From: an uncultured Elusimicrobia bacterium
GTDB taxonomy: Bacteria; Elusimicrobiota; Elusimicrobia; Elusimicrobiales; UBA9959
Assembly: GCA_903889965.1 (NCBI GenBank)
Contig: CAISZM010000040.1
Coordinates: 38,439 to 102,438, forward strand
DNA length: 64,000 nucleotides
Reading direction: 5' to 3'
The notes beneath the pieces were generated by a model, which was not told where the DNA came from, ran no database searches, and was given only the letters and a program-made list of their open reading frames with translations. Both the position numbers and the translations under genes were made by a program. This document shows positions 1-64,000 of this stretch, one piece after another. Every line of letters begins with the position of its first letter. Position 1 is the stretch's first letter.

Positions 1-1
1 C

Positions 2-1054
2 TACATGCTGGCGCGCCTGCATTTCCTTTACGAAATAGCTCCGGGGGCTCTTGAAGTAGTAATGCTTGTAGGCTGCTTCACGGCTTTCTTCGCCGCCGTC
101 GTGGGCCTGCTCCAGCGGGACATAAAGAAAGTGCTGGCCTATTCCACGATAAGCCAGCTTGGATATATGTTCATGGCGGCCGGCGCCGGGGCCTTCTCGG
201 CCTCCATCTTCCACCTCGCAACGCACGCCTTCTTCAAAGCCCTGCTGTTCCTCGGCGCGGGCTCGGTGATACACGGCATGAACGGCGAACAGGATATGTT
301 CAAAATGGGGGGATTAAGGAAAGAAATGCCCTTTACCTTCCTGCTTATGGCCTCCGGCTGGCTTGCCATAACGGGCATACCCGGGCTGTCAGGCTTTTAT
401 TCTAAAGACCTGATACTGGAAAAGGTTTTTGAACACGGCGGCCCGTTCCTCTGGGGCATGGGCGTGCTTACCGCGGGCCTGACCGCGTTCTACACCACCA
501 GGCTGATCATACTTACCTTTCTGCGCGCCAAGCGCGGACACGCGCACGCGCACGAATCCCCGCTCTCGATGACGCTGCCAATGGCGGTTCTCGCGGTCCT
601 TGCTCTCGCCGGCGGTTTCCTGCTCAAGGACAGGCTGCTGGCCTTCCTGGATCCGGCCGCGGTCCCTCTCGCGGATAACGGCGCTTCCAAACTGATGATG
701 ATATCCGTGGGCGCCTGCCTGGCCGGCATCGGCGCGGCCTTCGTTCTTACGCTGCCGAAAGCGGCGGTTTTCCTTAAAAACACTTTTTCTCCTCTGCACA
801 CCCTCATATACCGCAAGTTTTACGCCGACGAAATATACGGCCTCGTCATAATAAGACCGCTCCGCTTTATATCCGCCAGGGTGCTCGCACAACTGGTCGA
901 CGCCGGGCTGATCGACGGCTTTGCGGTTAACGGCTCAGCCCGTGCGGCCGGCGCGGCGGGCAGAACACTCTCGAAGGCGCAAAACGGCCGGCTGGACCTT
1001 TACGCCCTGGTCTTCTCTCTCGGTGTCGCGGCCATGCTGCTCTGGATAATCTGA
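2..1054 (+). CDS. nuoL: NADH-quinone oxidoreductase subunit L, C-terminal part (5' end outside window)
   Basis: The frame is open from the window edge. It encodes a polytopic membrane protein with the antiporter-like core 'AYSTISQLGYMF...HAFFKALLFLGAGSVIH', and is followed directly by nuoM and nuoN. Confidence 0.9.
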   Translation, partial: YMLARLHFLYEIAPGALEVVMLVGCFTAFFAAVVGLLQRDIKKVLAYSTISQLGYMFMAAGAGAFSASIFHLATHAFFKALLFLGAGSVIHGMNGEQDMFKMGGLRKEMPFTFLLMASGWLAITGIPGLSGFYSKDLILEKVFEHGGPFLWGMGVLTAGLTAFYTTRLIILTFLRAKRGHAHAHESPLSMTLPMAVLAVLALAGGFLLKDRLLAFLDPAAVPLADNGASKLMMISVGACLAGIGAAFVLTLPKAAVFLKNTFSPLHTLIYRKFYADEIYGLVIIRPLRFISARVLAQLVDAGLIDGFAVNGSARAAGAAGRTLSKAQNGRLDLYALVFSLGVAAMLLWII

Positions 1055-1055
1055 T

Positions 1056-2579
1056 ATGGAATTGCTGACAAACCCGCTTTCGCTACTTATAATTCTGCCC
1101 GCGGCCGCAGGCCTCGCGCTCCTGGCCGTTCCGCGGGAGAAAACAAGCGCGCTGAAAGGCATCTCCCTCTCAGCCGCCATACTGGTCTTCCTGGTATCGC
1201 TGAAGCTCTACGCCGGCTTCGAGCCGGCCTCGGCGGCCATGCAGTTCCAGCTCGACAAGCCCTGGCTGCCGGGCTACGGCGTCAGCTATGCCCTCGGCGT
1301 GGACGGGATAAGCCTGCTGATGATAATGCTGACCGCCTTCCTCATGCCTTTGGCTTTGCTCGCGTCCTTCAGCTACATAAAGGAGGCGCAGCGGGCTTAT
1401 TACATCTGCCTGATGTTCCTCGAAGCGTCCATGATAGGCGTGTTCGCCGCGCTGGACATTTTCGTTTTCTACCTGTTCTGGGAGGGCATGCTGATACCGA
1501 TGTACTTCCTGATAGGGGTCTGGGGCGGGCCGCGCCGCGTCTACGCAGCGCTCAAGTTCTTCATCTACACGATGGCGGGCTCGGTACTGATGCTGGCAGG
1601 CATACTCTGGATCGTCTCGGCTCACCACGCCGCCTCCGGCGTCTGGACCTTCTCCATGCCGGCGCTTTACGCGGGCGCGCTGACGCGTGAGGCCCAGTTC
1701 TGGCTGTTCTCGGCCTTTGCCCTGGCCTTCGCCGTAAAAGTTCCGCTCTTCCCTTTCCACACCTGGCTGCCGGACGCCCACGTCGAGGCCCCCACTGCGG
1801 GCAGCGTGCTGCTGGCCGGCGTCCTGCTGAAAATGGGCGTTTACGGCTACCTGCGCCTGGCCGTGCCGCTGTTCCCGCAAGCGGCGCTGATCTTCGCCCC
1901 CTGGCTCGCGGGACTCGGCGTTGTGGGCGTAATTTACGGCTCGCTCGTAGCCTGGAGCCAGCGCGACATGAAGAAAATGGTGGCTTACTCTTCGGTGGCG
2001 CACCTGGGTATCGTAATGCTCGGCATAATGTCCTTCGAGCCCTCGGCCGTGGCCGGAGCTGTGCTCGAGATGGCCAACCACGGACTCTCCACCGGCGCGC
2101 TGTTCCTGCTGGTGGGCATACTCTACGAACGGCGCCACACCCGCATGATAGAGGACTACGGCGGCCTGGCGAAAGTCATGCCGGGTTTCGCGGCGGTCTT
2201 CATGATAGTTACCCTTTCGTCGGTGGGGCTTCCCGGGCTCAACGGTTTCGTAGGGGAAGTGCTGGTGCTGTTCGGCTCCTTCAAGGTCTACCCCTGGCTG
2301 GCCGGGGCCGCGGTTTCCGGAGTAATACTCTCCGCGGTGTATATGCTCGGCATGTACCAGCAGGTCGTTTTTGGACCGCTGCGCCACACCGAGAACAAGG
2401 TGCTGCCGGACCTGAACGCCCGCGAGTGGCTTTACCTGCTGCCGATACTAGCCTTTATAGTTCTAATAGGGGTCTGGCCCGGGCCGTTCATTAAACGCAT
2501 CATGCCCGCCGCGAACAGCTACATAGCCCTGTCGCGGCAGGCCGCACCCGCCGCCGCGGCCGTGGAGGCGCTCAAATGA
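1056..2579 (+). CDS. nuoM: NADH-quinone oxidoreductase subunit M
   Basis: 507-aa polytopic ORF starting 1 nt after the nuoL stop. 'FHTWLPDAHVEAPTAGSVLLAGVLLKMG' is typical of NuoM/ND4. Confidence 0.93.
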   Translation: MELLTNPLSLLIILPAAAGLALLAVPREKTSALKGISLSAAILVFLVSLKLYAGFEPASAAMQFQLDKPWLPGYGVSYALGVDGISLLMIMLTAFLMPLALLASFSYIKEAQRAYYICLMFLEASMIGVFAALDIFVFYLFWEGMLIPMYFLIGVWGGPRRVYAALKFFIYTMAGSVLMLAGILWIVSAHHAASGVWTFSMPALYAGALTREAQFWLFSAFALAFAVKVPLFPFHTWLPDAHVEAPTAGSVLLAGVLLKMGVYGYLRLAVPLFPQAALIFAPWLAGLGVVGVIYGSLVAWSQRDMKKMVAYSSVAHLGIVMLGIMSFEPSAVAGAVLEMANHGLSTGALFLLVGILYERRHTRMIEDYGGLAKVMPGFAAVFMIVTLSSVGLPGLNGFVGEVLVLFGSFKVYPWLAGAAVSGVILSAVYMLGMYQQVVFGPLRHTENKVLPDLNAREWLYLLPILAFIVLIGVWPGPFIKRIMPAANSYIALSRQAAPAAAAVEALK

Positions 2580-4012
2580 CCGATCCCGCCGCCGCTTACG
2601 CGGCCTCCGCCCTCGCCGGGCCGCTCCTCCTGATACTGGCGGCTTTCGCCTGCCTGCTTCTGCCGCTTTTCTTCAGGCCGCTGCGCGGCTCACAGGGACT
2701 TATAGCTTTTGGCGCTGTGCTTACGGCGCTCACTTTCACCCGGCGCGCCCCTTCAGCGGAATTCGCTTTGTTCAGCGGGGCCCTGCTGCTCAGCCCGCTC
2801 TCCGCCTACCTGTGGGCCTTCGTGCTGGGCGTCCTTGCGCTGGTAATAACGCTGTCTATCTCGCGGCCCGCCGCGCCCGATGAGAACCGGGGGGAATATT
2901 ATTTCCTGCTTTTGACGGCCGGCACGGGCCTGATGGTCCTCGTGGCCGCCGGAGACCTCTTCACCGCCTTCATCGCCCTGGAACTGCTCAGCCTGCCGGT
3001 TTACGCCCTCGCCGGGATAAGGCGCTCAAAGCCGGGGCTTGAGGCGGCCTATAAATATTTCATGCTGGGAACTTTCGGCTCCGCCATGACCGTAATGGGG
3101 ATAGCTGTGCTGAACGCGCTTTACCCGTCGCTGGCCTTCTCCACGCTTAAGGCGGGCGCCGCCGGGCCCCTGGCCCTCGCCGGGTTCCTCCTCGTCATCT
3201 CCGGCTTCGCCTTCAAAACGGCGCTGGTGCCGTTCCACATGTGGGTACCTGACGCCTATGAAGGCGCCCCCACGCAGATCTCGGCCTTCATGGGCGCGGC
3301 TCTCAAGGCGGGCGGGGTGATAGTGCTCTGGCGCCTTTTCAGCCTTTTTGACGGGGGGCCGGTGCGCGAGATATTCTGGTGCCTGGCGGCGGTCACGGTC
3401 GTGACCGCCAACCTGGCCGCGCTGGCCCAGAACGGCCTCAAGCGCCTGCTCGCCTACTCGAGCGTGGCCCACGCCGGATATATCGCCGTCGCCTTCTTCG
3501 GAGGGCAGCGGGGTTTCGAAGCCATCCTTTACTACCTCCCGGTTTACGCCATGGCTACCATAGGGGCTTTCGCCGTAACGCTGGCGCTTGAGAAAGACGA
3601 CAAAGGGCCGCGGATAGAGGACCTGGCGGGTCTGGCTAGGTCCCGGCCATGGCTGGCCTTCGCGATGTCGTCTTTCATGTTCTCGCTCGCCGGTGTGCCG
3701 CCCCTGGCGGGGTTCTTCGCCAAATTCTTCGCCTTTACCGGAGCTGTGAATTCGGGCTATACCGGCCTGGTAGTTATCGCGGTTATTATGAGCGCGGTGT
3801 CCATGTACTACTACCTGAGGGTTACGGTTGCGATGTACATGACCCCGCCTCCGGATCCCGGCGCGGTTGTGCAGCCGGCGGGCGGAGATACAACCGGGCC
3901 GCTGGGAGCCGCAGGACTTGTAGTTGGTTTGATGGCGGCCGGAGTGATATTAGCCGGAGTATTCTCGCGGCCGCTGCTGGCGCTTGCCGCTGAAGCCGCG
4001 CGCTGGTTTTAA
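2576..4012 (+). CDS. nuoN: NADH-quinone oxidoreductase subunit N
   Basis: 478-aa ORF with an ATGA start/stop overlap with nuoM. 'PFHMWVPDAYEGAPT' and 'LLAYSSVAHAGY' are typical of NuoN/ND2. Confidence 0.92.
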   Translation: MTDPAAAYAASALAGPLLLILAAFACLLLPLFFRPLRGSQGLIAFGAVLTALTFTRRAPSAEFALFSGALLLSPLSAYLWAFVLGVLALVITLSISRPAAPDENRGEYYFLLLTAGTGLMVLVAAGDLFTAFIALELLSLPVYALAGIRRSKPGLEAAYKYFMLGTFGSAMTVMGIAVLNALYPSLAFSTLKAGAAGPLALAGFLLVISGFAFKTALVPFHMWVPDAYEGAPTQISAFMGAALKAGGVIVLWRLFSLFDGGPVREIFWCLAAVTVVTANLAALAQNGLKRLLAYSSVAHAGYIAVAFFGGQRGFEAILYYLPVYAMATIGAFAVTLALEKDDKGPRIEDLAGLARSRPWLAFAMSSFMFSLAGVPPLAGFFAKFFAFTGAVNSGYTGLVVIAVIMSAVSMYYYLRVTVAMYMTPPPDPGAVVQPAGGDTTGPLGAAGLVVGLMAAGVILAGVFSRPLLALAAEAARWF

Positions 4013-4024
4013 AGGAGTTCAACT

Positions 4025-5179
4025 ATGGATTATTTACTTACCGAGCAGCAGACGATGATACGCGACCTCGCAAGGAAGATAGCCCAGGAAAAGATAAAAC
4101 CCGTGGCTGCCCACTACGACGAGACCGAGGAGTTCGCCTGGCCCATAATGAAGATACTGGCCGACAGCGACCTTTTCGGCGTCTACCTGCCGGAACAATA
4201 CGGAGGCCTCGGCGGGGGCATCATGGACATGTGCCTCGTGACCGAGGAACTTTCCAGGGCCTGCGGCGGCATAGCGCTCGGCTATGCGGGCACCGGGCTG
4301 GGCACCCTGCCGATACTTCTGCACGGCTCGGACGATCAAAAGAAGAAATACCTGCCCGATATCGCCGCGGGGAAGAGGCTAGCCGCTTTCTGCATAACCG
4401 AAGCCGGGGCCGGCTCCGACGCGGGTTCGATAAAGACCAGCGCCAGGAAGGAAGGCGGTAAATATATACTCAACGGTACCAAGCAGTGGATAACCAACGC
4501 GGGCGAAGCGGAAATCTATACCGTAATAGCTTTGACCGACAAATCGAAAGGTATCCGCGGCGCCAGCGCCTTCGTGGTCGAGAAGGGCACAAAAGGCATG
4601 GAGTTCGGCAAGAAAGAGAAGAAACTGGGCATACGCGCCTCCGCCACGCGCGAAGTGATATTCACCGACTGCGAGATCCCCGCCGAGAACCTCCTGGCGA
4701 GGGAAGGCATGGGCTTCATCGTCGCCATGAAGACGCTGGACACCTCGCGGCCCGGAGTCGCGGCGCAGGCCGTCGGCATAGCCCAGGGAGCGCTCGACTG
4801 CGCCCTCGAGTACGCCCGCGGCCGCGTGCAGTTCGGCCAGCCCATCTCCAGCTTCCAGGCTATACAGCATATGCTGGCCGACATGGGAACTCAGGTAGAA
4901 GCCGCGCGCGCCCTCGCCTACGCGACCGCCCGCATGGTGGACTCCGGCGCGAAATCCGTATCCAAGGAATCCGCCATGGCCAAGCTTTTCGCCAGCGACG
5001 TGGCCATGAAGGTGGCCGTAGACGCCGTACAGATACTTGGCGGCTACGGCTATATGCGCGACTACCCGGCGGAAAAGTACATGCGCGACGCGAAGATAAC
5101 GCAGATATATGAAGGAACGAACCAGATACAGCGCAATGTCATAGCCGCCAATATGCTTAAGGAAGCGCTGAAGAAATAG
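4025..5179 (+). CDS. acyl-CoA dehydrogenase (short-chain/butyryl-CoA dehydrogenase-like)
   Basis: 384 aa, starting 12 nt after the nuoN stop with AGGAG upstream. ACAD hallmarks are 'FCITEAGAGSDAGS' and C-terminal 'GGYGYMRDYPAEKYMRDAKITQIYEGTNQIQR'. Confidence 0.92.
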   Translation: MDYLLTEQQTMIRDLARKIAQEKIKPVAAHYDETEEFAWPIMKILADSDLFGVYLPEQYGGLGGGIMDMCLVTEELSRACGGIALGYAGTGLGTLPILLHGSDDQKKKYLPDIAAGKRLAAFCITEAGAGSDAGSIKTSARKEGGKYILNGTKQWITNAGEAEIYTVIALTDKSKGIRGASAFVVEKGTKGMEFGKKEKKLGIRASATREVIFTDCEIPAENLLAREGMGFIVAMKTLDTSRPGVAAQAVGIAQGALDCALEYARGRVQFGQPISSFQAIQHMLADMGTQVEAARALAYATARMVDSGAKSVSKESAMAKLFASDVAMKVAVDAVQILGGYGYMRDYPAEKYMRDAKITQIYEGTNQIQRNVIAANMLKEALKK

Positions 5180-5223
5180 TTTTTTATATGCCGCGCGCAA
5201 GCTAGCGCGGTCGGGGTCCTGGC

Positions 5224-5332
5224 GAAGTATGGGCCCGTCGGGCACGGGGTCCGCCAGCGCGACGGCCCCTCCGCACTCACCCTCCTGTATGCACAGGTCG
5301 GGTTCCGTGAGGGCCCTCCGAACCCATACTTC
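5224..5332 (+). promoter_or_regulatory. intercistronic stem-loop element closed by a 10-bp inverted repeat (GAAGTATGGG / CCCATACTTC)
   Basis: 5224-5233 is the exact reverse complement of 5323-5332. The interior holds further hairpins (GGGTTC...GAACCC around the palindrome GAGGGCCCTC, and CCCGT..ACGGG). It lies in the 205-nt gap between acd and etfB. Confidence 0.4.
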
Positions 5333-5384
5333 ACCACCCCTCCTAAGGGCGCGGCAACCAGGTTAGCAGCGGGGTCATGAAAGA

Positions 5385-6167
5385 ATGAACATAATCGTCT
5401 GCATAAAACAGGTCCCGAACACCACCGACGTAAGGATCGACCCGGTCACGAACACCCTTATCCGTGACGGCGTGGAAAGCGTCATAAACCCTTTCGACGC
5501 CTACGCCATCGAGGAGGCCGTGCGCATAAAAGAGCGCTGCGGCGGCAAGGTCACCGCCTTGACCATGGGCCCGCCCCAGGCCGAGACCGCCCTCAGGGAA
5601 GCCATATCCCTCGGCTGCGACGAGGCCGTCCTGGTCAGCGACCGCAAGTTCGCCGGCTCCGACACCTGGGCCACAAGCTACACCCTCGCCGCCGCCATAC
5701 GGAAGATAGGAGATTTCGACGTCGTACTCTGCGGCAAGCAGGCCTCGGACGGCGACACGGCGCAGGTAGGCCCCGGCATCTCCGCCCACCTCGACATTCC
5801 CCAGGTAACCTATATAAAGAAGATACTCCAGATCTCGGCGCAGGGAGCCAGAGTAGAGCGCATGACGGAGGAGGGTTATGACGAGGTTGAGACGCCGCTC
5901 CCTTGCCTTTTCACCGTGGTAAAGGAGATAAACACTCCGCGTATGCCGTCCTTAAAAGGCATGATGCGGGCCAAGTCCGCGAAGCCCGTAAAATGGACCG
6001 CAGCGGACCTGGAGGCCGATCCCGCGGCTCTGGGTCTGGAAGGCTCTCCCACGCGCGTTCTAAAGATCTTTACTCCCGTGCCAAGGAAGGGGGGCGAAAT
6101 GCTCTCCGGTTCCGCCGCGGACGTTTCAAAGGAGCTCGCCGAGCTGCTGAAGGACATGGTCGTTTAA
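5385..6167 (+). CDS. etfB: electron transfer flavoprotein beta subunit (EtfB/FixA family)
   Basis: 260 aa. The N-terminus 'MNIIVCIKQVPNT' and the segment 'LCGKQASDGDTAQVGP' are typical of EtfB. Confidence 0.93.
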   Translation: MNIIVCIKQVPNTTDVRIDPVTNTLIRDGVESVINPFDAYAIEEAVRIKERCGGKVTALTMGPPQAETALREAISLGCDEAVLVSDRKFAGSDTWATSYTLAAAIRKIGDFDVVLCGKQASDGDTAQVGPGISAHLDIPQVTYIKKILQISAQGARVERMTEEGYDEVETPLPCLFTVVKEINTPRMPSLKGMMRAKSAKPVKWTAADLEADPAALGLEGSPTRVLKIFTPVPRKGGEMLSGSAADVSKELAELLKDMVV

Positions 6168-6168
6168 T

Positions 6169-7371
6169 ATGGCTTCCATAACCATACTGTTGGACCAATG
6201 CACCGGCTGCACGCTGTGCTTAAAGGCCTGTCCCTTCGGCGCCGTACACATGGCCAATAAGAAGGCCGTTATAGACATGGCCAAATGCACGCTTTGCGGC
6301 GCCTGCGCCGGGGCATGCAAGTTCGGGGCAATAGAGCTGAAAGATCTCTCCGGGCCCAAAAGGGATCTTTCGGCATACAAGGACGTCTGGGTTTTCTGCG
6401 AGCAAAAGAAGGGGCACATACAATCGATATCCTTCGAACTGCTCGGCGAGGGGAAAAAGCTGGCCTCGAAACTGGGAGTCAAACTCTGCGCGGTAATACT
6501 CGGCAGCGGCATAGAGCCCAAGATAGCGGAGCTTTCAGAGCGCGGCGCCGACAAGGTCTACCTCGTCGACCACCCGGCGCTGCAATTCTACCAGGACGAC
6601 CCGTACACCGAAGCGCTGGTTAAACTCGTGGAGGAATACAAGCCGGAGATCGTACTCTGCGGCGCCACCACCATCGGCAGGAGCCTCATTTCGCGCGTGG
6701 CGATAAGAACGGGCGCGGGCCTCACCGCCGACTGCACCGGGCTCGATATAGACGGAAAAGAACGGCTGCTGCTGCAGACACGCCCTGCCTTCGGCGGGAA
6801 TATCATGGCTACCATAGTGACCCCGCGCCACAGGCCGCAGATGGCCACGGTACGGCACAAGGTAATGCAGGAAGCGGGCATAGACAAGGGCAATAAGGCC
6901 GAGGTGGTGCGCAAGACATACCCGGAAGAAGTTTTCAAGTCGCGCACCCGGCTTATCGAAACCGTGGAAGAAATCAGCGAAACCATCAACCTCTCCGAAG
7001 CCGACATCATAGTGGCCGGCGGCCGCGGGCTGGGCGGTAATGAGGGTTTCGCCATGATAGGCGAACTGGCAAAAGTCCTTAACGGCGCCGTCGGCGCCTC
7101 ACGGAGCGCCGTGGACGCCGGCTGGATACCTTATTCGCACCAGGTGGGGCAGACCGGCAAGACCGTCGTCCCCAAGCTCTACATAGCCTGCGGCATCTCC
7201 GGCCAGATACAGCATCTCATAGGCATGCAGTCCTCCAAGGTCATCGTGGCGATAAACAAAGATCCGGATGCGCCGATATTAAAAGTGGCTACCTACGGGA
7301 TAGTAGGCGACGCCCTGGAAATAGTGCCGGCGCTCACCAGGGAGTTCCGGCGCCTGCTGGGAAAGAAATAG
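6169..7371 (+). CDS. etfA: electron transfer flavoprotein alpha subunit with N-terminal 2x[4Fe-4S] ferredoxin domain
   Basis: 400 aa, starting 1 nt after the etfB stop. The N-terminus has two CxxCxxCxxxC motifs (CTGCTLCLKACP, CTLCGACAGAC). The EtfA/FixB body ends with 'YIACGISGQIQHLIGM'. Confidence 0.92.
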   Translation: MASITILLDQCTGCTLCLKACPFGAVHMANKKAVIDMAKCTLCGACAGACKFGAIELKDLSGPKRDLSAYKDVWVFCEQKKGHIQSISFELLGEGKKLASKLGVKLCAVILGSGIEPKIAELSERGADKVYLVDHPALQFYQDDPYTEALVKLVEEYKPEIVLCGATTIGRSLISRVAIRTGAGLTADCTGLDIDGKERLLLQTRPAFGGNIMATIVTPRHRPQMATVRHKVMQEAGIDKGNKAEVVRKTYPEEVFKSRTRLIETVEEISETINLSEADIIVAGGRGLGGNEGFAMIGELAKVLNGAVGASRSAVDAGWIPYSHQVGQTGKTVVPKLYIACGISGQIQHLIGMQSSKVIVAINKDPDAPILKVATYGIVGDALEIVPALTREFRRLLGKK

Positions 7372-7418
7372 CGGATAAGATCGAATAGAAAGATTATTGC
7401 GCACCGGGTTCAACCTAA

Positions 7419-8618
7419 ATGGATGTATTTTTAAACAAAGAGAGCTGCAGCGGATGTACCGCCTGCGAACATATCTGCCCCGTTAACTGCATAAGCATGG
7501 CCGCAGACGAAAAAGGTTTTTCATATCCGCAGATCCATATGCCGGCATGCACAAATTGCGGGCTATGCCGGACGGTCTGCCCGTTCAGGAAGGATACCTG
7601 GGAGGGTAAACTTTTTTTCCCGGCGCCAAAGATCTATGCGGTAAAGCACAAGGATGAGCCGGTCAGGGCGGCCAGCAGTTCCGGGGGGGCCTTTACCGCT
7701 GTGTCGGATTGGTTTTTAAAGAACAATGGGATCGTTTATGGCGCGGCCTTTGATGATAATTTCAGGGTCTGCCACATAAGATGTGAGAACTCCCTTGAAA
7801 GGAACAAACTTAGAGGGTCCAAGTATGTACAAAGTGAATTGGGGGATATATTTTTAAAGGTTCAGGCCGATCTGGCGGACGGCAGGAAAGTTTTATTCAG
7901 CGGCACCCCCTGCCAGACTGCCGGTCTATACGCCTATTTAGGAACAGATCACGAGAATCTCTTCTGCTGTGATCTTGTGTGCCATGGCGTCCCTAGCCCC
8001 AAAATATTCAAAGAGTATCTGGAATATGTGGCCCGGCAGAACAAAAAAAAGATCGTCGGGCTGGATTTCAGGGATAAAATAAAGGGCTGGGTGAAGTTTT
8101 CGTTCACGATCACATTCCGGGATAAGATCAAAAGCGCATGGATCTTAGACGATCCGTATGGCTTCCTGTTTTTAAGGAATATTATTCTGAGGCCTGCATG
8201 TTATAGCTGCAGATTCGCCAGCTTTACGCGGCCGGCGGACATAACGATCGGCGATTTCTGGGATATCGGCAAAATTTTGCCGGGATTTTCCGACGACAAA
8301 GGCGTTTCGCTGGTCCTGATCAATACCGGCAAAGGGGAGAGCCTTTTTGACCTTATAAAAAGCGAGATAGAATTTAAGCCAGGCAGCACCGCGGCATGTA
8401 CCAATCAGAATCTCTTTCACCCGACACGGCCGTCGCCGCAGCTTGCAAGTTTTTGGGCGGATTATGCCAAAAAAGGATTTGAATATGTTATTTTTAAATA
8501 TACCCTTATCAGCCCAGCTAACCGCGTAAAGGAAAAGCTATATGCGCTAGCAAGACACAAACTGGTTTCCCCGTATTTACAGGGGCTTAAAAGAGTCATC
8601 TTCAAACATAAAAAATGA
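7419..8618 (+). CDS. FrhB/FdhB-like Fe-S flavoprotein (coenzyme F420 hydrogenase/dehydrogenase beta-subunit family)
   Basis: 399 aa. N-terminal 'CSGCTACEHICP' and 'CTNCGLCRTVCP' are followed by an FrhB-type body ('SSSGGAFTAV', 'FSGTPCQTAG'). It is the first gene of the lower-GC polysaccharide island. Confidence 0.75.
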   Translation: MDVFLNKESCSGCTACEHICPVNCISMAADEKGFSYPQIHMPACTNCGLCRTVCPFRKDTWEGKLFFPAPKIYAVKHKDEPVRAASSSGGAFTAVSDWFLKNNGIVYGAAFDDNFRVCHIRCENSLERNKLRGSKYVQSELGDIFLKVQADLADGRKVLFSGTPCQTAGLYAYLGTDHENLFCCDLVCHGVPSPKIFKEYLEYVARQNKKKIVGLDFRDKIKGWVKFSFTITFRDKIKSAWILDDPYGFLFLRNIILRPACYSCRFASFTRPADITIGDFWDIGKILPGFSDDKGVSLVLINTGKGESLFDLIKSEIEFKPGSTAACTNQNLFHPTRPSPQLASFWADYAKKGFEYVIFKYTLISPANRVKEKLYALARHKLVSPYLQGLKRVIFKHKK

Positions 8619-9747
8619 CAAAAATATCCGCGGAAAAAAACATGACACTGGACTTCGCGCGCGACGTGTGGTGCTTGTTAGGACTTCCCTTGGACAATTG
8701 CTCGCTGGAAGAGACCTGTGCCATTATCGAAGGACGCATAAAGGAGCGGCAGCAGTGCGCGGTGGCATCCCCTAATCTTAACTGGCTAAGGGAATCCGTG
8801 CGGAACAGGGATTTCAAAGAGGCCACGATATCCAGCGACCTCAGCATCGTAGACGGTTTCCCTTTATTATTGACCGCCCGCCTGCTGGGCATAGGGATAA
8901 AAGAGAAGGTCCCGGGGTCCAGCCTGATGGATACCATGATGAGGGGGATTAAAAAAAGCGATTACAGCGTATTCTTTTTCGGGGGAAAGAGCGGTTCGGC
9001 CGGCCTGGCCGCAGCCGTACTGGGGAATAAAACGGGAGGGCTGAGAGCTGCGGGACATTTTTACCCGGGCTTCGGCTCCATAGAAGACATGAGCGGACCC
9101 GACATACTGCGGCGTATAAATGAAACAAGACCGGATATTCTGCTTCTAGCTATCAGTATGCGCAACGGCATGCTCTGGATCGATAAAAACAAGGATAAAG
9201 TTGACGCCGTCATACTGGCTCCGTTCGGCGCCGCGCTGAATTTCATGGCAGGCCTGCTTAAACGCGCACCCGGGTGGATGCAGAAATGCGGGCTTGAATG
9301 GCTCTGGAGGATCAAAGAGGAGCCGCTATTATGGTCAAGATACCTGCAGGACGGGCTCGTGTTCCTGCGCCTGTTCGCGACCAGGGTCTTGCCTTACGCC
9401 GTATTTCTGCGGTTGCACAGGAAATACGAATATTGCAGGGCGGAACCCGGTCTGCTCGTAGAAGAAAAAGCGGCAGCGTTGTCCATAAAGATCACGGGGG
9501 TCTGCAATAATTTGAACTGCGGCAATATAAGAAGCGCTTCGCCGAATGCGCGCTGGCGAATAAAGACATATCGCTGGACTTATCGGGAACCGAATACGCC
9601 GACAGCTCTTTTCTGGCCTTACTGCTCCTGCTGTTCAAGCATCAGCGGAAATCCGGCAGGGCCCTGCTTATACAGAAACCGGGCAGAAGGATGCGAAGGA
9701 TATTCAAATTTAATATTTTGGAAGATGTACTGACGTTCGCCGGTTGA
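8615..9747 (+). pseudogene. WecB/TagA/CpsF-family glycosyltransferase fused to a C-terminal STAS domain, interrupted by a 1-nt frameshift at the T-run 9511-9513
   Basis: The track ORF 8615-9733 has a WecG/TagA body ('VDGFPLLLTARLLG', 'FFFGG') and then degenerates into Cys/Arg/Trp-rich nonsense. The -1 frame from 9511 reads FELRQYKKRFAECALANKDISLDLSGTEYADSSFLALLLLLFKHQRKSGRALLIQKPGRRMRRIFKFNILEDVLTFAG* (stop 9745-9747), a clear STAS pattern. Adding one T after AATAAT restores ...ITGVCNNFELRQ... Confidence 0.75.
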
Positions 9748-9761
9748 AGACGGATATTTAT

Positions 9762-10619
9762 ATGGCGGCTATTTCGATCATAATGCGCTCCCGCAACAAC
9801 GCACCGGTGATAGGCGAAACGTTGCGCATGGTCTATTCCCAGACCGTTAAAGATTTTGAGCTTATAAACGTGGACAACGCGTCCACGGACGGAACTGCCG
9901 CGATAATCGGGCAGTATAATAAAGGCGGCAGGGTCATGTCGGTGGAAAACGGGAAATATATCCCGGGGGCGGTGCTGAACATGGCCGTATCCGAAGCTAA
10001 AGGCGAAATAATCGTTCTTTTGAACTCGGATGCCACGCCTGCGGATGAAAATTGGCTTAAGAATCTCGTAGCCGGCCTGGGGGAAGGGCGGGGGGCGGAC
10101 GCCGTCTATGGCCGGCAGATAGCGCGCGAGGATTCAAACCCGCTCATGCGCAGGGATTACGAAAGGGCCTATCCCGCCGCCGGCAGGCCCGAAACGGCCA
10201 GCGATACGATGTTCTCGTTCGCGTCAGCCGCTTTCCGCAGGAAACTATGGGAGAAGATCCGGTTTTACGAAAACGGCCTCTCGGAAGACATCGAGTGGTG
10301 CCGCCGTGTCCAAGCCGCCGGGTACGAGTGCGCCTATGTTCCCGAGGCCGCCGTTTACCATTCGCACCGGTACACACTGAAAGGATTAATGATCAGGACG
10401 TACCAGGAGCACTTTCCTATGGGGATGATCTACAGCGGCCGGATGAATTTCCTCATACTTTTTAAACGGGCTTTTGCGGCCTGCCTGCGCGACCTTATTT
10501 TCGCCGTACGCAGCAGGGACCTGCCGGTGTTTTTCTATTCGCCTTTTTACCGGGCCGCCATATTCTTCGGCTCTTACCTGGGGATCCTGAAAGGCGGCAG
10601 GCTTTATGACAGACGCTAA
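9762..10619 (+). CDS. family 2 glycosyltransferase
   Basis: 'ISIIMRSRNNAPVIGETLRMVYSQTVKDFELINVDNASTDGTAAII' is a GT2 N-terminal signature. I prefer the ATG at 9762 over the track's TTG at 9744. Confidence 0.85.
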   Translation: MAAISIIMRSRNNAPVIGETLRMVYSQTVKDFELINVDNASTDGTAAIIGQYNKGGRVMSVENGKYIPGAVLNMAVSEAKGEIIVLLNSDATPADENWLKNLVAGLGEGRGADAVYGRQIAREDSNPLMRRDYERAYPAAGRPETASDTMFSFASAAFRRKLWEKIRFYENGLSEDIEWCRRVQAAGYECAYVPEAAVYHSHRYTLKGLMIRTYQEHFPMGMIYSGRMNFLILFKRAFAACLRDLIFAVRSRDLPVFFYSPFYRAAIFFGSYLGILKGGRLYDRR

Positions 10620-11757
10620 GATCATATTGCACGTCAACATCTACGGCTGCCGTCGCGGCGGCTGCGAGAATTACATCCGGGAAATTGCCTTAAAAATGAC
10701 CGGGTACAGGCATTACCTGCTGTACGCGATCGACGGGGACAGCGCATACCTGGACGCTTTTTCCGGCAGCTACGGAATTTTGCAGGGGGAAGACGGGGTT
10801 ATAGCCGATGTGCTAAAAGCGCTTTCACCCGATCATATTTTCATCTACAATACAGGGGCAAAAAGCATGCGGGTGTTCCTGGACCTGCGAAACAGGCTGG
10901 GCTTCTCCGTCATGAAAAGCTTTCATGACTACGGGATGATCTACATGGGGACCGGTTACAACAGGCTGACGCTTAAAAGGGCGAAAGACCCCATAGGCTG
11001 GCGCTCGCTTTCAGGATGCTTCAAGCGCGACGCCTTCACCAGGAGGTTCCATTTTGACGATCCCTGGCGCAAGAGGCGCCTGCTCGCCGAAGTGAACGAT
11101 GTTGACGCTATAGAGGTTCACACCGAGGACATGGAGAATACCCTCGTACGGAACGGCATCGACGCGGGGAAGATCTTCTGGAACCCTCCGTGGGCGGCTG
11201 AGCCCGCGTTGAACAGCGCCAGCCCCGATCCGGCTGCCGTTCTTTTTGTCGGCAACCTGATAAGAGGTAAAGGCCTTTACCTCCTTTTAAAGGCGCTCAG
11301 GAAGGTGAAGTTCAAATACACGCTTAAGGTCGCAGGAGACGGCTACGAGCGCGAAAGCCTGCAGAGATATTCCCGAAAACACGGCCTCAACGTCCTGTTC
11401 CTGGGCAGCCTGCCCGCCGAAAGACTGACGGACCTGTATCTCTCCAGCGCATTCGTGGTGCTTCCCTCTATCTTGGAGCCCTTCGGGTTCGTGATCCTTG
11501 AAGCTTTCAGCTGCAAGAGACCGGTAATAGCGTTTCAGGCCGGAGGACCGGCCGAGATACTGGCCGACGGGGTCAACGGCTGCCTTATCGAGCCGTTCGA
11601 TACCGGGGCAATGGCGTCAAAGATAGAAGAACTGATAAAATCCCCTGAGACCGCGGCACGCCTGGGGCAGGCCGGTTATGACACCTACCGCGCGAAGTAT
11701 ACGTTCGAACATCATCTGCAAAGATTGCGCGAAAAACTCGCCGAACTGGAGAAATAA
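10606..11757 (+). CDS. family 4 (GT-B) glycosyltransferase
   Basis: 383 aa. The C-terminal half has 'GNLIRGKGLYLLLKAL' and the EX7E-type block 'LPSILEPFGFVILEAFSCKRPVIA'. It overlaps the upstream gene by 14 nt. Confidence 0.85.
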   Translation: MTDAKIILHVNIYGCRRGGCENYIREIALKMTGYRHYLLYAIDGDSAYLDAFSGSYGILQGEDGVIADVLKALSPDHIFIYNTGAKSMRVFLDLRNRLGFSVMKSFHDYGMIYMGTGYNRLTLKRAKDPIGWRSLSGCFKRDAFTRRFHFDDPWRKRRLLAEVNDVDAIEVHTEDMENTLVRNGIDAGKIFWNPPWAAEPALNSASPDPAAVLFVGNLIRGKGLYLLLKALRKVKFKYTLKVAGDGYERESLQRYSRKHGLNVLFLGSLPAERLTDLYLSSAFVVLPSILEPFGFVILEAFSCKRPVIAFQAGGPAEILADGVNGCLIEPFDTGAMASKIEELIKSPETAARLGQAGYDTYRAKYTFEHHLQRLREKLAELEK

Positions 11758-12900
11758 GTGGGAAAATACACTGTCCTGGACGATAGCGCCCTGGACGCGA
11801 AGATCGACTATGAGATAGGGCTTTGCCGGGACAGGATACTGAGCCTGTTCGGAAAAGGCGTTTATTCGATCGCCCTGATCGGCGGATATGGACGCGGGGA
11901 GGGGGGGATACGGGAATTTAACGGCGCCCTGCTCCCGGCGAACAATTACGATCTTCTTATAGTTTTAAAGAAGATATGTTCTTTCGAGCGCAAAGGTATT
12001 AATAAAACTTTGCGGGTATTGAAAACCGAGCTGGATAAACGGATATCGACGGTTTTTGAGGCTTCCTGCAGAAGCGCGGCCGAACTTAAACGGGTTCCGC
12101 GCATAATGCTGTATCAGGACGTGTACAATTCGAGCAAGACCGTCTACGGCGAAGAGATACGCGGGCTTTTGCCCGCCGATATCGCCGCGCCGCTCCCGCA
12201 GATAGAAGCGCTCAGGGTTATCCGGAACAGAAGCGTCCTTTTACTGCTGGGGCCCGACGGGATATTGCCGGAGGGCTACGACGCCACTCCGCAGCAGATG
12301 AGGACGTGGTATTCCAAGGCGGTCATAGGGTTCGGTGACGCCGTACTGATACTAAAGAAAAGCTATCGCACCGGTTATTCCGATAAGATGGACGCCATAC
12401 AGCGGCTGCCCCTGGAAGGGATTTTCAAAGTTAGCGAAGACGCCGATAGATTCAAGGTTCTACACAAGGCGGCTTCCCGCTACCGGCTCAAAGGCGAAGC
12501 TTCGGCGCTCCTCGACGCAAGGGATAAAGACGCCGGCCTGTTCGAGCAGATCAATCTGTGGGCCCTGCGCGAGTATCTTGAAGACCCGGGCTTTGAATGG
12601 AACCGCATTTTTGATACGCCGCTCCATTCCGGGGGATCCGCGGGAAAAAGGATCAGGAACGCGCTTGCGAACCTGAATGACGGCGGCCTGGCCCGGTTCT
12701 TAGGAAGGGCTTTTTCCGGCCCGGAAAATATTTTCATTCACCCCGCGGAAAAGCTTTTCAAGGTTCTGCCGCTCCTTATTTACAGACCCGCGGAAGACGC
12801 CGTCAGCGGCTGTGCATCGGAGCTTGCCCTCCCGAGCGCCGCCGGGGAGCCGGAAGTGAGGCGGGAATGCTTCAGGATATTCAACAAGTATGTCGCCTGA
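11758..12900 (+). CDS. hypothetical protein, possible (degenerate) nucleotidyltransferase fold
   Basis: 380 aa with a GTG start abutting the previous stop. 'IALIGGYGRGEGG...NNYDLLIVL' resembles the G[SG]xGRGE + acidic-strand motif of Pol-beta-type nucleotidyltransferases. I recognise nothing in the remainder. Confidence 0.55.
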   Translation: MGKYTVLDDSALDAKIDYEIGLCRDRILSLFGKGVYSIALIGGYGRGEGGIREFNGALLPANNYDLLIVLKKICSFERKGINKTLRVLKTELDKRISTVFEASCRSAAELKRVPRIMLYQDVYNSSKTVYGEEIRGLLPADIAAPLPQIEALRVIRNRSVLLLLGPDGILPEGYDATPQQMRTWYSKAVIGFGDAVLILKKSYRTGYSDKMDAIQRLPLEGIFKVSEDADRFKVLHKAASRYRLKGEASALLDARDKDAGLFEQINLWALREYLEDPGFEWNRIFDTPLHSGGSAGKRIRNALANLNDGGLARFLGRAFSGPENIFIHPAEKLFKVLPLLIYRPAEDAVSGCASELALPSAAGEPEVRRECFRIFNKYVA

Positions 12901-14083
12901 ACGGGACCTATCCATGACCGACGATAAACTGGAACTCTATATTTTCATAGACGCCTTCGGGTGGGAGCTCTTAAAGAGGAACCAATGGTTCCTGGAAGGC
13001 CTCATAACCGACAGGAAGCCGCTCGAGACCGTCTTTGGATATTCCTCCGCGTGCGTCCCCTCCATAATAACCGGGGAATATCCGGCGGCGCATGGCTACT
13101 GGTCTTCCTTCTACTATTCCCCGCGCACCTCGCCTTTTCGGACCGCCGCGCCATGGCTGAAGCTTTTACCCGGCCCGCTGGCGGAGAGAGGAAGAATACG
13201 GCGGTACATCAGCGCGGCGCTTAAAAAGATATGCGGTTTCTCCGGCTATTTCAACTTATACAACGTCCCCTTCGAATACCTGCCGTACTTTGATTATCAG
13301 GAGAAGGAAGACATCTTCGCGATTGACAGCCTCGGCGGACGCCAGACCGTATTCGGGGCCTTGCGGGAACAAAAGGCGCCGCTCTTTATCGAGACGCGGC
13401 ATAGCGACGCCGGAAAGATAGAAAGCTTCATTAAAGCCGTTCGGCACGGGCGTCCCGGGTTCGCGTACCTGCACATGGGCGAACTTGACGCCTTGCTTCA
13501 CGCGAACGGAAAAACCAGCGGCATAGTGACTAAAAAGCTGCGCGAATATGACAATTTGATCCGCACAGCTTACCGGGAAGCCGGCAGCCGCTACAAGGCG
13601 GTGGAACTGACGGTATTTTCCGACCACGGCATGAAGGACATCGAGGCGCCGCATGACCTCGTCTCGGAGGTAGAGGCGCTGGGCCTGGGTTACGGCAAAG
13701 ACTACATAGCGTTTTACGACGCCACCATGGCGCGCTTCTGGTTTTTGAACGATCCCGCGAGAAACCGGATAGGTTCGATGCTGGACCGGGTTAAAACGGG
13801 CTCCGTCCTTTCGGACGCGGAGCTGAAATCCATGGGCGCTTATTTTCCAGATCACAAGTACGGCGAACTGATCTTCCTGATGAAACCCGGCATACTGATA
13901 AATCCCAGTTTTATGGGGAGGAAACCGGTATTCGGCATGCACGGCTATCACCCGTCCGATCCGGATTCATGCGCCATGATAATTAAAAACGGGCCAATAC
14001 CGGCCCATGTTAATAAAATAACGGACGTTTTAAAGGGACGCGGAATTAAAGCGGACAGCCGCTGCTGCGCTATGAAGGCATGA
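12890..14083 (+). CDS. alkaline-phosphatase-superfamily protein (nucleotide pyrophosphatase/phosphodiesterase-like)
   Basis: 397 aa. 'YIFIDAFGWE...GYSSACVPSIITGEYPAAHGYW' and 'FSDHGM', 'GMHGYHP' match the metal-ligand blocks of type I phosphodiesterase/AlkP-family enzymes. The start could be the ATG at 12914. Confidence 0.75.
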   Translation: MSPERDLSMTDDKLELYIFIDAFGWELLKRNQWFLEGLITDRKPLETVFGYSSACVPSIITGEYPAAHGYWSSFYYSPRTSPFRTAAPWLKLLPGPLAERGRIRRYISAALKKICGFSGYFNLYNVPFEYLPYFDYQEKEDIFAIDSLGGRQTVFGALREQKAPLFIETRHSDAGKIESFIKAVRHGRPGFAYLHMGELDALLHANGKTSGIVTKKLREYDNLIRTAYREAGSRYKAVELTVFSDHGMKDIEAPHDLVSEVEALGLGYGKDYIAFYDATMARFWFLNDPARNRIGSMLDRVKTGSVLSDAELKSMGAYFPDHKYGELIFLMKPGILINPSFMGRKPVFGMHGYHPSDPDSCAMIIKNGPIPAHVNKITDVLKGRGIKADSRCCAMKA

Positions 14084-14096
14084 TACCCGAACAATT

Positions 14097-15416
14097 ATGA
14101 ATGACATGTTAACGGATTACGGGGTCCCCATATTTCTGGCCGCGGCGCTTGGCGTCCCGTGCATCGCGATGGTCGCTGTCAGAAGCCGGCGCTTCACAAA
14201 GGCGCTGATGTTCGCGGTGTCCTTCCTCTTCATCTTCAGCAATTACATAGACATAAACTTCATGTCGATGAAAACCTACCGCGGCACGGTGAGAGGCTTT
14301 GAAGTCACTTTCATCGACTTCCTGGTGGGCGTCCTGTTCCTTGCGGTCTGCATGAATTCGAGCATAAAGAAAAAACTGAAGATACCCGGTTTCTGGTACA
14401 TTGCTTTTTATGCGACCTGTATGCTGCTTTCGATCTTAATCCCGCAAGGCGCTTCAGAGATGTTCGGAGCTTTCGGGGTCCTGCAATACCTGAGATTTCT
14501 GCTGCTCTACTGGACATTCTACCACCTGATCCAGGACGAGGAGGATTACCGCCTCATGCTATGGGGAATATGCTGCGGGGCCCTGGTGTGCGCGGCGATA
14601 GCGCTGAATCAGAAATATGTACTGCACCAGTACAGGATCTCGGGCTTTACGGACCATCCGAACCTCCTGTCAGCCTATAGCAACATGGTCGCCATTTTCC
14701 TGACCTATGTATTCCTTTCGAACGTCCAGAGAAAGGGGGCATTAAAGTATTTGATTTTAACGGCCATGGCGGCCGGTTTTGGCATAACGCTGCTGACGAT
14801 ATCGAGAGGCGGGATCACGGCGCTGGGCATCGGCATAGCGATGGTATTGTTGGTCCAGGGCGGGCTGCTCAGAAGAAGAGTTCCAAGAAGGAACATAGCC
14901 GGTGCGCTGTTCCTGATCTCAATGGTGATCGCGATGTGGCTGCCGGTCAGCAACAGTGTGGTAAACCGGTTCATTACCCCGCAGCCTGGAGGCGACAAGA
15001 TCAGGGCCGAACTGAAGGAGGCTGCGGTGGATATAGCCAACAAGCGCATCCTGGGCTGCGGTTACAATGGTTTCTCGCTCGCCGCCGAGGAATACCGCAC
15101 GGACTTCCCTCCCGCCCACAGCGTATATTATCTCACCATGGCGGAGCTCGGCTATATCGGTTTATTCGCTTTTCTCATGGTCTGGGCCAGGTTTATATTT
15201 CTGGGGATACGGCAGCGTTTTGCCAGGCACAGGCCTCTTACAAGCATATGCATTACAGGCCTGACGCTCGCGTGTATAACGCTCCTGTGCCATTCCTGGA
15301 TGGAAGACCACCCGAGAAGGACCCTTATAATGTATCAAACCGCTATCTACTGGGCTTACATGGCAAAAGGCGTCATGCTGCTGAGGAAAGATGCCGGCAT
15401 GGAAGGGACGCTGTAA
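14097..15416 (+). CDS. O-antigen ligase / Wzy-like polymerase family membrane protein
   Basis: 439 aa with about 10+ hydrophobic segments. The block 'LLTISRGGITALGIGIAMVLL' is typical of the O-antigen-ligase (Wzy_C) family. Confidence 0.8.
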   Translation: MNDMLTDYGVPIFLAAALGVPCIAMVAVRSRRFTKALMFAVSFLFIFSNYIDINFMSMKTYRGTVRGFEVTFIDFLVGVLFLAVCMNSSIKKKLKIPGFWYIAFYATCMLLSILIPQGASEMFGAFGVLQYLRFLLLYWTFYHLIQDEEDYRLMLWGICCGALVCAAIALNQKYVLHQYRISGFTDHPNLLSAYSNMVAIFLTYVFLSNVQRKGALKYLILTAMAAGFGITLLTISRGGITALGIGIAMVLLVQGGLLRRRVPRRNIAGALFLISMVIAMWLPVSNSVVNRFITPQPGGDKIRAELKEAAVDIANKRILGCGYNGFSLAAEEYRTDFPPAHSVYYLTMAELGYIGLFAFLMVWARFIFLGIRQRFARHRPLTSICITGLTLACITLLCHSWMEDHPRRTLIMYQTAIYWAYMAKGVMLLRKDAGMEGTL

Positions 15417-16642
15417 TGGGGCCGCGCATTATTTTCGTCCCGCGGCGTTTCGTCTGGGAACGATGGGGAGGCACGGAAACCGTCATCCTTGAAACCGCGA
15501 AGAAGCTCATCGCCCTGGGATATGGAGCGGAGGTGTGGACCTCGCGAATATTTTCCGGGATACCCGCGGAAGAACGCGGCGGGGTACCTGTCAGGAGATT
15601 TGCGTACTTTTACACCTATTTCGGTTTATCCCGGGAGAACAGGGATCTGCTCGACGGCCGCGGCGGGAACATTATATCGTTCGGGCTGTTTTTTTCCCTG
15701 CTCTTTTCCCGCGGCGTAAAACTGATCCATTTATGCACCATGGGAAGGTTGGGGGGGATGGTGCGCACGGCCGCCAGAATACGCAATATTCCCTACGTTG
15801 TCACGATCCATGGCGGCAGCCTTAACGTCCCGCCCGAAGAACTGGCGGAACTTATGAGGCCCTCCGAAGGCAGATTCGACTGGGGCAGATTTCTGGGACT
15901 CATCTTCGGCGCCAGAAGGGTGCTGCAGGATGCAGCCGCCATCGTCTGCGTGAACAGGACGGAAGCAGAACTGCTCCGCGCCAGATTTCCGGGTAAAAAA
16001 GTCGTCTGGATGCCCAACGGCGTGGATATTAACAGGTTCGAAAGCGGGGACGGTAACGCCTTCAGGAAGAAATACGGCATAGCGGAGGAAAGGATCGTTC
16101 TTTGCGCCGCCAGGATCGACCCGCAAAAGAACCAGGCGCTGCTGCTTGATGCCTTCGCTGACCTGATAAAAGAAGGGATGCCCCTTAAACTGGTCCTGGC
16201 CGGCGATGCGACTAACGAGGCGTATTACGCGGGACTCATGGCGACAATAAGAGCCGACAAGGCTCTCAATGAGCGCGTTCTCGTCCTTACGCAGATAAAA
16301 TTCGGCGACAAAGACCTTGTTGACGCGTACGCGGCCGCGGACGTGTTCGTCCTGCCGTCGAGACACGAGCCTTTCGGCGTGGTCATACTGGAGGCCTGGT
16401 CGGCGGGGAAACCCGTTATAGCTTCGGACGTGGCCGGGGTCCGCGATATCGCGGAGGACCGCAAACAGCTTTTATTCTTTAAAAGCGGCTCGCCTGCCGC
16501 CCTTAAGGAAGCCCTGCTCGAGGTTCTTGGAAACGGGGAACTGGCGGGGTCTCTCTCCGCGCTCGGCCGCGGCAAGGCCCGGGAGTACGGCTGGGATTCA
16601 GTTACCCAGAAACTGGTCGCTCTTTACGAGGGACTGGCATGA
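15416..16642 (+). CDS. family 4 (GT-B) glycosyltransferase
   Basis: The real start is taken as the TAATG overlap at 15416 ('MGPRIIFVPRRF...'). The track ORF 14936-16642 carries a spurious 5' extension across the Wzy gene. 'VLPSRHEPFGVVILEAWSAGKPVIASDVAG' is the EX7E block. Confidence 0.85.
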   Translation: MGPRIIFVPRRFVWERWGGTETVILETAKKLIALGYGAEVWTSRIFSGIPAEERGGVPVRRFAYFYTYFGLSRENRDLLDGRGGNIISFGLFFSLLFSRGVKLIHLCTMGRLGGMVRTAARIRNIPYVVTIHGGSLNVPPEELAELMRPSEGRFDWGRFLGLIFGARRVLQDAAAIVCVNRTEAELLRARFPGKKVVWMPNGVDINRFESGDGNAFRKKYGIAEERIVLCAARIDPQKNQALLLDAFADLIKEGMPLKLVLAGDATNEAYYAGLMATIRADKALNERVLVLTQIKFGDKDLVDAYAAADVFVLPSRHEPFGVVILEAWSAGKPVIASDVAGVRDIAEDRKQLLFFKSGSPAALKEALLEVLGNGELAGSLSALGRGKAREYGWDSVTQKLVALYEGLA

Positions 16643-17781
16643 GAATAGGCATTGTGGCATTTCCTCACGATAAGGGCCATTCGGGCGCATGGGAATATAT
16701 CAGCAACATTGTCACAAGCCTGGAAAAGGCGGATACGGAGAACCATTACTTCGTATTCACGCCGCATGATTTCAAATTTTCGAATCCCAACTTTACGCAG
16801 ATACTGCTCCGGGGCGCCTGGATAAATAACCAGGCCCTGAATATACTTTGGCATCAGCTGTATCTGCCCTATGCGGTCATGAAATTCAAGATAGACGTAT
16901 TGCACCACCTGGGCGGCAACAGAAGGGGGCTGCTATGGAAGCCGTGCAAGGTCGTATTGACCATAAATGATCTCTGGCAATTCCACATCAGCGGGAAGTA
17001 CGGCCGCCTCAGGTTCTTTGGCATAATATCGCTGCTCCCCGCATATCTGCGGAATGTCTCCCGAATAATAGCGATAAGCGAAGCCACGAAGAAGGATATC
17101 GTGAAATTTCTTTCATTTCCCGCCTCGTTAATACATATTATCCCGGTAGGCGTGGAGGATATTTTTGAAAAAGCCGGGGCCGAACCCGGGAATACACAGG
17201 GCGCGCTTGAAAGGTACGGACTCAGCGGAAAGTATATTTTTTGCGTTTCGCGGCTGGAGCATCCGGCGAAAAACCACGTTGCGCTCATTGAAGCCTTCGA
17301 GGCGCTGCGAAGAAAGACACCGATCCCGTACAAGCTGGTCCTTGCGGGGCCTGATTGGAACGGGGCGGAAGTGATAAAAGAACGCGCAAGGAAGTCCGGC
17401 TTCGCCGCCGATATAGTATTTACGGGACATATCCCGAGGGAGGATCTGCCGTATTTATATAAGGGAGCGGATCTTTTTGTTTTCCCGTCGCTATTCGAGG
17501 GCTTTGGCATACCGGTCGTTGAGGCAATGGCCAGCGGGACCCCCGTTATCTGTTCCAACACGTCCTCCTTGCCGGAAGTTTTGGGCGGCTGCGGGCTTAT
17601 GTTCGACCCCGGAAATCCCGCCGAAATAGCCTCATGCATGAACGAGATGCTGACACAGCCAGAACTGAGAAGTTTTTTTGTGGCCAAAGGGCTTGAAAGG
17701 GCCAAGTGCTTCGGCTGGGAACAGATAGCGGTACGAACGGTGGAAATTTACAGGAGCGTGGGAAGGGGAGAAACAGCCTGA
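16639..17781 (+). CDS. family 4 (GT-B) glycosyltransferase
   Basis: 380 aa with an ATGA overlap with the upstream gene. It carries 'VFPSLFEGFGIPVVEAMASGTPVICSNTSSLPEVLG'. Confidence 0.87.
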   Translation: MRIGIVAFPHDKGHSGAWEYISNIVTSLEKADTENHYFVFTPHDFKFSNPNFTQILLRGAWINNQALNILWHQLYLPYAVMKFKIDVLHHLGGNRRGLLWKPCKVVLTINDLWQFHISGKYGRLRFFGIISLLPAYLRNVSRIIAISEATKKDIVKFLSFPASLIHIIPVGVEDIFEKAGAEPGNTQGALERYGLSGKYIFCVSRLEHPAKNHVALIEAFEALRRKTPIPYKLVLAGPDWNGAEVIKERARKSGFAADIVFTGHIPREDLPYLYKGADLFVFPSLFEGFGIPVVEAMASGTPVICSNTSSLPEVLGGCGLMFDPGNPAEIASCMNEMLTQPELRSFFVAKGLERAKCFGWEQIAVRTVEIYRSVGRGETA

Positions 17782-17902
17782 CATCGGCGGCCCCGGGTAT
17801 AAAAGCGGGCCGACGCCCCGGACCAGCAGCGATTTTCCGCGGAAACGGCGGCATCGGTGATCTCTCTATTTTTATCGGCCGGTTTAATAAGGAATACTGA
17901 TC

Positions 17903-19534
17903 ATGGCAAAAAACACTAAACCACTTACCAGCACGGAGGAGTGGCGCACGCTGGAAGCGCATTACCGCAAGATCGGAGGGGCGCACCTCCGCAAGCTTTT
18001 CGCGGAAGATGCCAAACGCGGCGAGCGCATGGCGGTCAGCGCCCTGGGGATATATTTCGACTATTCCAAACACCGCGTCACGGACGAGACCATAAGGCTT
18101 CTGGTGAAACTCGCTGAGGCGGCGGGTGTAAGGGCCGCGGCGGAAGCGATGTTCCGCGGCGAAAAGATAAATATCACGGAAGGCAGGGCCGTTCTGCATA
18201 CCGCGCTTCGCGCGCCGAAGGGGAGCTCGATCCTGGTGGACGGGGAAAATGTAGTGCCCCGGGTCCATGCCGTGCTGGACCGGATGTCCGACTTCGCGCG
18301 CAAGGTGCGGGACGGGAGCTGGGTCGGTCACACGGGCAAACCCATCCGCAACATAGTCAATATCGGCATAGGCGGCTCCGATCTCGGACCGGTAATGGCC
18401 TACGAAGCCCTGCGCCACTACAGCCACCGCGGACTCAACTTCCGTTTCGTTTCCAACATAGACGGCGCCGACTTCGCCGAGGCTGTTCAGGACCTTAACC
18501 CGAAAGAAACCCTCTTCATCGTGGCCTCGAAGACCTTCACCACCCTGGAAACGATGACGAACGCGCGTACTGCCCGGGACTGGGCGCTAAAAGTGCTGAA
18601 AGACCCCGCCGCCGTCGCCAAACATTTCGTCGCGGTTTCCACCAACGCGGGAGAAGTGTCCCGGTTCGGCATAGACACGGCCAACATGTTCGGTTTCTGG
18701 GACTGGGTAGGCGGCCGCTACTCGATGTTCTCGGCTATAGGCCTGTCCACGATGATAGCCATCGGTCCGGATAATTTCCAGGCCATGCTCGCCGGCGCCC
18801 GCGAAATGGACGAGCATTTTCTCAAAGCGCCTTTCGAACGTAACCTGCCGGTGTTGATGGGGCTGCTCGGACTCTGGTATAACAACTTCTTCGGGGCGCA
18901 AACCATAGCCGTTCTGCCCTACGCGCAGCCCCTGAAACGTTTCCCCGCCTATCTGCAGCAGCTGACCATGGAGAGCAACGGTAAACGCGTAACTGTGGAC
19001 GGCACCGCCATAGATTACCAGACCGGCCCGGTCTACTGGGGGGAACCCGGCACCAACGGCCAGCATTCTTTCTACCAGCTGATCCACCAGGGCACAAAGC
19101 TCATACCCTGCGACTTTATCGTCTTCTCAAAGGACCCGAACCGGCTGGCTGTTCACCACGATCTGCTCGTGGCCAATGTTTTCGCCCAGGCCGAAGCCCT
19201 GGCCTTCGGCAAAGCGGAGCAGGAACTCCGCAGGGAGGGTGTGGAGGACAGGCTGGTGCCGCACAAAACATTCGCAGGCAACCGCCCTTCAACGACCATG
19301 CTCATGGACGAACTGACCCCGTCCGCCCTCGGCAAGCTTGTGGCGCTTTACGAACACAGCGTCTTCACGCAGGGCGCAATCTGGCGCGTCAATCCTTTCG
19401 ACCAATGGGGAGTGGAGCTGGGGAAGGTTTTGGCCGGCCGCATAGGCCCGGAACTCGAAAGCGAAACGGAACCGGAGCTCGCACACGACAGTTCCACCAA
19501 CGCCCTTATCCGGCGCTACCGCAAGAACAAATAG
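17903..19534 (+). CDS. pgi: glucose-6-phosphate isomerase
   Basis: 543 aa with '[10 protein letters not shown]', '[12 protein letters not shown]' and '[18 protein letters not shown]'. Confidence 0.95.
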
Positions 19535-19549
19535 TCCCGGGAATACATC

Positions 19550-20419
19550 ATGAACGATACTACCGCGAAGCTGAAGGCGTATTTAAATTCCGTCTGGCCG
19601 CTGGCGGCCCTGCTGTCCGCGGGGCTTGCCGCGGCGGCGGTCTGGGACCTGAATATCTCAAAGGCCATGTTCTCACCCGGGGCCGGCTGGGCGGTACTCA
19701 TAGAAAAATACGGAGAAACCCCCGGGATGTTCCTCGCCGCGTGGGGTCTGCTCCTGCTTAACGCCGGGCTTTCCGGGGGAAAATTCAGACGGATGCTCCT
19801 GGGGCTCCTGAATTTCATCGTCTGCGAGCTTTTAGTTGAATACGCGCTCCTCAAAATATCCTGCGGCCTGCTGGGTCTGCGCTCCGCCCCCGAGATAACA
19901 GCTTTCGCCGCCACGCGGGGAAGCCTCCTGCGCGCCGCGGCGGCGTCTTCGGTACTGGCCTGGATGCTGCTCCTCAGGTTCAGCCTCAAGGACTATGCAC
20001 TCCGGAACGGCGCTTTCGCCAGGATAACGGTAGCGCTATTCGTATCCAGCCAGCTCATGGTCCAGGTCTTCAAGGCGCTCTGGGGCCGCGTACGCTTCCG
20101 CGACCTGGAGCCGGGGTTCGCCAACTTCTCTCCCTGGTACACGCCCCAGGGCGCCGGCGGCAGTTCTTTCCCGTCGGGGCATACGGCGCTGGCGTGGATG
20201 CTTTTACCGGCCTTCCTGCTGTGCGGCCGCTCGCCGCGCCTGCGCGCGCTGGTACTGGCAATGAGCGTTATCTGGGGGATAACCGTGGGGCTGGGCCGGA
20301 TAACCCTCGGAGCGCATTACACCTCCGACGTACTTTTCGCGAGCCTGCTTACAATAATCCCGTTTATCCTGCTTCTGCGGGCACAGTCCGGCACCGCGCA
20401 GGAACCAGTCACAAAGTAA
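19550..20419 (+). CDS. PAP2-family membrane phosphatase
   Basis: 289-aa polytopic protein. It has the PAP2 motifs 'KALWGRVRF', 'SFPSGHTALA' and 'RITLGAHYTSDVL'. Confidence 0.85.
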   Translation: MNDTTAKLKAYLNSVWPLAALLSAGLAAAAVWDLNISKAMFSPGAGWAVLIEKYGETPGMFLAAWGLLLLNAGLSGGKFRRMLLGLLNFIVCELLVEYALLKISCGLLGLRSAPEITAFAATRGSLLRAAAASSVLAWMLLLRFSLKDYALRNGAFARITVALFVSSQLMVQVFKALWGRVRFRDLEPGFANFSPWYTPQGAGGSSFPSGHTALAWMLLPAFLLCGRSPRLRALVLAMSVIWGITVGLGRITLGAHYTSDVLFASLLTIIPFILLLRAQSGTAQEPVTK

Positions 20420-20498
20420 CTGGTTTCACGTTCCAGTCCCCTGGCAGGACCCGCGAGCCCATGGCTGGCCCGTACCCATGCTAAACCTGGAACAATAT

Positions 20499-20537
20499 AA
20501 AAAAAGCCCGGGCGCACTTGCCCGGGCTTTTCTTTTG
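20499..20537. terminator. bidirectional rho-independent terminator
   Basis: GCCCGGGC (20506-20513) pairs with GCCCGGGC (20520-20527) around a 6-nt loop. The stem is preceded by an A-run and followed by TTTTCTTTT. It sits between convergent PAP2 and malic-enzyme genes. Confidence 0.85.
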
Positions 20538-20547
20538 ACTATCCCTC

Positions 20548-21888
20548 TTACGGCAGCTTCACTATGCCGTTCTTCTGGCGCACATCCACGTCCTTGATGG
20601 CGCGCCGTATCATGAACTCGGCGTTGGCGCGCAGTTCCTTCTCGGTCAATATCCTGCGGGCAACCCCTTGCTCGATAGCCTTCATGCCGACCGCCACGGC
20701 CTCGTCTATAAAGACCTCGGGTTCGTCCATGTGCGGCAGCAGGTAATCCTCTCCCATCTTGCCGGTCTTCACGGCGTAACCGGCCAGCGCTTCGGCGGCC
20801 GCCACACACATCTCGTTCGTGATGGTTTTAGCCTGTACATCAAGGGCGCCGCGGAAAATACCCGGGAAACCCAGCGAATTATTCACCTGGTTGGCGAAGT
20901 CGGAACGGCCGGTGGCCACCACGCGCGCGCCGGCCTCTTTGGCGTCCCAGGGCCACATCTCGGGGATGGGGTTTGCGGTCAGGAAGCAGATGGAGTCCTT
21001 GTTCATCGTGGCCACCCACTCTTTTTTTATCACGTCCGGACCGCAGGTGGAGGCCGCGCTCAGCACATCCGCGCCTTTCATCGCGTCGGCGATCTTGCCG
21101 ACCAGCTGCCTGCTGTTGGTTACCTCGCACATATGCCATTTTTCGCGGTGAGCCTTCAGATCCGTCCTGCCCTTATGCAGCGTACCCTTGGAGTCAACGT
21201 AGATAAGGTTTTCGGGCTTCGCCCCGTAATGCATGTAAAGGGTGCCGATGCGTATGTTGGCCGCACCCGCGCCGTTCAGAACTATCTTCACGTCCTTGAT
21301 GTTCTTGCCGACTATCTTCAGGGCGTTTATGAGCCCGGCCAGGCAGACCGTGGCCGTGCCCTGCTGGTCGTCATGCCAGACAGGAATGTCCATTGTGCGG
21401 CGCAGCTCGTCCAGTATATCGAAGCACTTGGGCTGGGCTATGTCCTCCAGGTTTATGCCGCCGAAAGAGGGGGCGAGGTACTGCACGGTCTTTATGATCT
21501 CGGCCGGGTCCTTGGTATTGAGGCAGATGGGGAAGGCATCCACGCCTCCCAGGTACTTGAAGATGAGACCCTTGCCCTCCATCACGGGCAGACCGGCCTC
21601 GGGGCCTATGTCGCCCAGGCCCAGGACGCGGGTGCCGTCGGAAACCACGGCCACCATATTGCCCTTGTTGGTGTGCTCGTACACCTTCTCGGGGTGGGCC
21701 TGTATATCCCTGCATACTGAGGCCACGCCAGGGGTGTACCAGATGGCGAAATCGTCTATATTGCGCACGCAGCACTTTGGAACTATCTCAATCTTTCCCT
21801 TGTAGAAGGGATGGAGTTTCATCGATTCTTCCGCGGGCTTATTGGCCTTCTTCAGAAGCTCTTCTTTGGAGACTTTAACAGTTGACAT
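20548..21888 (-). CDS. NAD(P)-dependent malic enzyme (short form)
   Basis: 446 aa with 'YTPGVA', 'VVSDGTRVLGLGDIGP' and 'VLNGAGAANI', the typical prokaryotic malic-enzyme blocks. Confidence 0.92.
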   Translation of the reverse strand: MSTVKVSKEELLKKANKPAEESMKLHPFYKGKIEIVPKCCVRNIDDFAIWYTPGVASVCRDIQAHPEKVYEHTNKGNMVAVVSDGTRVLGLGDIGPEAGLPVMEGKGLIFKYLGGVDAFPICLNTKDPAEIIKTVQYLAPSFGGINLEDIAQPKCFDILDELRRTMDIPVWHDDQQGTATVCLAGLINALKIVGKNIKDVKIVLNGAGAANIRIGTLYMHYGAKPENLIYVDSKGTLHKGRTDLKAHREKWHMCEVTNSRQLVGKIADAMKGADVLSAASTCGPDVIKKEWVATMNKDSICFLTANPIPEMWPWDAKEAGARVVATGRSDFANQVNNSLGFPGIFRGALDVQAKTITNEMCVAAAEALAGYAVKTGKMGEDYLLPHMDEPEVFIDEAVAVGMKAIEQGVARRILTEKELRANAEFMIRRAIKDVDVRQKNGIVKLP

Positions 21889-21950
21889 TTTTGACCCCTT
21901 TTTGGACGTAAATCCGGCTTGACCGCCAAGAGAATTATAGGAAACAAAAT

Positions 21951-21979
21951 TTGTTTTTACAACAACTTTTTGATATACT
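21951..21979 (+). promoter_or_regulatory. candidate sigma70-type promoter upstream of the tRNA (TTGTTT-N17-TATACT)
   Basis: The hexamers are at 21951-21956 and 21974-21979 with a 17-nt spacer, in an AT-rich patch. The tRNA starts about 70 nt downstream, so assignment is tentative. Confidence 0.3.
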
Positions 21980-22048
21980 TGGAATTCACCCGAGGCCCCG
22001 GCCGCAAGCCGTTCCCCGGTGATGAAACCGGCCCGCCAGGAGTCTTAT

Positions 22049-22121
22049 GGCACCGTAGCTCAGTGGTTAGAGCGGGCGTTTCATAAGCGCTAGGTCAGTG
22101 GTTCAATTCCACTCGGTGCCA
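22049..22121 (+). tRNA. tRNA with CAT anticodon (elongator Met or lysidine-modified Ile2; not initiator-like)
   Basis: Hand-folded cloverleaf. The acceptor is GGCACCG/CGGTGCC, the D arm GCTC-AGTGGTTA-GAGC, and the anticodon stem GGCGT/GCGCT with loop TTCATAA. The T arm is AGTGG-TTCAATT-CCACT and the discriminator is A. No CCA is encoded. A paired 1:72 and the lack of a GGG/CCC anticodon stem argue against an initiator. Confidence 0.92.
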
Positions 22122-22176
22122 CAGCTTTATTACGCATGCCGGCGGTGCAGCATTGGCTGCCCCACAGACGGCCAGA

Positions 22177-22215
22177 CCCTGCCCCGCGGCAGAAGCCTTG
22201 CGGGACAGGGTTTTT
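22177..22215 (+). terminator. rho-independent terminator after the tRNA
   Basis: CCCTGCCCCGCGG...CCTTGCGGGACAGGG forms 5+5 bp with one mismatch plus two G-U pairs, followed by TTTTT. Confidence 0.75.
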
Positions 22216-22338
22216 CACGTTTAAGAGCGCCGGCTAGTAAGCGGCAGGGGTCGCTGTGCGGCATACCGGCTTAACATTTATCGGGGGCGCCGCAGGGCGG
22301 ACGGTCCATAGGTGCTGCAGCGCGGAGGGGGAGGGGAC

Positions 22339-22809
22339 ATGTCGGAAACTTATCTCACAAAAGACGGCTATGAAAAGCTCCAGGTAGAATTGGCGGACCT
22401 GAAGCGGCAGAAGAACGAACTGTCGCTGGAAATAGGCGAAGCCCGGGAGCAGGGCGACCTGAAAGAGAACGCCGGCTATATCTACGCCAAGGAAAAACAG
22501 AACCTGGTGATGAGGCTGATATCAGATCTCGAGCTGCGCCTGCGCGGGGCCAAGATCGTGGACAACCTGGCCATCAACAAAGCCGAGATACGCTTCGGCG
22601 CCACCGTCACCATGCGCGACGAAAATTCAGGCAATACGCTGACCTATACGCTTTCCAGCGCGGACGAAGCCGATCCTTCGGCGGGAAAGATATCCGTAAG
22701 CTCTCCCCTGGCGCAGGGCCTGCTGGGAGCCGCGGAAGGCGCCTCGGTAAAGATTTCCCTTCCCAGCGGCGAGAAACACCTGGCCATCCTGAAAGTTGAG
22801 TATAAATAA
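22339..22809 (+). CDS. greA: transcription elongation factor GreA
   Basis: 'MSETYLTKDGYEKLQVELADLK...EAREQGDLKENAGY' is a GreA coiled-coil N-terminus. The ATG at 22339 is preceded by GGAGGGGGAGGGG. The track start at 22312 is an extension. Confidence 0.93.
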   Translation: MSETYLTKDGYEKLQVELADLKRQKNELSLEIGEAREQGDLKENAGYIYAKEKQNLVMRLISDLELRLRGAKIVDNLAINKAEIRFGATVTMRDENSGNTLTYTLSSADEADPSAGKISVSSPLAQGLLGAAEGASVKISLPSGEKHLAILKVEYK

Positions 22810-22884
22810 TTATTATTGTTATAATCGGAGTAGCCGGGGCAGTTCTTTTTTACCCATTTTACGGCAGGCTTCAGGAGACCAAAA

Positions 22885-24225
22885 ATGACATTCTGGGGAA
22901 ACAAACAGGAAGACGAGAGCCCGCAGCCGGGCCGGCAGGCCCCGGTGCATCTTACCGGCACCCTGGAGGAAGGCTACAACGATATAGTTAAGTCCAAGGG
23001 CAGGGCCCCCGGCATAGACCTGGCCATAAAACTGAGCGACCTCATTCTCGAACACGCGGTGAAAGAACGCGCCAGCGATGTGCACATCGAGGCGCAGGGC
23101 ACGAATCTGCGGGTGCGCTTCCGCGTTGACGGGATCCTGCAGGACATGCTCAACTCCCCCAGGAACTCCGACATTCCTTTGACACAACGCATACGCGTCC
23201 TGGCCGGCTTCGACCCCGAACCGCCTACCTCTTTCCGCAACGAGGAAGGCCGCTTTCAGAAGATGCTGGCCGGACGCGCCATACAGGTGCGTGTTTCCTC
23301 GTTCCCCACCGTCAACGGAGAAAAGCTGGTGCTGCGCGTGCTGGACCGCCAGCAGTTGGGCCTGGACCTGGACCAGATAGGCCTCGACCAGGACGCCATG
23401 ACCATCGTCAAGAAGCTCATACGCAACCCCTACGGGATTTTCTTCATAACAGGCTCCACCGGTTCCGGCAAGACCACATCGCTCTACGCCATGCTGAAGA
23501 GCATCAACACACCGATGATCAATATCATCACGCTGGAAGACCCGGTGGAGTACCGTCTTGAAGGCATCAACCAGGCCCAGATCAGCGCGAAGACCGGCTT
23601 CACCTGGGCGGAAGGCCTGCGCACCATACTGCGCCAGGACCCGGACGTCATAATGGTCGGGGAAATACGGGACTACGACACCGCGGAAATAAGCCTGCGC
23701 GCGGCGCTCACCGGCCACCTTCTTTTCACCACCATACACACCATAAACTCGGCAAGCATCATAGAGCGCCTGTTCGAGATGGGTGTGCCGCCCTTCCTGA
23801 TAGGTTCCTCCATGCTTGGCGCTATGAGCCAGCGGCTCGTGCGCAAGGTCTGCCCCAAGTGCTCCCAGCCGGCCGCGGCACCCTCGGAGCCTGTGGTCAA
23901 TGAATTTATAAAGAACATGGACCCGGAAGAGGGCAAGATAGTTAAAGAGCTCATTTTGAAGCCCGGGGCCTCCTACAAGGTGGAGAAGGGCTGCCCCGAG
24001 TGCCGCAACACCGGCTACATCGGGCGCACCGGCATCTTCGAGCTGATGCTGATGAACGAAGAGATCCGCAAGCATATCCTCGACCACGCCCCCACGGACG
24101 TAATAAAACGCACCGCCATACGCACGGGAAAGATGCGCACGCTGCTGATGGACGGCATCATAAAGTCGCGCTCAGGCGCCACCACGCTCTCCGAGATCAT
24201 CCGCGTCACCGCCACGATGGTATAG
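22885..24225 (+). CDS. GspE/PilB-family secretion ATPase (type II secretion / type IV pilus assembly type)
   Basis: 446 aa. It has Walker A 'GSTGSGKTT', 'RQDPDVIMVGEIRD' and the tetracysteine 'CPKC...CPECRNTGY'. No long N-terminal domains are present. Confidence 0.9.
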   Translation: MTFWGNKQEDESPQPGRQAPVHLTGTLEEGYNDIVKSKGRAPGIDLAIKLSDLILEHAVKERASDVHIEAQGTNLRVRFRVDGILQDMLNSPRNSDIPLTQRIRVLAGFDPEPPTSFRNEEGRFQKMLAGRAIQVRVSSFPTVNGEKLVLRVLDRQQLGLDLDQIGLDQDAMTIVKKLIRNPYGIFFITGSTGSGKTTSLYAMLKSINTPMINIITLEDPVEYRLEGINQAQISAKTGFTWAEGLRTILRQDPDVIMVGEIRDYDTAEISLRAALTGHLLFTTIHTINSASIIERLFEMGVPPFLIGSSMLGAMSQRLVRKVCPKCSQPAAAPSEPVVNEFIKNMDPEEGKIVKELILKPGASYKVEKGCPECRNTGYIGRTGIFELMLMNEEIRKHILDHAPTDVIKRTAIRTGKMRTLLMDGIIKSRSGATTLSEIIRVTATMV

Positions 24226-24302
24226 CTGCGCACGGTGCGCCGCGCGCCGCAGTACCCCTGTTTTTCCGGCGGCGCGGACTTTCCGTGCTCTACGGCAGAC
24301 CG

Positions 24303-25286
24303 ATGAAAACGATCATAATAAAGTTCGGCGGCAGTTCCCTGGCGGACCCTGGCAAGATACGCCGGGCCGCGGGAATGGTGATGGCCGCCCGCCGGCGCGG
24401 GCTCAAGCCCGTCGCCGTCGTCTCGGCCCCGGCCGACTCCACCGACGACCTCCTTAAACTGGCCGACCTTACCGCGGGCCCGTCGGCCTCCGCAAGGGAG
24501 CAAGACGCGCTCATGGCCGCCGGCGAACAGCTGAGCGCGGCCCTGCTGGCTATGGCCATCGCGGCGGAGGGGGGACGCTCCGTCTCGCTTACCGGCGCGC
24601 AGGCAGGGATACTCACCGACGATAATTTCGCCGCGGCCAGCGTGAGGCGGGTGGACGCGCGGCGCCTGAAAAAGGAATTGGCGGCCGGCAGGATCCCCGT
24701 AGTGGCCGGTTTCCAGGGCGTATCGCCCCGGGGGGACATAACCACGCTCGGGCGCGGAGGCTCCGACCTTACCGCGGTGGTGATAGCGCGGGCGCTCGGC
24801 TCCGCAAGTTGCGAATTCCGTACGGACGTAAAGGGCATATACACCGCCCACCCGGCCATAGTTCCGGAGGCGCGCAAGATAAAAACCATCACATACGACG
24901 AGGTTATACGCCTGGCCGAACTGGGTACCGAAGTTCGCCAGTTGCGCGCGGTAAAATACGCTAAAAAGCACGGCCTTACGCTGCACCTCAGGTCGTCATT
25001 CCACGACGAGCCAGGCACCCTGGTGACACGGGCGGGCGGCCGCCGCGGAGTGGCCTGCCTTTCCATGAGAAAGGAAGCCGGCCCGGCCCTGGTCTCGGCC
25101 ATAGGCCGCGGCTTGAACAGGCGCCACCTGGCGGCCGCTGAAAAGGCGGCCGAAGCATGCGGGCTGGCGCACACGGTCGAAAGTTTTTCCTCGGGACATA
25201 TAACGCTTCGCACGGCCCCGGGCAAAGCCGAAACCCTGCTGAAAGCCCTCCACGCGGCCTTCTTTGCAAAGTCGAGCTTAACGTAA
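24303..25286 (+). CDS. aspartate kinase, short form with a single ACT-like C-terminal region
   Basis: 'MKTIIIKFGGSSLADPGKI' starts at 24303; the track ORF from 24000 is an out-of-context extension over gspE. It also has 'GGSDLTAVVIARALG'. Only about 85 aa follow the kinase domain. Confidence 0.85.
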   Translation: MKTIIIKFGGSSLADPGKIRRAAGMVMAARRRGLKPVAVVSAPADSTDDLLKLADLTAGPSASAREQDALMAAGEQLSAALLAMAIAAEGGRSVSLTGAQAGILTDDNFAAASVRRVDARRLKKELAAGRIPVVAGFQGVSPRGDITTLGRGGSDLTAVVIARALGSASCEFRTDVKGIYTAHPAIVPEARKIKTITYDEVIRLAELGTEVRQLRAVKYAKKHGLTLHLRSSFHDEPGTLVTRAGGRRGVACLSMRKEAGPALVSAIGRGLNRRHLAAAEKAAEACGLAHTVESFSSGHITLRTAPGKAETLLKALHAAFFAKSSLT

Positions 25287-25383
25287 ATTGCCGGCTCCCC
25301 GCGGGATCTTATATCTCGCGTACAACATGACCTGCGGCGGATTTCTAAGATAAAGGCGGCGGTAAGTCCATGAGGTTCAAAAA

Positions 25384-26145
25384 ATGAATTCAAAGCTTAC
25401 GCTTCTACTTAACTCCTGTATTTTTGCCTGGGCGCTCATCGGAGCGCACAGGTCAAAAAGCGCCCCGACCGTTTACGCGGCGTACGTTGCGGCCGGCTCC
25501 ATAATGCTTCTGGCCGCCGCGTTTTTTTACCAGGCCTCGCGCCTCACGGGCCCCGCTACGATAAAGAACTTGTGCTCCTTAACCTGCCGCGAAATAAAGG
25601 ACCCTCAGCTGGAGGAGGTCTTTAAATTCAAATACCCTTCTCCGGAGAGCCTGGCCGCGGCAAAGGCCGGGGAGACCGCGGGCGGCACCTGGGGCGCTGC
25701 CCTCAAGCTTTCCATCCTGCCGCTCCTGTTCACCGGATTATTTCTATTCATCGCCGTCCGCTCGCCTCAATACAAGGATGGAGCATGGGCCGTCCTTTCT
25801 TTCCAGAAAGCGGCTTTCTGGCAATTCTTCCTGATTTTCCTGGCCGGCGCGGCCATACAGGGGCAGTTCCTGGTAGATCCCCGCTACACTTTCATAGACC
25901 AGCTGTATATTAACCGCCTGACGAACCTGCTGGTTTCTACCGGCATAGGCGGCATGGTCGGACTTTTTTTCGGCCTTCTTTTCATATCACCGCTCCAGCG
26001 CCATCACATTTCCGTGGCGACGGCCATACTGGCCGGCTGTCTTTTTTTCGACCTTATAGCTTTGCGGAATCACTGGGGAACCGAAACCATTCTGGGCAGC
26101 AAATATACCGTACGGACGATCCCGGCGGTACCGGGGCGGGCCTAA
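25384..26145 (+). CDS. hypothetical polytopic membrane protein
   Basis: 253 aa with several long hydrophobic segments. I recognise no family motif. Confidence 0.6.
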   Translation: MNSKLTLLLNSCIFAWALIGAHRSKSAPTVYAAYVAAGSIMLLAAAFFYQASRLTGPATIKNLCSLTCREIKDPQLEEVFKFKYPSPESLAAAKAGETAGGTWGAALKLSILPLLFTGLFLFIAVRSPQYKDGAWAVLSFQKAAFWQFFLIFLAGAAIQGQFLVDPRYTFIDQLYINRLTNLLVSTGIGGMVGLFFGLLFISPLQRHHISVATAILAGCLFFDLIALRNHWGTETILGSKYTVRTIPAVPGRA

Positions 26146-26235
26146 GGCGGGAATAGCGCGCCAATGTATTTTCCGGGACATTACAGCTTCGGATGGTCCC
26201 CGTTGACTTTGTGCGGTTTAAACCGATAGAATTCT

Positions 26236-26475
26236 ATGATGGCAAACGTAATACGCGCGGTTTTCGCTTTTTTCTGGCTTGCGGCTTCGGTTTTCCTGGG
26301 ATACTTGGCCTACATAGTAGTTATGACCGAGTCGAACCCCCGGATACTTTCCGCCTGGCTGGTGATGTGCGCGGTTACCTTCGCCTCAGCGACTTTCCTG
26401 GCTTACACCATCATCGCGGGGTACCGCCACAGGGCGAACGCCCCGCACCACCACACCTACCTGCATAAATCCTGA
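26236..26475 (+). CDS. small two-helix membrane protein
   Basis: 79 aa with two clear hydrophobic helices and a His-rich tail (HRANAPHHHTYLH). Its TGA overlaps the hydantoinase ATG (TGATG at 26473-26477). Confidence 0.6.
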   Translation: MMANVIRAVFAFFWLAASVFLGYLAYIVVMTESNPRILSAWLVMCAVTFASATFLAYTIIAGYRHRANAPHHHTYLHKS

Positions 26476-27866
26476 TGGCCTTTGACCTGGCGATCACCGG
26501 CGGCAAGACGGTAAGCGGAAAACGCATTGCCGCGCTGGATATTTTCATAAAGGACGGAAAAATAGCGGCACTGCGCCCGCACGCCAAAGCACTTCCGCCC
26601 GCACACCGGACGATAGACGCGCGGGGCCTGCTGATACTGCCCGGAGTGATAGACGCCCACGCTCATTTTAAGCTTAAGATGGGGCCTGGAAAATATACGG
26701 CCGACGATTTTACCAGCGGTTCCGCGGCCGCGGCTTGCGGCGGCATCACCACCTTTATCGACTATACCGGCCAGGGGCCGGGGGAAAGCCCGCTGGCCGG
26801 TCTGAAGGCTCGCGTAAAAGAGGCAGCCGGCAGGACCTACACCGACTTTTCGTTCCACTGCATGCTCACCGGCCTGAAAAAGATGAAACACCCGGCCGCA
26901 AGCATGGCCGCCGCGGTAAAAGCCGGGTCCCCGACTTTCAAGATGTTCACGACTTACGGCGCCCGCGGGCTCATGGCCAGCGACGCGGAGATCTCGACCG
27001 CGCTGAAAGCGGCCTCCCGCCTCGGGGCGCTGGTTTGCGTGCACGCCGAGAACGGCCCGGAGGTCGACCTCCTGGAGGAAACCTATTCCGGCCTGAAGAA
27101 CATAATGGCGCTACCCCTTTCACATCCCCCGCGCACTGAAATCGAGGCGGTAGGGAGGGTGGCCGGGCTTGCGGCCGCCGCCGGCGGGCCTGTATATTTC
27201 GTGCACCTCTCGACCGCGGGCGCGGCTGGCATAGTCGCGGCGGCGAGGGCGGACGGGCATAGGGTCATGGGAGAAACCTGCCCGCAGTACCTGGCCCTGG
27301 ACGAGAGCCTTTTCCGCAGAAAGGACGGCTACCTCTACTCCTGCTGCCCTCCGATACGGACGAAACAGGACAGCGCCGAACTGTGGCGCGCCCTGAAAAA
27401 GGGCCTCCTGCAGGTAATAGCCACGGACAACTGCACCTTCACCAGCGAGCAAAAGAAAGCCTGGAAAGGCGATATAACAAGACTGCCCATGGGGATGCCG
27501 GGCTCGCAGACGCTGCTGCCCGCCGCATACACCTTCGGCGTAAAAAGCGGCAGGATCACCCTGGAAAAGATGGTTGAACTTCTCTGCGAAAACCCGGCGC
27601 GCATCATGGGCCTAGCGCAGAAAGGCTTTATAAAGCCCGGGGCTGACGCTGATTTAGCGATAATCAACCCCGCCGCCTCCGTTAAGGCGGACTGGCGGAG
27701 CATGATGCACAATACGGATTATTCCCCATGGCAGGGCCGCCGCCTCTACGGTACGCCCAGGTACACGCTGCTCAGGGGGGAAGTTATAGCGGAAAAGGGT
27801 AAACTGACCGACCCGAAAAGATTCACGGGGCGCTTCCTGCGCCGCTCACTGCCGCGGGTAATATAA
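26475..27866 (+). CDS. cyclic amidohydrolase: dihydropyrimidinase / D-hydantoinase family
   Basis: 463 aa. It has 'LPGVIDAHAHF', 'DDFTSGSAAAACGGITTFIDY', 'FKMFTTY' (the carboxylated-Lys context) and 'VHAENG'. Confidence 0.88.
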   Translation: MAFDLAITGGKTVSGKRIAALDIFIKDGKIAALRPHAKALPPAHRTIDARGLLILPGVIDAHAHFKLKMGPGKYTADDFTSGSAAAACGGITTFIDYTGQGPGESPLAGLKARVKEAAGRTYTDFSFHCMLTGLKKMKHPAASMAAAVKAGSPTFKMFTTYGARGLMASDAEISTALKAASRLGALVCVHAENGPEVDLLEETYSGLKNIMALPLSHPPRTEIEAVGRVAGLAAAAGGPVYFVHLSTAGAAGIVAAARADGHRVMGETCPQYLALDESLFRRKDGYLYSCCPPIRTKQDSAELWRALKKGLLQVIATDNCTFTSEQKKAWKGDITRLPMGMPGSQTLLPAAYTFGVKSGRITLEKMVELLCENPARIMGLAQKGFIKPGADADLAIINPAASVKADWRSMMHNTDYSPWQGRRLYGTPRYTLLRGEVIAEKGKLTDPKRFTGRFLRRSLPRVI

Positions 27867-27869
27867 CTA

Positions 27870-28769
27870 TCACTGGCTGGATTTACCGGCAAAATAGCGC
27901 CGCACGGCGGCCGCGTCGTCGCGTATATGCCTCTCTAGGGATTGGAGGGAGTGGAATTTTCGCTCCGGCCTGATATGCTTCAAAAAAGTAACATGCATCT
28001 TTTCGCCGTATATCATCCGCGAAAAATCAAGCAGGTGCGCCTCCAGAAGCATCCGCGCGCCAGGGGCGTCCACTGTGGGGCGCCTTCCGACATTAACCAC
28101 CGCGTCGAAGACCTCGCCGCACACCCTTACCCTGGCGGCGAAAACCCCGGGCGGAAGGATCTTGGCGGGATGGGAGCCGATATTGGCAGTGGGAAAACCC
28201 AGTTTGCGGCCCAGGCCGGCGCCGCGTATCACGGGACCGGAAACGGAATAGTTCCACCCCAGGCAGCGGTTGGCCTCCTCCACAGCGCCGGCGCGCAGGC
28301 AGGCGCGTATGAGACTCGAAGAGATCTTGTGTCCTGCCCGGCGGGCAAAAGCCACCGGCTTGAAGGCTATTGCCGCTGCGGCGCTTGCGGAGCGCAAGAA
28401 ATCGAGATGGCCCTCACGACCCCTGCCGACCGCGAAATCCGGGCCCACGCACAGTCCCCCGGACCGGAACCTGCCTAGCACAACACCGCTAAAGAAATCC
28501 GAGGCCGTCATCTCGGCGAGGGCGGAATTAAAAGCCAGCGGCTCCACGGAATCCGGGCGCAGGTCCGAAATAAGGCGCTCCCGCTCTTCCGGAAGCGTTA
28601 TAAGGCAATCGGCGCTCTCACCGGAAAAAAAGAATTTTGGGGGGGAAGGGAAATACACGATACGGCTTTTCATCCCGAGCTTCAGCGCCTCGCGCATGGC
28701 TGCGCGTATTATCCTGCGATGCCCCAGGTGGACACCGTCAAAAGTGCCTATGGCGAGGAAATTAAGCAT
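27870..28769 (-). CDS. ribF: bifunctional riboflavin kinase / FMN adenylyltransferase
   Basis: 299 aa with 'AIGTFDGVHLGHRRI' and 'GFPTANI'. It is the last gene of the nusA-infB string. Confidence 0.93.
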   Translation of the reverse strand: MLNFLAIGTFDGVHLGHRRIIRAAMREALKLGMKSRIVYFPSPPKFFFSGESADCLITLPEERERLISDLRPDSVEPLAFNSALAEMTASDFFSGVVLGRFRSGGLCVGPDFAVGRGREGHLDFLRSASAAAAIAFKPVAFARRAGHKISSSLIRACLRAGAVEEANRCLGWNYSVSGPVIRGAGLGRKLGFPTANIGSHPAKILPPGVFAARVRVCGEVFDAVVNVGRRPTVDAPGARMLLEAHLLDFSRMIYGEKMHVTFLKHIRPERKFHSLQSLERHIRDDAAAVRRYFAGKSSQ

Positions 28770-28772
28770 AGT

Positions 28773-29474
28773 TCAGGCCGCCACGGGACGGAGCGCGGCC
28801 AGCACGGACGCTCCCGGCATGGCTTCCAGACCCTCGACGGAAACGGCGTCCGTAACGCTCCAGGGGCCTATGCTGAGGCGGCGGAGCGAAGACAGATGCG
28901 CGCGGGAACCCAGGTATCGGCCCATTTCGAAAGCTATAGAACGGACATATGTGCCCCCTGAACACTGGATCTCGAATTCAAGGACCGGAGGCCTGACGTT
29001 CCATGAAAGCCAGCGCACCTCCACCTCCCTCTTTATCTCCGGCACGACCTCGTTCCGCCTGGCCATCTTATAGAGCGCCTCGCCGCCGCGCCGCACCGCG
29101 GAATAGGGCGGGACGGTCTGGATAATTTTTCCGCTGAAAGCCTCCACCGCCTTTTTAACCGAATCGGCGTCCAGCCGGGGGGGTGGAGCTTCCGCCGTAA
29201 TTTTTCCCTCAGCGTCCCACGTGTCGGTCTCGGTGCCGAACAGTATGGTTCCTCCGTATATCTTTGGAGAGCCCTGCATCCCGGACTGGGCCGATGTGGC
29301 CGACCCCACCAGCATTATAAGCAGGCCGGTAGCCATGGGGTCCAGCGTACCGGTATGCCCGATCCTGCGGAATAAGAGTTTGGCGCGGAGCAGGTCCACC
29401 GCGTCATGGGAAGTTATGCCCCTGGGTTTGTCGAAGAGGAAAAGTCCGGTAGGCCTCGGGGTTGTCTGGTTCAT
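28773..29474 (-). CDS. truB: tRNA pseudouridine(55) synthase
   Basis: 233 aa with 'GLFLFDKPRGITSHD...IGHTGTLDPMATGLL'. Confidence 0.94.
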   Translation of the reverse strand: MNQTTPRPTGLFLFDKPRGITSHDAVDLLRAKLLFRRIGHTGTLDPMATGLLIMLVGSATSAQSGMQGSPKIYGGTILFGTETDTWDAEGKITAEAPPPRLDADSVKKAVEAFSGKIIQTVPPYSAVRRGGEALYKMARRNEVVPEIKREVEVRWLSWNVRPPVLEFEIQCSGGTYVRSIAFEMGRYLGSRAHLSSLRRLSIGPWSVTDAVSVEGLEAMPGASVLAALRPVAA

Positions 29475-30490
29475 GCCAGCAGGCGCGTCAGGACGGCCAG
29501 CACTTTAAGGCGGGCCGCGTGCATGGTTCCCTGGAAGCGGCAGCCGGAGGCGTTGCGGTGCCCGCCGCCGCCGAAGGACTTGGCCACCGCGCTCATGTCG
29601 ATGTGACCGCGGGAGCGGAAGGTGACGCTGATGCGGCCCTTTTCTTCGCGGAACATTACGGCGGCCTTGACGCCGGGCGCCATCATGCCGAAGTTGATGA
29701 CGTTTTCGCTGTGCTCCGGGCGCGCGCCGAAATCCTTAAAATCGGAGAGTTTAAGCGTCAGCACCGCGAGCTTTCCGCCCGCCGTGAATTCCAGGCTTTC
29801 GAGGGCGCGGCCCAATATCTTAAGGGCCTCGCAGGTTTTGGTGGCGTAAAGCAGGTCGTTCACCCGGGAGAACTTAAAGCCCGTCTCCAGCAGCCGGGAG
29901 GCTGTTTCCAGCGTGCGGGGGCTGGTTGCGGGAAAATGAAAGCGCCCGGTGTCCGTGACTATACCGGTGTAAAGGCAGGCCGCCTCGCGCCGCGTAATAT
30001 TCACGTTCATGTTGTAGAAAAGGCGGTGGACGATTTCCGCCGTGGAAGAGGAATGCGGCTCGACGATATTTATGTCGCCGTAGAATTCGGAGGTCTTGTG
30101 GTGGTCGATATTGACCACGGTTCCGGCTTTTTTCAGCACCGTTTCAAGATCGCCTCCGCGCGCCGGAGTGGAACACTCAAGCAGTATCGCCGCGTCGAAC
30201 TTCCCCGAAGGCAGGCTGGCGCGAATACTGCCCGTATGGGGCAGGAAACGCAGGTTGTCCGGCACGGGGTCCTGTGAAAAAAGCCTGACCTTTTTGCCGA
30301 GGCGTTTCAGTACAGAGGCGATAGCCAGCATGGAGCCGATCGTGTCGCCGTCGGGGTTCAGGTGCCCGGCCAGGAAAAAAGTGCCGGAATTCGCTATCAG
30401 TTCCTCGAGGCGTTTGAATTCCTTCTCGAGGTCAAGGGTTCTCATCGGTCTTATCATGCTCGGAGCGTATCTTGGAAAATATCTTCTCAA
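29471..30490 (-). CDS. nrnA: DHH-family phosphoesterase (NrnA-like oligoribonuclease/pAp phosphatase)
   Basis: It has 'HLNPDGDTIGS', 'DHH' ('VNIDHHKT') and C-terminal 'GGGGHRNASG'. The start is uncertain: the internal Met at 30457 or 30445 would shorten the overlap with rbfA. Confidence 0.85.
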   Translation of the reverse strand: MRRYFPRYAPSMIRPMRTLDLEKEFKRLEELIANSGTFFLAGHLNPDGDTIGSMLAIASVLKRLGKKVRLFSQDPVPDNLRFLPHTGSIRASLPSGKFDAAILLECSTPARGGDLETVLKKAGTVVNIDHHKTSEFYGDINIVEPHSSSTAEIVHRLFYNMNVNITRREAACLYTGIVTDTGRFHFPATSPRTLETASRLLETGFKFSRVNDLLYATKTCEALKILGRALESLEFTAGGKLAVLTLKLSDFKDFGARPEHSENVINFGMMAPGVKAAVMFREEKGRISVTFRSRGHIDMSAVAKSFGGGGHRNASGCRFQGTMHAARLKVLAVLTRLLA

Positions 30491-30800
30491 GCCCGGACGC
30501 TTTTTCCGGGGTTTCGTCGTATTTGAACACGATCTCGGGAACGCTCATTAGCCGCAGCTTCTTGAACAGCACTGTGCGTATGTCCCAGGCGTTGGCGTTC
30601 AGGATCCGTTCCTTGCGCTTCTTGTCATCCTCCGTCCCCATCACAGAATAGAAGACATAGAGGATCTTGGTGTCCTTGGTCAGTTCGGCGCCCGTCAGGG
30701 TGAGTATGCCGTTCGAGTTGATGCTGTTCACGTTCCTCAACTGGAGGTTGATCTCCTGCAGGAACAGTTCCTTAAGCCGCTCGTTTCTTTTTGAGCCCAT
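30432..30800 (-). CDS. rbfA: ribosome-binding factor A
   Basis: 122 aa at the conserved position after infB. It has an RbfA-like 'RNERLKELFLQEI...VPEIVFKYDE' pattern. Confidence 0.88.
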   Translation of the reverse strand: MGSKRNERLKELFLQEINLQLRNVNSINSNGILTLTGAELTKDTKILYVFYSVMGTEDDKKRKERILNANAWDIRTVLFKKLRLMSVPEIVFKYDETPEKASGLEKIFSKIRSEHDKTDENP

Positions 30801-30806
30801 TGGGGA

Positions 30807-33222
<2,416 letters not shown>

Positions 33223-33251
<29 letters not shown>

Positions 33252-34581
33252 TTTTCACCTCTTCGGTCTTGGAAGCTTCTTCCTGCCCGGCCTGCTGCCC
33301 GTAGTTAGGATTTTCTTCAATGAATTTCTTGGCCCCGGCCATTATCTTCTGAGCTGTCTTCTCCCCTATGCCTTCGAGGGAGCACAGCTCTTCCTGGGTA
33401 AGCCCCGCCACGGTGCGTATATCCAGCACGTTCATCGTTATCAGGGTCTCGGCTACTTTGGCGCCTATGCCGTCGATCTTAAGCAGGTCCTGCATCGCCA
33501 TATCCGTGGTGCGCTTGTTGTCCTCGGAGCGCTGGCCTTCGGACTTAACCTCTATCTCCCAGCCGGTAAGGCGGCTGGCGAGACGGATATTCTGGCCCTC
33601 GCGGCCGATGGCCATGGCCAGCTGGTCGTCCGGCACTATGATCTGGGCGCGCTTGTTCTCCTTGTCCAGGACCTTCACGGAGCTGACCGTGGCGGGGGAG
33701 AAGGCTTTGGCTATCATCGTGAGGGTGTCCTCGATATAAGGGATAAGGTCTATTTTCTCGTTGGAAAGTTCGTTCATGATGACGCGTATGCGCGAGCCGC
33801 GCATACCCACGCAGGCGCCAACCGGGTCAACCTTCGGGGAGTTGCTGCGTACCAGAACTTTGGCGCGGAAGCCGGGGTCGCGGACGACGTCCACGATCTC
33901 CACCACTTTCTCCGCTATCTCCGGGACTTCTGATTCGAAGAGGGCTTTCAGGAAAGCGCCGGAGGCGCGGGAGAGGACTATCTGAAGCCCCTTGTTCTCT
34001 TTATCCACGCGGTGTATGATGGCGCGCACGCGCTGGTTGACGCTGTAATGTTCGCGGCGTATCTGTTCGGAAAAGGGTAGTATAGCTTCGGCTTTCCCAA
34101 GGTCGACGAAGATGTCGCGGCCGGCGACGTGGTGCACCAGGCCCGTAACCACCTCGCCCTCGCGGGGCTTGTACTCGTCGTAAACGCGAACTTTTTCGAT
34201 CTCGCGTATCTTCTGTATCAGAACCTGTTTGGCGGTCTGGGCCGCTATGCGGGAGAAATCCTGTATGGGCACGGGGATGTGGATATCGTCCCCGAGCTTT
34301 GCCTCGGGCTGGTGAACCTTCGCGTCGGCCAGGCTTATCTCGAGTTCGGGGGTGACCACGGGATCGGCCACTTTCTTCACGAGGAAACCTGCCATTTCGC
34401 CGGTGTCCGGATCTATGCCGGCCATGATCTGCGCCGTCTTGCCGAAATATTTGCGCAGCGCGCTCACCAGGGAGTCGCTGATGGTCTTGAACACGTCCTC
34501 GCGTTTTATGTTCTTCTCTCTTTCCAGCTGCTCAAGCGCCAGTAAAAGCTCCGATTTGTTTTTCTGTTCCTTGTTCGTCAT
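33223..34581 (-). CDS. nusA: transcription termination/antitermination factor NusA
   Basis: 452 aa with S1 and KH blocks ('RDPGFRAKVLV', 'VGACVGMRGSRI', 'AIGREGQNIRLASRLTGWEI'). The 3' end overlaps the infB start by 29 nt. Confidence 0.95.
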
Positions 34582-34652
34582 TTTATACCCCTGTTTTATC
34601 TCGCCATCCGCTTAACGTATTTCCCAGGGCCCGGGGCCCGGGGGGGTGGTGC

Positions 34653-35117
34653 TTATTTTCCCTTCAGGATCTCGTCATCGGCAGGATGCAGCCTCGCCTC
34701 GTCTATATCCTCAAGGTTGAATTTTACGCCGCCGGACAGGGTCAGCTGCCCGTTTTCAAAGCCGTCTATGGCGCCGTAATACACGCGCGCGCCGTTGACC
34801 GGCCGCTTCAGGCGGACCTTGACCTGCTTGCCCGTGAAGCGCTTGAAATCTTTTTCCTTCTTGATCACGCGGTCTATCCCGGGGGAGGAAACCTCCAGGA
34901 AATACCCGTTAGCGTAAAAATCGTTCATGTCCAGGCAGGCCCCGATCTTTGAGCTGAGGCTGCCGCAGTCATCCAGGTTCACACCGCCCTGCTCCCTGTC
35001 CACGAAAACCTGCAGCAGCGGCTTGCCGTTGTGGCTCGCCATGCGCAGGTCCACCAGTTCAAAACCGGTCGGCTCCAGCGTGGCGGATATCGCGCTCTCG
35101 ATTTTAGAGTTGTCCAT
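34653..35117 (-). CDS. rimP: ribosome maturation factor RimP
   Basis: 'LVDLRM...LQVFVD' and 'LEVSSPGIDRVIKKEKDFKRFTGKQVKV' fit RimP. I prefer the Met at 35117 (GGAAGGTG upstream) over the track start at 35171. Confidence 0.88.
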   Translation of the reverse strand: MDNSKIESAISATLEPTGFELVDLRMASHNGKPLLQVFVDREQGGVNLDDCGSLSSKIGACLDMNDFYANGYFLEVSSPGIDRVIKKEKDFKRFTGKQVKVRLKRPVNGARVYYGAIDGFENGQLTLSGGVKFNLEDIDEARLHPADDEILKGK

Positions 35118-35182
35118 AAAACACCTTCCGGGATGGCCTATTACAAAAAAAAGCGGCTGAACTTCAGCCACCTTCCTTAATT

Positions 35183-35211
35183 ATAATAGCAATTTTAGCC
35201 GGATACGACAA
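35183..35211 (-). promoter_or_regulatory. candidate sigma70-type promoter for rimP-nusA-infB (TTGTCG-N17-TATTAT on minus strand)
   Basis: On the plus strand CGACAA is at 35206-35211 and ATAATA at 35183-35188, with a 17-nt spacer. This is the only AT-rich patch in the 370-nt gap. Confidence 0.4.
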
Positions 35212-35541
35212 GGCAAATCGGGTAAAATCGAGGAGAACCGGCGCCTGCCCTGGGGTGGTACGGAGTATCCAACCGCGCCCGTACCATGCAGGGGCGGGGG
35301 ATAAGGCCCTCGCGCTTATTCTCATGGAGCGGATGACGGCGGAACCGGGTTAGCGGGGACCTCCGCAGGCCGAGACTTGCGTAAGCGGCGAGGCTGAGTG
35401 GACTTTGCTTCTCGCGTTCGCTATGGACACCGTGGCGGTTTCGCGCAGCGAAATCCGACAGAGCCGGGGAAGCGCGGGCACGGTGTGCTCGACGCGACCC
35501 CGCGTTCCGGTCCGCCGGCAGGACCCGCGAACCTGCGGCTC

Positions 35542-36945
35542 TTATTTAAGATTACGGGCGAAATACTCGAAGGCCCTGGCAAAAGGCTCCGGAGGCGCGC
35601 TCAGCACCCCCGCGCCCACCTGTCCCACCCCGGCCTTCTTGTGCGCCACACCGGTGTCGATGAAAGGCAGTATGCCGGACCGCGCCGCCTTTATTACGTC
35701 TATACCTGTTGGCGTACCGCGGAAATTCAGGTAAGGGATCTTGTAAATATTATTTTCGCCGGCGGTTATCTCGTACATCGCCAGCGTATAGCTGACCGCG
35801 TCCGCCGCCGTGCCGCCGACGAACTGGACGATAGCCGGCGCCGCGGCGATTGCGAATCCGCCCAGCCCGTTGGTCTCTGTTATCGCTGAGTCGCCTATGT
35901 CCGGATTCGCGTCGGCCTTGGAGTACCCGGGGAAATAAAGCGCGTCCGGCACGGGCGCCGGCCCGGTAAACCAGCGCCCTCCGGTGCCCGAGAGCTGCAC
36001 GCCGAAATCCGTCCCGTTCCTGGCCATCGCGACCACGAGGCTCGAATCCTTAACCCCGCGCCCCGCGTCCAGCGAGGCTTTGGAGAGGGCCATGGACAGG
36101 TTCAGGAAGAAATGATCATTGCCGTTGACGAAGTCCAGAACTTTAGCCGCCGTCTCCGGGTCGCGCGCCGTCCTTATCACCGCCGGCGCGATAGCCCGGT
36201 AGAAGAGCGAAGTGGCGGCGCGGTTGCGATTGTGAACCTCGTCGCCCATATGCAGCGCCTGCGCAACTATAGCCTTAAGGTCGATCTTGCCCAGGAACTC
36301 TATGGCCGCCTTCAGCGCGGGGTACAGCACGGTCTCCATCCACTTAAGCCGCTCTATCACCTCGGGAGAATAGGCGCCGTAGCGCAGCACCTTGCCCAGC
36401 CCCTCGTTCTGCGTGGCGTAGGCGTAATTCCCGGCGGCTTCGTTCTTTACGATAAAAACCGGCATGGAAGCGGAGATGATCCCGGCCATAGGCCCCACGG
36501 CGTTATGCTCGTGGCAGGGCGCGTACTTTATTTTGCCCGAGGCGGCCAGCCGCTCCGCCGCAGCGGGATCCTTGGCCAGGCCTTCGTACATCAAGGCGGC
36601 CATTATCCCGCCGCGCATTGGACCGCACATCCTGCCCCAGGTGACGGGGGGGCCGGCGTGGAGTATAAGGTCCTTCGCCATCCCGGGGATAACGTCCAGC
36701 GCCGTGCCCATGCCCGTCAGGACCGGCCTGGCCTCAAGCACGCGGGCGAGGGCCTTTTTATTTGCCCTCCCTATGCGCGCAGCGTGTCTGGATGTTTTAG
36801 CGAATAGCCCTGCCTCCCCGGAAAGGGGCGGCTTGAATTGCGCCTGTACGCTCTTTACGCCGCAGTCCGATAGCCCCTGCCGGAAAGATTCCAGGCCGAT
36901 GTTGATCACCTTCAACTCCGATCCGAATAATTTTGAAACAGCCAT
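35542..36945 (-). CDS. DUF1116-family protein (E. coli YlbE / AllG-like)
   Basis: 467 aa. It is collinear by eye with my recollection of E. coli YlbE: 'LHAGPP', 'HNAVGPMAGIISASMP', 'GDSAITETNGLGG', 'IDTGVAHKKAGVGQVGAG'. Confidence 0.85.
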   Translation of the reverse strand: MAVSKLFGSELKVINIGLESFRQGLSDCGVKSVQAQFKPPLSGEAGLFAKTSRHAARIGRANKKALARVLEARPVLTGMGTALDVIPGMAKDLILHAGPPVTWGRMCGPMRGGIMAALMYEGLAKDPAAAERLAASGKIKYAPCHEHNAVGPMAGIISASMPVFIVKNEAAGNYAYATQNEGLGKVLRYGAYSPEVIERLKWMETVLYPALKAAIEFLGKIDLKAIVAQALHMGDEVHNRNRAATSLFYRAIAPAVIRTARDPETAAKVLDFVNGNDHFFLNLSMALSKASLDAGRGVKDSSLVVAMARNGTDFGVQLSGTGGRWFTGPAPVPDALYFPGYSKADANPDIGDSAITETNGLGGFAIAAAPAIVQFVGGTAADAVSYTLAMYEITAGENNIYKIPYLNFRGTPTGIDVIKAARSGILPFIDTGVAHKKAGVGQVGAGVLSAPPEPFARAFEYFARNLK

Positions 36946-36992
36946 AAATTCTCCTTTCGATCAGCTGAGACGAATAAAAAGCGACAAACCCT

Positions 36993-38567
36993 TTAAGACC
37001 TTAGGCCTGCGCCCCGTGCCTTGCTCCCTGACAGCCTGATAATTTCCCCGGCCAGGCGGCAGGCCCCGGCGTTAGACGGCATCACCAGCACGCCCGCGGC
37101 CTCAAGCCCTTTCACCACCTTGGAGCGCGTCTGGGGATCGGTCTCGGTGCCGGTTACGGAAGCGATAATGGACAGTTCCCTGTTGCGCAGGAAAGCCTCC
37201 GTAATGGGGGGGGTAATATCCTCCAGCGGCCGCAGGTTAGATCCGTAGCCCAGTACAAGGTCCAGGAGCAGGACCGAAACCTCGGGCTTGGCGGCTTCGG
37301 AAACTATCATTTTACTGCGCAGCGTGAAGTCTATCATCGGGTGCGGCCGCCCTACGGTGAATTCGTCTTCTCCAAGATCTATCACGGCGTGGCCGCTGAG
37401 CTTCATAGAATCCCTGAGCCCGAACTTTTTGTCCAGCGGCGCGTTCGAGCGCACTTCGCCTATAAGCTCCGGCAATATAACCTGCGCTTCGCTGACGAAG
37501 GTGCCGCCGGAAAACAGGCCGCGCAGGCAGCGCGCCTTTTTCTTCTTAGCGGCCTCCGTTTTTGCCAGCTCCCCGGCCTTCAGGTTCATGTCATAAATGA
37601 TCTCCCTGGCTTTGGCAGGTTTCCAGCCTTTGGCCAGGCACACGGCCTTGTACGCGGCCTCTTCAAGCGTTTTGGCCGGGTAAAAGTCGCCTTTTATCTT
37701 TTCCTTTATTTCCCCGCCCAGGAAGACGGCCACTACGGGCTTGCGGATCTTGCCTATTTCCGCGGTTATTTTTTTCAGTATCGAAGGATGGGGGGGCTTT
37801 GAAACTATCACCAGCACCTCCGTGGCCGGGTCCGCGGCCAGCATCCTGAGACCTTCCAGCAGGGTTATTGCCCCGACCTCTATCTTAACGTCGCGCGAGC
37901 CGGTGCCGATAGCCTGGGAAATCCCGGCTCCCTCGTTGGAAATAAGCGCGGAGACTTCCTGCAGGCCGGTGCCCGAAGCCGCCACTATGCCGATATTGCC
38001 GCGCCGCACGGAGTTCGCGAACGCGATCGGCGCCCCGTTTATGATAGCCGTGCCGCAGTCCGGGCCCATAACCAGCAGGCCCCTTTTAACGCCTTCCCTC
38101 TTCAGGGCCACTTCTGTCTCGACCGGGACATTGTCGGAGAAGAGCATCACGTTCAGGCCGTTCTCGAGGCATTGCGCCGCGAGCGCGCCCGCGAACCTCC
38201 CGGCCACCGAGATCACGGCGAGGTTGGCTCCGGCGAGGGTTTTCAGCGCGTCCTCAAGGCCGGCGGCCTTGCGGTCCGAGCCGCCGGAGGACGCCGGTTT
38301 TTTATCAAGCAGCTCTTCCGCGGCCTTCAGCGCCGCCTCGGCGGCGCATATTGTGCGGGCGTTCACGGCGATGGCGAGGTCGTTGTCCGCGGCCTTGAGT
38401 ATCTCGGCGGTAAGCAGGCCGGAGGCCCGTATTATCCCCTTGTTCTCTTTGGTAGCCATGACAACGGCGGAATCTATTACCCCGTCGAGCGCGTTCAGTT
38501 TCTTCGCCACCTGCATCAGCGAAACGGAATCGAAATACGCGCCCTTTCTTATAATCGTCTTTATCAT
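36993..38567 (-). CDS. FdrA-family acyl-CoA-synthetase-like protein (E. coli FdrA / AllF-like)
   Basis: 524 aa. 'MIKTIIRKGAYFDSVSLMQVAKKL' mirrors the FdrA N-terminus. It has succinyl-CoA-synthetase-alpha-like CoA-binding/ligase blocks ('GPDCGTAIING', 'IGIVAASGTGLQE'). Confidence 0.85.
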   Translation of the reverse strand: MIKTIIRKGAYFDSVSLMQVAKKLNALDGVIDSAVVMATKENKGIIRASGLLTAEILKAADNDLAIAVNARTICAAEAALKAAEELLDKKPASSGGSDRKAAGLEDALKTLAGANLAVISVAGRFAGALAAQCLENGLNVMLFSDNVPVETEVALKREGVKRGLLVMGPDCGTAIINGAPIAFANSVRRGNIGIVAASGTGLQEVSALISNEGAGISQAIGTGSRDVKIEVGAITLLEGLRMLAADPATEVLVIVSKPPHPSILKKITAEIGKIRKPVVAVFLGGEIKEKIKGDFYPAKTLEEAAYKAVCLAKGWKPAKAREIIYDMNLKAGELAKTEAAKKKKARCLRGLFSGGTFVSEAQVILPELIGEVRSNAPLDKKFGLRDSMKLSGHAVIDLGEDEFTVGRPHPMIDFTLRSKMIVSEAAKPEVSVLLLDLVLGYGSNLRPLEDITPPITEAFLRNRELSIIASVTGTETDPQTRSKVVKGLEAAGVLVMPSNAGACRLAGEIIRLSGSKARGAGLRS

Positions 38568-38689
38568 ATGTTCTCCATAAAATAGCCGCTACGGCCCGCA
38601 AGCCCCGGATTTATATTCGCAAACAGCAAGCCGCCGGTCACGGGTACCCTGAGCGCCGCACGCACATCCTGTAACGCGCGGCCCGCGGC

Positions 38690-39560
38690 TCAAGGTGCCC
38701 GGAGGACATCCTGGAGCGCGAAGGCCAGCCCGGAGCAGAAATCGGCGCCCGAGGTATGGCCGCTCTGCAGCGCCGCTTTAGCGGCCGCCGCCAGCTCCCG
38801 GCGGTCGCGCCCCGCCAGCGCCAGCATCAGGCGGCGCACCTTGGCGTTGACCTTGCCGGCGTACGAGGAGCTGATAAAAGCGTTGGATATAAAGTTTCCT
38901 CCCTCGGAGTTGAGGAAAACAAGGTCCATCCTCTCACGGGTGTTGAACCGGAGGTTCACGAGCGCGAAATAGTAACCGGCAAGCAGGCCGCTCAGGAAAT
39001 CGTCCCCGGAGGGAGTAAGACCCATGCCTAAACCGCGCATCGTTTTTGCGCCGCGCGCGTAGTCGCCTGTCCGGAAATACGCCGCGCCCTTCTTGAACCG
39101 GGCCAGCATATTCTTTTCGAAAACCCCTGGAGAAATCCTTTTCCAGCGCCGTGTCGAAAATAAAGGCCAGGCTTTTGGGCTTTGAAAAACGGATAAGCAG
39201 GAGTATGAACACCAGCGTATTGCCCAGCACGGTCTCCGGTTCCGTTCCGGCCAGCAGCGGGACCCTGGAGGAATAAAGCGCGGCCGGGTCTTTGCGAAGG
39301 CGGTTTTCGTCGACGTAAAAACAGAACCGGGAGGCGCGGAGACGCTTGGCGCCCAGGGGGAGCTGCTTCATTACGACGTTTAGCGGTCCGGCACCCGTGC
39401 GCGGCGGCACGAGGGAAACTATGAGTTTACCTTTCCTGAAATTTATTGCATTGGCAAAGGCCGAATGCAGACGGTAGTCGCCATCCGGTATGCTGTCGCC
39501 GTATGAGATGAGGTCCATAGTGTGTGCGGGCGCGGGGCCTAAAACAATTCCCGAATTCAT
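38690..39560 (-). pseudogene. DUF2877-family protein (E. coli YlbF / AllH-like) split by a 1-nt frameshift near 39115-39135
   Basis: Track ORFs 38934-39560 (N-terminal part) and 38690-39109 (C-terminal part with 'GLGMGLTPSGDDFLSGLL') overlap in different frames. The junction lies in the G4/T4/A4 runs (minus strand ...TCCAGGGGTTTTCGAAAAGAA...). Removing one base gives one ORF of about 290 aa. Confidence 0.75.
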
Positions 39561-39576
39561 ACCGCGCTGCCCGCTG

Positions 39577-40338
39577 TTACATCCAGGGCATCTTTTTACG
39601 TTCGCCTATAAAAGGGAACCGCTCGCGGGTCCTGGCTACCAGCGCGCCGTCCAGCGGGGTTCCCGCGATAAAGATACCCTCTGAAGTCCCGCAGTCCAGA
39701 ACCACTTTGCCCAGCGGGTCATAGCACATGGAGTTCCCTGAATACTCCACTTTGCCCTCCATGCCGAGGCGGTCCACGCCTATACAATACGCCTGGTTTT
39801 CCACGGCGCGGGCGCGCAGCAGCGTCATCCACTGCTCCGCGCGGCGCATCGGCCAGGCGGCTATCACCACGTAGACATCGGCCGCGGAAGCCATGTTCCA
39901 GAACAGGTAGGGAAAGCGCAGATCGAAACAAACCGCCGGCATAACGCGCAGGCCCTCGAGCTCGAACACTTCCTGGCCGGAACCGGCGCTGTAGTGTTTG
40001 TCCTCTTCGCCGAAGGCGTAGAGGTGGATCTTGGAATAGGCGTTGACGCGGTTACCCTTACGGTCCAGGGTTATAAGTTTGTTGAAACCCTTTTCAACCC
40101 CGCCGTAGGAAATATTTATATTATTTTCCGCCGCAAGTCCCGCGAAGAAGGCGCGGTCCTCGTCGTTGAGTTCGGCCGCAGCGGTATTCATCGTAAAACC
40201 GGAAAGTGTCATTTCGGAAAATATAAGCCAGTCTATTTCCTTAACGCACTTGCAGGCATCAAGCAGTTCCTCTATCTTCTTTTTATTGGCCTCCTTGTCC
40301 TCCCACTTGATATCGTACTGGCAGATCGCTATTTTCAT
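39577..40338 (-). CDS. carbon-nitrogen hydrolase, YafV/omega-amidase-like
   Basis: 253 aa. The catalytic E-K-C contexts are 'LIFSEMTLSGF', 'YSKIHLY' and 'PAVCFDLRFP'. Length and layout resemble my recollection of E. coli YafV. Confidence 0.85.
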   Translation of the reverse strand: MKIAICQYDIKWEDKEANKKKIEELLDACKCVKEIDWLIFSEMTLSGFTMNTAAAELNDEDRAFFAGLAAENNINISYGGVEKGFNKLITLDRKGNRVNAYSKIHLYAFGEEDKHYSAGSGQEVFELEGLRVMPAVCFDLRFPYLFWNMASAADVYVVIAAWPMRRAEQWMTLLRARAVENQAYCIGVDRLGMEGKVEYSGNSMCYDPLGKVVLDCGTSEGIFIAGTPLDGALVARTRERFPFIGERKKMPWM

Positions 40339-40372
40339 AATGATACGTTCTCCGTGGATCGGTCAACCGCCC

Positions 40373-42793
40373 TTACCTGCGGCCTCTGACTTGTGACTTG
40401 CGCCTGTTCAGCATGGCAAGCGCCACTTTTTCTTTTGTGACAGGCATGGATTGTATCCTTACCCCGACGGCGTCGGCCACGGCGTTCGCTATAAGCGGGG
40501 CGGCCGGTATCATGGTGTGCTCTCCCACGCCGCGCGCGCCGTAGGGTCCGTCGGGCTGGGCTACCTCGATGATTATCGGAACCACCTTCTCGGGCATATC
40601 CATAACCGTAGGTATTTTGTAGTCCGAAAAGTTGGGGTTCAGCAGGCGCCCCTTCTCGTTGAAGCGCATGTCCTCGTAGAGCACGGTGGCGAAGCCCTGC
40701 AGCAAGCCGCCCACTATCTGGCCCCTTACAAGGTCGGGGTTTATGGCCTTGCCGCAGTCGACCGCCAGCACGGCTTTCTTTATCTTCATCTTGCCGGTCT
40801 CCCGGTCCACTTCCAGTATTATGCCGGCCGAGCCGGTAGTGTAATGCACGTTGGGATGGCCGCCTTGCCCCGTTTCCGGGTCGCTTATGGCCGAAGCGAA
40901 TTCCGGCATGAACATGCCGGTGCCCATTATGGGTCCGCCCTTGAAGGTGTGATCGTCGGCCTGTATGCCGTTGATGACGAAATCGCGCAGGCGGAGCTCG
41001 AATTCGGGCCGCGTGCGGCATTTAACTTTTTCGTCCTCGAGGTAGAGGGTGCTCTTGTCGAGGCAGTGCACACGCTGCACCAGGCCGAAGATCTTCTCCC
41101 TGGCCTCGATGGCCGCGCGCTTGACGGCGTTGCCGCAGCCCCAGGTAACGTGGGAGCCCACCGTCTGCCACTCGTAGGGGTTGCGGTCGGTATCCGGGGT
41201 CTCCACGCGTATCTTGGCTACGGGCACGCTCAGCACCTCGGACGCTATCTGGGCCATCACGGTCAGGAGGCCCTGCCCGATCTCCATGCCGGAAACAAGT
41301 ATGTTGATGCTGGCGTCCTCGTTAAATTTCAGGAAGGCGCTGGAACTGGCGTTCGGGGGCATGGCGGGGGACTTCCAGAAGCAGACCAGGGACTTGCCTA
41401 TGGCCTTCTTCGGGTCCTTGGATCTTTCTTTAACGCCCCATTTAATTTCCTTCTCCACTTTTTCTATGGCCTCGCGTATGCCGTTGGGATTCATGTGCGC
41501 GCCGTAGGGCAGAGTGTCGCCTTCCCGGATGGCGTTCCTTTTGCGGAAGGCCACCGAGTCCACCCCGAGCTTCTCCGCCATGCGCGTGATATGCGACTCC
41601 AGGCCGAAGAGAAATTCGGAATAGCCGAAGCCGCGGTAAGGCCCGCCGGGGGGGAGATTGGTATAGATGCACATGGAGTCGATGCTGAGATTGTCCACCC
41701 TGTAGGGACCGCTTGCGGAGAGGCCGGCCGCGTTGACGACGTTGGCGCCGTATTCCACGTAAGCGCCGGCGTCCCAGTAAAGCTTAAAATCCAGCGCGGT
41801 TATGCGCCCGTCCTTCTTTACGCCCATTTTCACCTTCGCCGTTACGCCCTGGCGCTGGTAGGTGTTGTAAAATTCCTGCGCGCGGCTCCACAGCACTTTG
41901 ATGGGACGGCCGGGAACCGACATGGCGAGCGCCGCCCCGATTATTTCCATGCTGACCCCGGCCTTGCCGCCGAAGCCGCCGCCGATGTAAGTGCTTATTA
42001 CCCGCACGTCCTTATGGCTGATGCCGAAGGGCTCGAGCGCCTGGGCGAAGACGTTCCTCTGGGTGAAAGGCGACTGGGAGGCGGTCCACATGGTGAGGCG
42101 GCCGGAATCGTCGTAGAGGCCTATGACGGAATGCGGCTCGATAGCGCAATGCGCGTAGCGCGGGACGCAGTAGGTGTCCTCCATGACGAGGTCGGCTTCC
42201 TTGAAGCCTTTGGCGAGGTCGCCCTTGCGGGTTTTGCGCCAATGGGCGATATTGGTGCCCGGCTGGGGGAAGAACCACGGCACATGACGGTAGCTCTTCA
42301 GGTCGGGGTGGACGAGGGGGGATTTTTTATCCAGGGCCTTTACGGGATCGAAGACAGGGGTGAGCTCCTCGTATTCCACCGCCACGAGGGCGGCACCGCG
42401 CAGGGCCGTTTTGGGGTCGGTGGCGACCACGGCGGCCACCTGCTCTCCGACGAAGCGCACCGTGTCGGTGGCGAAGACATAGCGATCGGTCATGTAGAGG
42501 CCGAATTTATGGGTGAAACTGCGGCCGGTGACCACTTTTACCACGCCGGGCAGTTTCTCGGCTTTGGAAACGTCTATGGACTTTATCTTCGCGTGGGCGA
42601 GGGGGCTTTCCACCACGGCGGCGTAGAGCAGGCCGGGGCCGAATTCCAGGTCGTCGGTATACTTGGCGGCGCCTTTTATCTTTTCCCAGCCATCCACGCG
42701 CAGCACGCTTTTGCCGACCACATCCAGTTCCTCGACGCCTTTTCCGGACTTAGCCCCCTTCCCGGGTTTAGCTATAATTTTCTGTAGGTCCAT
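40373..42793 (-). CDS. molybdopterin-binding large subunit of an XDH/CoxL-family hydroxylase
   Basis: 806 aa from the Met at 42793 (GAGGAT upstream); the track start at 42919 is an extension. It has 'GKSVLRVDGWEKIKGAAKYTDD', 'GGGFGGK' and 'ARGVGEHTMIPAAPLIANAV'. Confidence 0.9.
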   Translation of the reverse strand: MDLQKIIAKPGKGAKSGKGVEELDVVGKSVLRVDGWEKIKGAAKYTDDLEFGPGLLYAAVVESPLAHAKIKSIDVSKAEKLPGVVKVVTGRSFTHKFGLYMTDRYVFATDTVRFVGEQVAAVVATDPKTALRGAALVAVEYEELTPVFDPVKALDKKSPLVHPDLKSYRHVPWFFPQPGTNIAHWRKTRKGDLAKGFKEADLVMEDTYCVPRYAHCAIEPHSVIGLYDDSGRLTMWTASQSPFTQRNVFAQALEPFGISHKDVRVISTYIGGGFGGKAGVSMEIIGAALAMSVPGRPIKVLWSRAQEFYNTYQRQGVTAKVKMGVKKDGRITALDFKLYWDAGAYVEYGANVVNAAGLSASGPYRVDNLSIDSMCIYTNLPPGGPYRGFGYSEFLFGLESHITRMAEKLGVDSVAFRKRNAIREGDTLPYGAHMNPNGIREAIEKVEKEIKWGVKERSKDPKKAIGKSLVCFWKSPAMPPNASSSAFLKFNEDASINILVSGMEIGQGLLTVMAQIASEVLSVPVAKIRVETPDTDRNPYEWQTVGSHVTWGCGNAVKRAAIEAREKIFGLVQRVHCLDKSTLYLEDEKVKCRTRPEFELRLRDFVINGIQADDHTFKGGPIMGTGMFMPEFASAISDPETGQGGHPNVHYTTGSAGIILEVDRETGKMKIKKAVLAVDCGKAINPDLVRGQIVGGLLQGFATVLYEDMRFNEKGRLLNPNFSDYKIPTVMDMPEKVVPIIIEVAQPDGPYGARGVGEHTMIPAAPLIANAVADAVGVRIQSMPVTKEKVALAMLNRRKSQVRGRR

Positions 42794-42902
42794 ATTATCC
42801 TCGCTATACCGCGCCGAGATCTTATTGCAAGTGTCTGTTCTTACAAGGGAGCCGCCGCCGGGTTTTACGCGCTCCGGGACCGTGCTTTGCCGGGAAGCGG
42901 GC

Positions 42903-43610
42903 TTACGCCGGCTTCGCAACCCGGCGCTGCGGCCTGAAATAGCGCGTCATCCTTCGAAAACAGAGAGCGGCATTATAAAACGCAAGCCTCGATCTCTCGG
43001 CAAGACTTACTTTCAGGATGTCCTTGCGGGCATAAACACTGTCGGACTTATCCTTGAACCAAACCGCGTAATTATTGGTCTTCATCCAATTCCGTATTTC
43101 CTTCAAGAAGGGGTTCAAATAGTATTTGCCGTGCGTTTCGATCGATATCACCGCGGGACGGCTGACCATATGCTTTAAGACGAACCATTCACTGCCCTCA
43201 ACGTCTATGACAGCCAGATCTATCCTGCCGTTATCCAGCGAAGCGAATCGGCAGGAATCGACAACGAAACTATCCTTATCGGAAGGAACATAGCCGTCAT
43301 TCACCACGGCGGGCGTATCGTGCCCGCCGATAAATGTGGAAGATGCGCAGTGATACAGCTCGACAGAGCCCTCTGTGTCCGACACGGCTTTATTTACTAT
43401 TTTTACGCGGCTATTGCCGCTGAAATATTCGCGTATCTTTTGAACATAACCGGGATCCGCGTCGACCAGCAGCGCCTCGCATCCGTCATTGATAAAATCC
43501 AGGACCATGGAAGTTTCCGGAAGATAAACGCCGACTTCCGCGACATAAGCGGGCTTGAACGGTTTTTTCGCACAGCGCAGATAAATTTCCTTTTTTTGCA
43601 TGAGGCGCAC
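42903..43610 (-). CDS. FkbM-family methyltransferase
   Basis: 235 aa starting at GTG 43610 or ATG 43601. 'IDLAVIDVEGSEWFVLKHM' is the FkbM-type block. Hand count over 43021-43200 gives 84/180 = 47% GC, against 36/60 = 60% at 42301-42360. Confidence 0.75.
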   Translation of the reverse strand: MRLMQKKEIYLRCAKKPFKPAYVAEVGVYLPETSMVLDFINDGCEALLVDADPGYVQKIREYFSGNSRVKIVNKAVSDTEGSVELYHCASSTFIGGHDTPAVVNDGYVPSDKDSFVVDSCRFASLDNGRIDLAVIDVEGSEWFVLKHMVSRPAVISIETHGKYYLNPFLKEIRNWMKTNNYAVWFKDKSDSVYARKDILKVSLAERSRLAFYNAALCFRRMTRYFRPQRRVAKPA

Positions 43611-43688
43611 TGCCCTTTACCCGTTTTCCCGCTGCTTCCGGCCCGCCTTAAGAATTGCCCTCATCTTTTGGAGGGCCGCCGCCGGAAA

Positions 43689-44156
43689 CTATTTCTCCCT
43701 GGCCGCTTCCTCTATGGCCTCGACTATCGGTTCGTAGCCCGTGCAGCGGCAAAGGTTGCCGGCTATGGCCTCTTTAATATCATGCTTAGTTGGCCTGGGG
43801 TCCTTTTCAAGCAGTTCCGTGGCGGAGAGTATTATCCCGGGGGCACAGAAGCCGCACTGGAAGGCGTTCTTCTCGTGGAATTTTTTCTGCAGCCGCTGCG
43901 TCCACTTGCGGGTGTTGGCGCCTTCGAGCGTCACGATCTCCGAGCCGTCGGCCTCCACCGCGAGGGCGAGGCACGAGCGTATGGTTTTGCCGTTCATCAG
44001 CACGGTGCAGGTGCCGCAGTCTCCCCGGTCGCACCCCACTTTGGGACTTTTGATGCCAAGCTTCCCGCGCAGGACGTCAAGCAGCACGTCGCTCGGCTCG
44101 ACCGTCAAAGAAACCTTTTCACCGTTAAGTTTGAATTGTATATTGTGAAGTTTCAT
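43689..44156 (-). CDS. [2Fe-2S]-binding small subunit of XDH/CoxS-family hydroxylase
   Basis: 155 aa from the Met at 44156. It has 'GCDRGDCGTCTVLMNG', 'QCGFCAPG' and 'NLCRCTGY'. The track start at 44246 is an extension. Confidence 0.92.
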   Translation of the reverse strand: MKLHNIQFKLNGEKVSLTVEPSDVLLDVLRGKLGIKSPKVGCDRGDCGTCTVLMNGKTIRSCLALAVEADGSEIVTLEGANTRKWTQRLQKKFHEKNAFQCGFCAPGIILSATELLEKDPRPTKHDIKEAIAGNLCRCTGYEPIVEAIEEAAREK

Positions 44157-44169
44157 TTTGTATGGCTCC

Positions 44170-45063
44170 TTAACAGATGTTGCCCTCGCCGTATTTCGGC
44201 CCCTTGCCGAAAAGCCGGGCCACGGCCGTTTCAAGCCCGCGCTCAAGCATTATCTGCGCCATGTGCAGGCGGTACTCTTTGGAGGAGCGGATATCGCTGA
44301 TAGGGGAGATCTCCCCCAGTATGGCTTCTTTGGCGCCGGCCAGGATCTTCGCCGAAAGCGTATTGCCGTTCAGCACCGCCTCGGTTTTGGGGCAGCGGGA
44401 GGGTTTGGGGCCAAGCGCGCAGGCGGCGACGCGGTAGGTCTTGTCCGCGAAAGCCGCGACTGCTATCCCGCCCTGAGCCAGGTCCTCTCCTTCGTAGCGG
44501 GAAAGCTTCATGTAGCAGCCGGCGTGGCTGCCGGCCGGCTGGCGCATTTCAACGGCGGTGACTATCTCCTCCGGCAGCAGGGCGGTTTTCTTCGGGCCGG
44601 TGAACCAGTCCGCGATCGCTATGCGCCGCTCCCCGTTTATGCCGCGGGCCACTACTTCGGCGCCGTAAACCGCCAGCGCCGGGGCGGAATCGGCGGAGGG
44701 TACCGCTGAACATATGTTGCCGGCCAGCGTGGCCCGGTTGCGCACGCCCGTGGAGGCGATGGTAAGCGAGGCTTCCCAAAGCAGCGGGAACCTGCTTTTT
44801 ACGAGCGCGGAGCCTATAAGGTCGGAAAAAGTGACCAGGGCGCCGATACGCAGAACTCCGCCTTTAAGAGCGAGCCCGGCCAGCTCCTCAAGGGCTTTCA
44901 GGTCCACGATCACGTCGGGCCGGGCGATGTTCTCTTTAAGGTGCACCACCAGGTCCGTGCCGCCTGCTAGCGCCCGCGCTTTTTCGCGGTAAAGCGAAAA
45001 GACATGGAGGGCTTCGTCCATGTCTTTAGGTTTGACGTACTCAAATTCAGCGGTAATAGGCAT
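44170..45063 (-). CDS. FAD-binding medium subunit of XDH/CoxM-family hydroxylase
   Basis: 297 aa with 'ALAGGTDLVVHLKE' and 'TLAGNICSAVPSADSAPAL'. Confidence 0.9.
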   Translation of the reverse strand: MPITAEFEYVKPKDMDEALHVFSLYREKARALAGGTDLVVHLKENIARPDVIVDLKALEELAGLALKGGVLRIGALVTFSDLIGSALVKSRFPLLWEASLTIASTGVRNRATLAGNICSAVPSADSAPALAVYGAEVVARGINGERRIAIADWFTGPKKTALLPEEIVTAVEMRQPAGSHAGCYMKLSRYEGEDLAQGGIAVAAFADKTYRVAACALGPKPSRCPKTEAVLNGNTLSAKILAGAKEAILGEISPISDIRSSKEYRLHMAQIMLERGLETAVARLFGKGPKYGEGNIC

Positions 45064-45153
45064 AATTCATCTCCAGCTCAAAGTGCGGAACGGATAGTGC
45101 GGAGCGCAGGTAAAAATCGCCCTCCGCCGCCAGCTATCCGCGCTTAACTCCCG

Positions 45154-45969
45154 TTACGCCGTCCAGGCCACGACGCGGCCCATGGCCGACTCAAGCTCAA
45201 TGCCCTTCAGGGGGAAGAAGCCCAGCCAGCAGCGTTTATTGGAAAGTTTTTCGATGTCGCCGCCGAGGTTCTCGGCGTGCACGAGGCGTTTCGGGAAAAG
45301 CTTCAGGTGCATCACCTGATAGTATTCCTCGCTGGGGAACATCTCGTCCCATTTTTTGCCGTAGTTCTCCACCAGCTTGTTCTCGGCCTCGGTGAACAGC
45401 TTCGGATGCCAGTTGCGGATTATGGTGTTCATGGGGTGGTCGGCCGAGCCGCAGTCCACGCCTATCCACTTGAATTTCATCGCGAGCGCCCACTTATGGA
45501 ATTTGGGGCCCGGCCCCGGGTGCTTGCAGAAATACCGCACTTCGTCACATGTGTTTTTTTCATACCAGGCGTATTTATGGTATCCGGTATTGATTATTAA
45601 AATATCGCCCTTGCGGATATCGGCGCGTTTCATGAGCATCTCAGGCTCATAAAGGTCGTAATCCCCCACGTCTTTTGAGATATCCACAACTACGGCGTTG
45701 CCTATCCATTCCTTCATTGGCACCTCGCCTATGGTGCGCCCGGCGCTGTAAAAATGGATCTCACCGTCCATATGCGTGCCCACATGGTTGGAAGTCGTCA
45801 TTATCTGGCCGTTGGCGCCCTGGCCCATATGCGCGCCGGCTATGCGCTTGAAATACTGGAGCTGCAGCGGCATGTAGCTCGGCCACGGGGGGGTATGGAT
45901 GCTCAGCGGCTGGGTAAGGTCGTACATCTTCGCCTTTTCCATGAATTTGATGAAGTCGTTGGGTCTCAT
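45154..45969 (-). CDS. cyclase-family metal hydrolase (kynurenine formamidase / isatin hydrolase family)
   Basis: 271 aa. The HxGTHxDxxxH motif is 'HVGTHMDGEIH', and 'IGVDCGSADHP' is also present. A strong SD (GGAGGAAAA) lies upstream. Confidence 0.85.
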   Translation of the reverse strand: MRPNDFIKFMEKAKMYDLTQPLSIHTPPWPSYMPLQLQYFKRIAGAHMGQGANGQIMTTSNHVGTHMDGEIHFYSAGRTIGEVPMKEWIGNAVVVDISKDVGDYDLYEPEMLMKRADIRKGDILIINTGYHKYAWYEKNTCDEVRYFCKHPGPGPKFHKWALAMKFKWIGVDCGSADHPMNTIIRNWHPKLFTEAENKLVENYGKKWDEMFPSEEYYQVMHLKLFPKRLVHAENLGGDIEKLSNKRCWLGFFPLKGIELESAMGRVVAWTA

Positions 45970-45974
45970 AAGGC

Positions 45975-46016
45975 TTTTCCTCCGGAAGATACGATCTGCA
46001 GGCCGCCGGCGGGAAA
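45975..46016 (-). promoter_or_regulatory. possible SD-sequestering hairpin in the leader of the cyclase gene
   Basis: The minus-strand RNA is UUUCC-CG-CCGG(N20)CCGG-A-GGAAAA. The 5+4 bp stem covers the GGAGGA Shine-Dalgarno 8 nt before the ATG. A second CCGGAGGAAA copy lies at 46141-46151. Confidence 0.3.
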
Positions 46017-46216
46017 TCCGCTGGGAATTTGCGCCAGGCGGCAGGCTTGTCTATATGAAAATTCTAACAAATGCGGGGGTAGGTTCAATGCGGAGCACGC
46101 CGAACGGCATCGGCCGCATGGCGCGGCGGAAACAGGGGATATTTCCTCCGGGGCCCGGGAACCGGGCCGCGCCAAAAGCCCCATCCGGCGGCCCGGCCGT
46201 GAGGCGAGTAAAACGT

Positions 46217-47965
46217 CTATTTTATTTCGGCCTTCAGCTCCTTGAGTTTAGCCGGGACCTCGTCCAGCTTCCAGCGCAGCGCCGTTTTTTCGGCGCGGCG
46301 CTTGAATTCGCATTCCCCGTCTTTCAGGGTCTTGGAGCTTACCACTACGCGCCAGGGCAGGCCTATCAGGTCCGCGTCCTTGAACTTCACGCCAGGACGC
46401 TCGTCCCGGTCGTCCCAGAGCGCTTCCATACCCTCGGCCTGTATGGCTGAGCAGATGGCGGCGGAAGCCTCGGCGACGGCCTTATCCTCGCTCTCTATGC
46501 TGATCAGCGAGAATTCGAAAGGCGCTATGGCGGGAGGCCAGATTATGCCCCACTCGTCGTGCCCCTGCTCTATTGCGGCGGCCACGGTCCGCGTCACGCC
46601 TATGCCGTAACAGCCCATCACCATCGGCATTTCCTTCTGGTGCTCGTCCAGGAAATTACACTTCAGCGACTTGGAATACTTTGTGCCGAGTTTGAAAGTC
46701 TGCCCCACTTCTATGCCGCGCGTGAAGCCGAAGGGCTTCGCGCACTTGGGACACAGGTCGCCTGCCGCGGCCACGTGGATATCGGCGAAAGAATCCGGGT
46801 TGTAATCGCGCCCGAGGTTGATGCCTGTGGCGTGCGTGTCGTTCTTGTTTGCGCCGGAGACGCCGTTAAAGACGTTCTTCAGCGCGTTATCGGCTATCAC
46901 GGTCTTAAGGGGCCGTGTGTCCTTGCCGGGAACGTAGCGCTCCTTTATACCTACCGGGCCGGCGAAACCGGCGGGGCAGCCGGCTATAGCCTCGTAGATG
47001 TGCTGCGGAGCCTTTTCGAGGTTAGCCGCTCCGATGACGCGGCGCAGCTTGTTCTCGTTAAGTTCGTGGTCGCCGCGCACCAGCGCCATGACGGGTTCCC
47101 CGTCGGCCAGGAAAAACAGCGTCTTTATGAACTGCTTAGGATTCATCTTGAGGAACTTGGCTACATCCTCTACGGTGTAAAGCCCCGGGGTCGGGACCTC
47201 CTTGACCGGCTGGAGCTTGGAGGGGTCCGCCTGGCGGGCGGGTTGCTCGGAGACTTCGGCCTTCTCGGTATTGGCCGCGTAGCCGCAGCCGGGGCAGAGC
47301 GCTATCTCGGCCTCGCCGGTATCGGCTATAACCATGAACTCATGGGAGTGGTTGCCGCCTATCGGGCCGCTGTCGGCCTCCACAGGTTTGAAGGTAAGGC
47401 CGCAGCGGGTGAAGATCTTCTCGTAGGCGGAATAGAGTATTCCGTACCATTTTTGCGCGTCCTCGTCCGAGGCGTGGAAGGAGTAGGCGTCCTTCATCAG
47501 GAACTCGCGCGAACGCATCACGCCGTAACGCGGCCGTATCTCGTCGCGGAACTTCAGGCCGAACTGGTAAAGCAGTATCGGGAGCTGCCGGTAGGAGCTG
47601 ACGTCACGGCGGACCATGTTGGTTATAACTTCTTCGGCGGTGGGGGCGAAGCAGAATTCGGAATCCTTGCGATCGGTCAGGCGCAGCAGCTCCTTGCCGT
47701 AGATCTGCCAGCGGCCGGTTTCCATCCACAGTTCTTTGGGCTGTATGACCGGAAGGCGCACCTCCTGGCCGTCCACGCGGTTGAGCTCCGAACGAACTAT
47801 GTTCTCGACCTTCTGCAGTACGCGCAGGCCGAGCGGCAGCCACTCGTAAATGCCGCTGGCGAGCTTTCGGATCATGCCGGCGCGGAACATAAGCTTCACG
47901 GAAACGTTGTCTGCGTCCTGCGGCGCCTCGCGCAGCGTAGGGAGAAAATATTTGGAAAGTTTCAT
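46217..47965 (-). CDS. proS: proline--tRNA ligase (bacterial type with editing domain)
   Basis: 582 aa with 'FRDEIRPRYGVMRSREFLMKDAYSF' and 'MGCYGIGVTR'. Confidence 0.96.
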   Translation of the reverse strand: MKLSKYFLPTLREAPQDADNVSVKLMFRAGMIRKLASGIYEWLPLGLRVLQKVENIVRSELNRVDGQEVRLPVIQPKELWMETGRWQIYGKELLRLTDRKDSEFCFAPTAEEVITNMVRRDVSSYRQLPILLYQFGLKFRDEIRPRYGVMRSREFLMKDAYSFHASDEDAQKWYGILYSAYEKIFTRCGLTFKPVEADSGPIGGNHSHEFMVIADTGEAEIALCPGCGYAANTEKAEVSEQPARQADPSKLQPVKEVPTPGLYTVEDVAKFLKMNPKQFIKTLFFLADGEPVMALVRGDHELNENKLRRVIGAANLEKAPQHIYEAIAGCPAGFAGPVGIKERYVPGKDTRPLKTVIADNALKNVFNGVSGANKNDTHATGINLGRDYNPDSFADIHVAAAGDLCPKCAKPFGFTRGIEVGQTFKLGTKYSKSLKCNFLDEHQKEMPMVMGCYGIGVTRTVAAAIEQGHDEWGIIWPPAIAPFEFSLISIESEDKAVAEASAAICSAIQAEGMEALWDDRDERPGVKFKDADLIGLPWRVVVSSKTLKDGECEFKRRAEKTALRWKLDEVPAKLKELKAEIK

Positions 47966-47981
47966 GGTCAGACTCCTAAAA

Positions 47982-48101
47982 ACGATTCAAGATTCCAGAT
48001 TGAAGATTCAAGATTACCGAACAAAGAGCGGACATAATGCAGTTAAATATTTCCAGTATTACAGATTCTTCAATCTTCAATCTGATAATCTTCAATTCTT
48101 C
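47982..48101. repeat. AT-rich inverted array of 7-bp-periodic pentamer repeats (AGATT / AATCT)
   Basis: The left arm has (C/A)GATT at 47982, 47989, 47996, 48003 and 48010, an exact 7-nt period. The right arm has AATCT at 48071, 48078 and 48086, and AATTC at 48093. The arms are about 85% reverse-complementary over about 34 bp with a spacer of about 43 nt. On the minus strand the hairpin is followed by UUUUU, AGGAG and the proS ATG. Confidence 0.8.
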
Positions 48102-48109
48102 GTATCGGC

Positions 48110-49210
48110 TTATTTGGAAGAGCGTATCTTACGTATAACTTCATTAACCCACTCGGACTCTTTTATTACTTTTATCTGCTTTCCCTTCTCTATCCAGATC
48201 CCGCGGCCCTTGCCGCCGGCCACGCCGAAATCGGCAGAACGCGCCTCGCCGGGCCCGTTGACCACGCAGCCCATCACGGCGATCTTCATACCCTCGGACT
48301 TCTCGCGCAGCCCGCGGTTGGAATAGATGCGGTCCTCCAGTTCATGTATAACCTTTCCTACGTTGACCTGGCAGCGGCCGCATGTGGGACAGGAAACGAG
48401 GTCGGGACCGTAACTGCGCAGCCCCAGGCTCTTCAGTATCTCATAGGCGGCGCGCACCTGCATGGCGGGGTCCTCGGTGAGGGAAACCCTGACGGTGTCG
48501 CCTATGCCCTGTGAGAGCAGGAGCCCTATGCCCAGCGAGGACTTTACCGTGCCGGCCAGGAAACTTCCTGCCTCGGTAACGCCCAGGTGCAGCGGGATGT
48601 CGGACTTCTCCGAGAAAAGGACATTGGCCATCACGGTCCGCTCTATATCGTCGGCTTTCAGAGAAACCACTATATCCCTGAAGCCGAACCGCTCGAGCGC
48701 GCGCACCTCGTCCAGGGCTTCCTTGACCATAAGCCTGGCCCAGTCATAAGGCTGCCAGGCCGGTTTCGGGTTATCCTTAAGGGCTTTGAGGGAACCGGCG
48801 TTAACACCTATCCTTATCGGAACCCCTGCGGACTTGCACGCCTTGACGACTTCCTTGACCTTGTCGCGCTCGCCGATATTTCCGGGGTTGATGCGCACCT
48901 TGTCTACGCCCTGGCGCACGGACTCCACCGCCAGCCGCCAGTCAAAATGTATGTCGGCCACCAGGGGGATGGAGATAGCGCGCTTGATGCGGCCCAGGTT
49001 CGAAGCCGCCTGCATGTCCGGCACGGCGACGCGTATTATCTCGCATCCCGCCTCCTCCAGACGGCGTATCTGGTCCACCGTGGCTTTAAGGTCGCGGGTG
49101 TCGGTATTGCACATAGACTGCACCGACACGGGGTTGCTGCCGCCTATGGCGAAGCGGCCGGCTTTGACTACGCGGGTCTTGCGGGATTTGGCGTGGCAGG
49201 CGCAGGCCAT
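48110..49210 (-). CDS. ispG: 4-hydroxy-3-methylbut-2-en-1-yl diphosphate synthase
   Basis: 366 aa with 'VQSMCNTDT', 'RVAVPD', 'SCPTCGRC' and 'VMGCVVNGPGE'. Confidence 0.95.
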   Translation of the reverse strand: MACACHAKSRKTRVVKAGRFAIGGSNPVSVQSMCNTDTRDLKATVDQIRRLEEAGCEIIRVAVPDMQAASNLGRIKRAISIPLVADIHFDWRLAVESVRQGVDKVRINPGNIGERDKVKEVVKACKSAGVPIRIGVNAGSLKALKDNPKPAWQPYDWARLMVKEALDEVRALERFGFRDIVVSLKADDIERTVMANVLFSEKSDIPLHLGVTEAGSFLAGTVKSSLGIGLLLSQGIGDTVRVSLTEDPAMQVRAAYEILKSLGLRSYGPDLVSCPTCGRCQVNVGKVIHELEDRIYSNRGLREKSEGMKIAVMGCVVNGPGEARSADFGVAGGKGRGIWIEKGKQIKVIKESEWVNEVIRKIRSSK

Positions 49211-49211
49211 T

Positions 49212-50288
49212 CTACTTTATCTCCATGGCCCTGGCGGCTTTTTTGGCGTCGTGGGCGGTTTTTATCCGCACGATGTCGCTGTAGGTGGCGAAAAGGAATA
49301 TGCTCATCAGCAGCGCCATTCCGGCCACGTTCACGTATTTCATGATATTGGCGGACAGCTTACGGCGCGAGACCCCTTCAAAGAGGTAAAGGACGATCCA
49401 GCCGCCGTCCAGCAGCGGGATCGGAAGCAGATTAAAAAAGCCGACGGCCACCGATATCAGGGCTATCAGGAAAACAAGGTCGCCCAGGCCCGAGTGCGCC
49501 GCCTTGCTCACGATGTTCACGATGCCTATGGGCCCGGCCAGGTCCGGACGCTCGTGTTTGTGGATATTGGCGTAGAGGCTTTTTACGGTGAAGGCGGTCC
49601 AGTACCAGCACTGGTAAAGCCCCATATTCAGCCCCTTGAAAAAGGGAACGCGGAGGTAAACAGGGAGCGGTGAGATGCCCACCACCCCGCGCGACGGGTC
49701 CTGCGGATCCTTGCGCGTGGTAAGCTTTACCACGGACTGGGCCCCGGCGCGGCTGTACTCCACGGAAATTTCCTTACCCACTTTACCGTGTATTATCCCG
49801 GCCATTTGTTCCCAGGTGGCCACTCCCGCCCCGTCCACTTTCAGTATCCTGTCTCCGGACCTGAGGCCGGCGGTTTGGGCGGGATAGTCCAGCACCAGGT
49901 CGCCCACCACGGGTTCATTCGAAGGCGCGGGTTCCCCGACCACAAGTATCACTCCCGAGAAAAGGGAGAATGCCAGCAGGTAGTTCATCATGGGTCCGGC
50001 GAAGACCACCGCCAGGCGGGCGTACCAGGGCTTGGAGAAATACTCGTCGGGCGCTCCGGAAGCCTCTTCAATGTTCTCTCCGGCGGGTTTGACATATCCG
50101 CCCAGCGGCACGGCCCGGAGGGAATAGCGGGTGGAGCCTCTGGTGCGGCCGTACAGCTCGGGCCCGAAGCCGAAGGAGAAAGCCTCCACCCGGATACCGG
50201 AAAGCCGGCACACGATGAAATGGCCGAACTCGTGAAGGAATATCACCAGGCCGAAAGTAAACAGCACCGCTGCTATGGATATGATCAT
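49212..50288 (-). CDS. rseP: RIP metalloprotease RseP (site-2 protease)
   Basis: 358 aa with 'LHEFGHFIVCR' (HExxH), a PDZ-like middle region and 'NLLPIPLLDGG'. Confidence 0.93.
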   Translation of the reverse strand: MIISIAAVLFTFGLVIFLHEFGHFIVCRLSGIRVEAFSFGFGPELYGRTRGSTRYSLRAVPLGGYVKPAGENIEEASGAPDEYFSKPWYARLAVVFAGPMMNYLLAFSLFSGVILVVGEPAPSNEPVVGDLVLDYPAQTAGLRSGDRILKVDGAGVATWEQMAGIIHGKVGKEISVEYSRAGAQSVVKLTTRKDPQDPSRGVVGISPLPVYLRVPFFKGLNMGLYQCWYWTAFTVKSLYANIHKHERPDLAGPIGIVNIVSKAAHSGLGDLVFLIALISVAVGFFNLLPIPLLDGGWIVLYLFEGVSRRKLSANIMKYVNVAGMALLMSIFLFATYSDIVRIKTAHDAKKAARAMEIK

Positions 50289-50301
50289 TTTTGCCCTTTT
50301 A

Positions 50302-51477
50302 TCAGCGCCTTATCCCGAGTGCGACCGCGGCGGCCTTCTCCCTGGCCCAGCCGTCGGCCTCAACGGCCGCGGACAGCGTAAGACGCTCCTTGCTGTCGCC
50401 GCGGCAGGCGGACAGCGTCTTTTCCACGACCGCCGCTATATCTGTGAAACGCAGCTTGCCGGAAATAAAATTCTCCACGGCCACCTCGTTGGCGGCGTTG
50501 AGAGCGGAGGGGTATATGCCGCCCTTTCCGGCGGCGTAAAAGGCAAGCTCGAGGCAGGGGAAGCGGCGGAAATCCGGCCGGGCAAAGTCCAGGCGCGAAA
50601 GCTTGAAGAAATCCAGCGGCTCAGCCAGGGATTTCGCGCGGCCCGGCCAGGTGAGCGCGTACTGTATAGGCAGCTTCATATCCGGGTTTGACATCTGCGC
50701 CAGCACAGAGCCGTCCTTGAATTCCACTCCCGAATGCATCACCGACTGGGGATGTATCAGCACCTCTATCTTTGAGATCGGCAGCGAGAAAAGGCCGCTG
50801 ATCTCTATCGCCTCCAGGCCCTTGTTCATAAGCGTGGAGGAATCCACGGTTATCTTGGGCCCCATGCTCCAGCGGGGATGCCTCAGAGCCTGCGCTGGCT
50901 TAACCAGGGCCAGCGAACCTTTGGTCCGGTAGAAAGGACCGCCGGAGGCCGTCAGGAAGATCTTTGAAACAGAGGCGCCATAGAGGCCGGGCTCTATCCC
51001 GGCCAGGCACTGGAATATGGCGGAAGGTTCGGAGTCCACCGGGATTATCCTTGCCGACCAGCGCCTGGCCTCTTTCATCAGCAGTTCCCCGGCCATCACC
51101 ATCGGCTCCTTGTTGGCGAGCGCGATCTGTTTTGACGCGCGTATAGCGGCCAGCAGCGGGGCAAAACCCACCGCTCCCGTGACGGCATTCAGCACTATAT
51201 CCGCTTCTTTCAGCGAGGCCATGGCCACGAGGCCCTCAACTCCGGGCGGCAGCACCTTGACACCGCGCGGGGGGGAGGCTTTAAGCTGTTTCCAGGCGGC
51301 GTAATCGAAAACCGAAACATAGGCCGGCTTGACCTCGCTCGCCTGGGCGGCCAGCGCCTTAAGGTTGGAGTTGGCCGCCAGCCCGAGCACGCGCCAGCCT
51401 TTCCCTAGGTTTTTAACGGCCTTTACGGCGTTTACGCCTATGGAGCCGGTGGAGCCGAGTATTACTATGTTTTTCAT
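50302..51477 (-). CDS. dxr: 1-deoxy-D-xylulose 5-phosphate reductoisomerase
   Basis: 391 aa with 'ILGSTGSIGVNA', 'LANKE' and 'IHPQSVMHS'. Confidence 0.95.
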   Translation of the reverse strand: MKNIVILGSTGSIGVNAVKAVKNLGKGWRVLGLAANSNLKALAAQASEVKPAYVSVFDYAAWKQLKASPPRGVKVLPPGVEGLVAMASLKEADIVLNAVTGAVGFAPLLAAIRASKQIALANKEPMVMAGELLMKEARRWSARIIPVDSEPSAIFQCLAGIEPGLYGASVSKIFLTASGGPFYRTKGSLALVKPAQALRHPRWSMGPKITVDSSTLMNKGLEAIEISGLFSLPISKIEVLIHPQSVMHSGVEFKDGSVLAQMSNPDMKLPIQYALTWPGRAKSLAEPLDFFKLSRLDFARPDFRRFPCLELAFYAAGKGGIYPSALNAANEVAVENFISGKLRFTDIAAVVEKTLSACRGDSKERLTLSAAVEADGWAREKAAAVALGIRR

Positions 51478-51527
51478 TGGTTGCGCTGACCGCGCCGAAA
51501 TCTTTTTATGCCGCCGGCCGGGCCGCT

Positions 51528-52337
51528 TTAGCGGGCCAGGATAGCGTAGTAATACATCAACGGAGCGAGGAAAATATAGGAATCGAACCGGTCCAGCATC
51601 CCGCCATGCCCCGGCAGCAGATTGGAGGAATCCTTCACGCCCACGGCCCGTTTAAGCATAGATTCGGAAATATCCGAAACCTGTCCAAAGATGCCGATGA
51701 GCACGCCGGCGCCCGCGGCGAAGCGGGGTGAAATAGCGCCGTCAGTAAGGCGCCCGATGGCGAGCGCGGTGATCACCGAGGCGATGAAGCCGGCGGCCGC
51801 TCCCTCCCAGGTTTTCTTCGGGCTTATCGTAGAAAGCTGGCGGCGCCCGAACGACTTGCCGAGAAAATAAGCCGCGGTGTCCATTACCCAGACCGTAACT
51901 ATGAGCATGAAGGTAAGGCTCATACCGTCCGGGCGGATGTCCCTGAGCGCCACTAGGTGGAAAAGGCACCAGGAGATCATGAAGATGCCGAGCAGCGTCA
52001 GGCCTATGCGTTCCAGATATTTCTTCGAAGAGAAAAGTTCGCAGGTCATCGCGCAGATAACCGTGAGCGCTATTACCAGGCCGGTGAAGTTGTCGCCTCC
52101 GGCCTGGGCCGCCGAGTACCGGTCGAAATAAAGGGCGGCCGGCAGCAGCAGGCCGAAAACGTAGAGGACGGGGGCCTGCACGGGTTTAGCGCCCAGCTTC
52201 ATGAGCGTGGCGAACTCGTAAAGGGAAACGGCTATTATCGCGAAAACGAATATGGCGTACGGTGGGCCCCCGGCGCGTATAAGAAGCACCACCGCCGGTA
52301 TGCCGAACAAAGCTGTCAGAAATCGTGGTAAAAGCAT
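51528..52337 (-). CDS. cdsA: phosphatidate cytidylyltransferase
   Basis: 269-aa polytopic protein with 'SPKKTWEG' and 'GHGGMLDRFDS'. Confidence 0.93.
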   Translation of the reverse strand: MLLPRFLTALFGIPAVVLLIRAGGPPYAIFVFAIIAVSLYEFATLMKLGAKPVQAPVLYVFGLLLPAALYFDRYSAAQAGGDNFTGLVIALTVICAMTCELFSSKKYLERIGLTLLGIFMISWCLFHLVALRDIRPDGMSLTFMLIVTVWVMDTAAYFLGKSFGRRQLSTISPKKTWEGAAAGFIASVITALAIGRLTDGAISPRFAAGAGVLIGIFGQVSDISESMLKRAVGVKDSSNLLPGHGGMLDRFDSYIFLAPLMYYYAILAR

Positions 52338-52341
52338 AGCG

Positions 52342-53049
52342 TCAGGTACCTCTCCTTCTCTCGCGCTCCTGGTAGTCGCGGATAGCGCTGAGGAACTCTT
52401 CGCCGCGGAAATCCGGCCAGAGGGTGTCCGTAACGTAGAACTCCGAGTAGGCCGTCTGCCAGAGCAGGAAATTGGAAATGCGCATTTCGCCGGAAGTGCG
52501 TATCAGCAGGTCGGGGTCCGGCAGCGAAGGGGTGTAGAGCAGCGAGGAGAAAGTTTTCTCGTCCACGCTTTTAAGCCCCGCGGATATCGCCTTGTTGGCG
52601 GCGTCCAGTATTTCCTGGCGGCCGCCGTAATTAAGGGCGATGTTAAGTATCATTCCGGTGTTGCCTTGAAGCCTCGCTTCGGCGGAGCGCAGGGCCTCGC
52701 GGGCGGGACGCGGCAGTTCGTCTATGCGGCCGCTCAGCATAAGCTTCACATTTTCCCCGTCAAGTTCGTCGCAATAGGAGGTTATGGTCTTCTTAAGCAG
52801 CAGCATCAGCGCGCTCACCTCGAGTTTGGACCGGCGCCAATTCTCGGTGGAGAACGCGTATATGGTGAGGACCTTCAGCCCGGCGCGGCTGGCAGCGCGC
52901 ACCACCGCGTGCACCGAGGCCACCCCGGCCTTGTGCCCGGCCACGGACGGCAGGCCGCGTTTCTTGGCCCAGCGCCTGTTGCCGTCCATGATAATGGCCA
53001 CATGGGCGGGCAGGCGGGAAGTGTTCGGATTGGCGCTGTGCTGGTCCAT
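52342..53049 (-). CDS. uppS: isoprenyl transferase (undecaprenyl diphosphate synthase)
   Basis: 235 aa with 'HVAIIMDGNRRWA', 'FSTENWRR' and 'RTSGEMRISNFLLWQ'. Confidence 0.95.
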   Translation of the reverse strand: MDQHSANPNTSRLPAHVAIIMDGNRRWAKKRGLPSVAGHKAGVASVHAVVRAASRAGLKVLTIYAFSTENWRRSKLEVSALMLLLKKTITSYCDELDGENVKLMLSGRIDELPRPAREALRSAEARLQGNTGMILNIALNYGGRQEILDAANKAISAGLKSVDEKTFSSLLYTPSLPDPDLLIRTSGEMRISNFLLWQTAYSEFYVTDTLWPDFRGEEFLSAIRDYQERERRRGT

Positions 53050-53618
53050 CAGACTGTCAGGAGTTCTTTTTCCTTGGCTGCCACGATATCGTCTATGTTC
53101 TTCGAGAAAGAATCGGTGTGTTTTTGTATGACGCCTTCGCTGCGTTCAGAGTCGTCCTCGGATATCTCCCCGGCCTTCTGCGCTTTTTTTATCTTTTCTA
53201 TCGCGTCGCGGCGCGCGTTGCGCACCTGAACCCGGGCGTCTTCTCCCATGCTATGCACGACCTTCACCATTTTTTTACGCTGATCCTCGGTCATCGGAGG
53301 GAGGTTTATGCGGATAACGTTGCCGTTGCGCGAAGGTGAGGAACCAAAATCCATTTTCTGAAGCGCGGATTCCACCGCGTCCGCGGCGCCTGCGTCCCAC
53401 GGGCGCACCTCGATGGTGCGGGGCTCCGGTATCGAAACGGCGGCGACCTGCTTCAGCGGCACCCGCGTGCCGTAGTACTCGACGTAAACGTTGTCCAGCA
53501 GCTGCGGGGTGGCCCTGCCGGTGCGGAGCGACGTGAGCTCGCGCTTGAATTTGTCCACTTTCTCGAGCATTTCCAGCTCAGCCGTGGATATAGTGTCCTC
53601 TATGGAAGATTCCGCCAT
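53049..53618 (-). CDS. frr: ribosome recycling factor
   Basis: 189 aa with 'LRTGRATPQLLD' and 'IPEPRTIEVRPWD'. Confidence 0.95.
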   Translation of the reverse strand: MAESSIEDTISTAELEMLEKVDKFKRELTSLRTGRATPQLLDNVYVEYYGTRVPLKQVAAVSIPEPRTIEVRPWDAGAADAVESALQKMDFGSSPSRNGNVIRINLPPMTEDQRKKMVKVVHSMGEDARVQVRNARRDAIEKIKKAQKAGEISEDDSERSEGVIQKHTDSFSKNIDDIVAAKEKELLTV

Positions 53619-53698
53619 AAAACCGCCTCCTGTGCCGTTGCGGGAAAGGCCCGCCGCACATGGTAATTATATTATATTAGGGGGAGCGTTTGGAGGCG

Positions 53699-54271
53699 CT
53701 ATCGCTGGGAGGCCACGGAGTCTTCTACCAGTTCGCAGATTATATGGGCAGCCAGTATATGTATTTCCTGCACCCGGGGCGTATCCGTTTCCGCGGCCAG
53801 GAAGGCGAGGTCGCAGTATTGTTTTATCGCGCCCCCGTTCTTCCCGAAAAAACCGACGACGGTCATTCCGATCTCTTTAGCCTTGACCGCGGCCTTCAGG
53901 ACGTTCTGACTGGAGCCGGAGGTGGAGATAACTATAAGCAGGTCGCCCCTGCGCCCGAGAGCCTCCACCTGGCGTTCAAAAACCCTGTCGAAGCCGTAAT
54001 CGTTGCCGAGGCAGGTCAGTACGGAGGTGTCGGAGGTAAGCGCCACGGCGGCGATCGCGGGCCGTTCTTTTTTAAAGCGTCCCACAAGTTCGCCAGCGAT
54101 GTGCTGGCTGTCAGCCGCCGACCCGCCATTGCCGCAGATGAGTATTTTTCCCCCGGACGAGGCGGTCCCGGACAAGGCGCCGGCTATGGCTACAAGCGTC
54201 CGGGGCGCGGCCGCAAGGGCGGCCGCCGCCGCGATGTGGCGGGAAATAGCGGATGAGATCTTGTCTTCCAT
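53699..54271 (-). CDS. gmhA: SIS-domain D-sedoheptulose-7-phosphate isomerase
   Basis: 190 aa with '[22 protein letters not shown]', '[18 protein letters not shown]', '[10 protein letters not shown]' and 'RVQEIHI'. Confidence 0.9.
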
Positions 54272-54975
54272 CAGTGTATAAGGGTGCCGATCTTCTCGCC
54301 TGACATAGCGCGCCGTATATTGCCGGGCTTATGCAGGTTGAACACAAGTATGGGGATATGGTTCTCCATACACATCGTAAGGGCGCTGGCGTCCATGATC
54401 TTAAGACCCTTGCTTATGGCGGACATGTAGGAAATGTCCTTTATCAGCTTGGCCCCATGGTCCTTCTTCGGGTCTTTGTTGTAGACCCCGTCCACCTGCG
54501 TGGCCTTGAAGATAACGTCGGCGTTCATCTCGGCCGCGCGCAGCGCGGCGGCCGTGTCCGTGGTGAAATAAGGGTTGCCGGTGCCGCCGGCGAAAATAAC
54601 CACGCGGTCCTTCTCAAGGTGGCGCAGCGCCCTGCGGCGTATGAACGGCTCGGCCAGGCGGGAAAGCTCTATGGCCGTCTGTACGCGGGTGGAGATACCT
54701 TCATGTTCCAGGGCCGACTGGAGCGCCATCGCGTTTATTATCGTGGCGAGCATCCCCATGTTATCGGAGGTGACGCGGTCTATCATGCCGCTGCCGTCGC
54801 GCGCCCCGCGCCAGATATTTCCGCCGCCGATGACCAAGGCCAGGCGCGTGCCGCGCCTGAGGCCTTTGGAGATCTCTTTGGCTATAAAAGTCAGAGAGGG
54901 GGGATTGATAGAACGGCTGTCCCCGGGGGAACCCAGCGCCTCGCCGGAAAGTTTCAGGAGTACACGCTTATACAT
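54271..54975 (-). CDS. pyrH: UMP kinase
   Basis: 234 aa with '[13 protein letters not shown]', '[10 protein letters not shown]' and '[17 protein letters not shown]'. Confidence 0.95.
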
Positions 54976-54985
54976 AAGGCAGGTT

Positions 54986-55011
54986 TAGAGTGTAGAGATT
55001 AGAGTTGAGAG
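54986..55011. repeat. four 7-bp-periodic pentamer repeats (TAGAG x3, GAGAG) in the tsf-pyrH spacer
   Basis: TAGAG is at 54986, 54993 and 55000, and GAGAG at 55007. CTCTA copies at 55050 and 55071 lie on the other side. GTGTAGAG/CTCTACAC and a GC-rich inner stem give a long imperfect hairpin across 54991-55058. Confidence 0.7.
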
Positions 55012-55067
55012 CGGGCGCCGAAAGAACATTTGAGGCGTCCCGCCCTCCGCTCTACACTTCCGCGAGC

Positions 55068-55970
55068 TTACTCTACTCCGACCAGGTAACAGTGGAAGCG
55101 CTTCACTTCTACAGCGCCGCCGAGCTTGGCGGCCAGGTTCTTCACGGCCTGCGCCACGCTCGACTTGGAATCGCGTATGGAAGCCTGCTCAAGGAGGCAG
55201 GACTCCTGGTAGAACTTGTTGACGCGGCCTTCAAGCATCTTTCCCACGGCCTCCGGGGCCTTGGGCTTGTAGGTCTTGCCGGTTTCGGCGGCCAGCGCCT
55301 TGGCGTCCGCCTCGTCCTTCTCCATCTTGGCGCGGTATATTTCCCGTTCCTTCGCGACCACGTCCGCGGGAACCTCCTCGCGGCGCAGATACTTGGGGCT
55401 CATAGCCACGCTCTGCATCGCCAGTTCCCTGGCCAGCGCCTCGATCTCGCCCTTCGCGGCGGCCATATCTCCCGCAAAGGAGATCTCCACCATGGCGCCT
55501 TTGCGGTTGTCGGAGTGGACGTAATAGCCGGCTGCGGTGTTGGCCCCGGTTTTGTAGACGACGCCGCGGCGTATCTGCATGTTCTCGCCCATCTTCATGG
55601 CCACGGCCTGCATCCGTTCTTTTGCCTTCTCGCTTTCGGCCGGGTTCGCCAGCGCCGCGTCCGTAAGCATATCGGACGCCAACGCCGCGGAAAAATTAGC
55701 TACGTCGGGATTCTTGGCCACGAAGTCCGTCTCACAGTTGATCTCGAGCAGGGAACACGTTTTCCCGTCGGAGGATCTTTTCACCGCCACGATGCCTTCC
55801 TTCATGGCGCGGCCCGCGCGTTTGGCTAGTCCCGCCAGGCCCTTCTTGCGCAGTATGTCCACGGCTTTCGCGACATCGCCGCCTGATTCGTTAAGCGCGC
55901 CCTTGCAGTCCATGATGCCGGCGCCCGTCTGGCCCCTGAGGGACATTACCTGTTCGCTGGTGATCGCCAT
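55068..55970 (-). CDS. tsf: elongation factor Ts
   Basis: 300 aa with 'ITSEQVMSLRGQTGAGIMDCKGAL' and 'INCETDFVAKN'. Confidence 0.95.
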   Translation of the reverse strand: MAITSEQVMSLRGQTGAGIMDCKGALNESGGDVAKAVDILRKKGLAGLAKRAGRAMKEGIVAVKRSSDGKTCSLLEINCETDFVAKNPDVANFSAALASDMLTDAALANPAESEKAKERMQAVAMKMGENMQIRRGVVYKTGANTAAGYYVHSDNRKGAMVEISFAGDMAAAKGEIEALARELAMQSVAMSPKYLRREEVPADVVAKEREIYRAKMEKDEADAKALAAETGKTYKPKAPEAVGKMLEGRVNKFYQESCLLEQASIRDSKSSVAQAVKNLAAKLGGAVEVKRFHCYLVGVE

Positions 55971-56016
55971 AAATACTCTCCTTTATAAAGTAGGCTGTTG
56001 TGCTGTAAAAAAGGGG

Positions 56017-56049
56017 GCCGCGTATTAAGCCGCGCCCCCTTTAAAACAG
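56017..56049 (-). terminator. rho-independent terminator/attenuator between rpsB and tsf
   Basis: On the minus strand GGGGGCGCG-loop-CGCGGCCCCC forms a 9-10 bp GC stem, followed by UUUUUU (plus-strand A-run 56017-56022). Confidence 0.7.
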
Positions 56050-56059
56050 GAAAAAAGAA

Positions 56060-56896
56060 TTACTCTTCGGTCCTGACGGGCTCTTCCGCGGCGGGGGCTT
56101 CCTCGGCCTGCTGCTCGGCGGGATAAGCTTCGCCCGGCTGTACGGCCTCTTCTCCTGCGGCCACGGCGGCGGCGTCCTGCGCCTGCTGGTGTGCGGCGGC
56201 CTTTTCGGCCTCAGCCTCGGCGCGGCCGTCGATCACCGCGTCCGCAACGGCGGCGCAGAAAAGACGTATCGAGCGGGCGGCGTCGTCGTTTCCGGGGATC
56301 GGCCAGTCTATCTGGTCGGGGTCGCAATTGGTGTCGCAGACTCCTACTACCGGGATCTTGAGCTTGTGGGCTTCCTTGAGGGCGTTAGCCTCGTTCACGG
56401 GGTCCACGATAAAGATGACGTCGGGGAGGTTGCGCATATTGCGTATGCCGCTCAGCAGCTTCACCAGGCGTGCCTTTTCCTTGCTGAGACGGGAAACCTC
56501 TTTTTTGGACATGACCTTGAAAAGGCCGTCGGCTTCGAATTTCTCGAGCTCTTCCAGGCGCTTGAGCGATTTGCGCAGCGTCTCGAAGTTGGTGAGCGTT
56601 CCGCCCAGCCATTTTTCGTGCACGCAGGACACGTCGGAGCGTATCGCTTCCTCGCGTATGATCTCCTTGGCCTGCTTCTTGGTGCCGACAAAGAGGAAGG
56701 TCTTACCCTGCTTGGCGCTGTCCTTTACGTAATTATAGGCCTTCTTTATTTCCTTTACGGTTTTCTGCAAATCAAGTATGTGGATGCCGTTGCGCTCTCC
56801 GAATATGTAGCGCGACATCTTGGGGTTCCACCTGTAGGTCTGGTGGCCGAAATGGACACCGGCTTCGAGCATGCTTTTCATGGTTACGTTTAACAT
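56060..56896 (-). CDS. rpsB: 30S ribosomal protein S2
   Basis: 278 aa with '[19 protein letters not shown]' and '[10 protein letters not shown]'. The C-terminus is Ala/Glu-rich. Confidence 0.96.
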
Positions 56897-56974
56897 TTTT
56901 ACTATCCTCCGTGTTTTTCAGTACTTTCCGTTTCTTTTCCCGCCCTCCAGGAGCAGGATTTCAACGCCACTTAT

Positions 56975-57002
56975 ATTATCATATCGGGGCCAGCTGTTTC
57001 AA
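56975..57002 (-). promoter_or_regulatory. candidate sigma70-type promoter for rpsB (TTGAAA-N16-GATAAT on minus strand)
   Basis: On the plus strand TTTCAA is at 56997-57002 and ATTATC at 56975-56980. This is about 75 nt upstream of the rpsB ATG. Confidence 0.45.
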
Positions 57003-57045
57003 CGCTGGAAGCCCGCGGGTGCGGGAGGGGGAAATATCCATCGAA

Positions 57046-57070
57046 GCCTTGCCCTCTACCAGGGCAAGGC
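57046..57070 (-). terminator. stem-loop just downstream of the glycine-rich protein gene (terminator-like, weak U-tract)
   Basis: GCCTTGCCCT / AGGGCAAGGC form a 10-bp perfect stem with a 5-nt loop, 14 nt after the stop codon. Only UUCG follows, so termination efficiency is uncertain. Confidence 0.45.
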
Positions 57071-57083
57071 CAGGCCTTCAGTT

Positions 57084-59723
57084 TCAGTTAGGGTATCGGA
57101 TAATTACGATACCGGAGCCGCCGGAGCTGCCGGCAGGAACCCCTGTGTTATTCGCGCCGCCGCCGCCGCCGCCGGTATTCGCGGTCCCGGCCCCGGAGCC
57201 GGCGCTGGGGTTTGCGCCATAGCCGCCGCCGCCAGTTCCGCCCGCGCCGCCGGTCCCGCTGTAAGCAGCCCCGCCGCCGCCGCCCGCGTAATACACAACT
57301 GAACCGGAAAAAGAGTTGGCCACGCCGGCGCCGCCCGCGCCGCCGCTTGGCCCCGTTCCATTACCGCCAACGGCGCTTGCGCCGCCGCCGCCGGCGCCGC
57401 CGTACCCGCCGCCCGAGCCGCCGGCATGGCCTGTGCCGTCCCCGGCCGCCCCGGCCGTGGAAAAGTAACCCGAATTTCCGCCGCCGCTGCCGTTACTGGC
57501 GCGCCCGGTGGTTGGTTGCTGAGCGGTGACGTTGGAAGCGCCGCCGCCGCCGCCGCCGCCTGCGATCAGCCCGTCAAAGGAAGAGTCAGTCCCCCGGGAA
57601 CCGGCGATAGAATTAGCGCCGCCAGCGCCGCCAGCGCCGACGATCACGTTATACGTGCCCGCGGTTATGGGCATGGCATTACTGACCACGACTCCGCCCG
57701 CACCGCCGCCGCCGGCATAATAAATACCGCCGCCTCCTCCGCCGCCGCCTACGACAAGAACGTCAACCGCTCCCGAACCTGTTACGGTAAACACCCCGGA
57801 GGTCGTGAATTTATGGATACGGTAGCCGCCGGCGTCCAGCACGCTATTTCCGCCGCCGCCGCTGAAATCGCTGTCAGTAATATTGTACGCGGTCCTCCAT
57901 GCCGTACCGTTATAGAACTCTATTTTAGAAAGCGTGCTGTTGTATCGCAAACTGCCTGTCGGCGGGCTCACGGGGCGCTCCGCGCTGGTGCCGACCGGGA
58001 GCTTAATTGCGCCCGTACCGCCCACATCCAATGTGGCGGTCGGAGTTGTAGTTCCTATACCGACATTGCCGCCGCCCTCAGCCAGCGTGATATTTTTGTA
58101 GCCGGTTCCCTGCTCGATAACGCTGATAGCAAGCCGTCTGTTCGCCGCCGCCGGGTCTGTTACCAGGCCCACAGTTCCCTGCAGCTGTGAAGCCGCTGCG
58201 TCGTTGGAAAATATACCTATTACTCCCTGCTGGCCGCCGCCGCTAGCCGTTGCTTTGGGGCCAGCGCCGACCAACACTCCGTTATCGTTGGGGAGATTCG
58301 CATGAGATCTGAAATGTGCGGCACCGACCACATCCAGCGCGACCGCCGGATTGCCTGTCCCTATGCCGACGCCGCCGTTCGAGACGATCAGCCCCGACGA
58401 TATGGTAACCCCCGCGGCGGAAGCATTATGCGCCGTGAACGCCGCCGTCGAAGTGAAGGTATTCGCGCCCGTGAAAGTCTGTGTGGAGGACAGGCTGAGT
58501 ATCCCCGCGAGGGCCGAACCGTCCCCGTAGTATTTGCCCGCGTAGATCCCGCCGCCGCCCGTCATGCGGATCACTTCGGACGCGCCGGTGGATATAGCCA
58601 GTATAGTTCCGGCCTCGCCCGCCCCGGAAGAAACCGTCAGCCTGTAATTCGGGTTCGTGGTCCCGATACCGACATTGCCTCCGGAGCGGTACAGATCCGC
58701 GCCGGAAACGGTCCAGTTGGAACCCGTGCCCGGGCTAAGAACGGCCCCGTTGACGCGTATTTCCCCGGCATTGATAGACCCCGCTACCTCGAACTTGTAA
58801 TTCGGGCTCGCGGTCCCGACGCCGACGCTGCCGTTGTTCAATACCACGAACGTCGAACCGCCGACACCGAACAGGAGGTTCGCGCCGCTTACTCCCGCGC
58901 CGTTTATCTGGGCGCTTGAGATATTTACTATCGGCTTATTCGCCATGTTCAGGGTAGTAGTGGCTATATGGGTACCCAGGCCGTCGCCGACCGAAGTTAT
59001 CCCGGTTACCTTCGAAGCGGAAAGGCTTGTGATCCATGCCGGATCGGAGTAGGAGCCGGAAGTATACACGCCGTTAGTGACGGTGGCCGCGTTGCCGAGT
59101 ATATCTACACCGTAAGATCCGGCCCTGAGATTCGCGGGATAGACGGAAGCGACGGCTACGGATGAAGCGATGACAGCCGGCCCCAGCGTGCCGGCCTGAA
59201 TATCGGCGGCCGCTATCACGCCCACCCCTATATCGGCGGCGCATGCCCAGAGCCTCGAAGTGCCGTTCCATTTCAGGACCTGGCCGTCCGCGCAGCCGTT
59301 ATTCTCAAGCTGGGCCGGGGACAGCCTGGCGTCGGGGGAAAGGCCGCCGGCCACAAGGGCGTAGGGCGAAGAGACGATCTCCTCGCGCGGGCTCATCACG
59401 TCGGAATTGACTATGGTCTCAAGATAGCGGGCCCCCGAAAAAGTGGCGGTGGAAATATCATACGGCGAGCCGACGTCCAGGATAACGCTGAAAATGCCGT
59501 TGCTGATATACAAAGTCTGCTCCGCGCTGGTCCACACCAGATTGCCGCCGTTAACGGCGTCGTAGATCTTGAAGACAAGGGTCTTGCTGCCTGTGTACGG
59601 CTTATCGTCCTCGTCGATCCTGCCCTGGTAGTTAAGTTTTAACGGTACGGCGGCGCGGGCCGGTGATACCGCGGACAGGACGCCGAACAAAGCCAACAGG
59701 ACGCCGAAAGTTAATTTAGTCAT
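57084..59723 (-). CDS. secreted fibre-like protein with tail-fibre-type repeats and a C-terminal glycine-rich domain
   Basis: 879 aa with signal peptide 'MTKLTFGVLLALFGVLSAVSPARA'. The N-terminal module is 'LNYQGRIDEDDKPYTGSKTLVFKIYD...LVWTSEQ'. There are four 'G[NSG]VG[IV]GT..P...L.V' motifs (residues ~298, 349, 450, 552) and 'GSLRYNSTLSKIEFYNGTAWRT'. From about residue 631 a Gly-rich domain runs 'GGYRIHKFTTSGVFTVTGSGAVDVLVVGGGGGGGG...GGSGIVIIRY'. Confidence 0.8.
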   Translation of the reverse strand: MTKLTFGVLLALFGVLSAVSPARAAVPLKLNYQGRIDEDDKPYTGSKTLVFKIYDAVNGGNLVWTSAEQTLYISNGIFSVILDVGSPYDISTATFSGARYLETIVNSDVMSPREEIVSSPYALVAGGLSPDARLSPAQLENNGCADGQVLKWNGTSRLWACAADIGVGVIAAADIQAGTLGPAVIASSVAVASVYPANLRAGSYGVDILGNAATVTNGVYTSGSYSDPAWITSLSASKVTGITSVGDGLGTHIATTTLNMANKPIVNISSAQINGAGVSGANLLFGVGGSTFVVLNNGSVGVGTASPNYKFEVAGSINAGEIRVNGAVLSPGTGSNWTVSGADLYRSGGNVGIGTTNPNYRLTVSSGAGEAGTILAISTGASEVIRMTGGGGIYAGKYYGDGSALAGILSLSSTQTFTGANTFTSTAAFTAHNASAAGVTISSGLIVSNGGVGIGTGNPAVALDVVGAAHFRSHANLPNDNGVLVGAGPKATASGGGQQGVIGIFSNDAAASQLQGTVGLVTDPAAANRRLAISVIEQGTGYKNITLAEGGGNVGIGTTTPTATLDVGGTGAIKLPVGTSAERPVSPPTGSLRYNSTLSKIEFYNGTAWRTAYNITDSDFSGGGGNSVLDAGGYRIHKFTTSGVFTVTGSGAVDVLVVGGGGGGGGIYYAGGGGAGGVVVSNAMPITAGTYNVIVGAGGAGGANSIAGSRGTDSSFDGLIAGGGGGGGASNVTAQQPTTGRASNGSGGGNSGYFSTAGAAGDGTGHAGGSGGGYGGAGGGGASAVGGNGTGPSGGAGGAGVANSFSGSVVYYAGGGGGAAYSGTGGAGGTGGGGYGANPSAGSGAGTANTGGGGGGANNTGVPAGSSGGSGIVIIRYPN

Positions 59724-59741
59724 ATCGCCTCTTTTAATGCT

Positions 59742-60311
59742 CTACCGTATGATCATCAGTTTGCCGGTCTGGGTTCTGCCGTCGGTTTTGACGACATAAA
59801 AATAGACGCCGCTCGCCACGCTTTGCCTTGCGTCGTTCGTGACATCCCAGTCGAGATAGTCATTTTCGTCCGCTTTCGTCAGGCTCCGTACGGATTCGCC
59901 CGCGAGATCGTATATTTTCACGGCCGCCGTGTGCGCGAGCCCTTTGAACGTTATTTTCGTGTGCCCCGCCGAGGGCTTAAAGGGCACGGGGTAGGCGTGG
60001 ACCGGCGCCAGGGGGGTGGCCGTGTCGTAAGGTATCGCCGAGGCGTTAACGAAGCCGCCTCCGACGTCCATGCCGTCCGCGGAACTGCGGGCCCAGCCCA
60101 GCCCCCCGCTTATCATGGAGGGGGCTATGTGCAAATTGCTTCCGTAAATATTCTGGCCGCCAGCGGCCCAGCCGCCCGTTTTCACCTTGACGGCGCAAAA
60201 AGCTGTGCCGGCCGCGCAGAAAAGCAGGAGGCCAAATCCGGCGCGTGCGCAGCATACGGGCCCCCGGGCCCGGAGAAGGCCGCGGATACCGCCGGTCAGA
60301 TGTTTTATCAT
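59742..60311 (-). CDS. small secreted protein ending in a T9SS-type-A / FlgD-Ig-like C-terminal sorting domain
   Basis: 189 aa with an N-terminal hydrophobic signal-like segment. The C-terminal ~80 aa, 'AYPVPFKPSAGHTKITFKGL...VKIYDLAGESVRSL...WDVTNDARQSVASGVYFYVVKTDGRTQTGKLMIIR', matches the Por-secretion-tail pattern. Confidence 0.7.
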   Translation of the reverse strand: MIKHLTGGIRGLLRARGPVCCARAGFGLLLFCAAGTAFCAVKVKTGGWAAGGQNIYGSNLHIAPSMISGGLGWARSSADGMDVGGGFVNASAIPYDTATPLAPVHAYPVPFKPSAGHTKITFKGLAHTAAVKIYDLAGESVRSLTKADENDYLDWDVTNDARQSVASGVYFYVVKTDGRTQTGKLMIIR

Positions 60312-60322
60312 AGCCGCAAACC

Positions 60323-61327
60323 TTACTGTATGTATATCGTTCCGAAACTGCCGCTGTTTATGCTGTCACTGCCGAACCTGGCGGTGAGGCCGAATTTGTG
60401 GACATTGCCCAGGTCGCCGTAATTCGAATACGAATAATCTATGTCCAGGTCGATATCCTTCCACCTACGGGTAAGACTCCCGAGCATCAGCCCCAGGCCG
60501 AACGAAAAAGGCGAGCCGATATCGCGCCTGTTATCCCAACCCAGCCGAAGCACTACCCTTTTATCCACCGGCTGCTCGAGGCCGGCGCATAAATAAGCGT
60601 CCTCCCCGTGCGGGAAAACCGCCTCGCCGCTCAGGGTGGAGGGGAAACCCTGGATGCCCACAAGCCTGCGCTTTAAAGCGAAACCGATCTTGGCCCGCCG
60701 CGGCAGAGAGTACCCCTCGTCGATAAATTTTACCCGCGAGCCCAGGTTCTGGACGGCCAGGCCGATATTCAGGCCGCTGACCCGCGGCTTGACCAGAACC
60801 CCGAGATCCGCGGCGAAGGCGGCGGCGGTATCCCCGTCGAGCCGTTCCCTGATATACTTCAAATTCAGACCAGCCCCTATCTCCTTGAAAACAGGATTAC
60901 TATCGAAGCCCATATAAGCTGCATGGGCGATGTTCAGCGCCATATCGGAGGAGGTCACGGGATCCGTGGGGGTGTCGGCGGCGTCATAACCGTCCATCGG
61001 GCCCACCGTAAGGAAGTTCACCGCGATGGCGCTGACCCCTATCTTCTTGTAGGGTTGGGCGTATACGAGCCACTCGTGGTTAATATCCTCCAGATAACGG
61101 CTGTGGGCAAGAGAGGCGGAAGGTTCCTCGACCCAGGCGATACCGGCGGGATTGTAAGAGATAAGGTTCGGATCCCCGCTGTAAGAGGAAAAGGCGCCGC
61201 CCAAAGCCGCGGGCCTGGCGGCCGGGTCTATTTTAAGGAACGCAGCGGCCGAAGCGCCCGCGCCTGAAGCGAAAAGGGAAGTCGACCGTACCAGAATAAG
61301 TGTTAAAAGAAGCGCACCTTTTCCCAT
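60323..61327 (-). CDS. PorV/PorQ-like outer-membrane beta-barrel protein
   Basis: 334 aa from the Met at 61327; the track start at 61513 is an extension. After the signal peptide, 'AAAFLKIDPAARPAALGGAFSSYSGDPNLISYNPAGIAW' matches the PorV-family N-terminal signature. The rest has an alternating beta-strand pattern ending in an aromatic residue. Confidence 0.7.
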   Translation of the reverse strand: MGKGALLLTLILVRSTSLFASGAGASAAAFLKIDPAARPAALGGAFSSYSGDPNLISYNPAGIAWVEEPSASLAHSRYLEDINHEWLVYAQPYKKIGVSAIAVNFLTVGPMDGYDAADTPTDPVTSSDMALNIAHAAYMGFDSNPVFKEIGAGLNLKYIRERLDGDTAAAFAADLGVLVKPRVSGLNIGLAVQNLGSRVKFIDEGYSLPRRAKIGFALKRRLVGIQGFPSTLSGEAVFPHGEDAYLCAGLEQPVDKRVVLRLGWDNRRDIGSPFSFGLGLMLGSLTRRWKDIDLDIDYSYSNYGDLGNVHKFGLTARFGSDSINSGSFGTIYIQ

Positions 61328-61516
61328 ATGTGGCAGGAACCGCCTCGCTGTAGCTGGCTGCTGGATACCGTACAGAAAAGATATTACGGAAAGATGACGG
61401 TTTTCAAGCCGCGTTTTCCCGCCTTGCCCATCCGCACAGGCAAACAATTTTACTATATAAATGCGCTTATTTTTACACGCGGGCGTGTAATGTTCTATAC
61501 TTACCTTTAGCAAGTC

Positions 61517-63184
61517 ATGAAAATCGCCATCGCGCAGATAAACCCGAAAGTGGGCGACATAGCCGGCAATGCCGCGCTGGTCGAAGCTTTTGCCCGGCGG
61601 GCCGAAGCGTTGGGCGCCGACCTTGCCGTTTTCCCAGAGCTGGCCCTCACGGGATATCCTCCGCTGGACCTGCTTGAAAAGGAAGATTTCATACGGGACA
61701 ACCTGCGCGCCCTGAAGCGCCTGGCTGACCTCGGACTAAAAACCGCCCTCGCCGTAGGCTACGTGGACAGGAACCCTGCTAAAAAAGGAAAGGCCCTGCT
61801 TAACTCTATAGCCCTTATAAGCGGCGGGCGGATAGCCGCCAGGCGGCACAAGTCGCTGCTTCCGACCTACGATATTTTCGACGAAGCCCGCTATTTCGAG
61901 CCGGCGCGGGAGAACCGGCCTCTCAGGTTCAAGGGAGAGGTTATCGGCCTGACCATCTGCGAGGACATCTGGGCCGGCACGGCGCTCCTTCCCCGCCGCC
62001 TGCTGTACCGCAACGACCCGGTTAAGGTCCTTGCCGGCGGGAAAGCGTCCATCGTAATAAATATCTCGGCTTCGCCTTTTTACCGCGGTAAAAGTTCCCT
62101 CCGCCTCAGGATACTCTCGCGCCTGGCCAGGAAAATGCGCGCCCACATAGTTTACGCCAACCAGGCAGGCGCCAACGACGAACTTATTTTCGACGGGAAC
62201 AGTTTCGCGCTCTCTCCCTCCGGGAAGGTGTCGGCCCGTGCCGCGGCCTTCGCCGAAGACCTGGTTCTCGTGGATACGAACCTCCCGGCGGCCGCCCCGG
62301 CCAAAGCCGGGAAGGTGGGTGCCGCAGAGCGCCACGAAGGCGCCGCGGAGATCTGCGCCGCACTGACCCTGGGCATACGGGATTATTTCGGCAAGATGGG
62401 CTTCCGGCGGGCGGTGCTGGGGCTCAGCGGCGGCATAGATTCGGCCGTTGTGGCCGCCCTCGCCGCCAGGGCGCTCGGCCCCGGTAACGTGACAGGCGTG
62501 CTTATGCCTTCACAGTACACCTCACCCCGAAGCTCCCGGGACGCGCTCGCGCTGGCGCGGAACCTCGGCATACGTACGATGAACATCCCGATAAAAAATA
62601 TCTACGGCGCCTTCCTCCGGGAACTTAAAACCGGCGGCTCCCGCGGCGAAGTGAGCCTCACCATGCAGAACCTGCAGTCCAGGGCCCGCGGAAGCGTTTT
62701 AATGGCCCTCGCCAACGCCAATAACTGGCTGACCCTCGCCACGGGGAACAAGTCGGAGCTCGCCGTGGGTTACTGCACGCTTTACGGCGACACGGCCGGC
62801 GCGATAGCCCCCATAGCGGACCTTTTTAAAACCGAAGTTTACCGCCTTGCGGCTTTTCTCAACAGCGGGGGGGAAATAATACCCGCGGCCGTCATAAAAA
62901 GGCCGCCGACAGCGGAACTTAAGCCCGGCCAGAAAGACCAGGACGACCTGCCGCCGTATAAGACGCTGGACGAGATAGTGCGCCTCTATATGGAGGAGAA
63001 CCGCACCCCGGCGGAAATAGTCGGCAAAGGCTTCAAAAAGGCTCTGGTGCTTTCCACCCTCCGGCGCCTCGAGGCCAACGAGTACAAGCGCAAACAGCTC
63101 CCGATAGCCCTTAAAGTGACCGAGAAGTCGTTCGGCTACGGCAGGAAAATGCCGATAGTCAAATCCCTGGATTTCATAAGATAA
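61517..63184 (+). CDS. nadE: glutamine-dependent NAD+ synthetase
   Basis: 555 aa. An N-terminal C-N hydrolase domain ('MKIAIAQINPKVGD', 'TICEDIW') is joined to a C-terminal synthetase domain ('LGLSGGIDSAV'). Confidence 0.94.
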   Translation: MKIAIAQINPKVGDIAGNAALVEAFARRAEALGADLAVFPELALTGYPPLDLLEKEDFIRDNLRALKRLADLGLKTALAVGYVDRNPAKKGKALLNSIALISGGRIAARRHKSLLPTYDIFDEARYFEPARENRPLRFKGEVIGLTICEDIWAGTALLPRRLLYRNDPVKVLAGGKASIVINISASPFYRGKSSLRLRILSRLARKMRAHIVYANQAGANDELIFDGNSFALSPSGKVSARAAAFAEDLVLVDTNLPAAAPAKAGKVGAAERHEGAAEICAALTLGIRDYFGKMGFRRAVLGLSGGIDSAVVAALAARALGPGNVTGVLMPSQYTSPRSSRDALALARNLGIRTMNIPIKNIYGAFLRELKTGGSRGEVSLTMQNLQSRARGSVLMALANANNWLTLATGNKSELAVGYCTLYGDTAGAIAPIADLFKTEVYRLAAFLNSGGEIIPAAVIKRPPTAELKPGQKDQDDLPPYKTLDEIVRLYMEENRTPAEIVGKGFKKALVLSTLRRLEANEYKRKQLPIALKVTEKSFGYGRKMPIVKSLDFIR

Positions 63185-64000
63185 TGAGCAAGAAGCTCCC
63201 TTTAATATTCCTGGCCCTGATCTTTTCAATAGCGGCTTCCGCCGGCGCCCAGCCGCTGAAAAAGAAACGCCTGGTGAAGCCAGGCCCAAAAGCGAATGAA
63301 GAGATCTCCAGGCCGGAAGCGAAGACCAAGGAAGATATCCTTAAAACCGTGGAACAATCCACCGCGCCTTTGAAAGAGGGCCTGCTTTCCAAAACCCTCT
63401 ACGCCATCACCATAAACACCAAGTACGGCCCCATAATCCCCTTCCCGGTGGTGGACTCCAGCAAAGACCTGGGCCCGAGTTTCGGCATAATGCCGGTCAT
63501 AGCCATAAAGGACCGGAAAACGCAGGACATAAAGTCGGTGGTGGTCCCGTCCGTCACCTATAATGAGCACCTCCGCACCACGCTCACCTACCGCCACTAT
63601 ATTTTCATCGACGACAAGCGGTATTTCATACTGCGCGCCTCCCATTCCGAACGCGTAGAAAGGGAACTGATGGCGTATTATTATACCCCGCAGTTCCTGT
63701 CGTCCAACTTCAGGCTGAGCATGGAGGCAAAGCACTGGGTCACCGGCAAGCCCTCCTTCTACGGCCTCGGCATAGACTCAAAGCTGGCGGATAAGGCTAA
63801 CTATTCGCTGCAGACGACCGGTGAAGAGATCATACTGGACATACCGGTGATAAACCATTTTTTCCTCAACCTCGACCACTCCTATTTCGAAAAGAAAATA
63901 GGGGAAGGCCCCGTTACCGACGGGCAGCTTAAGGATATTTTTCCCGGCTTTTACCCGGAAGCATCAGACATGCACACCTTCCACACCAACCGCGTCTCGT
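63184..64000 (+). CDS. hypothetical secreted protein (possible outer-membrane protein), 3' end outside window
   Basis: This ORF is not in the track because no stop is reached. The ATG overlaps the nadE stop (TAATG at 63182-63186). It has signal peptide 'MSKKLPLIFLALIFSIAASAGA' and the frame stays open for 272 codons to the window edge. I am not confident of any family. Confidence 0.6.
   Translation, partial: MSKKLPLIFLALIFSIAASAGAQPLKKKRLVKPGPKANEEISRPEAKTKEDILKTVEQSTAPLKEGLLSKTLYAITINTKYGPIIPFPVVDSSKDLGPSFGIMPVIAIKDRKTQDIKSVVVPSVTYNEHLRTTLTYRHYIFIDDKRYFILRASHSERVERELMAYYYTPQFLSSNFRLSMEAKHWVTGKPSFYGLGIDSKLADKANYSLQTTGEEIILDIPVINHFFLNLDHSYFEKKIGEGPVTDGQLKDIFPGFYPEASDMHTFHTNRVS

Follow-up and report, generated by a model that had tools for sequence, protein, structure and literature searches.

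An eight-gene operon of an uncultured Elusimicrobia bacterium may well encode a phosphorolytic variant of oxidative pyrimidine degradation that acts on uracil or thymine, a reading to which comparative sequence evidence gives about an even chance. First, a molybdenum, FAD, and [2Fe-2S] enzyme would hydroxylate C6 of uracil or thymine, with water as the oxygen source, to give barbiturate or 5-methylbarbiturate. Next, a cyclase-fold hydrolase (Cyc) would open the barbiturate ring to the acyl-urea 3-oxo-3-ureidopropanoate, a step that barbiturase performs in actinomycetes. An FdrA/AllG/AllH complex would then use phosphate to cleave 3-oxo-3-ureidopropanoate into carbamoyl phosphate and malonamate; Escherichia coli AllFGH carries out the same cleavage on oxalurate, which is one carbon shorter. 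Finally, a YafV-like C-N hydrolase would convert malonamate to malonate and ammonia. In the classical route, ureidomalonase produces urea and malonate, whereas the proposed route would proceed without urease and keep the energy-rich carbamoyl group. We infer the four catalytic steps and the substrate from what was observed of gene content, conservation, domains, active-site features, and displacement of Cyc. No description of a gene cluster of such composition was found in the literature searched, in keeping with an earlier note on this DNA that knew of no characterized counterpart.

Gene content and conservation of the operon

The earlier note reported nine minus-strand genes with gaps of 13 to 122 nt, and nine such ORFs are indeed present between 35542 and 45969 of the window, the whole 64,000-nucleotide stretch analyzed here. 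With ATG starts, the gaps from 35542 to 45969 are 47, 122, 16, 34, 109, 78, 13, and 90 nt. Families were assigned with Pfam and NCBIfam profiles, as follows.

35542..36945, minus strand: AllG/DUF1116 subunit (PF06545, 330 bits)
36993..38567, minus strand: AllF/FdrA subunit of a proposed acyl-ureide carbamoyltransferase (NF004760, 491 bits versus a cut-off of 433)
38690..39560, minus strand: AllH/DUF2877 subunit, frameshifted (PF11392, matching the C-terminal ORF only)
39577..40338, minus strand: YafV-like C-N hydrolase (Cnh), proposed malonamate amidase (PF00795 CN_hydrolase, 128 bits)
40373..42793, minus strand: Mo-pterin large subunit (MoL), proposed uracil/thymine dehydrogenase (PF01315, PF02738, PF20256)
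42903..43610, minus strand: FkbM-type methyltransferase, strain-specific insert outside the conserved system (PF05050, weak, 34 bits)
43689..44156, minus strand: [2Fe-2S] subunit of the Mo hydroxylase (PF01799 and PF00111; ATG start giving MKLHNIQ)
44170..45063, minus strand: FAD-binding subunit of the Mo hydroxylase (PF00941 and PF03450)
45154..45969, minus strand: cyclase-fold metal hydrolase (Cyc), proposed barbiturate ring-opening amidohydrolase (PF04199, 114 bits)
46061..46088, minus strand: sigma-70-like promoter candidate TTGAAC-16-TG-TAGAAT between proS and cyc, a consensus match only, as Elusimicrobia promoters are uncharacterized

Two genes differ from their earlier description. The DUF2877 gene, taken to be intact, is two ORFs (38934 to 39560 and 38690 to 39109) split by one extra base (+1) in an AGGGG run at 39124 to 39128, relative to the orthologues in loci L012, L044, and L017. 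The frameshift counts against the pyrimidine route, and a single-base change in a G run may be a sequencing error. The FkbM gene, in turn, had no homologue by tblastn in any other retrieved related locus, and unrelated genes occupy the same site in other Elusimicrobia. To judge from these loci, FkbM occupies a variable insertion site between the [2Fe-2S] and Mo genes, and the conserved unit is the other eight genes, which recur across phyla. Housekeeping operons flank the cluster on both sides. A hydantoinase-like gene 8 kb away, mentioned earlier, is separated from the cluster by six housekeeping genes on the opposite strand and is not linked to it.

The eight conserved genes are a real unit. 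Of the loci anchored on MoL, 36 extend at least 8 kb upstream and at least 6 kb downstream, and among these 36, cyc was present in 34, allG in 34, and fdrA in 32. The order is cyc-FAD-FeS-moL-cnh-allH-allF-allG in Elusimicrobia and allH-allF-allG-cyc-FAD-FeS-moL elsewhere. The operon occurs in at least seven bacterial phyla (Elusimicrobiota, Acidobacteriota, Verrucomicrobiota, Zixibacteria, Actinomycetota, and Ignavibacteria, with Chloroflexi as a variant), and Cyc, MoL, and AllG are about 70 to 95% identical among clusters. The clustering is far above chance: dozens of genomes from several phyla have this gene set. The neighborhood comparison that the earlier note had called for thus spoke against fortuitous juxtaposition, as the genes co-occur across phyla in rearranged order.

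The Mo hydroxylase and displacement of Cyc by barbiturase

MoL orthologues are 69 to 92% identical across phyla, and MoL falls below the cut-off of every NCBIfam equivalog model. Likewise, the FAD subunit matched no NCBIfam equivalog at or above cut-off. The active site of MoL keeps the catalytic Glu1261 and has Ala, Ala, and Pro in place of Glu802, Arg880, and Phe1009, respectively. Because the xanthine-binding Glu802 and Arg880 are missing, and with no xanthine dehydrogenase equivalog model over cut-off, we rejected xanthine dehydrogenase as the identity of MoL. The closest solved relative is the alpha subunit of 4-hydroxybenzoyl-CoA reductase (4-HBCR; 326 bits), a point against a pyrimidine substrate. 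We know of no uracil dehydrogenase sequence.

Cyc contains the motif HVGTHMDGEIH noticed earlier (HxGTHxDxxxH), which aligns with the metal motif of KynB. In a Foldseek search with the predicted model, all 33 significant matches were cyclase-fold hydrolases, and the top TM-score, about 0.6, went to isatin hydrolase, a lactam-opening enzyme that acts on a five-membered alpha-keto-lactam. Cyc is 71 to 95% identical across phyla, and its gene always lies immediately upstream of that for the FAD subunit. Several observations weigh against the role proposed for it: similarity to characterized enzymes is remote (KynB, 38 bits; isatin hydrolase, 23 bits), the model has low confidence in the active-site part, and a lone cyc at 76% identity is found in some genomes. 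Because it stands alone there, the role of Cyc may be a different or a wider one.

What Cyc does is suggested by the operons that lack it. In two Acidimicrobiia loci, L079 and L091, MoL is 65 to 70% identical to that of the window, cyc is absent from the orthologous operon, and the first gene instead encodes a ring-opening amidohydrolase (TIGR02714, 497 bits). The match of this enzyme to the barbiturase structure 5hwe reaches 510 bits, compared with 308 and 252 bits for cyanuric acid hydrolases, and the enzyme carries the complete Bar signature (Asn195/His321/Lys325/Val345/Ala346) as defined for barbiturases (PMC3758960). The pocket residues of MoL are the same in cyclase-type and barbiturase-type clusters, and no locus among those compared has both cyc and barbiturase. 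We conclude that barbiturase displaces Cyc nonorthologously in the Acidimicrobiia operons, and we propose, by analogy, that Cyc is a nonhomologous analogue of barbiturase.

Transporters point in the same direction. In eight Bryobacterales loci, an NCS2 permease gene directly follows moL, and the permease resembles RutG (390 bits) and UraA (366 bits) rather than PbuX (222 bits). Moreover, the Chloroflexi variant cluster is followed by a Bmp nucleoside ABC system, and a haloarchaeal cyc and Mo cluster is accompanied by an SLC23 permease. The window cluster itself contains no transporter or regulator, as had been noted, and this counts against a pyrimidine substrate. Nonetheless, loss of Glu802 and Arg880, the barbiturase swap, and the RutG/UraA-like permease make a pyrimidine appear more likely than a purine or an allantoin-type ureide. 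With a pyrimidine substrate, the ureide would be 3-oxo-3-ureidopropanoate and the amide malonamate, not oxalurate and oxamate.

Proposed carbamoyl transfer and amide hydrolysis

AllF, AllG, and AllH of the window are 40%, 46%, and 34% identical to those of E. coli, in which the AllFGH complex has been proven to be an oxamate carbamoyltransferase with an N-acyl-urea as its substrate (PMC11326118). In the homologous series, the product of barbiturase comes next after oxalurate (PMC3758960). Association with ring-opening enzymes extends beyond the operon: locus L092 has a barbiturase-AllH-AllF-AllG core without the Mo enzyme, plasmid pSR8 carries an AtzD-family gene together with fdrA, DUF1116, DUF2877, and carbamate kinase genes, and in Embleya a barbiturase-like gene adjoins those for a carbamate kinase, a CoA-transferase, and a carboxyltransferase. 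The absence of carbamate kinase, reported earlier for the cluster, holds throughout the window and around every cyclase-type cluster in the related loci examined, and it argues against the pyrimidine route. An amino-acid kinase gene at 24000 to 25286 was considered for this role and rejected as an aspartate kinase.

The triad of Cnh (Glu42-Lys103-Cys137) is intact, as previously described, and aligns with structures 3p8k and 2e11. The best NCBIfam match was the YafV-type NF007757, at 142 bits and under the cut-off of 249. YafV-type enzymes have alpha-keto-acid amides as substrates. The cnh gene adjoins allH in 43 Elusimicrobia-type loci, and in Chloroflexi a different CN hydrolase gene is placed between allF and allG. 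The amidase found in Verrucomicrobia does not particularly resemble malonamidase E2, a point against the pyrimidine route. Moreover, clusters outside Elusimicrobia carry genes for a thiolase, a DUF35 protein, and an unknown 250-amino-acid protein, whose roles the pyrimidine route leaves unexplained. Thus, of the scheme first put forward, hydroxylation, ring opening, carbamoyl transfer, and amide hydrolysis fit the comparative evidence, and oxalurate and oxamate appear less likely than 3-oxo-3-ureidopropanoate and malonamate as intermediates.

Alternative substrates

Oxalurate and oxamate would be the intermediates if the Mo enzyme hydroxylated a purine-derived or imidazole-type ring, Cyc opened parabanate or 5-hydroxyhydantoin to oxalurate, AllFGH acted as the oxamate carbamoyltransferase, and Cnh served as an oxamate amidase. 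We consider this unlikely. The identity of AllF and AllG to the E. coli enzyme, the FdrA score over its cut-off, isatin hydrolase among the best structural matches of Cyc, and the preference of YafV-type enzymes would all fit, and in P. acidaminophilum the genes for AllHFG and carbamate kinase sit with annotated xanthine permeases and a PucR regulator. The MoL pocket and the attached permease do not favor a purine, however, and genes for allantoin and ureidoglycolate metabolism are absent from the window and related loci. Moreover, the barbiturase that replaces Cyc acts on a six-membered ring, and partner genes for thiolase, carboxyltransferase, and CoA-transferase hint at a C-C backbone in the product.

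An s-triazine or aza-pyrimidine substrate seems improbable. The Mo enzyme would turn a dioxo-triazine, such as 5-azauracil, into cyanuric acid, Cyc would yield carboxybiuret, and the AllFGH-like enzyme would convert (carboxy)biuret to carbamoyl phosphate and allophanate or urea. Conjugative plasmids, one from Aminobacter sp. SR38, which we take to be an atrazine degrader, link AtzD/TrzD-family genes to fdrA, DUF1116, DUF2877, and carbamate kinase. In nitrifiers, furthermore, allFGHK adjoins triuret and biuret genes (PMC12625717), and the ring-opening enzyme of Acidimicrobiia passes the AtzD cut-off of NCBIfam as well (458 versus 360 bits). That same enzyme, however, scores far better against solved barbiturase than against cyanuric acid hydrolases and has the full set of five specificity residues of the Bar type. 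Dioxo-triazines are rare in nature, yet the cluster is widespread and 70 to 95% conserved, and a substrate without C-C bonds leaves the thiolase and CoA genes senseless.

Quite improbable, too, is a CoA-thioester pathway in which the Mo enzyme is 4-HBCR-like or hydroxylates a heteroaromatic acyl-CoA, the FdrA-like proteins make up an acyl-CoA synthetase of the NDP-forming type, and Cyc and Cnh are downstream amidases. The 4-HBCR alpha subunit is the top PDB and NCBIfam match of MoL, FdrA has succinyl-CoA-ligase-type domains, and some clusters include AMP-forming ligase, CoA-transferase, thiolase, and DUF35 genes. At 512, however, MoL falls far short of the 4-HBCR cut-off of 995, and the FAD subunit matches the 4-HBCR beta model over the first ~115 residues only, which gives no hint of the [4Fe-4S] insert peculiar to 4-HBCR. 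Moreover, most clusters, including that of the window, lack a CoA ligase, E. coli AllFGH was shown to be a carbamoyltransferase, and displacement by barbiturase and the nucleobase transporters are left unexplained. Finally, chance juxtaposition or a decaying operon with no shared pathway, for which one could cite the frameshifted allH, the foreign FkbM gene, and a position wedged between housekeeping operons, is already contradicted by conservation, as the same eight families occur together in two orders in several phyla and the frameshift is a single base.

The pyrimidine route, if true, would mean that ring nitrogen is saved as carbamoyl phosphate by a route hitherto undescribed. The operon would also supply the first candidate genes for uracil dehydrogenase, long an orphan enzyme.

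The gene cluster and its conservation

The cluster comprises nine consecutive minus-strand genes, as the earlier note described. Nine open reading frames were found across the span, the intergenic gaps of 13 to 122 nt were recovered with ATG starts, and Pfam and NCBIfam profile searches returned the families that had been named. The window derives from an Elusimicrobia genome of the groundwater type, and the closest relatives of its Mo-pterin large subunit (MoL) are found in Elusimicrobia MAGs at 82 to 92% identity. The cluster is inserted between housekeeping blocks that all lie on the same strand, rpsB-tsf-pyrH-SIS-frr-uppS-cdsA-dxr-rseP-ispG-proS and rimP-nusA-infB-nrnA-truB-ribF, and it sits at the same housekeeping site in most related Elusimicrobia loci. 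One plausible sigma-70-like promoter candidate was located upstream of the gene for the cyclase-fold hydrolase (cyc), between cyc and proS. The terminator scan was uninformative, as terminators were not more common than in shuffled sequence.

Features of the cluster and its surroundings
35542-45969, minus strand: AllG/DUF1116, FdrA/AllF, AllH/DUF2877, C-N hydrolase, MoCo-binding large subunit, FkbM methyltransferase (weak match), [2Fe-2S] subunit, FAD subunit, and PF04199 cyclase (Pfam, NCBIfam)
42794-43688: intergenic gap between the FeS and MoL genes, which holds FkbM in the window
30807-35171 and 46217-56896, same strand as the cluster: housekeeping flanks
26475-27866, plus strand: dihydropyrimidinase/D-hydantoinase-like gene (TIGR02033, 380 bits, just below the cut-off of 393)

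Two claims of the earlier note stood in part. The system was counted as nine genes; eight are conserved, but no counterpart of FkbM was found in the other fetched loci. Elsewhere in Elusimicrobia, the gap between the FeS and MoL genes contains a DUF6036 nucleotidyltransferase, an ORF6N-like protein, a 23S-rRNA-IVS four-helix protein, or a small lipoprotein, with inserts of up to 5 kb (L002, L003, L007, L021, L031, and L046). Within the Elusimicrobia operon, this gap is a hot spot for insertions and FkbM is one more passenger there, and thus the conserved unit in the window is eight genes. Likewise, the DUF2877 family was correctly recognized, but its gene, allH (38690-39560, minus strand), is split by a frameshift that had been overlooked. 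It consists of two overlapping open reading frames, 38934-39560 and 38690-39109, and alignment with three orthologues indicated one extra base in an AGGGG run at 39124-39128. The extra base is either a real inactivating mutation, in which case allH is a pseudogene, or a homopolymer sequencing error.

Two other regions of the window are noted. The hydantoinase-like gene converges on ribF; an aspartate kinase gene and a 253-aa open reading frame (25384-26145) with no family match lie before it. A link between the hydantoinase-like gene and the cluster was rejected, because six housekeeping genes lie between them, the gene is on the opposite strand, and no linkage was shown. Positions 8000 to 18000 have a G+C content of 0.50 to 0.56 versus approximately 0.60 and carry glycan-synthesis genes (WecG-type glycosyltransferase and Wzy_C O-antigen ligase-like); the stretch may have been acquired horizontally.

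The earlier note took the genes to form one undescribed system. One genome per species was scanned, which gave 80 loci with close MoL relatives (69 to 92% identity), and the window proteins were mapped onto them by tblastn. Where at least 3.5 kb lay upstream of moL, the FeS and FAD genes were present in 54 of 58 loci and the cyclase in 52 of 58. Among the 36 loci with both flanks, the cyclase and AllG were each found in 34, FdrA in 32, a detectable AllH in 28, and the C-N hydrolase in 21. The same set thus recurs across phyla in two gene orders, cyc-FAD-FeS-[variable]-MoL-cnh-allH-allF-allG in Elusimicrobia (cnh being the C-N hydrolase gene) and allH-allF-allG-cyc-FAD-FeS-MoL in Acidobacteriota, Verrucomicrobiota, Ignavibacteria, and others. 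The cyclase (71 to 95%), MoL, and AllG are unusually conserved among the loci. Moreover, full-text literature searches found no paper with such a cluster and none linking FdrA, DUF1116, and DUF2877 with a cyclase and a Mo hydroxylase. We note that L057 and L061 (also L053 and L064) carry moL orthologues of approximately 75% identity, with the FAD, FeS, cyclase, and AllFGH genes all missing within 10 kb of moL.

A proposed oxidative pathway for pyrimidines

The oxidative route of pyrimidine degradation has been known since the 1950s and is considered rare, limited to a few actinomycetes. To our knowledge, no gene has ever been assigned to its first enzyme. In Rhodococcus and related actinomycetes, the classical pathway proceeds by uracil/thymine dehydrogenase, barbiturase, and ureidomalonase (Soong et al. 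in PMC3758960). We tentatively favor, with slightly less than even credence, the reading that the cluster encodes an undescribed pathway of oxidative pyrimidine breakdown that needs no urease, conserves energy, and is widespread among uncultured bacteria of soil and groundwater. The Mo enzyme would hydroxylate C6 of uracil or thymine to give (5-methyl)barbiturate, and the cyclase-fold hydrolase would open the barbiturate ring to give 3-oxo-3-ureidopropanoate. An AllFGH-like complex would then take the place of the ureidomalonase step and phosphorolyze 3-oxo-3-ureidopropanoate to carbamoyl phosphate and malonamate, and a YafV-like C-N hydrolase would convert malonamate to ammonia and malonate. 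We infer all four catalytic steps.

The enzyme families are all known, and the first two proposed reactions, uracil to barbiturate to 3-oxo-3-ureidopropanoate, match the 1950s pathway. Moreover, a true barbiturase orthologue holds the role of the cyclase in orthologous Acidimicrobiia operons. The proposed route differs from the classical one in two steps. A cyclase-fold metal hydrolase unrelated to barbiturase would open the ring, and the ureide would be cleaved by phosphorolysis to carbamoyl phosphate plus malonamate, whereas the classical hydrolysis gives urea plus malonate. For a ureidomalonase-type enzyme, no Pfam Amidase (amidase-signature) match was found among the nine cluster products, and no description of ureidomalonate phosphorolysis was found in full-text literature searches.

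Evidence from the enzymes and their neighbors

The Mo enzyme has the three-subunit FAD, 2x[2Fe-2S], and MoCo architecture of the XDH/CoxL/4-HBCR family, and the Pfam domains FAD_binding_5/CO_deh_flav_C, Fer2/Fer2_2, and Ald_Xan_dh_C/MoCoBD_1/MoCoBD_2 are all present, as in the Mo hydroxylase (XDH/CoxL) superfamily. Against the NCBIfam equivalogs, MoL scored 512 bits with 4-HBCR alpha, 502 with XdhA, and 426 with PucD, with every cut-off unreached, and the XdhB model also scored under its own cut-off. The best solved relative of MoL is 4-HBCR alpha, followed by CoxL-type proteins, and MoL is about equally distant from 4-HBCR, XdhA, and CoxL. The sequence of bovine XDH was checked against 1fo4 to fix the numbering and then aligned with MoL, which keeps the catalytic Glu1261 and Phe914 whereas four pocket residues are replaced (Glu802 by Ala, Arg880 by Ala, Phe1009 by Pro, and Thr1010 by Ala). 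Canonical xanthine dehydrogenase was rejected for MoL because the substrate-binding Glu802 and Arg880 are both Ala. We conclude from the alignments that the predicted enzyme is a Mo hydroxylase and not a xanthine dehydrogenase. 4-HBCR was also rejected, as the alpha score compares with a cut-off of 995, gamma scored 154 versus 258, and beta scored 114 versus 405; the beta model matched the FAD subunit over residues 5 to 119 only (the first ~115 residues). The 4-HBCR beta subunit carries an extra [4Fe-4S] insert. We know of no reference sequence or gene ever identified for uracil dehydrogenase (EC 1.17.99.4), and full-text literature searches found none of its genes. MoL is a candidate uracil/thymine dehydrogenase, an assignment that rests on gene context.

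The cyc product matches PF04199 (114 bits) and has the HxGTHxDxxxH metal-binding motif, which the earlier note read as HVGTHMDGEIH and which aligns with the metal motif of kynurenine formamidase. It is remote from characterized enzymes (38 bits to KynB and 23 bits to isatin hydrolase) and did not reach the kynurenine formamidase equivalog TIGR03035 (53 bits versus a cut-off of 223). An AlphaFold2 model (pTM 0.73) gave a usable overall fold with low confidence over residues 23 to 79, the metal motif included, and all 33 significant Foldseek matches to the model were cyclase-fold hydrolases, with the highest TM-scores for isatin hydrolase. Isatin hydrolase and KynB share the fold and motif of the cyc product, and isatin hydrolase also opens a cyclic amide, but identity is only 13 to 17% and the C-terminal half of the cyc product is longer. 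Cyc forms its own subfamily of approximately 2,900 sequences with a mutual identity of 75 to 95%. It is also found by itself in some genomes (76% identity), which does not fit the model. The Chloroflexi cyclase consists of two cyc copies fused in tandem (L086, 10001-11421; L088, 37-1464), the first copy having a degenerate metal motif (NSVGTHLVGERAF), and the fusion is paired with a different Mo enzyme, only 29 to 32% identical, plus CoxG.

In two Acidimicrobiia loci (L079 and L091), the cyclase gene is absent and the operon reads ring-opening amidohydrolase (AtzD/TrzD/barbiturase family)-AllH-AllF-AllG-FAD-FeS-MoL. The Acidimicrobiia MoL is 65 to 70% identical to that of the window, and its pocket residues are identical. 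The amidohydrolase scored 510 bits against barbiturase 5hwe, compared with 308 and 252 bits for cyanuric acid hydrolases, and in the alignment its residues Asn195, His321, Lys325, Val345, and Ala346 make up the full Bar signature, which separates barbiturases from cyanuric acid hydrolases (Peat et al.; PMC3758960). Cyc and barbiturase occurred together in no locus, and no homologue of the Toblerone-fold AtzD/barbiturase family was found in the window. The simplest reading is that the cyclase does the job of the barbiturase by non-orthologous displacement. Transporters, moreover, point to nucleobases. An NCS2 permease directly follows MoL in eight Bryobacterales loci (RutG, 390 bits; UraA, 366 bits; PbuX, 222 bits), a Bmp-type nucleoside ABC transporter follows the Chloroflexi variant, and a 45%-identical cyclase on a haloarchaeal plasmid is linked with an XDH-family enzyme and an SLC23 permease.

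The three AllFGH subunits are encoded together (PF06545, 330 bits; NF004760, 491 bits versus a cut-off of 433; PF11392, 79 bits), with 40%, 46%, and 34% identity to E. coli AllF, AllG, and AllH, respectively. The oxamate carbamoyltransferase activity of E. coli AllFGH is proven; the enzyme cleaves an N-acyl-urea, oxalurate, in the reaction oxalurate + Pi <-> carbamoyl phosphate + oxamate (PMC11326118). The window shares the three subunit families of the E. coli allFGHK operon (PMC11326118), and the proposed reaction would be of the same type, phosphorolysis of an N-acyl-urea to carbamoyl phosphate and an amide. The window differs in that allB, allC, allD, and allE are not upstream, the module shares an operon with the genes for a Mo hydroxylase and for a ring-opening hydrolase, allH is frameshifted, and the proposed substrate is one CH2 longer than oxalurate. 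Indeed, 3-oxo-3-ureidopropanoate, the barbiturase product, is the next higher homologue of oxalurate (PMC3758960). A further difference from E. coli is the lack of a nearby carbamate kinase: the earlier note saw none in the cluster, and tblastn with E. coli AllK found none in the window or in any of the related loci fetched until then. The lack of the kinase near cyclase-type clusters does not fit the model. The amino acid kinase gene at 24000-25286 was rejected as the missing kinase, as it encodes aspartate kinase. Carbamoyl phosphate made without a local kinase could feed biosynthesis or a distant kinase. Alternatively, the cluster could serve an oxalurate/oxamate route from a purine-type or five-membered ureide. 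Such a route is unlikely, as the xanthine-binding residues are missing in MoL, the allantoin genes are absent (the cluster is flanked by housekeeping genes and is not downstream of allantoin-to-oxalurate genes), a barbiturase displaces cyc in Acidimicrobiia, and the attached permease is of the pyrimidine type.

The malonamate role of the C-N hydrolase is the weakest step of the pyrimidine model. The best NCBIfam match is the YafV-type NF007757 (142 bits, under the equivalog cut-off of 249), and the Glu-Lys-Cys triad reported earlier is intact, Glu42-Lys103-Cys137 aligning with the solved homologues 3p8k and 2e11. E. coli YafV/omega-amidase (the Nit branch of C-N hydrolases) is the best family match, but the proposed substrate is malonamate (or oxamate) and not 2-oxoglutaramate. 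The assignment is based on the family, on the fixed position adjoining allH in Elusimicrobia, and on the finding that other variants also carry some amide hydrolase: Chloroflexi have a different CN hydrolase, encoded between AllF and AllG, Verrucomicrobia have an amidase-signature enzyme, and plasmid pSR8 encodes an amidohydrolase. The Verrucomicrobia amidase was rejected as a malonamidase: its best PDB matches are urethanases and GatA, and malonamidase E2 scored only 84 bits.

AllFGH-like modules also occur beside other hydrolases. Locus L092 has barbiturase-AllH-AllF-AllG without a Mo enzyme, adjoining a CDA-fold deaminase. Plasmid pSR8 of Aminobacter sp. SR38 (L093, 59842-73654) reads hypothetical-fdrA-DUF1116-ring-opening amidohydrolase-carbamate kinase-amidohydrolase-BMP ABC transporter-DUF2877, the AtzD-family gene sitting between DUF1116 and the kinase, and clusters of this type are also found on more than 100 enterobacterial plasmids, the carriers being conjugative. 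The pSR8-type cluster looks like a mobile, uncharacterized cyclic-ureide pathway. As in the model, an AllFGH-like module is combined with a ring-opening amidohydrolase that would act on a trioxo six-membered ring, but the plasmid cluster has a carbamate kinase (arcC) and a transporter, it lacks a Mo hydroxylase and cyclase, and its hydrolase shares only 46% identity with the barbiturase-type enzyme of Acidimicrobiia. On a Peptoclostridium acidaminophilum plasmid (L095, 731922-742525), the order is PucR-xanthine permease-cysteine (isochorismatase-type) hydrolase-xanthine permease-DUF2877-fdrA-DUF1116-carbamate kinase, another pairing of such a module with a different hydrolase and nucleobase permeases. 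The best 120 barbiturase homologues listed were all from Acidimicrobiia, and Embleya and Nonomuraea were taken as cultured stand-ins for the Rhodococcus context. In the cultured actinomycete Embleya sp. NBC_00888 (L098, 10988-29064), CoA-transferase, carboxyltransferase, and carbamate kinase genes are followed by a barbiturase-like gene, and a PucR-NCS2-FAD-FeS-MoL-CoxG-CN-hydrolase set lies 6 kb from that operon. A triazine route via cyanurate is improbable for the window cluster, given the Bar signature of the Acidimicrobiia enzyme, the C-C-bond enzymes among the partners, and the rarity of such substrates.

Some partner genes do not fit the pyrimidine model. Clusters outside Elusimicrobia include an archaeal-type thiolase, a DUF35 protein, and a 250-aa protein without annotation (c23). 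There, c23 is a fixed cluster member, and the thiolase and DUF35 usually follow.

Positions of c23 (16 loci in all)
L082, 3931-4683: c23
L090, 4018-4764: c23
L091, 18666-19424: c23

The c23 family has 1,561 members that are 75 to 90% identical, with no Pfam or NCBIfam match, and its AlphaFold2 model (pLDDT 46.6) was too poor to interpret. A relationship between c23 and the N-terminal half of the long Chloroflexi cyc was rejected, as the two are unrelated and the long protein is the tandem fusion. Our guess is that the thiolase, DUF35, c23, the occasional AMP-ligase/CoA-transferase, and the Embleya carboxyltransferase further handle a malonyl unit. A CoA-thioester, 4-HBCR-like reading accounts for the ligase and thiolase partners, but it leaves the barbiturase, the transporters, and the known AllFGH activity unexplained and seems very improbable. 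Finally, chance juxtaposition of the genes is excluded, because the cluster is conserved through rearrangement across phyla.

Possible implications for pyrimidine catabolism

The oxidative pyrimidine model offers targets for assay, an orphan EC number and three families with generic or misleading annotations ("cyclase," "acyl-CoA synthetase FdrA," and "xanthine dehydrogenase family"). Embleya is a cultured organism that could serve to test the idea that barbiturate is converted to carbamoyl phosphate. If the model is true, uracil/thymine dehydrogenase, an orphan Mo enzyme, would be assigned its genes, and the cyclase would be a barbiturase of independent origin from the Toblerone-fold enzyme. 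Moreover, 3-oxo-3-ureidopropanoate would be a second physiological substrate for AllFGH-type carbamoyltransferases, and these recently discovered enzymes would be general, modular acyl-ureide phosphorylases that pair with different ring-opening hydrolases. Instead of urea, the product would be carbamoyl phosphate, which can yield ATP or supply arginine and pyrimidine synthesis. Ultimately, if the model holds, a pathway of this kind would be common in Elusimicrobia, Ignavibacteria, Verrucomicrobia, Acidobacteria, Acidimicrobiia, and Chloroflexi.

Follow-up and report, generated by a model that had tools for sequence, protein, structure and literature searches.

A three-gene cassette of Elusimicrobiota combining a PorV/PorQ-family barrel, a small sorting-domain protein and a modular fibre: a candidate surface-anchoring system

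Organization of the locus and its host

The window, i.e. the whole 64,000-nucleotide stretch of DNA that was analysed, originates from an uncultured Elusimicrobia bacterium (CAISZM010000040.1:38439-102438). Three consecutive ORFs (60323-61327, 59742-60311, and 57084-59723) occupy its minus strand, with gaps of 11 and 18 nt, an arrangement already described over the same span in a sequence-only reading of this DNA. They encode a β-barrel (334 amino acids from an ATG codon, extendable to a TTG codon at 61513), a small protein ending in a type IX secretion system (T9SS) C-terminal domain (CTD), and a fibre-like protein. Publicly available annotations of two ENA contigs place the start codons at the same positions and, as read from the sequence, signal-peptide-like segments open all three proteins. 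The features of the locus are the following.

57004 to 61516, minus strand: whole cassette, inserted (~4.5 kb) between nadE and the conserved promoter region of rpsB (BLASTN against sister genomes)
61378 to 61407, minus strand: promoter-like site, TTGAAA and TATCTT with an 18-nt spacer, upstream of the barrel gene (consensus scan, pattern match only)
60323 to 61327, minus strand: PorV/PorQ-family outer-membrane β-barrel, 334 amino acids (NF033709, family profile, AF2 model)
60189 to 60311, minus strand: N-terminal signal segment of the small protein, residues 1-41, hydrophobic GFGLLLFCAAGTAFCA followed by VKVK
60015 to 60188, minus strand: glycine-rich N-region of the small protein, residues 42-99, aligning with the orthologue region xTGGxFSV..SGG..NMGGP..SGGxFSL
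59745 to 60014, minus strand: T9SS type-A C-terminal sorting domain of the small protein, residues 100-189 (TIGR04183)
59652 to 59723, minus strand: signal peptide of the fibre, residues 1-24, ...SPARA/AVPLK (sequence reading)
59304 to 59651, minus strand: N-domain of the fibre, a conserved Ig-like β-sandwich, residues 25-140 (orthologue identity, AF2)
57807 to 59303, minus strand: stalk of the fibre, with four GxVGIGTxxPxxxLxV motifs and a GSLRYNSTLSKIEFYNGTAWRT motif (motif search)
57093 to 57806, minus strand: C-terminal Gly_rich_2 domain of the fibre, residues 640-877, the variable distal tip (PF21722)
57045 to 57071, minus strand: perfect 11-bp hairpin, 13 nt past the fibre stop codon (fold of 57020-57086 and sequence)

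The hairpin is not followed by a U-run, and the z-score of the folded 67-nt stretch is just -1.0; it is possibly a terminator, on weak evidence.

The sequence-only reading had framed the locus by reference to Bacteroidota, which proved inappropriate since RpsB relatives and genome loci place the host in the Elusimicrobiota. RpsB relatives with 65-89% identity and a taxon name were nearly all labelled Elusimicrobia, Elusimicrobiota, or Elusimicrobiales, a single one being called just 'bacterium'. The host therefore belongs neither to the Bacteroidota nor to the wider FCB superphylum, where a canonical T9SS would be expected.

The three proteins

The barrel carries a signal peptide ending in ...SLFA/SGAG and matches the NCBIfam model NF033709 with 137.1 bits over residues 26-318 of 334 (cut-off 90). 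At the equivalog level, the highest score was to PorQ (NF033711, 105.1 bits), followed by PorV (NF033710, 51.5 bits) and PorV2 (23.4 bits), although the first two are far under the cut-offs of 220 and 250, respectively, and the third under that of 325. The 'PorV-like' barrel of the sequence-only reading is thus a member of the PorV/PorQ family that, at the equivalog level, lies nearer to PorQ than to PorV without passing either cut-off. Assignment to PorV/PorQ rather than to FadL, on which that reading depended, was upheld by two approaches. The family profile matched PorV in the PDB (6h3i_F) with an E-value of 7e-43, versus 2e-8 to 1e-4 for TbuX and TodX (2e-8 for TbuX). The AF2 model (pLDDT 90.3) was, among FadL-like barrel folds, closest to PorV, the top Foldseek matches being 8gl6_F, solved with a bound CTD, and 6h3i_F (TM 0.67-0.68), and FadL the second-best fold (TM 0.55). 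The Pfam scan returned a weak match to UPF0164, no match to Toluene_X (PF03349) at E<=0.1, which places the protein outside the FadL/TodX family, and no listed match to PorP_SprF (PF11751). Most orthologous barrels possess a periplasmic Pro/Ala linker and a C-terminal HEAT domain; the latter is absent from the window barrel. In four of the five other contexts of PorV/Q-like barrels examined, a protein ending in a weakly PorZ-CTD-like CTD is encoded directly upstream; the pairing of a barrel with a CTD is thus a recurring theme.

The small protein, of 189 residues, matches TIGR04183 with 35.7 bits (cut-off 23) over residues 107-187, i.e. at its extreme C-terminus. Among NCBIfam models it scores highest with PorZ, at the C-terminus of the latter (46.8 bits), and the Pfam models Por_Secre_tail (26.6 versus 27), CHU_C, and FlgD_ig are all marginally under their cut-offs. 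The CTD is 52-61% identical to those of the orthologues. The sequence-only reading attributed to the protein hardly anything beyond a signal segment and a CTD. Both are present, but there is also a glycine-rich N-region of about 60 residues, which is conserved in most orthologues; this region is divergent in the window and at one other locus (13-39% identity to orthologues). No lipobox is conserved across the orthologues.

The fibre, of 879 residues, has the features attributed to it by the sequence-only reading: a signal peptide, four GxVGIGT motifs (G-x-[VI]-G-[IV]-G-T-x-x-P-x-x-x-[LF]-x-V, at residues 298, 349, 450, and 552), a GSLRYNSTLSKIEFYNGTAWRT motif (residues 590-611, positions 57891-57956), and a glycine-rich terminal domain. 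The latter contains 28-42% glycine and matches Gly_rich_2 with 78 bits (gathering threshold 24.3). No CTD was detected in the fibre with Pfam, NCBIfam, or custom HMMs. The N-domain is 46-60% identical in all triad orthologues and was modelled by AF2 with pLDDT above 90 over residues 30-120. It is matched by no Pfam model, and neither the PDB nor the viral structure set yielded a significant match. Its relatives form 21,341 clusters in the protein library; the domain is close to the N-terminus in 149 of the best 150 of these relatives and is preceded by a signal-like segment in those inspected. In the triads, the third gene encodes proteins of 235 to 879 residues that always retain the N-domain (120 residues) and differ in their stalk and tip, other C-terminal domains being found there. 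The fibre is thus modular, with a fixed N-domain and a variable stalk and tip.

The four GxVGIGT motifs had led the sequence-only reading to associate the protein with phage tail fibres. phrog_2295, of unknown function, matches residues 148-878 with 187.6 bits; within residues 571-619 there are matches to phrog_25721 and to phrog_20787 (virion structural protein), the latter over just 36 residues. Cyanophage hypothetical proteins are ~50% identical over ~70 residues, tblastn matches covering 9-15% of the query. No annotated tail fibre was present among the PHROG and phage tblastn matches. The label, which would be based on one PHROG without an assigned function and a short motif in common with cyanophage hypothetical proteins, is therefore tentative.

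Distribution and mobility of the triad

We define the triad as genes for a barrel, a small CTD protein, and a protein starting with the N-domain, located on one strand and separated by short gaps. Scanning species-representative genomes with the fibre N-domain identified 20 loci, all from Elusimicrobia or unclassified metagenome-assembled genomes. Co-occurrence of the three genes in other genomes, suggested as a check by the sequence-only reading, was found in 17 of these loci, with identical order and strand, and the layout of the window is the same. One further locus is truncated by a contig end, and another retains the barrel and fibre genes in the absence of the small gene. The Ig-like fold of the N-domain is generic, and many of the ~21,000 clusters have no barrel partner. 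In another subfamily of N-domain proteins, none of 80 loci had a barrel or a CTD nearby, indicating that the association is not automatic. The best-conserved parts of the triad are the CTD and the N-domain, and their conservation together with the variability of the stalk and tip is as expected if the docking parts are fixed and the tip can be swapped.

The triad is flanked by at least five different neighbourhoods among the genome loci. Two sister genomes (RpsB 88-89% identical) carry nadE and rpsB side by side in divergent orientation, ~166 bp apart. BLASTN aligned these genomes with the window from position 57003 downwards (rpsB leader) and from 61517 upwards (nadE). The nadE-rpsB junction is therefore empty in both, and one of the two harbors a triad elsewhere. 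Neither an integrase nor other phage genes were found in the window, and no repeats flank the cassette. Together, these comparisons indicate that the three genes are a real, strongly co-conserved unit that moves as one cassette.

HMMs built here detected just one barrel gene, one CTD gene, and one N-domain gene in the window. About 43 window ORFs were compared with Pfam and none matched a T9SS family, and there is hence no SprA/Sov, GldK-N/PorK-N, or PorU among them. SprA/Sov contains ~2,400 residues, and the longest ORF of the window, of 879 residues, is therefore too short to encode it. Over the ORFs scanned, this agrees with the sequence-only reading, which saw no other T9SS core gene in the window. 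T9SS genes have been reported to be confined to the FCB superphylum (PMC11285876, published in 2024). The Elusimicrobiota lie outside this superphylum, and a full-text literature search found no report of a T9SS in Elusimicrobia. The two sorting parts of the T9SS, as judged by family models, thus occur in Elusimicrobiota, in a compact, mobile unit with a cargo devoid of a CTD.

Proposed function and relation to known systems

We propose that the cassette anchors the fibre at the cell surface, the barrel holding the small CTD protein, which in turn would tether the CTD-less fibre by its N-domain; we give this model an even chance of being correct. All three products would be exported by Sec, and the PorV/PorQ-family barrel would insert into the outer membrane. 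The sorting domain of the small protein would remain uncleaved and be held by the barrel, and the same protein would grip the fibre via the conserved N-terminal Ig-like domain. The N-terminus of the fibre would thus be located at the cell, with the variable C-terminal tip, here glycine-rich, facing outwards. With a separate adaptor bearing the sorting domain, instead of the C-terminus of the cargo, the tip would be left free. The contact between barrel and CTD, that between adaptor and fibre, the surface location, and the orientation are what we infer. Crossing of the outer membrane could involve an as yet undetected T9SS-like translocon or another pathway. On this view, the cassette would be a self-contained surface-fibre anchoring system of Elusimicrobiales that works in the manner of the PorQ-PorZ arm of the type IX attachment complex. 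The model draws on the family membership of barrel and CTD, the co-conservation of the three genes, their behaviour as a cassette, the conserved CTD and N-domain, the recurrent barrel-CTD pairing, and the contrast with the other N-domain subfamily. Against it stand the low conservation of the N-region of the small protein in the lineage of the window, the locus devoid of a small gene, the generic nature of the N-domain, the equivalog scores far under their cut-offs, and the HEAT domain that most orthologous barrels have and the window barrel lacks; moreover, 14-strand barrels of the PorV/PorQ kind are not known to translocate folded proteins, and no translocon was seen in the window. A bolder version, conceivable although doubtful, is that Elusimicrobiales lack SprA and GldKLMN and that the cassette is a free-standing outer-membrane display system, in which a PorQ-like barrel and a CTD-only adaptor export or capture CTD-less fibres and anchor them N-terminally. 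In that case, the pair formed by the CTD and the PorV-family barrel would have existed earlier as a module of its own, which Bacteroidota subsequently incorporated into type IX secretion.

Membership of two of the three genes in T9SS families would also fit a canonical T9SS encoded at another place in the genome, of which 64 kb were inspected, the locus being just one of its ordinary cargo neighbourhoods. The barrel would then be a PorQ or PorV paralogue, the small protein a minor cargo or a PorA-like regulator, and the fibre an unrelated secreted protein that is co-transcribed by chance. Canonical systems do include small CTD proteins, as PorA shows (PMC12152298). We nonetheless regard this explanation as unlikely: chance adjacency does not account for co-conservation in 17 of 20 loci and joint movement, the host is a member of the Elusimicrobiota whereas T9SS genes are reported to be confined to FCB phyla (PMC11285876), the full-text literature search returned no report of a T9SS for Elusimicrobia, and the fibre, having no CTD, would not be a T9SS cargo by itself.

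Alternatively, the barrel and the CTD adaptor could carry the fibre across the outer membrane, or assemble it there, as a minimal T9SS-free secretion-and-display device, possibly with the help of the HEAT domain. The cassette is self-contained and mobile, T9SS core genes are unreported in the phylum (PMC11285876), the linker and HEAT domain of most orthologous barrels suggest periplasmic coupling, and a T9SS-independent surface route has been reported for PorA (PMC12152298). Such a device is improbable because it has no energy source and the channel of a 14-strand FadL-like barrel is too narrow; moreover, the window barrel is devoid of the HEAT domain.

A prophage or tailocin remnant, with a phage tail fibre next to unrelated host or moron genes, could account for the phrog_2295 match, the motif in common with cyanophage proteins, and the insertion relative to sister genomes, but is very improbable given the absence of other phage genes, integrase, and flanking repeats from the window, the Sec signal peptide and bacterial N-domain lying outside the PHROG match and the viral structure set, and the location of the triad among housekeeping genes in 17 genomes. 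A role of the barrel in importing hydrophobic compounds, in the manner of FadL/TodX and with irrelevant neighbours, is scarcely credible, despite FadL being the second-best fold and the weak UPF0164 match, as the profile favours PorV by 35 orders of magnitude in E-value, Toluene_X is not among the Pfam matches listed for the window protein, and the adjoining CTD protein is conserved.

The literature treats the T9SS and its CTD/PorV sorting logic as a Bacteroidota/FCB feature, and the triad extends the sorting parts to the Elusimicrobiota. If correct, the adaptor model would provide a simple rule for displaying, on a T9SS-type anchor, proteins whose C-terminus must stay free, a compact system of three genes with potential for transfer to other hosts for surface display, and a handle on the evolution of the T9SS attachment complex. 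In addition, the analysis delineates an N-terminal domain family of very large size (~21,000 clusters) that no Pfam model matched and, for the surface structures of a phylum whose relatives found here are all metagenome-assembled genomes, it offers an initial indication of function.

Several known systems resemble the triad in part. FadL/TodX and treponemal UPF0164 barrels belong to the same 14-strand barrel superfamily as the window barrel, which differs by a profile that clearly sides with PorV and by its CTD protein partner. Phage tail fibres that attach through an N-terminal adaptor domain resemble the fibre in their modular build, in which the N-terminal attachment part is conserved, the stalk repetitive, and the C-terminal tip exchangeable, and the stalk and tip of the fibre match phrog_2295; in contrast, the fibre is predicted to be Sec-exported, has a bacterial N-domain absent from the viral structure set, and has no phage context.

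In type-B CTD systems, the barrel gene adjoins the cargo gene. As proposed for the triad, a dedicated outer-membrane barrel, there of the PorP/SprF kind, anchors a long surface protein, for example in SprB-SprF of Flavobacterium johnsoniae and PG1035-PorP-PorE (PMC9143113, PMC12618676). The triad differs in that no PorP_SprF match is listed for its barrel, the CTD is of type A, and the CTD is borne by a separate adaptor rather than by the cargo.

PorA of Porphyromonas gingivalis, the smallest verified type-A cargo, offers a parallel: in its full-length form, this very small protein with a type-A CTD is bound on the cell surface to PorV, a barrel of the PorV family (PMC12152298). PorA is distinguished from the small protein by its size (246 residues), FimH-like body, and role in PorXY signalling, and from the triad by having neither a linked fibre gene nor a dedicated barrel gene.

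In the T9SS attachment complex of P. gingivalis, PorQ anchors PorZ, from which the CTD is not removed (PMC10947112). This is the combination proposed for the triad: a PorV/PorQ-family barrel and a surface protein anchored via a retained CTD. The triad CTD protein differs by its small size (189 residues), without a β-propeller body, and is encoded beside the barrel and a CTD-less fibre. The host belongs to the Elusimicrobiota, with no PorU, PorV, or Sov partner in the window; both equivalog cut-offs are missed, and most orthologous barrels have the additional periplasmic HEAT domain. PorQ-PorZ, which has been studied by experiment, is a precedent for the adaptor idea of the sequence-only reading, and the barrel and the CTD obtain their top NCBIfam scores, at the level of individual proteins, with PorQ and the PorZ CTD.

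Layout of the triad and its insertion between nadE and rpsB

The triad comprises three genes, which encode a PorV/PorQ-family barrel, a small protein ending in a type-A C-terminal sorting domain (CTD) of the T9SS (type IX secretion system), and a fibre:

60323-61327, minus strand: barrel gene, ORF of 334 aa counted from the ATG
59742-60311, minus strand: gene of the small CTD protein, ORF of 189 aa
57084-59723, minus strand: fibre gene, ORF of 879 aa

These coordinates are those of the public gene calls (two ENA contigs), and the intergenic gaps are 11 and 18 nt. The sequence-only reading had described three ORFs with these gaps, domains and motifs, and a fibre devoid of a CTD. This description is correct since the ORF layout, the NCBIfam and Pfam scores, and the features of the fibre, including those found by motif search, all agree with it.

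Two sister genomes have nadE and rpsB next to each other in divergent orientation, with ~166 bp in between. In the window, ~4.5 kb (57004-61516) separate the two genes, and the triad is an insertion relative to the sister genomes. The sister UBA11697, in which the nadE-rpsB junction is uninterrupted, has its own triad on another contig. A promoter-like site was carried in on the insert, which also contains a perfect 11-bp hairpin 3' of the fibre gene. On either side of the insertion, neither repeats nor mobility genes were noted.

Other genes of the window were recorded in passing. An Omp85-family gene (63184-64000, running off the end) follows nadE just upstream of the cassette, and this pair is conserved in the sister genomes. 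A SIS-domain gene (53699-54271) lies between pyrH and frr, at the same place as in the sister genomes, in an otherwise classic row (rpsB-tsf-pyrH-frr-uppS-cdsA-dxr-rseP-ispG-proS). A block of lower GC content (7419-17781; 50-56% versus about 60% elsewhere) encodes proteins of polysaccharide or O-antigen type (FrhB-like, WecG, GT2, GT1, phosphodiesterase, Wzy_C, and two GT4) and is possibly a surface-glycan cluster gained by horizontal transfer. At 22885-24225, flanked by greA and a gene for an amino-acid kinase, is a lone ATPase gene of the T2SSE family (GspE/PilB type); no further T2SS or pilus gene was recognised next to it. The region 35542-45969, encoding the oxamate carbamoyltransferase AllG, a CoA-ligase-domain protein, a CN-hydrolase, a cyclase, and a molybdopterin xanthine-dehydrogenase-type large subunit with a 2Fe-2S subunit, looks like purine or ureide catabolism.

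Conservation of the triad and the recognised range of T9SS

A barrel 40% identical to that of the window is encoded in an Elusimicrobia MAG from Rifle groundwater; the next two genes there specify a CTD protein of 178 aa and a protein of 853 aa. After another barrel, the corresponding products are a CTD protein of 184 aa and a protein of 235 aa. The third proteins of the triads are alike only over their first ~120 mature residues (46-60% identity), beyond which length and C-terminal domain differ. Loci were scanned, one genome per species, with this conserved N-terminal Ig-like domain of the fibre (N-domain) as the query. Barrel, small CTD protein and N-domain protein were encoded on one strand and in the same order at 17 of the 20 loci; the remaining three were truncated by a contig end, missing the small gene (L016), or, at a distant locus, devoid of both partners. 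The flanking contexts were of at least five kinds. The three genes thus form a unit; a check of their co-occurrence in other genomes had been proposed from the sequence alone. Between the window and other triads, identity was 52-61% for the CTD, 48-60% for the N-domain, 33-46% for the barrel, and 13-39% for the N-region of the small protein. Mirror-tree correlations among these four segments were all high (0.69-0.87) but do not discriminate, because shared ancestry alone predicts high values.

Eleven triad loci (L003, L011, L015, L016, L017, L018, L020, L023, L025, L026, and L027) have in common, upstream of the triad, genes for a FecR-domain protein (~600 aa), a ~250-aa protein, and a 400-aa OMP-like protein, which could be further components. 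SMC is encoded downstream of the triad in at least five of them, and at the more distant locus L113 a FecR-domain gene follows the PorV-like barrel. In the triad locus L007 (10758-16916), the gene after that of the 235-aa N-domain protein encodes a HEAT-repeat protein on its own, a domain fused to the barrel elsewhere; the ORF that comes next was called with a length of 11,700 aa. A Peptidase_S41 gene (C-terminal processing protease; Pfam) lies immediately upstream of the L007 barrel; by clustering, L014 and L024 also have homologues upstream of their barrels, one gene further off in L024. This neighbour may be of interest, as the removal of T9SS CTDs is the task of a C-terminal peptidase. None of the FecR-domain, ~250-aa, 400-aa OMP-like, S41 peptidase, and HEAT proteins was found in the window.

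All 20 loci belong to Elusimicrobia or unclassified MAGs. Likewise, the named relatives of the RpsB of the window (65-89% identity) are nearly all from Elusimicrobia, Elusimicrobiota or Elusimicrobiales MAGs, one being labelled only 'bacterium'. The host phylum matters because T9SS genes are considered to be limited to Bacteroidota and other FCB phyla and absent from other phyla (2024 paper, PMC11285876). Full-text literature searches turned up neither T9SS nor any PorV-like protein reported from Elusimicrobia. The parts of the triad are known families; what is new is that the architecture is split, that the three genes are strictly conserved as a mobile cassette, and that the host phylum lies beyond the range in which T9SS is recognised, none of which was described in the literature searched.

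The triad might also be a system that sorts and anchors without a T9SS and that is possibly an ancestral form of the attachment complex, a reading that we regard as possible but doubtful. An ordinary T9SS cargo neighbourhood, to which the type-A CTD would point and from which the phylum would detract, is unlikely. A free-standing export-and-display device appears improbable to the same degree.

Domains of the fibre, the small CTD protein and the barrel

Following its Sec-type signal peptide, the fibre displays four GxVGIGTxxPxxxLxV motifs (residues 298, 349, 450, and 552), a GSLRYNSTLSKIEFYNGTAWRT motif (residues 590-611), and a C-terminal Gly_rich_2 domain (residues 640-877); no CTD was detected on it with Pfam or NCBIfam. 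The N-domain was confidently predicted to be an Ig-like beta-sandwich, was matched by no Pfam model, and had no significant match among solved structures or viral structures. It is very common, with relatives in 21,341 clusters of a protein library (E<=1e-3). Of the 150 best library relatives, 149 have the domain near the N-terminus, preceded by a signal-like segment in those inspected. For another N-domain subfamily, a PorV-like barrel or a CTD was nearby in 0 of 80 metagenome loci, and the link of the N-domain to barrels is specific to Elusimicrobia.

The sequence-only reading had likened the protein to phage tail fibres. This is fair for architecture but not for function, since the stalk and tip match phrog_2295, a PHROG without functional annotation, and, around the GSLRYN motif, ~70 aa match hypothetical proteins of cyanophages and a PHROG annotated as 'virion structural protein'. 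A phage or tailocin remnant, for which such matches could be invoked, is very improbable beside the conservation of the triad.

The C-terminus of the small protein is a T9SS type-A sorting domain (TIGR04183, 35.7 bits versus a cut-off of 23). Its top NCBIfam match is the PorZ C-terminal domain (46.8 bits), and Pfam CTD models scored slightly under threshold. In most orthologues, the CTD is preceded by a conserved glycine-rich N-region of ~65 aa (xTGGxFSV...SGG...NMGGP...SGGxFSL), which is shortened and divergent in the window and in its nearest relative, L012. A lipobox is not conserved among the orthologues, and lipoprotein anchoring was rejected on this ground.

A subfamily of N-domain proteins ('AVPHLINYQGRLTD...') has a different arrangement, found in L034, L044, L045, L046, L050, L057, L069 and others: the N-domain protein (~290 aa) is encoded between a protein of ~800-1,100 aa and an RHS/YD-like protein of ~1,800 aa with a double SxSYxL / SxNYxLxSGF motif at its N-terminus. 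Similarity of the glycine-rich N-region of the small protein to the N-terminal motif of these RHS-like proteins (SxSYxL...IGEP...SxNYxLxSGF) was not significant (hhalign E=0.084, 12 columns), and this link was therefore dropped as evidence.

The barrel passed the NCBIfam PorV/PorQ family model (137.1 bits, cut-off 90) and, at equivalog level, scored higher with PorQ (105 bits) than with PorV (51.5 bits), below both cut-offs. The sequence-only reading had named classification as FadL/OmpP1 rather than PorV as a refutation of its idea; both profile and fold favoured PorV. A profile of 58 homologues matched PorV (6h3i_F) with E=7e-43 and TbuX/TodX with just 2e-8 to 1e-4. In the confident AF2 model (pLDDT 90.3), the nearest fold was PorV, including the substrate-CTD-bound 8gl6_F (TM 0.68), followed by FadL (0.55). 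A FadL-type importer, resting on the latter resemblance, is scarcely credible. Most orthologous barrels carry, after a Pro/Ala linker, a C-terminal HEAT-repeat domain that is absent from the window barrel; by standard barrel topology, this domain should be periplasmic, since the number of strands is even and it comes after the last one. Recently solved BAM-complex chains from Bacteroidota (9n2d_B and 9hjm_F) were also among the structural neighbours of the model. Since a 2025 paper on the Bacteroidota BAM complex uses the term 'PorV-like', PorV-type barrels may have roles beyond T9SS.

Five further contexts of related PorV/Q-like barrels were examined. A CTD protein was encoded immediately upstream in four of them (L009, the second pair in L024, L111, and L113), so an own barrel for each CTD protein seems to be usual in these organisms. 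The four CTDs are weakly PorZ-CTD-like. With TIGR04183, the L024 protein (28.2) was the only clear pass, L009 (23.3) reached the cut-off, and L111 (20.6) was below it; the L113 protein had just FlgD-like and weak PorZ-CTD matches. The triad is a special case, with the CTD on a tiny adaptor and a large protein devoid of one.

Proposed anchoring and comparison with known systems

The best-supported reading, which we hold with about even confidence, is that of an anchoring cassette working like PorQ-PorZ. The barrel would hold the small protein by its CTD, and the small protein would hold the conserved N-domain of the fibre, whose variable C-terminal tip would face outwards. A separate adaptor would make sense if the fibre needs both a free C-terminal tip and N-terminal attachment.

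In P. gingivalis, PorZ retains its CTD, and the PorQ barrel holds it at the surface, neither PorU nor PorV being needed for this (PMC10947112). PorA is the smallest verified type-A cargo, and its full-length form is found on PorV (PMC12152298). By analogy, the triad would resemble PorQ-PorZ in combining a barrel with a CTD-retaining surface protein, CTD retention being the feature of PorZ, and PorA-PorV in placing a small type-A CTD protein, the feature of PorA, on a PorV-family barrel.
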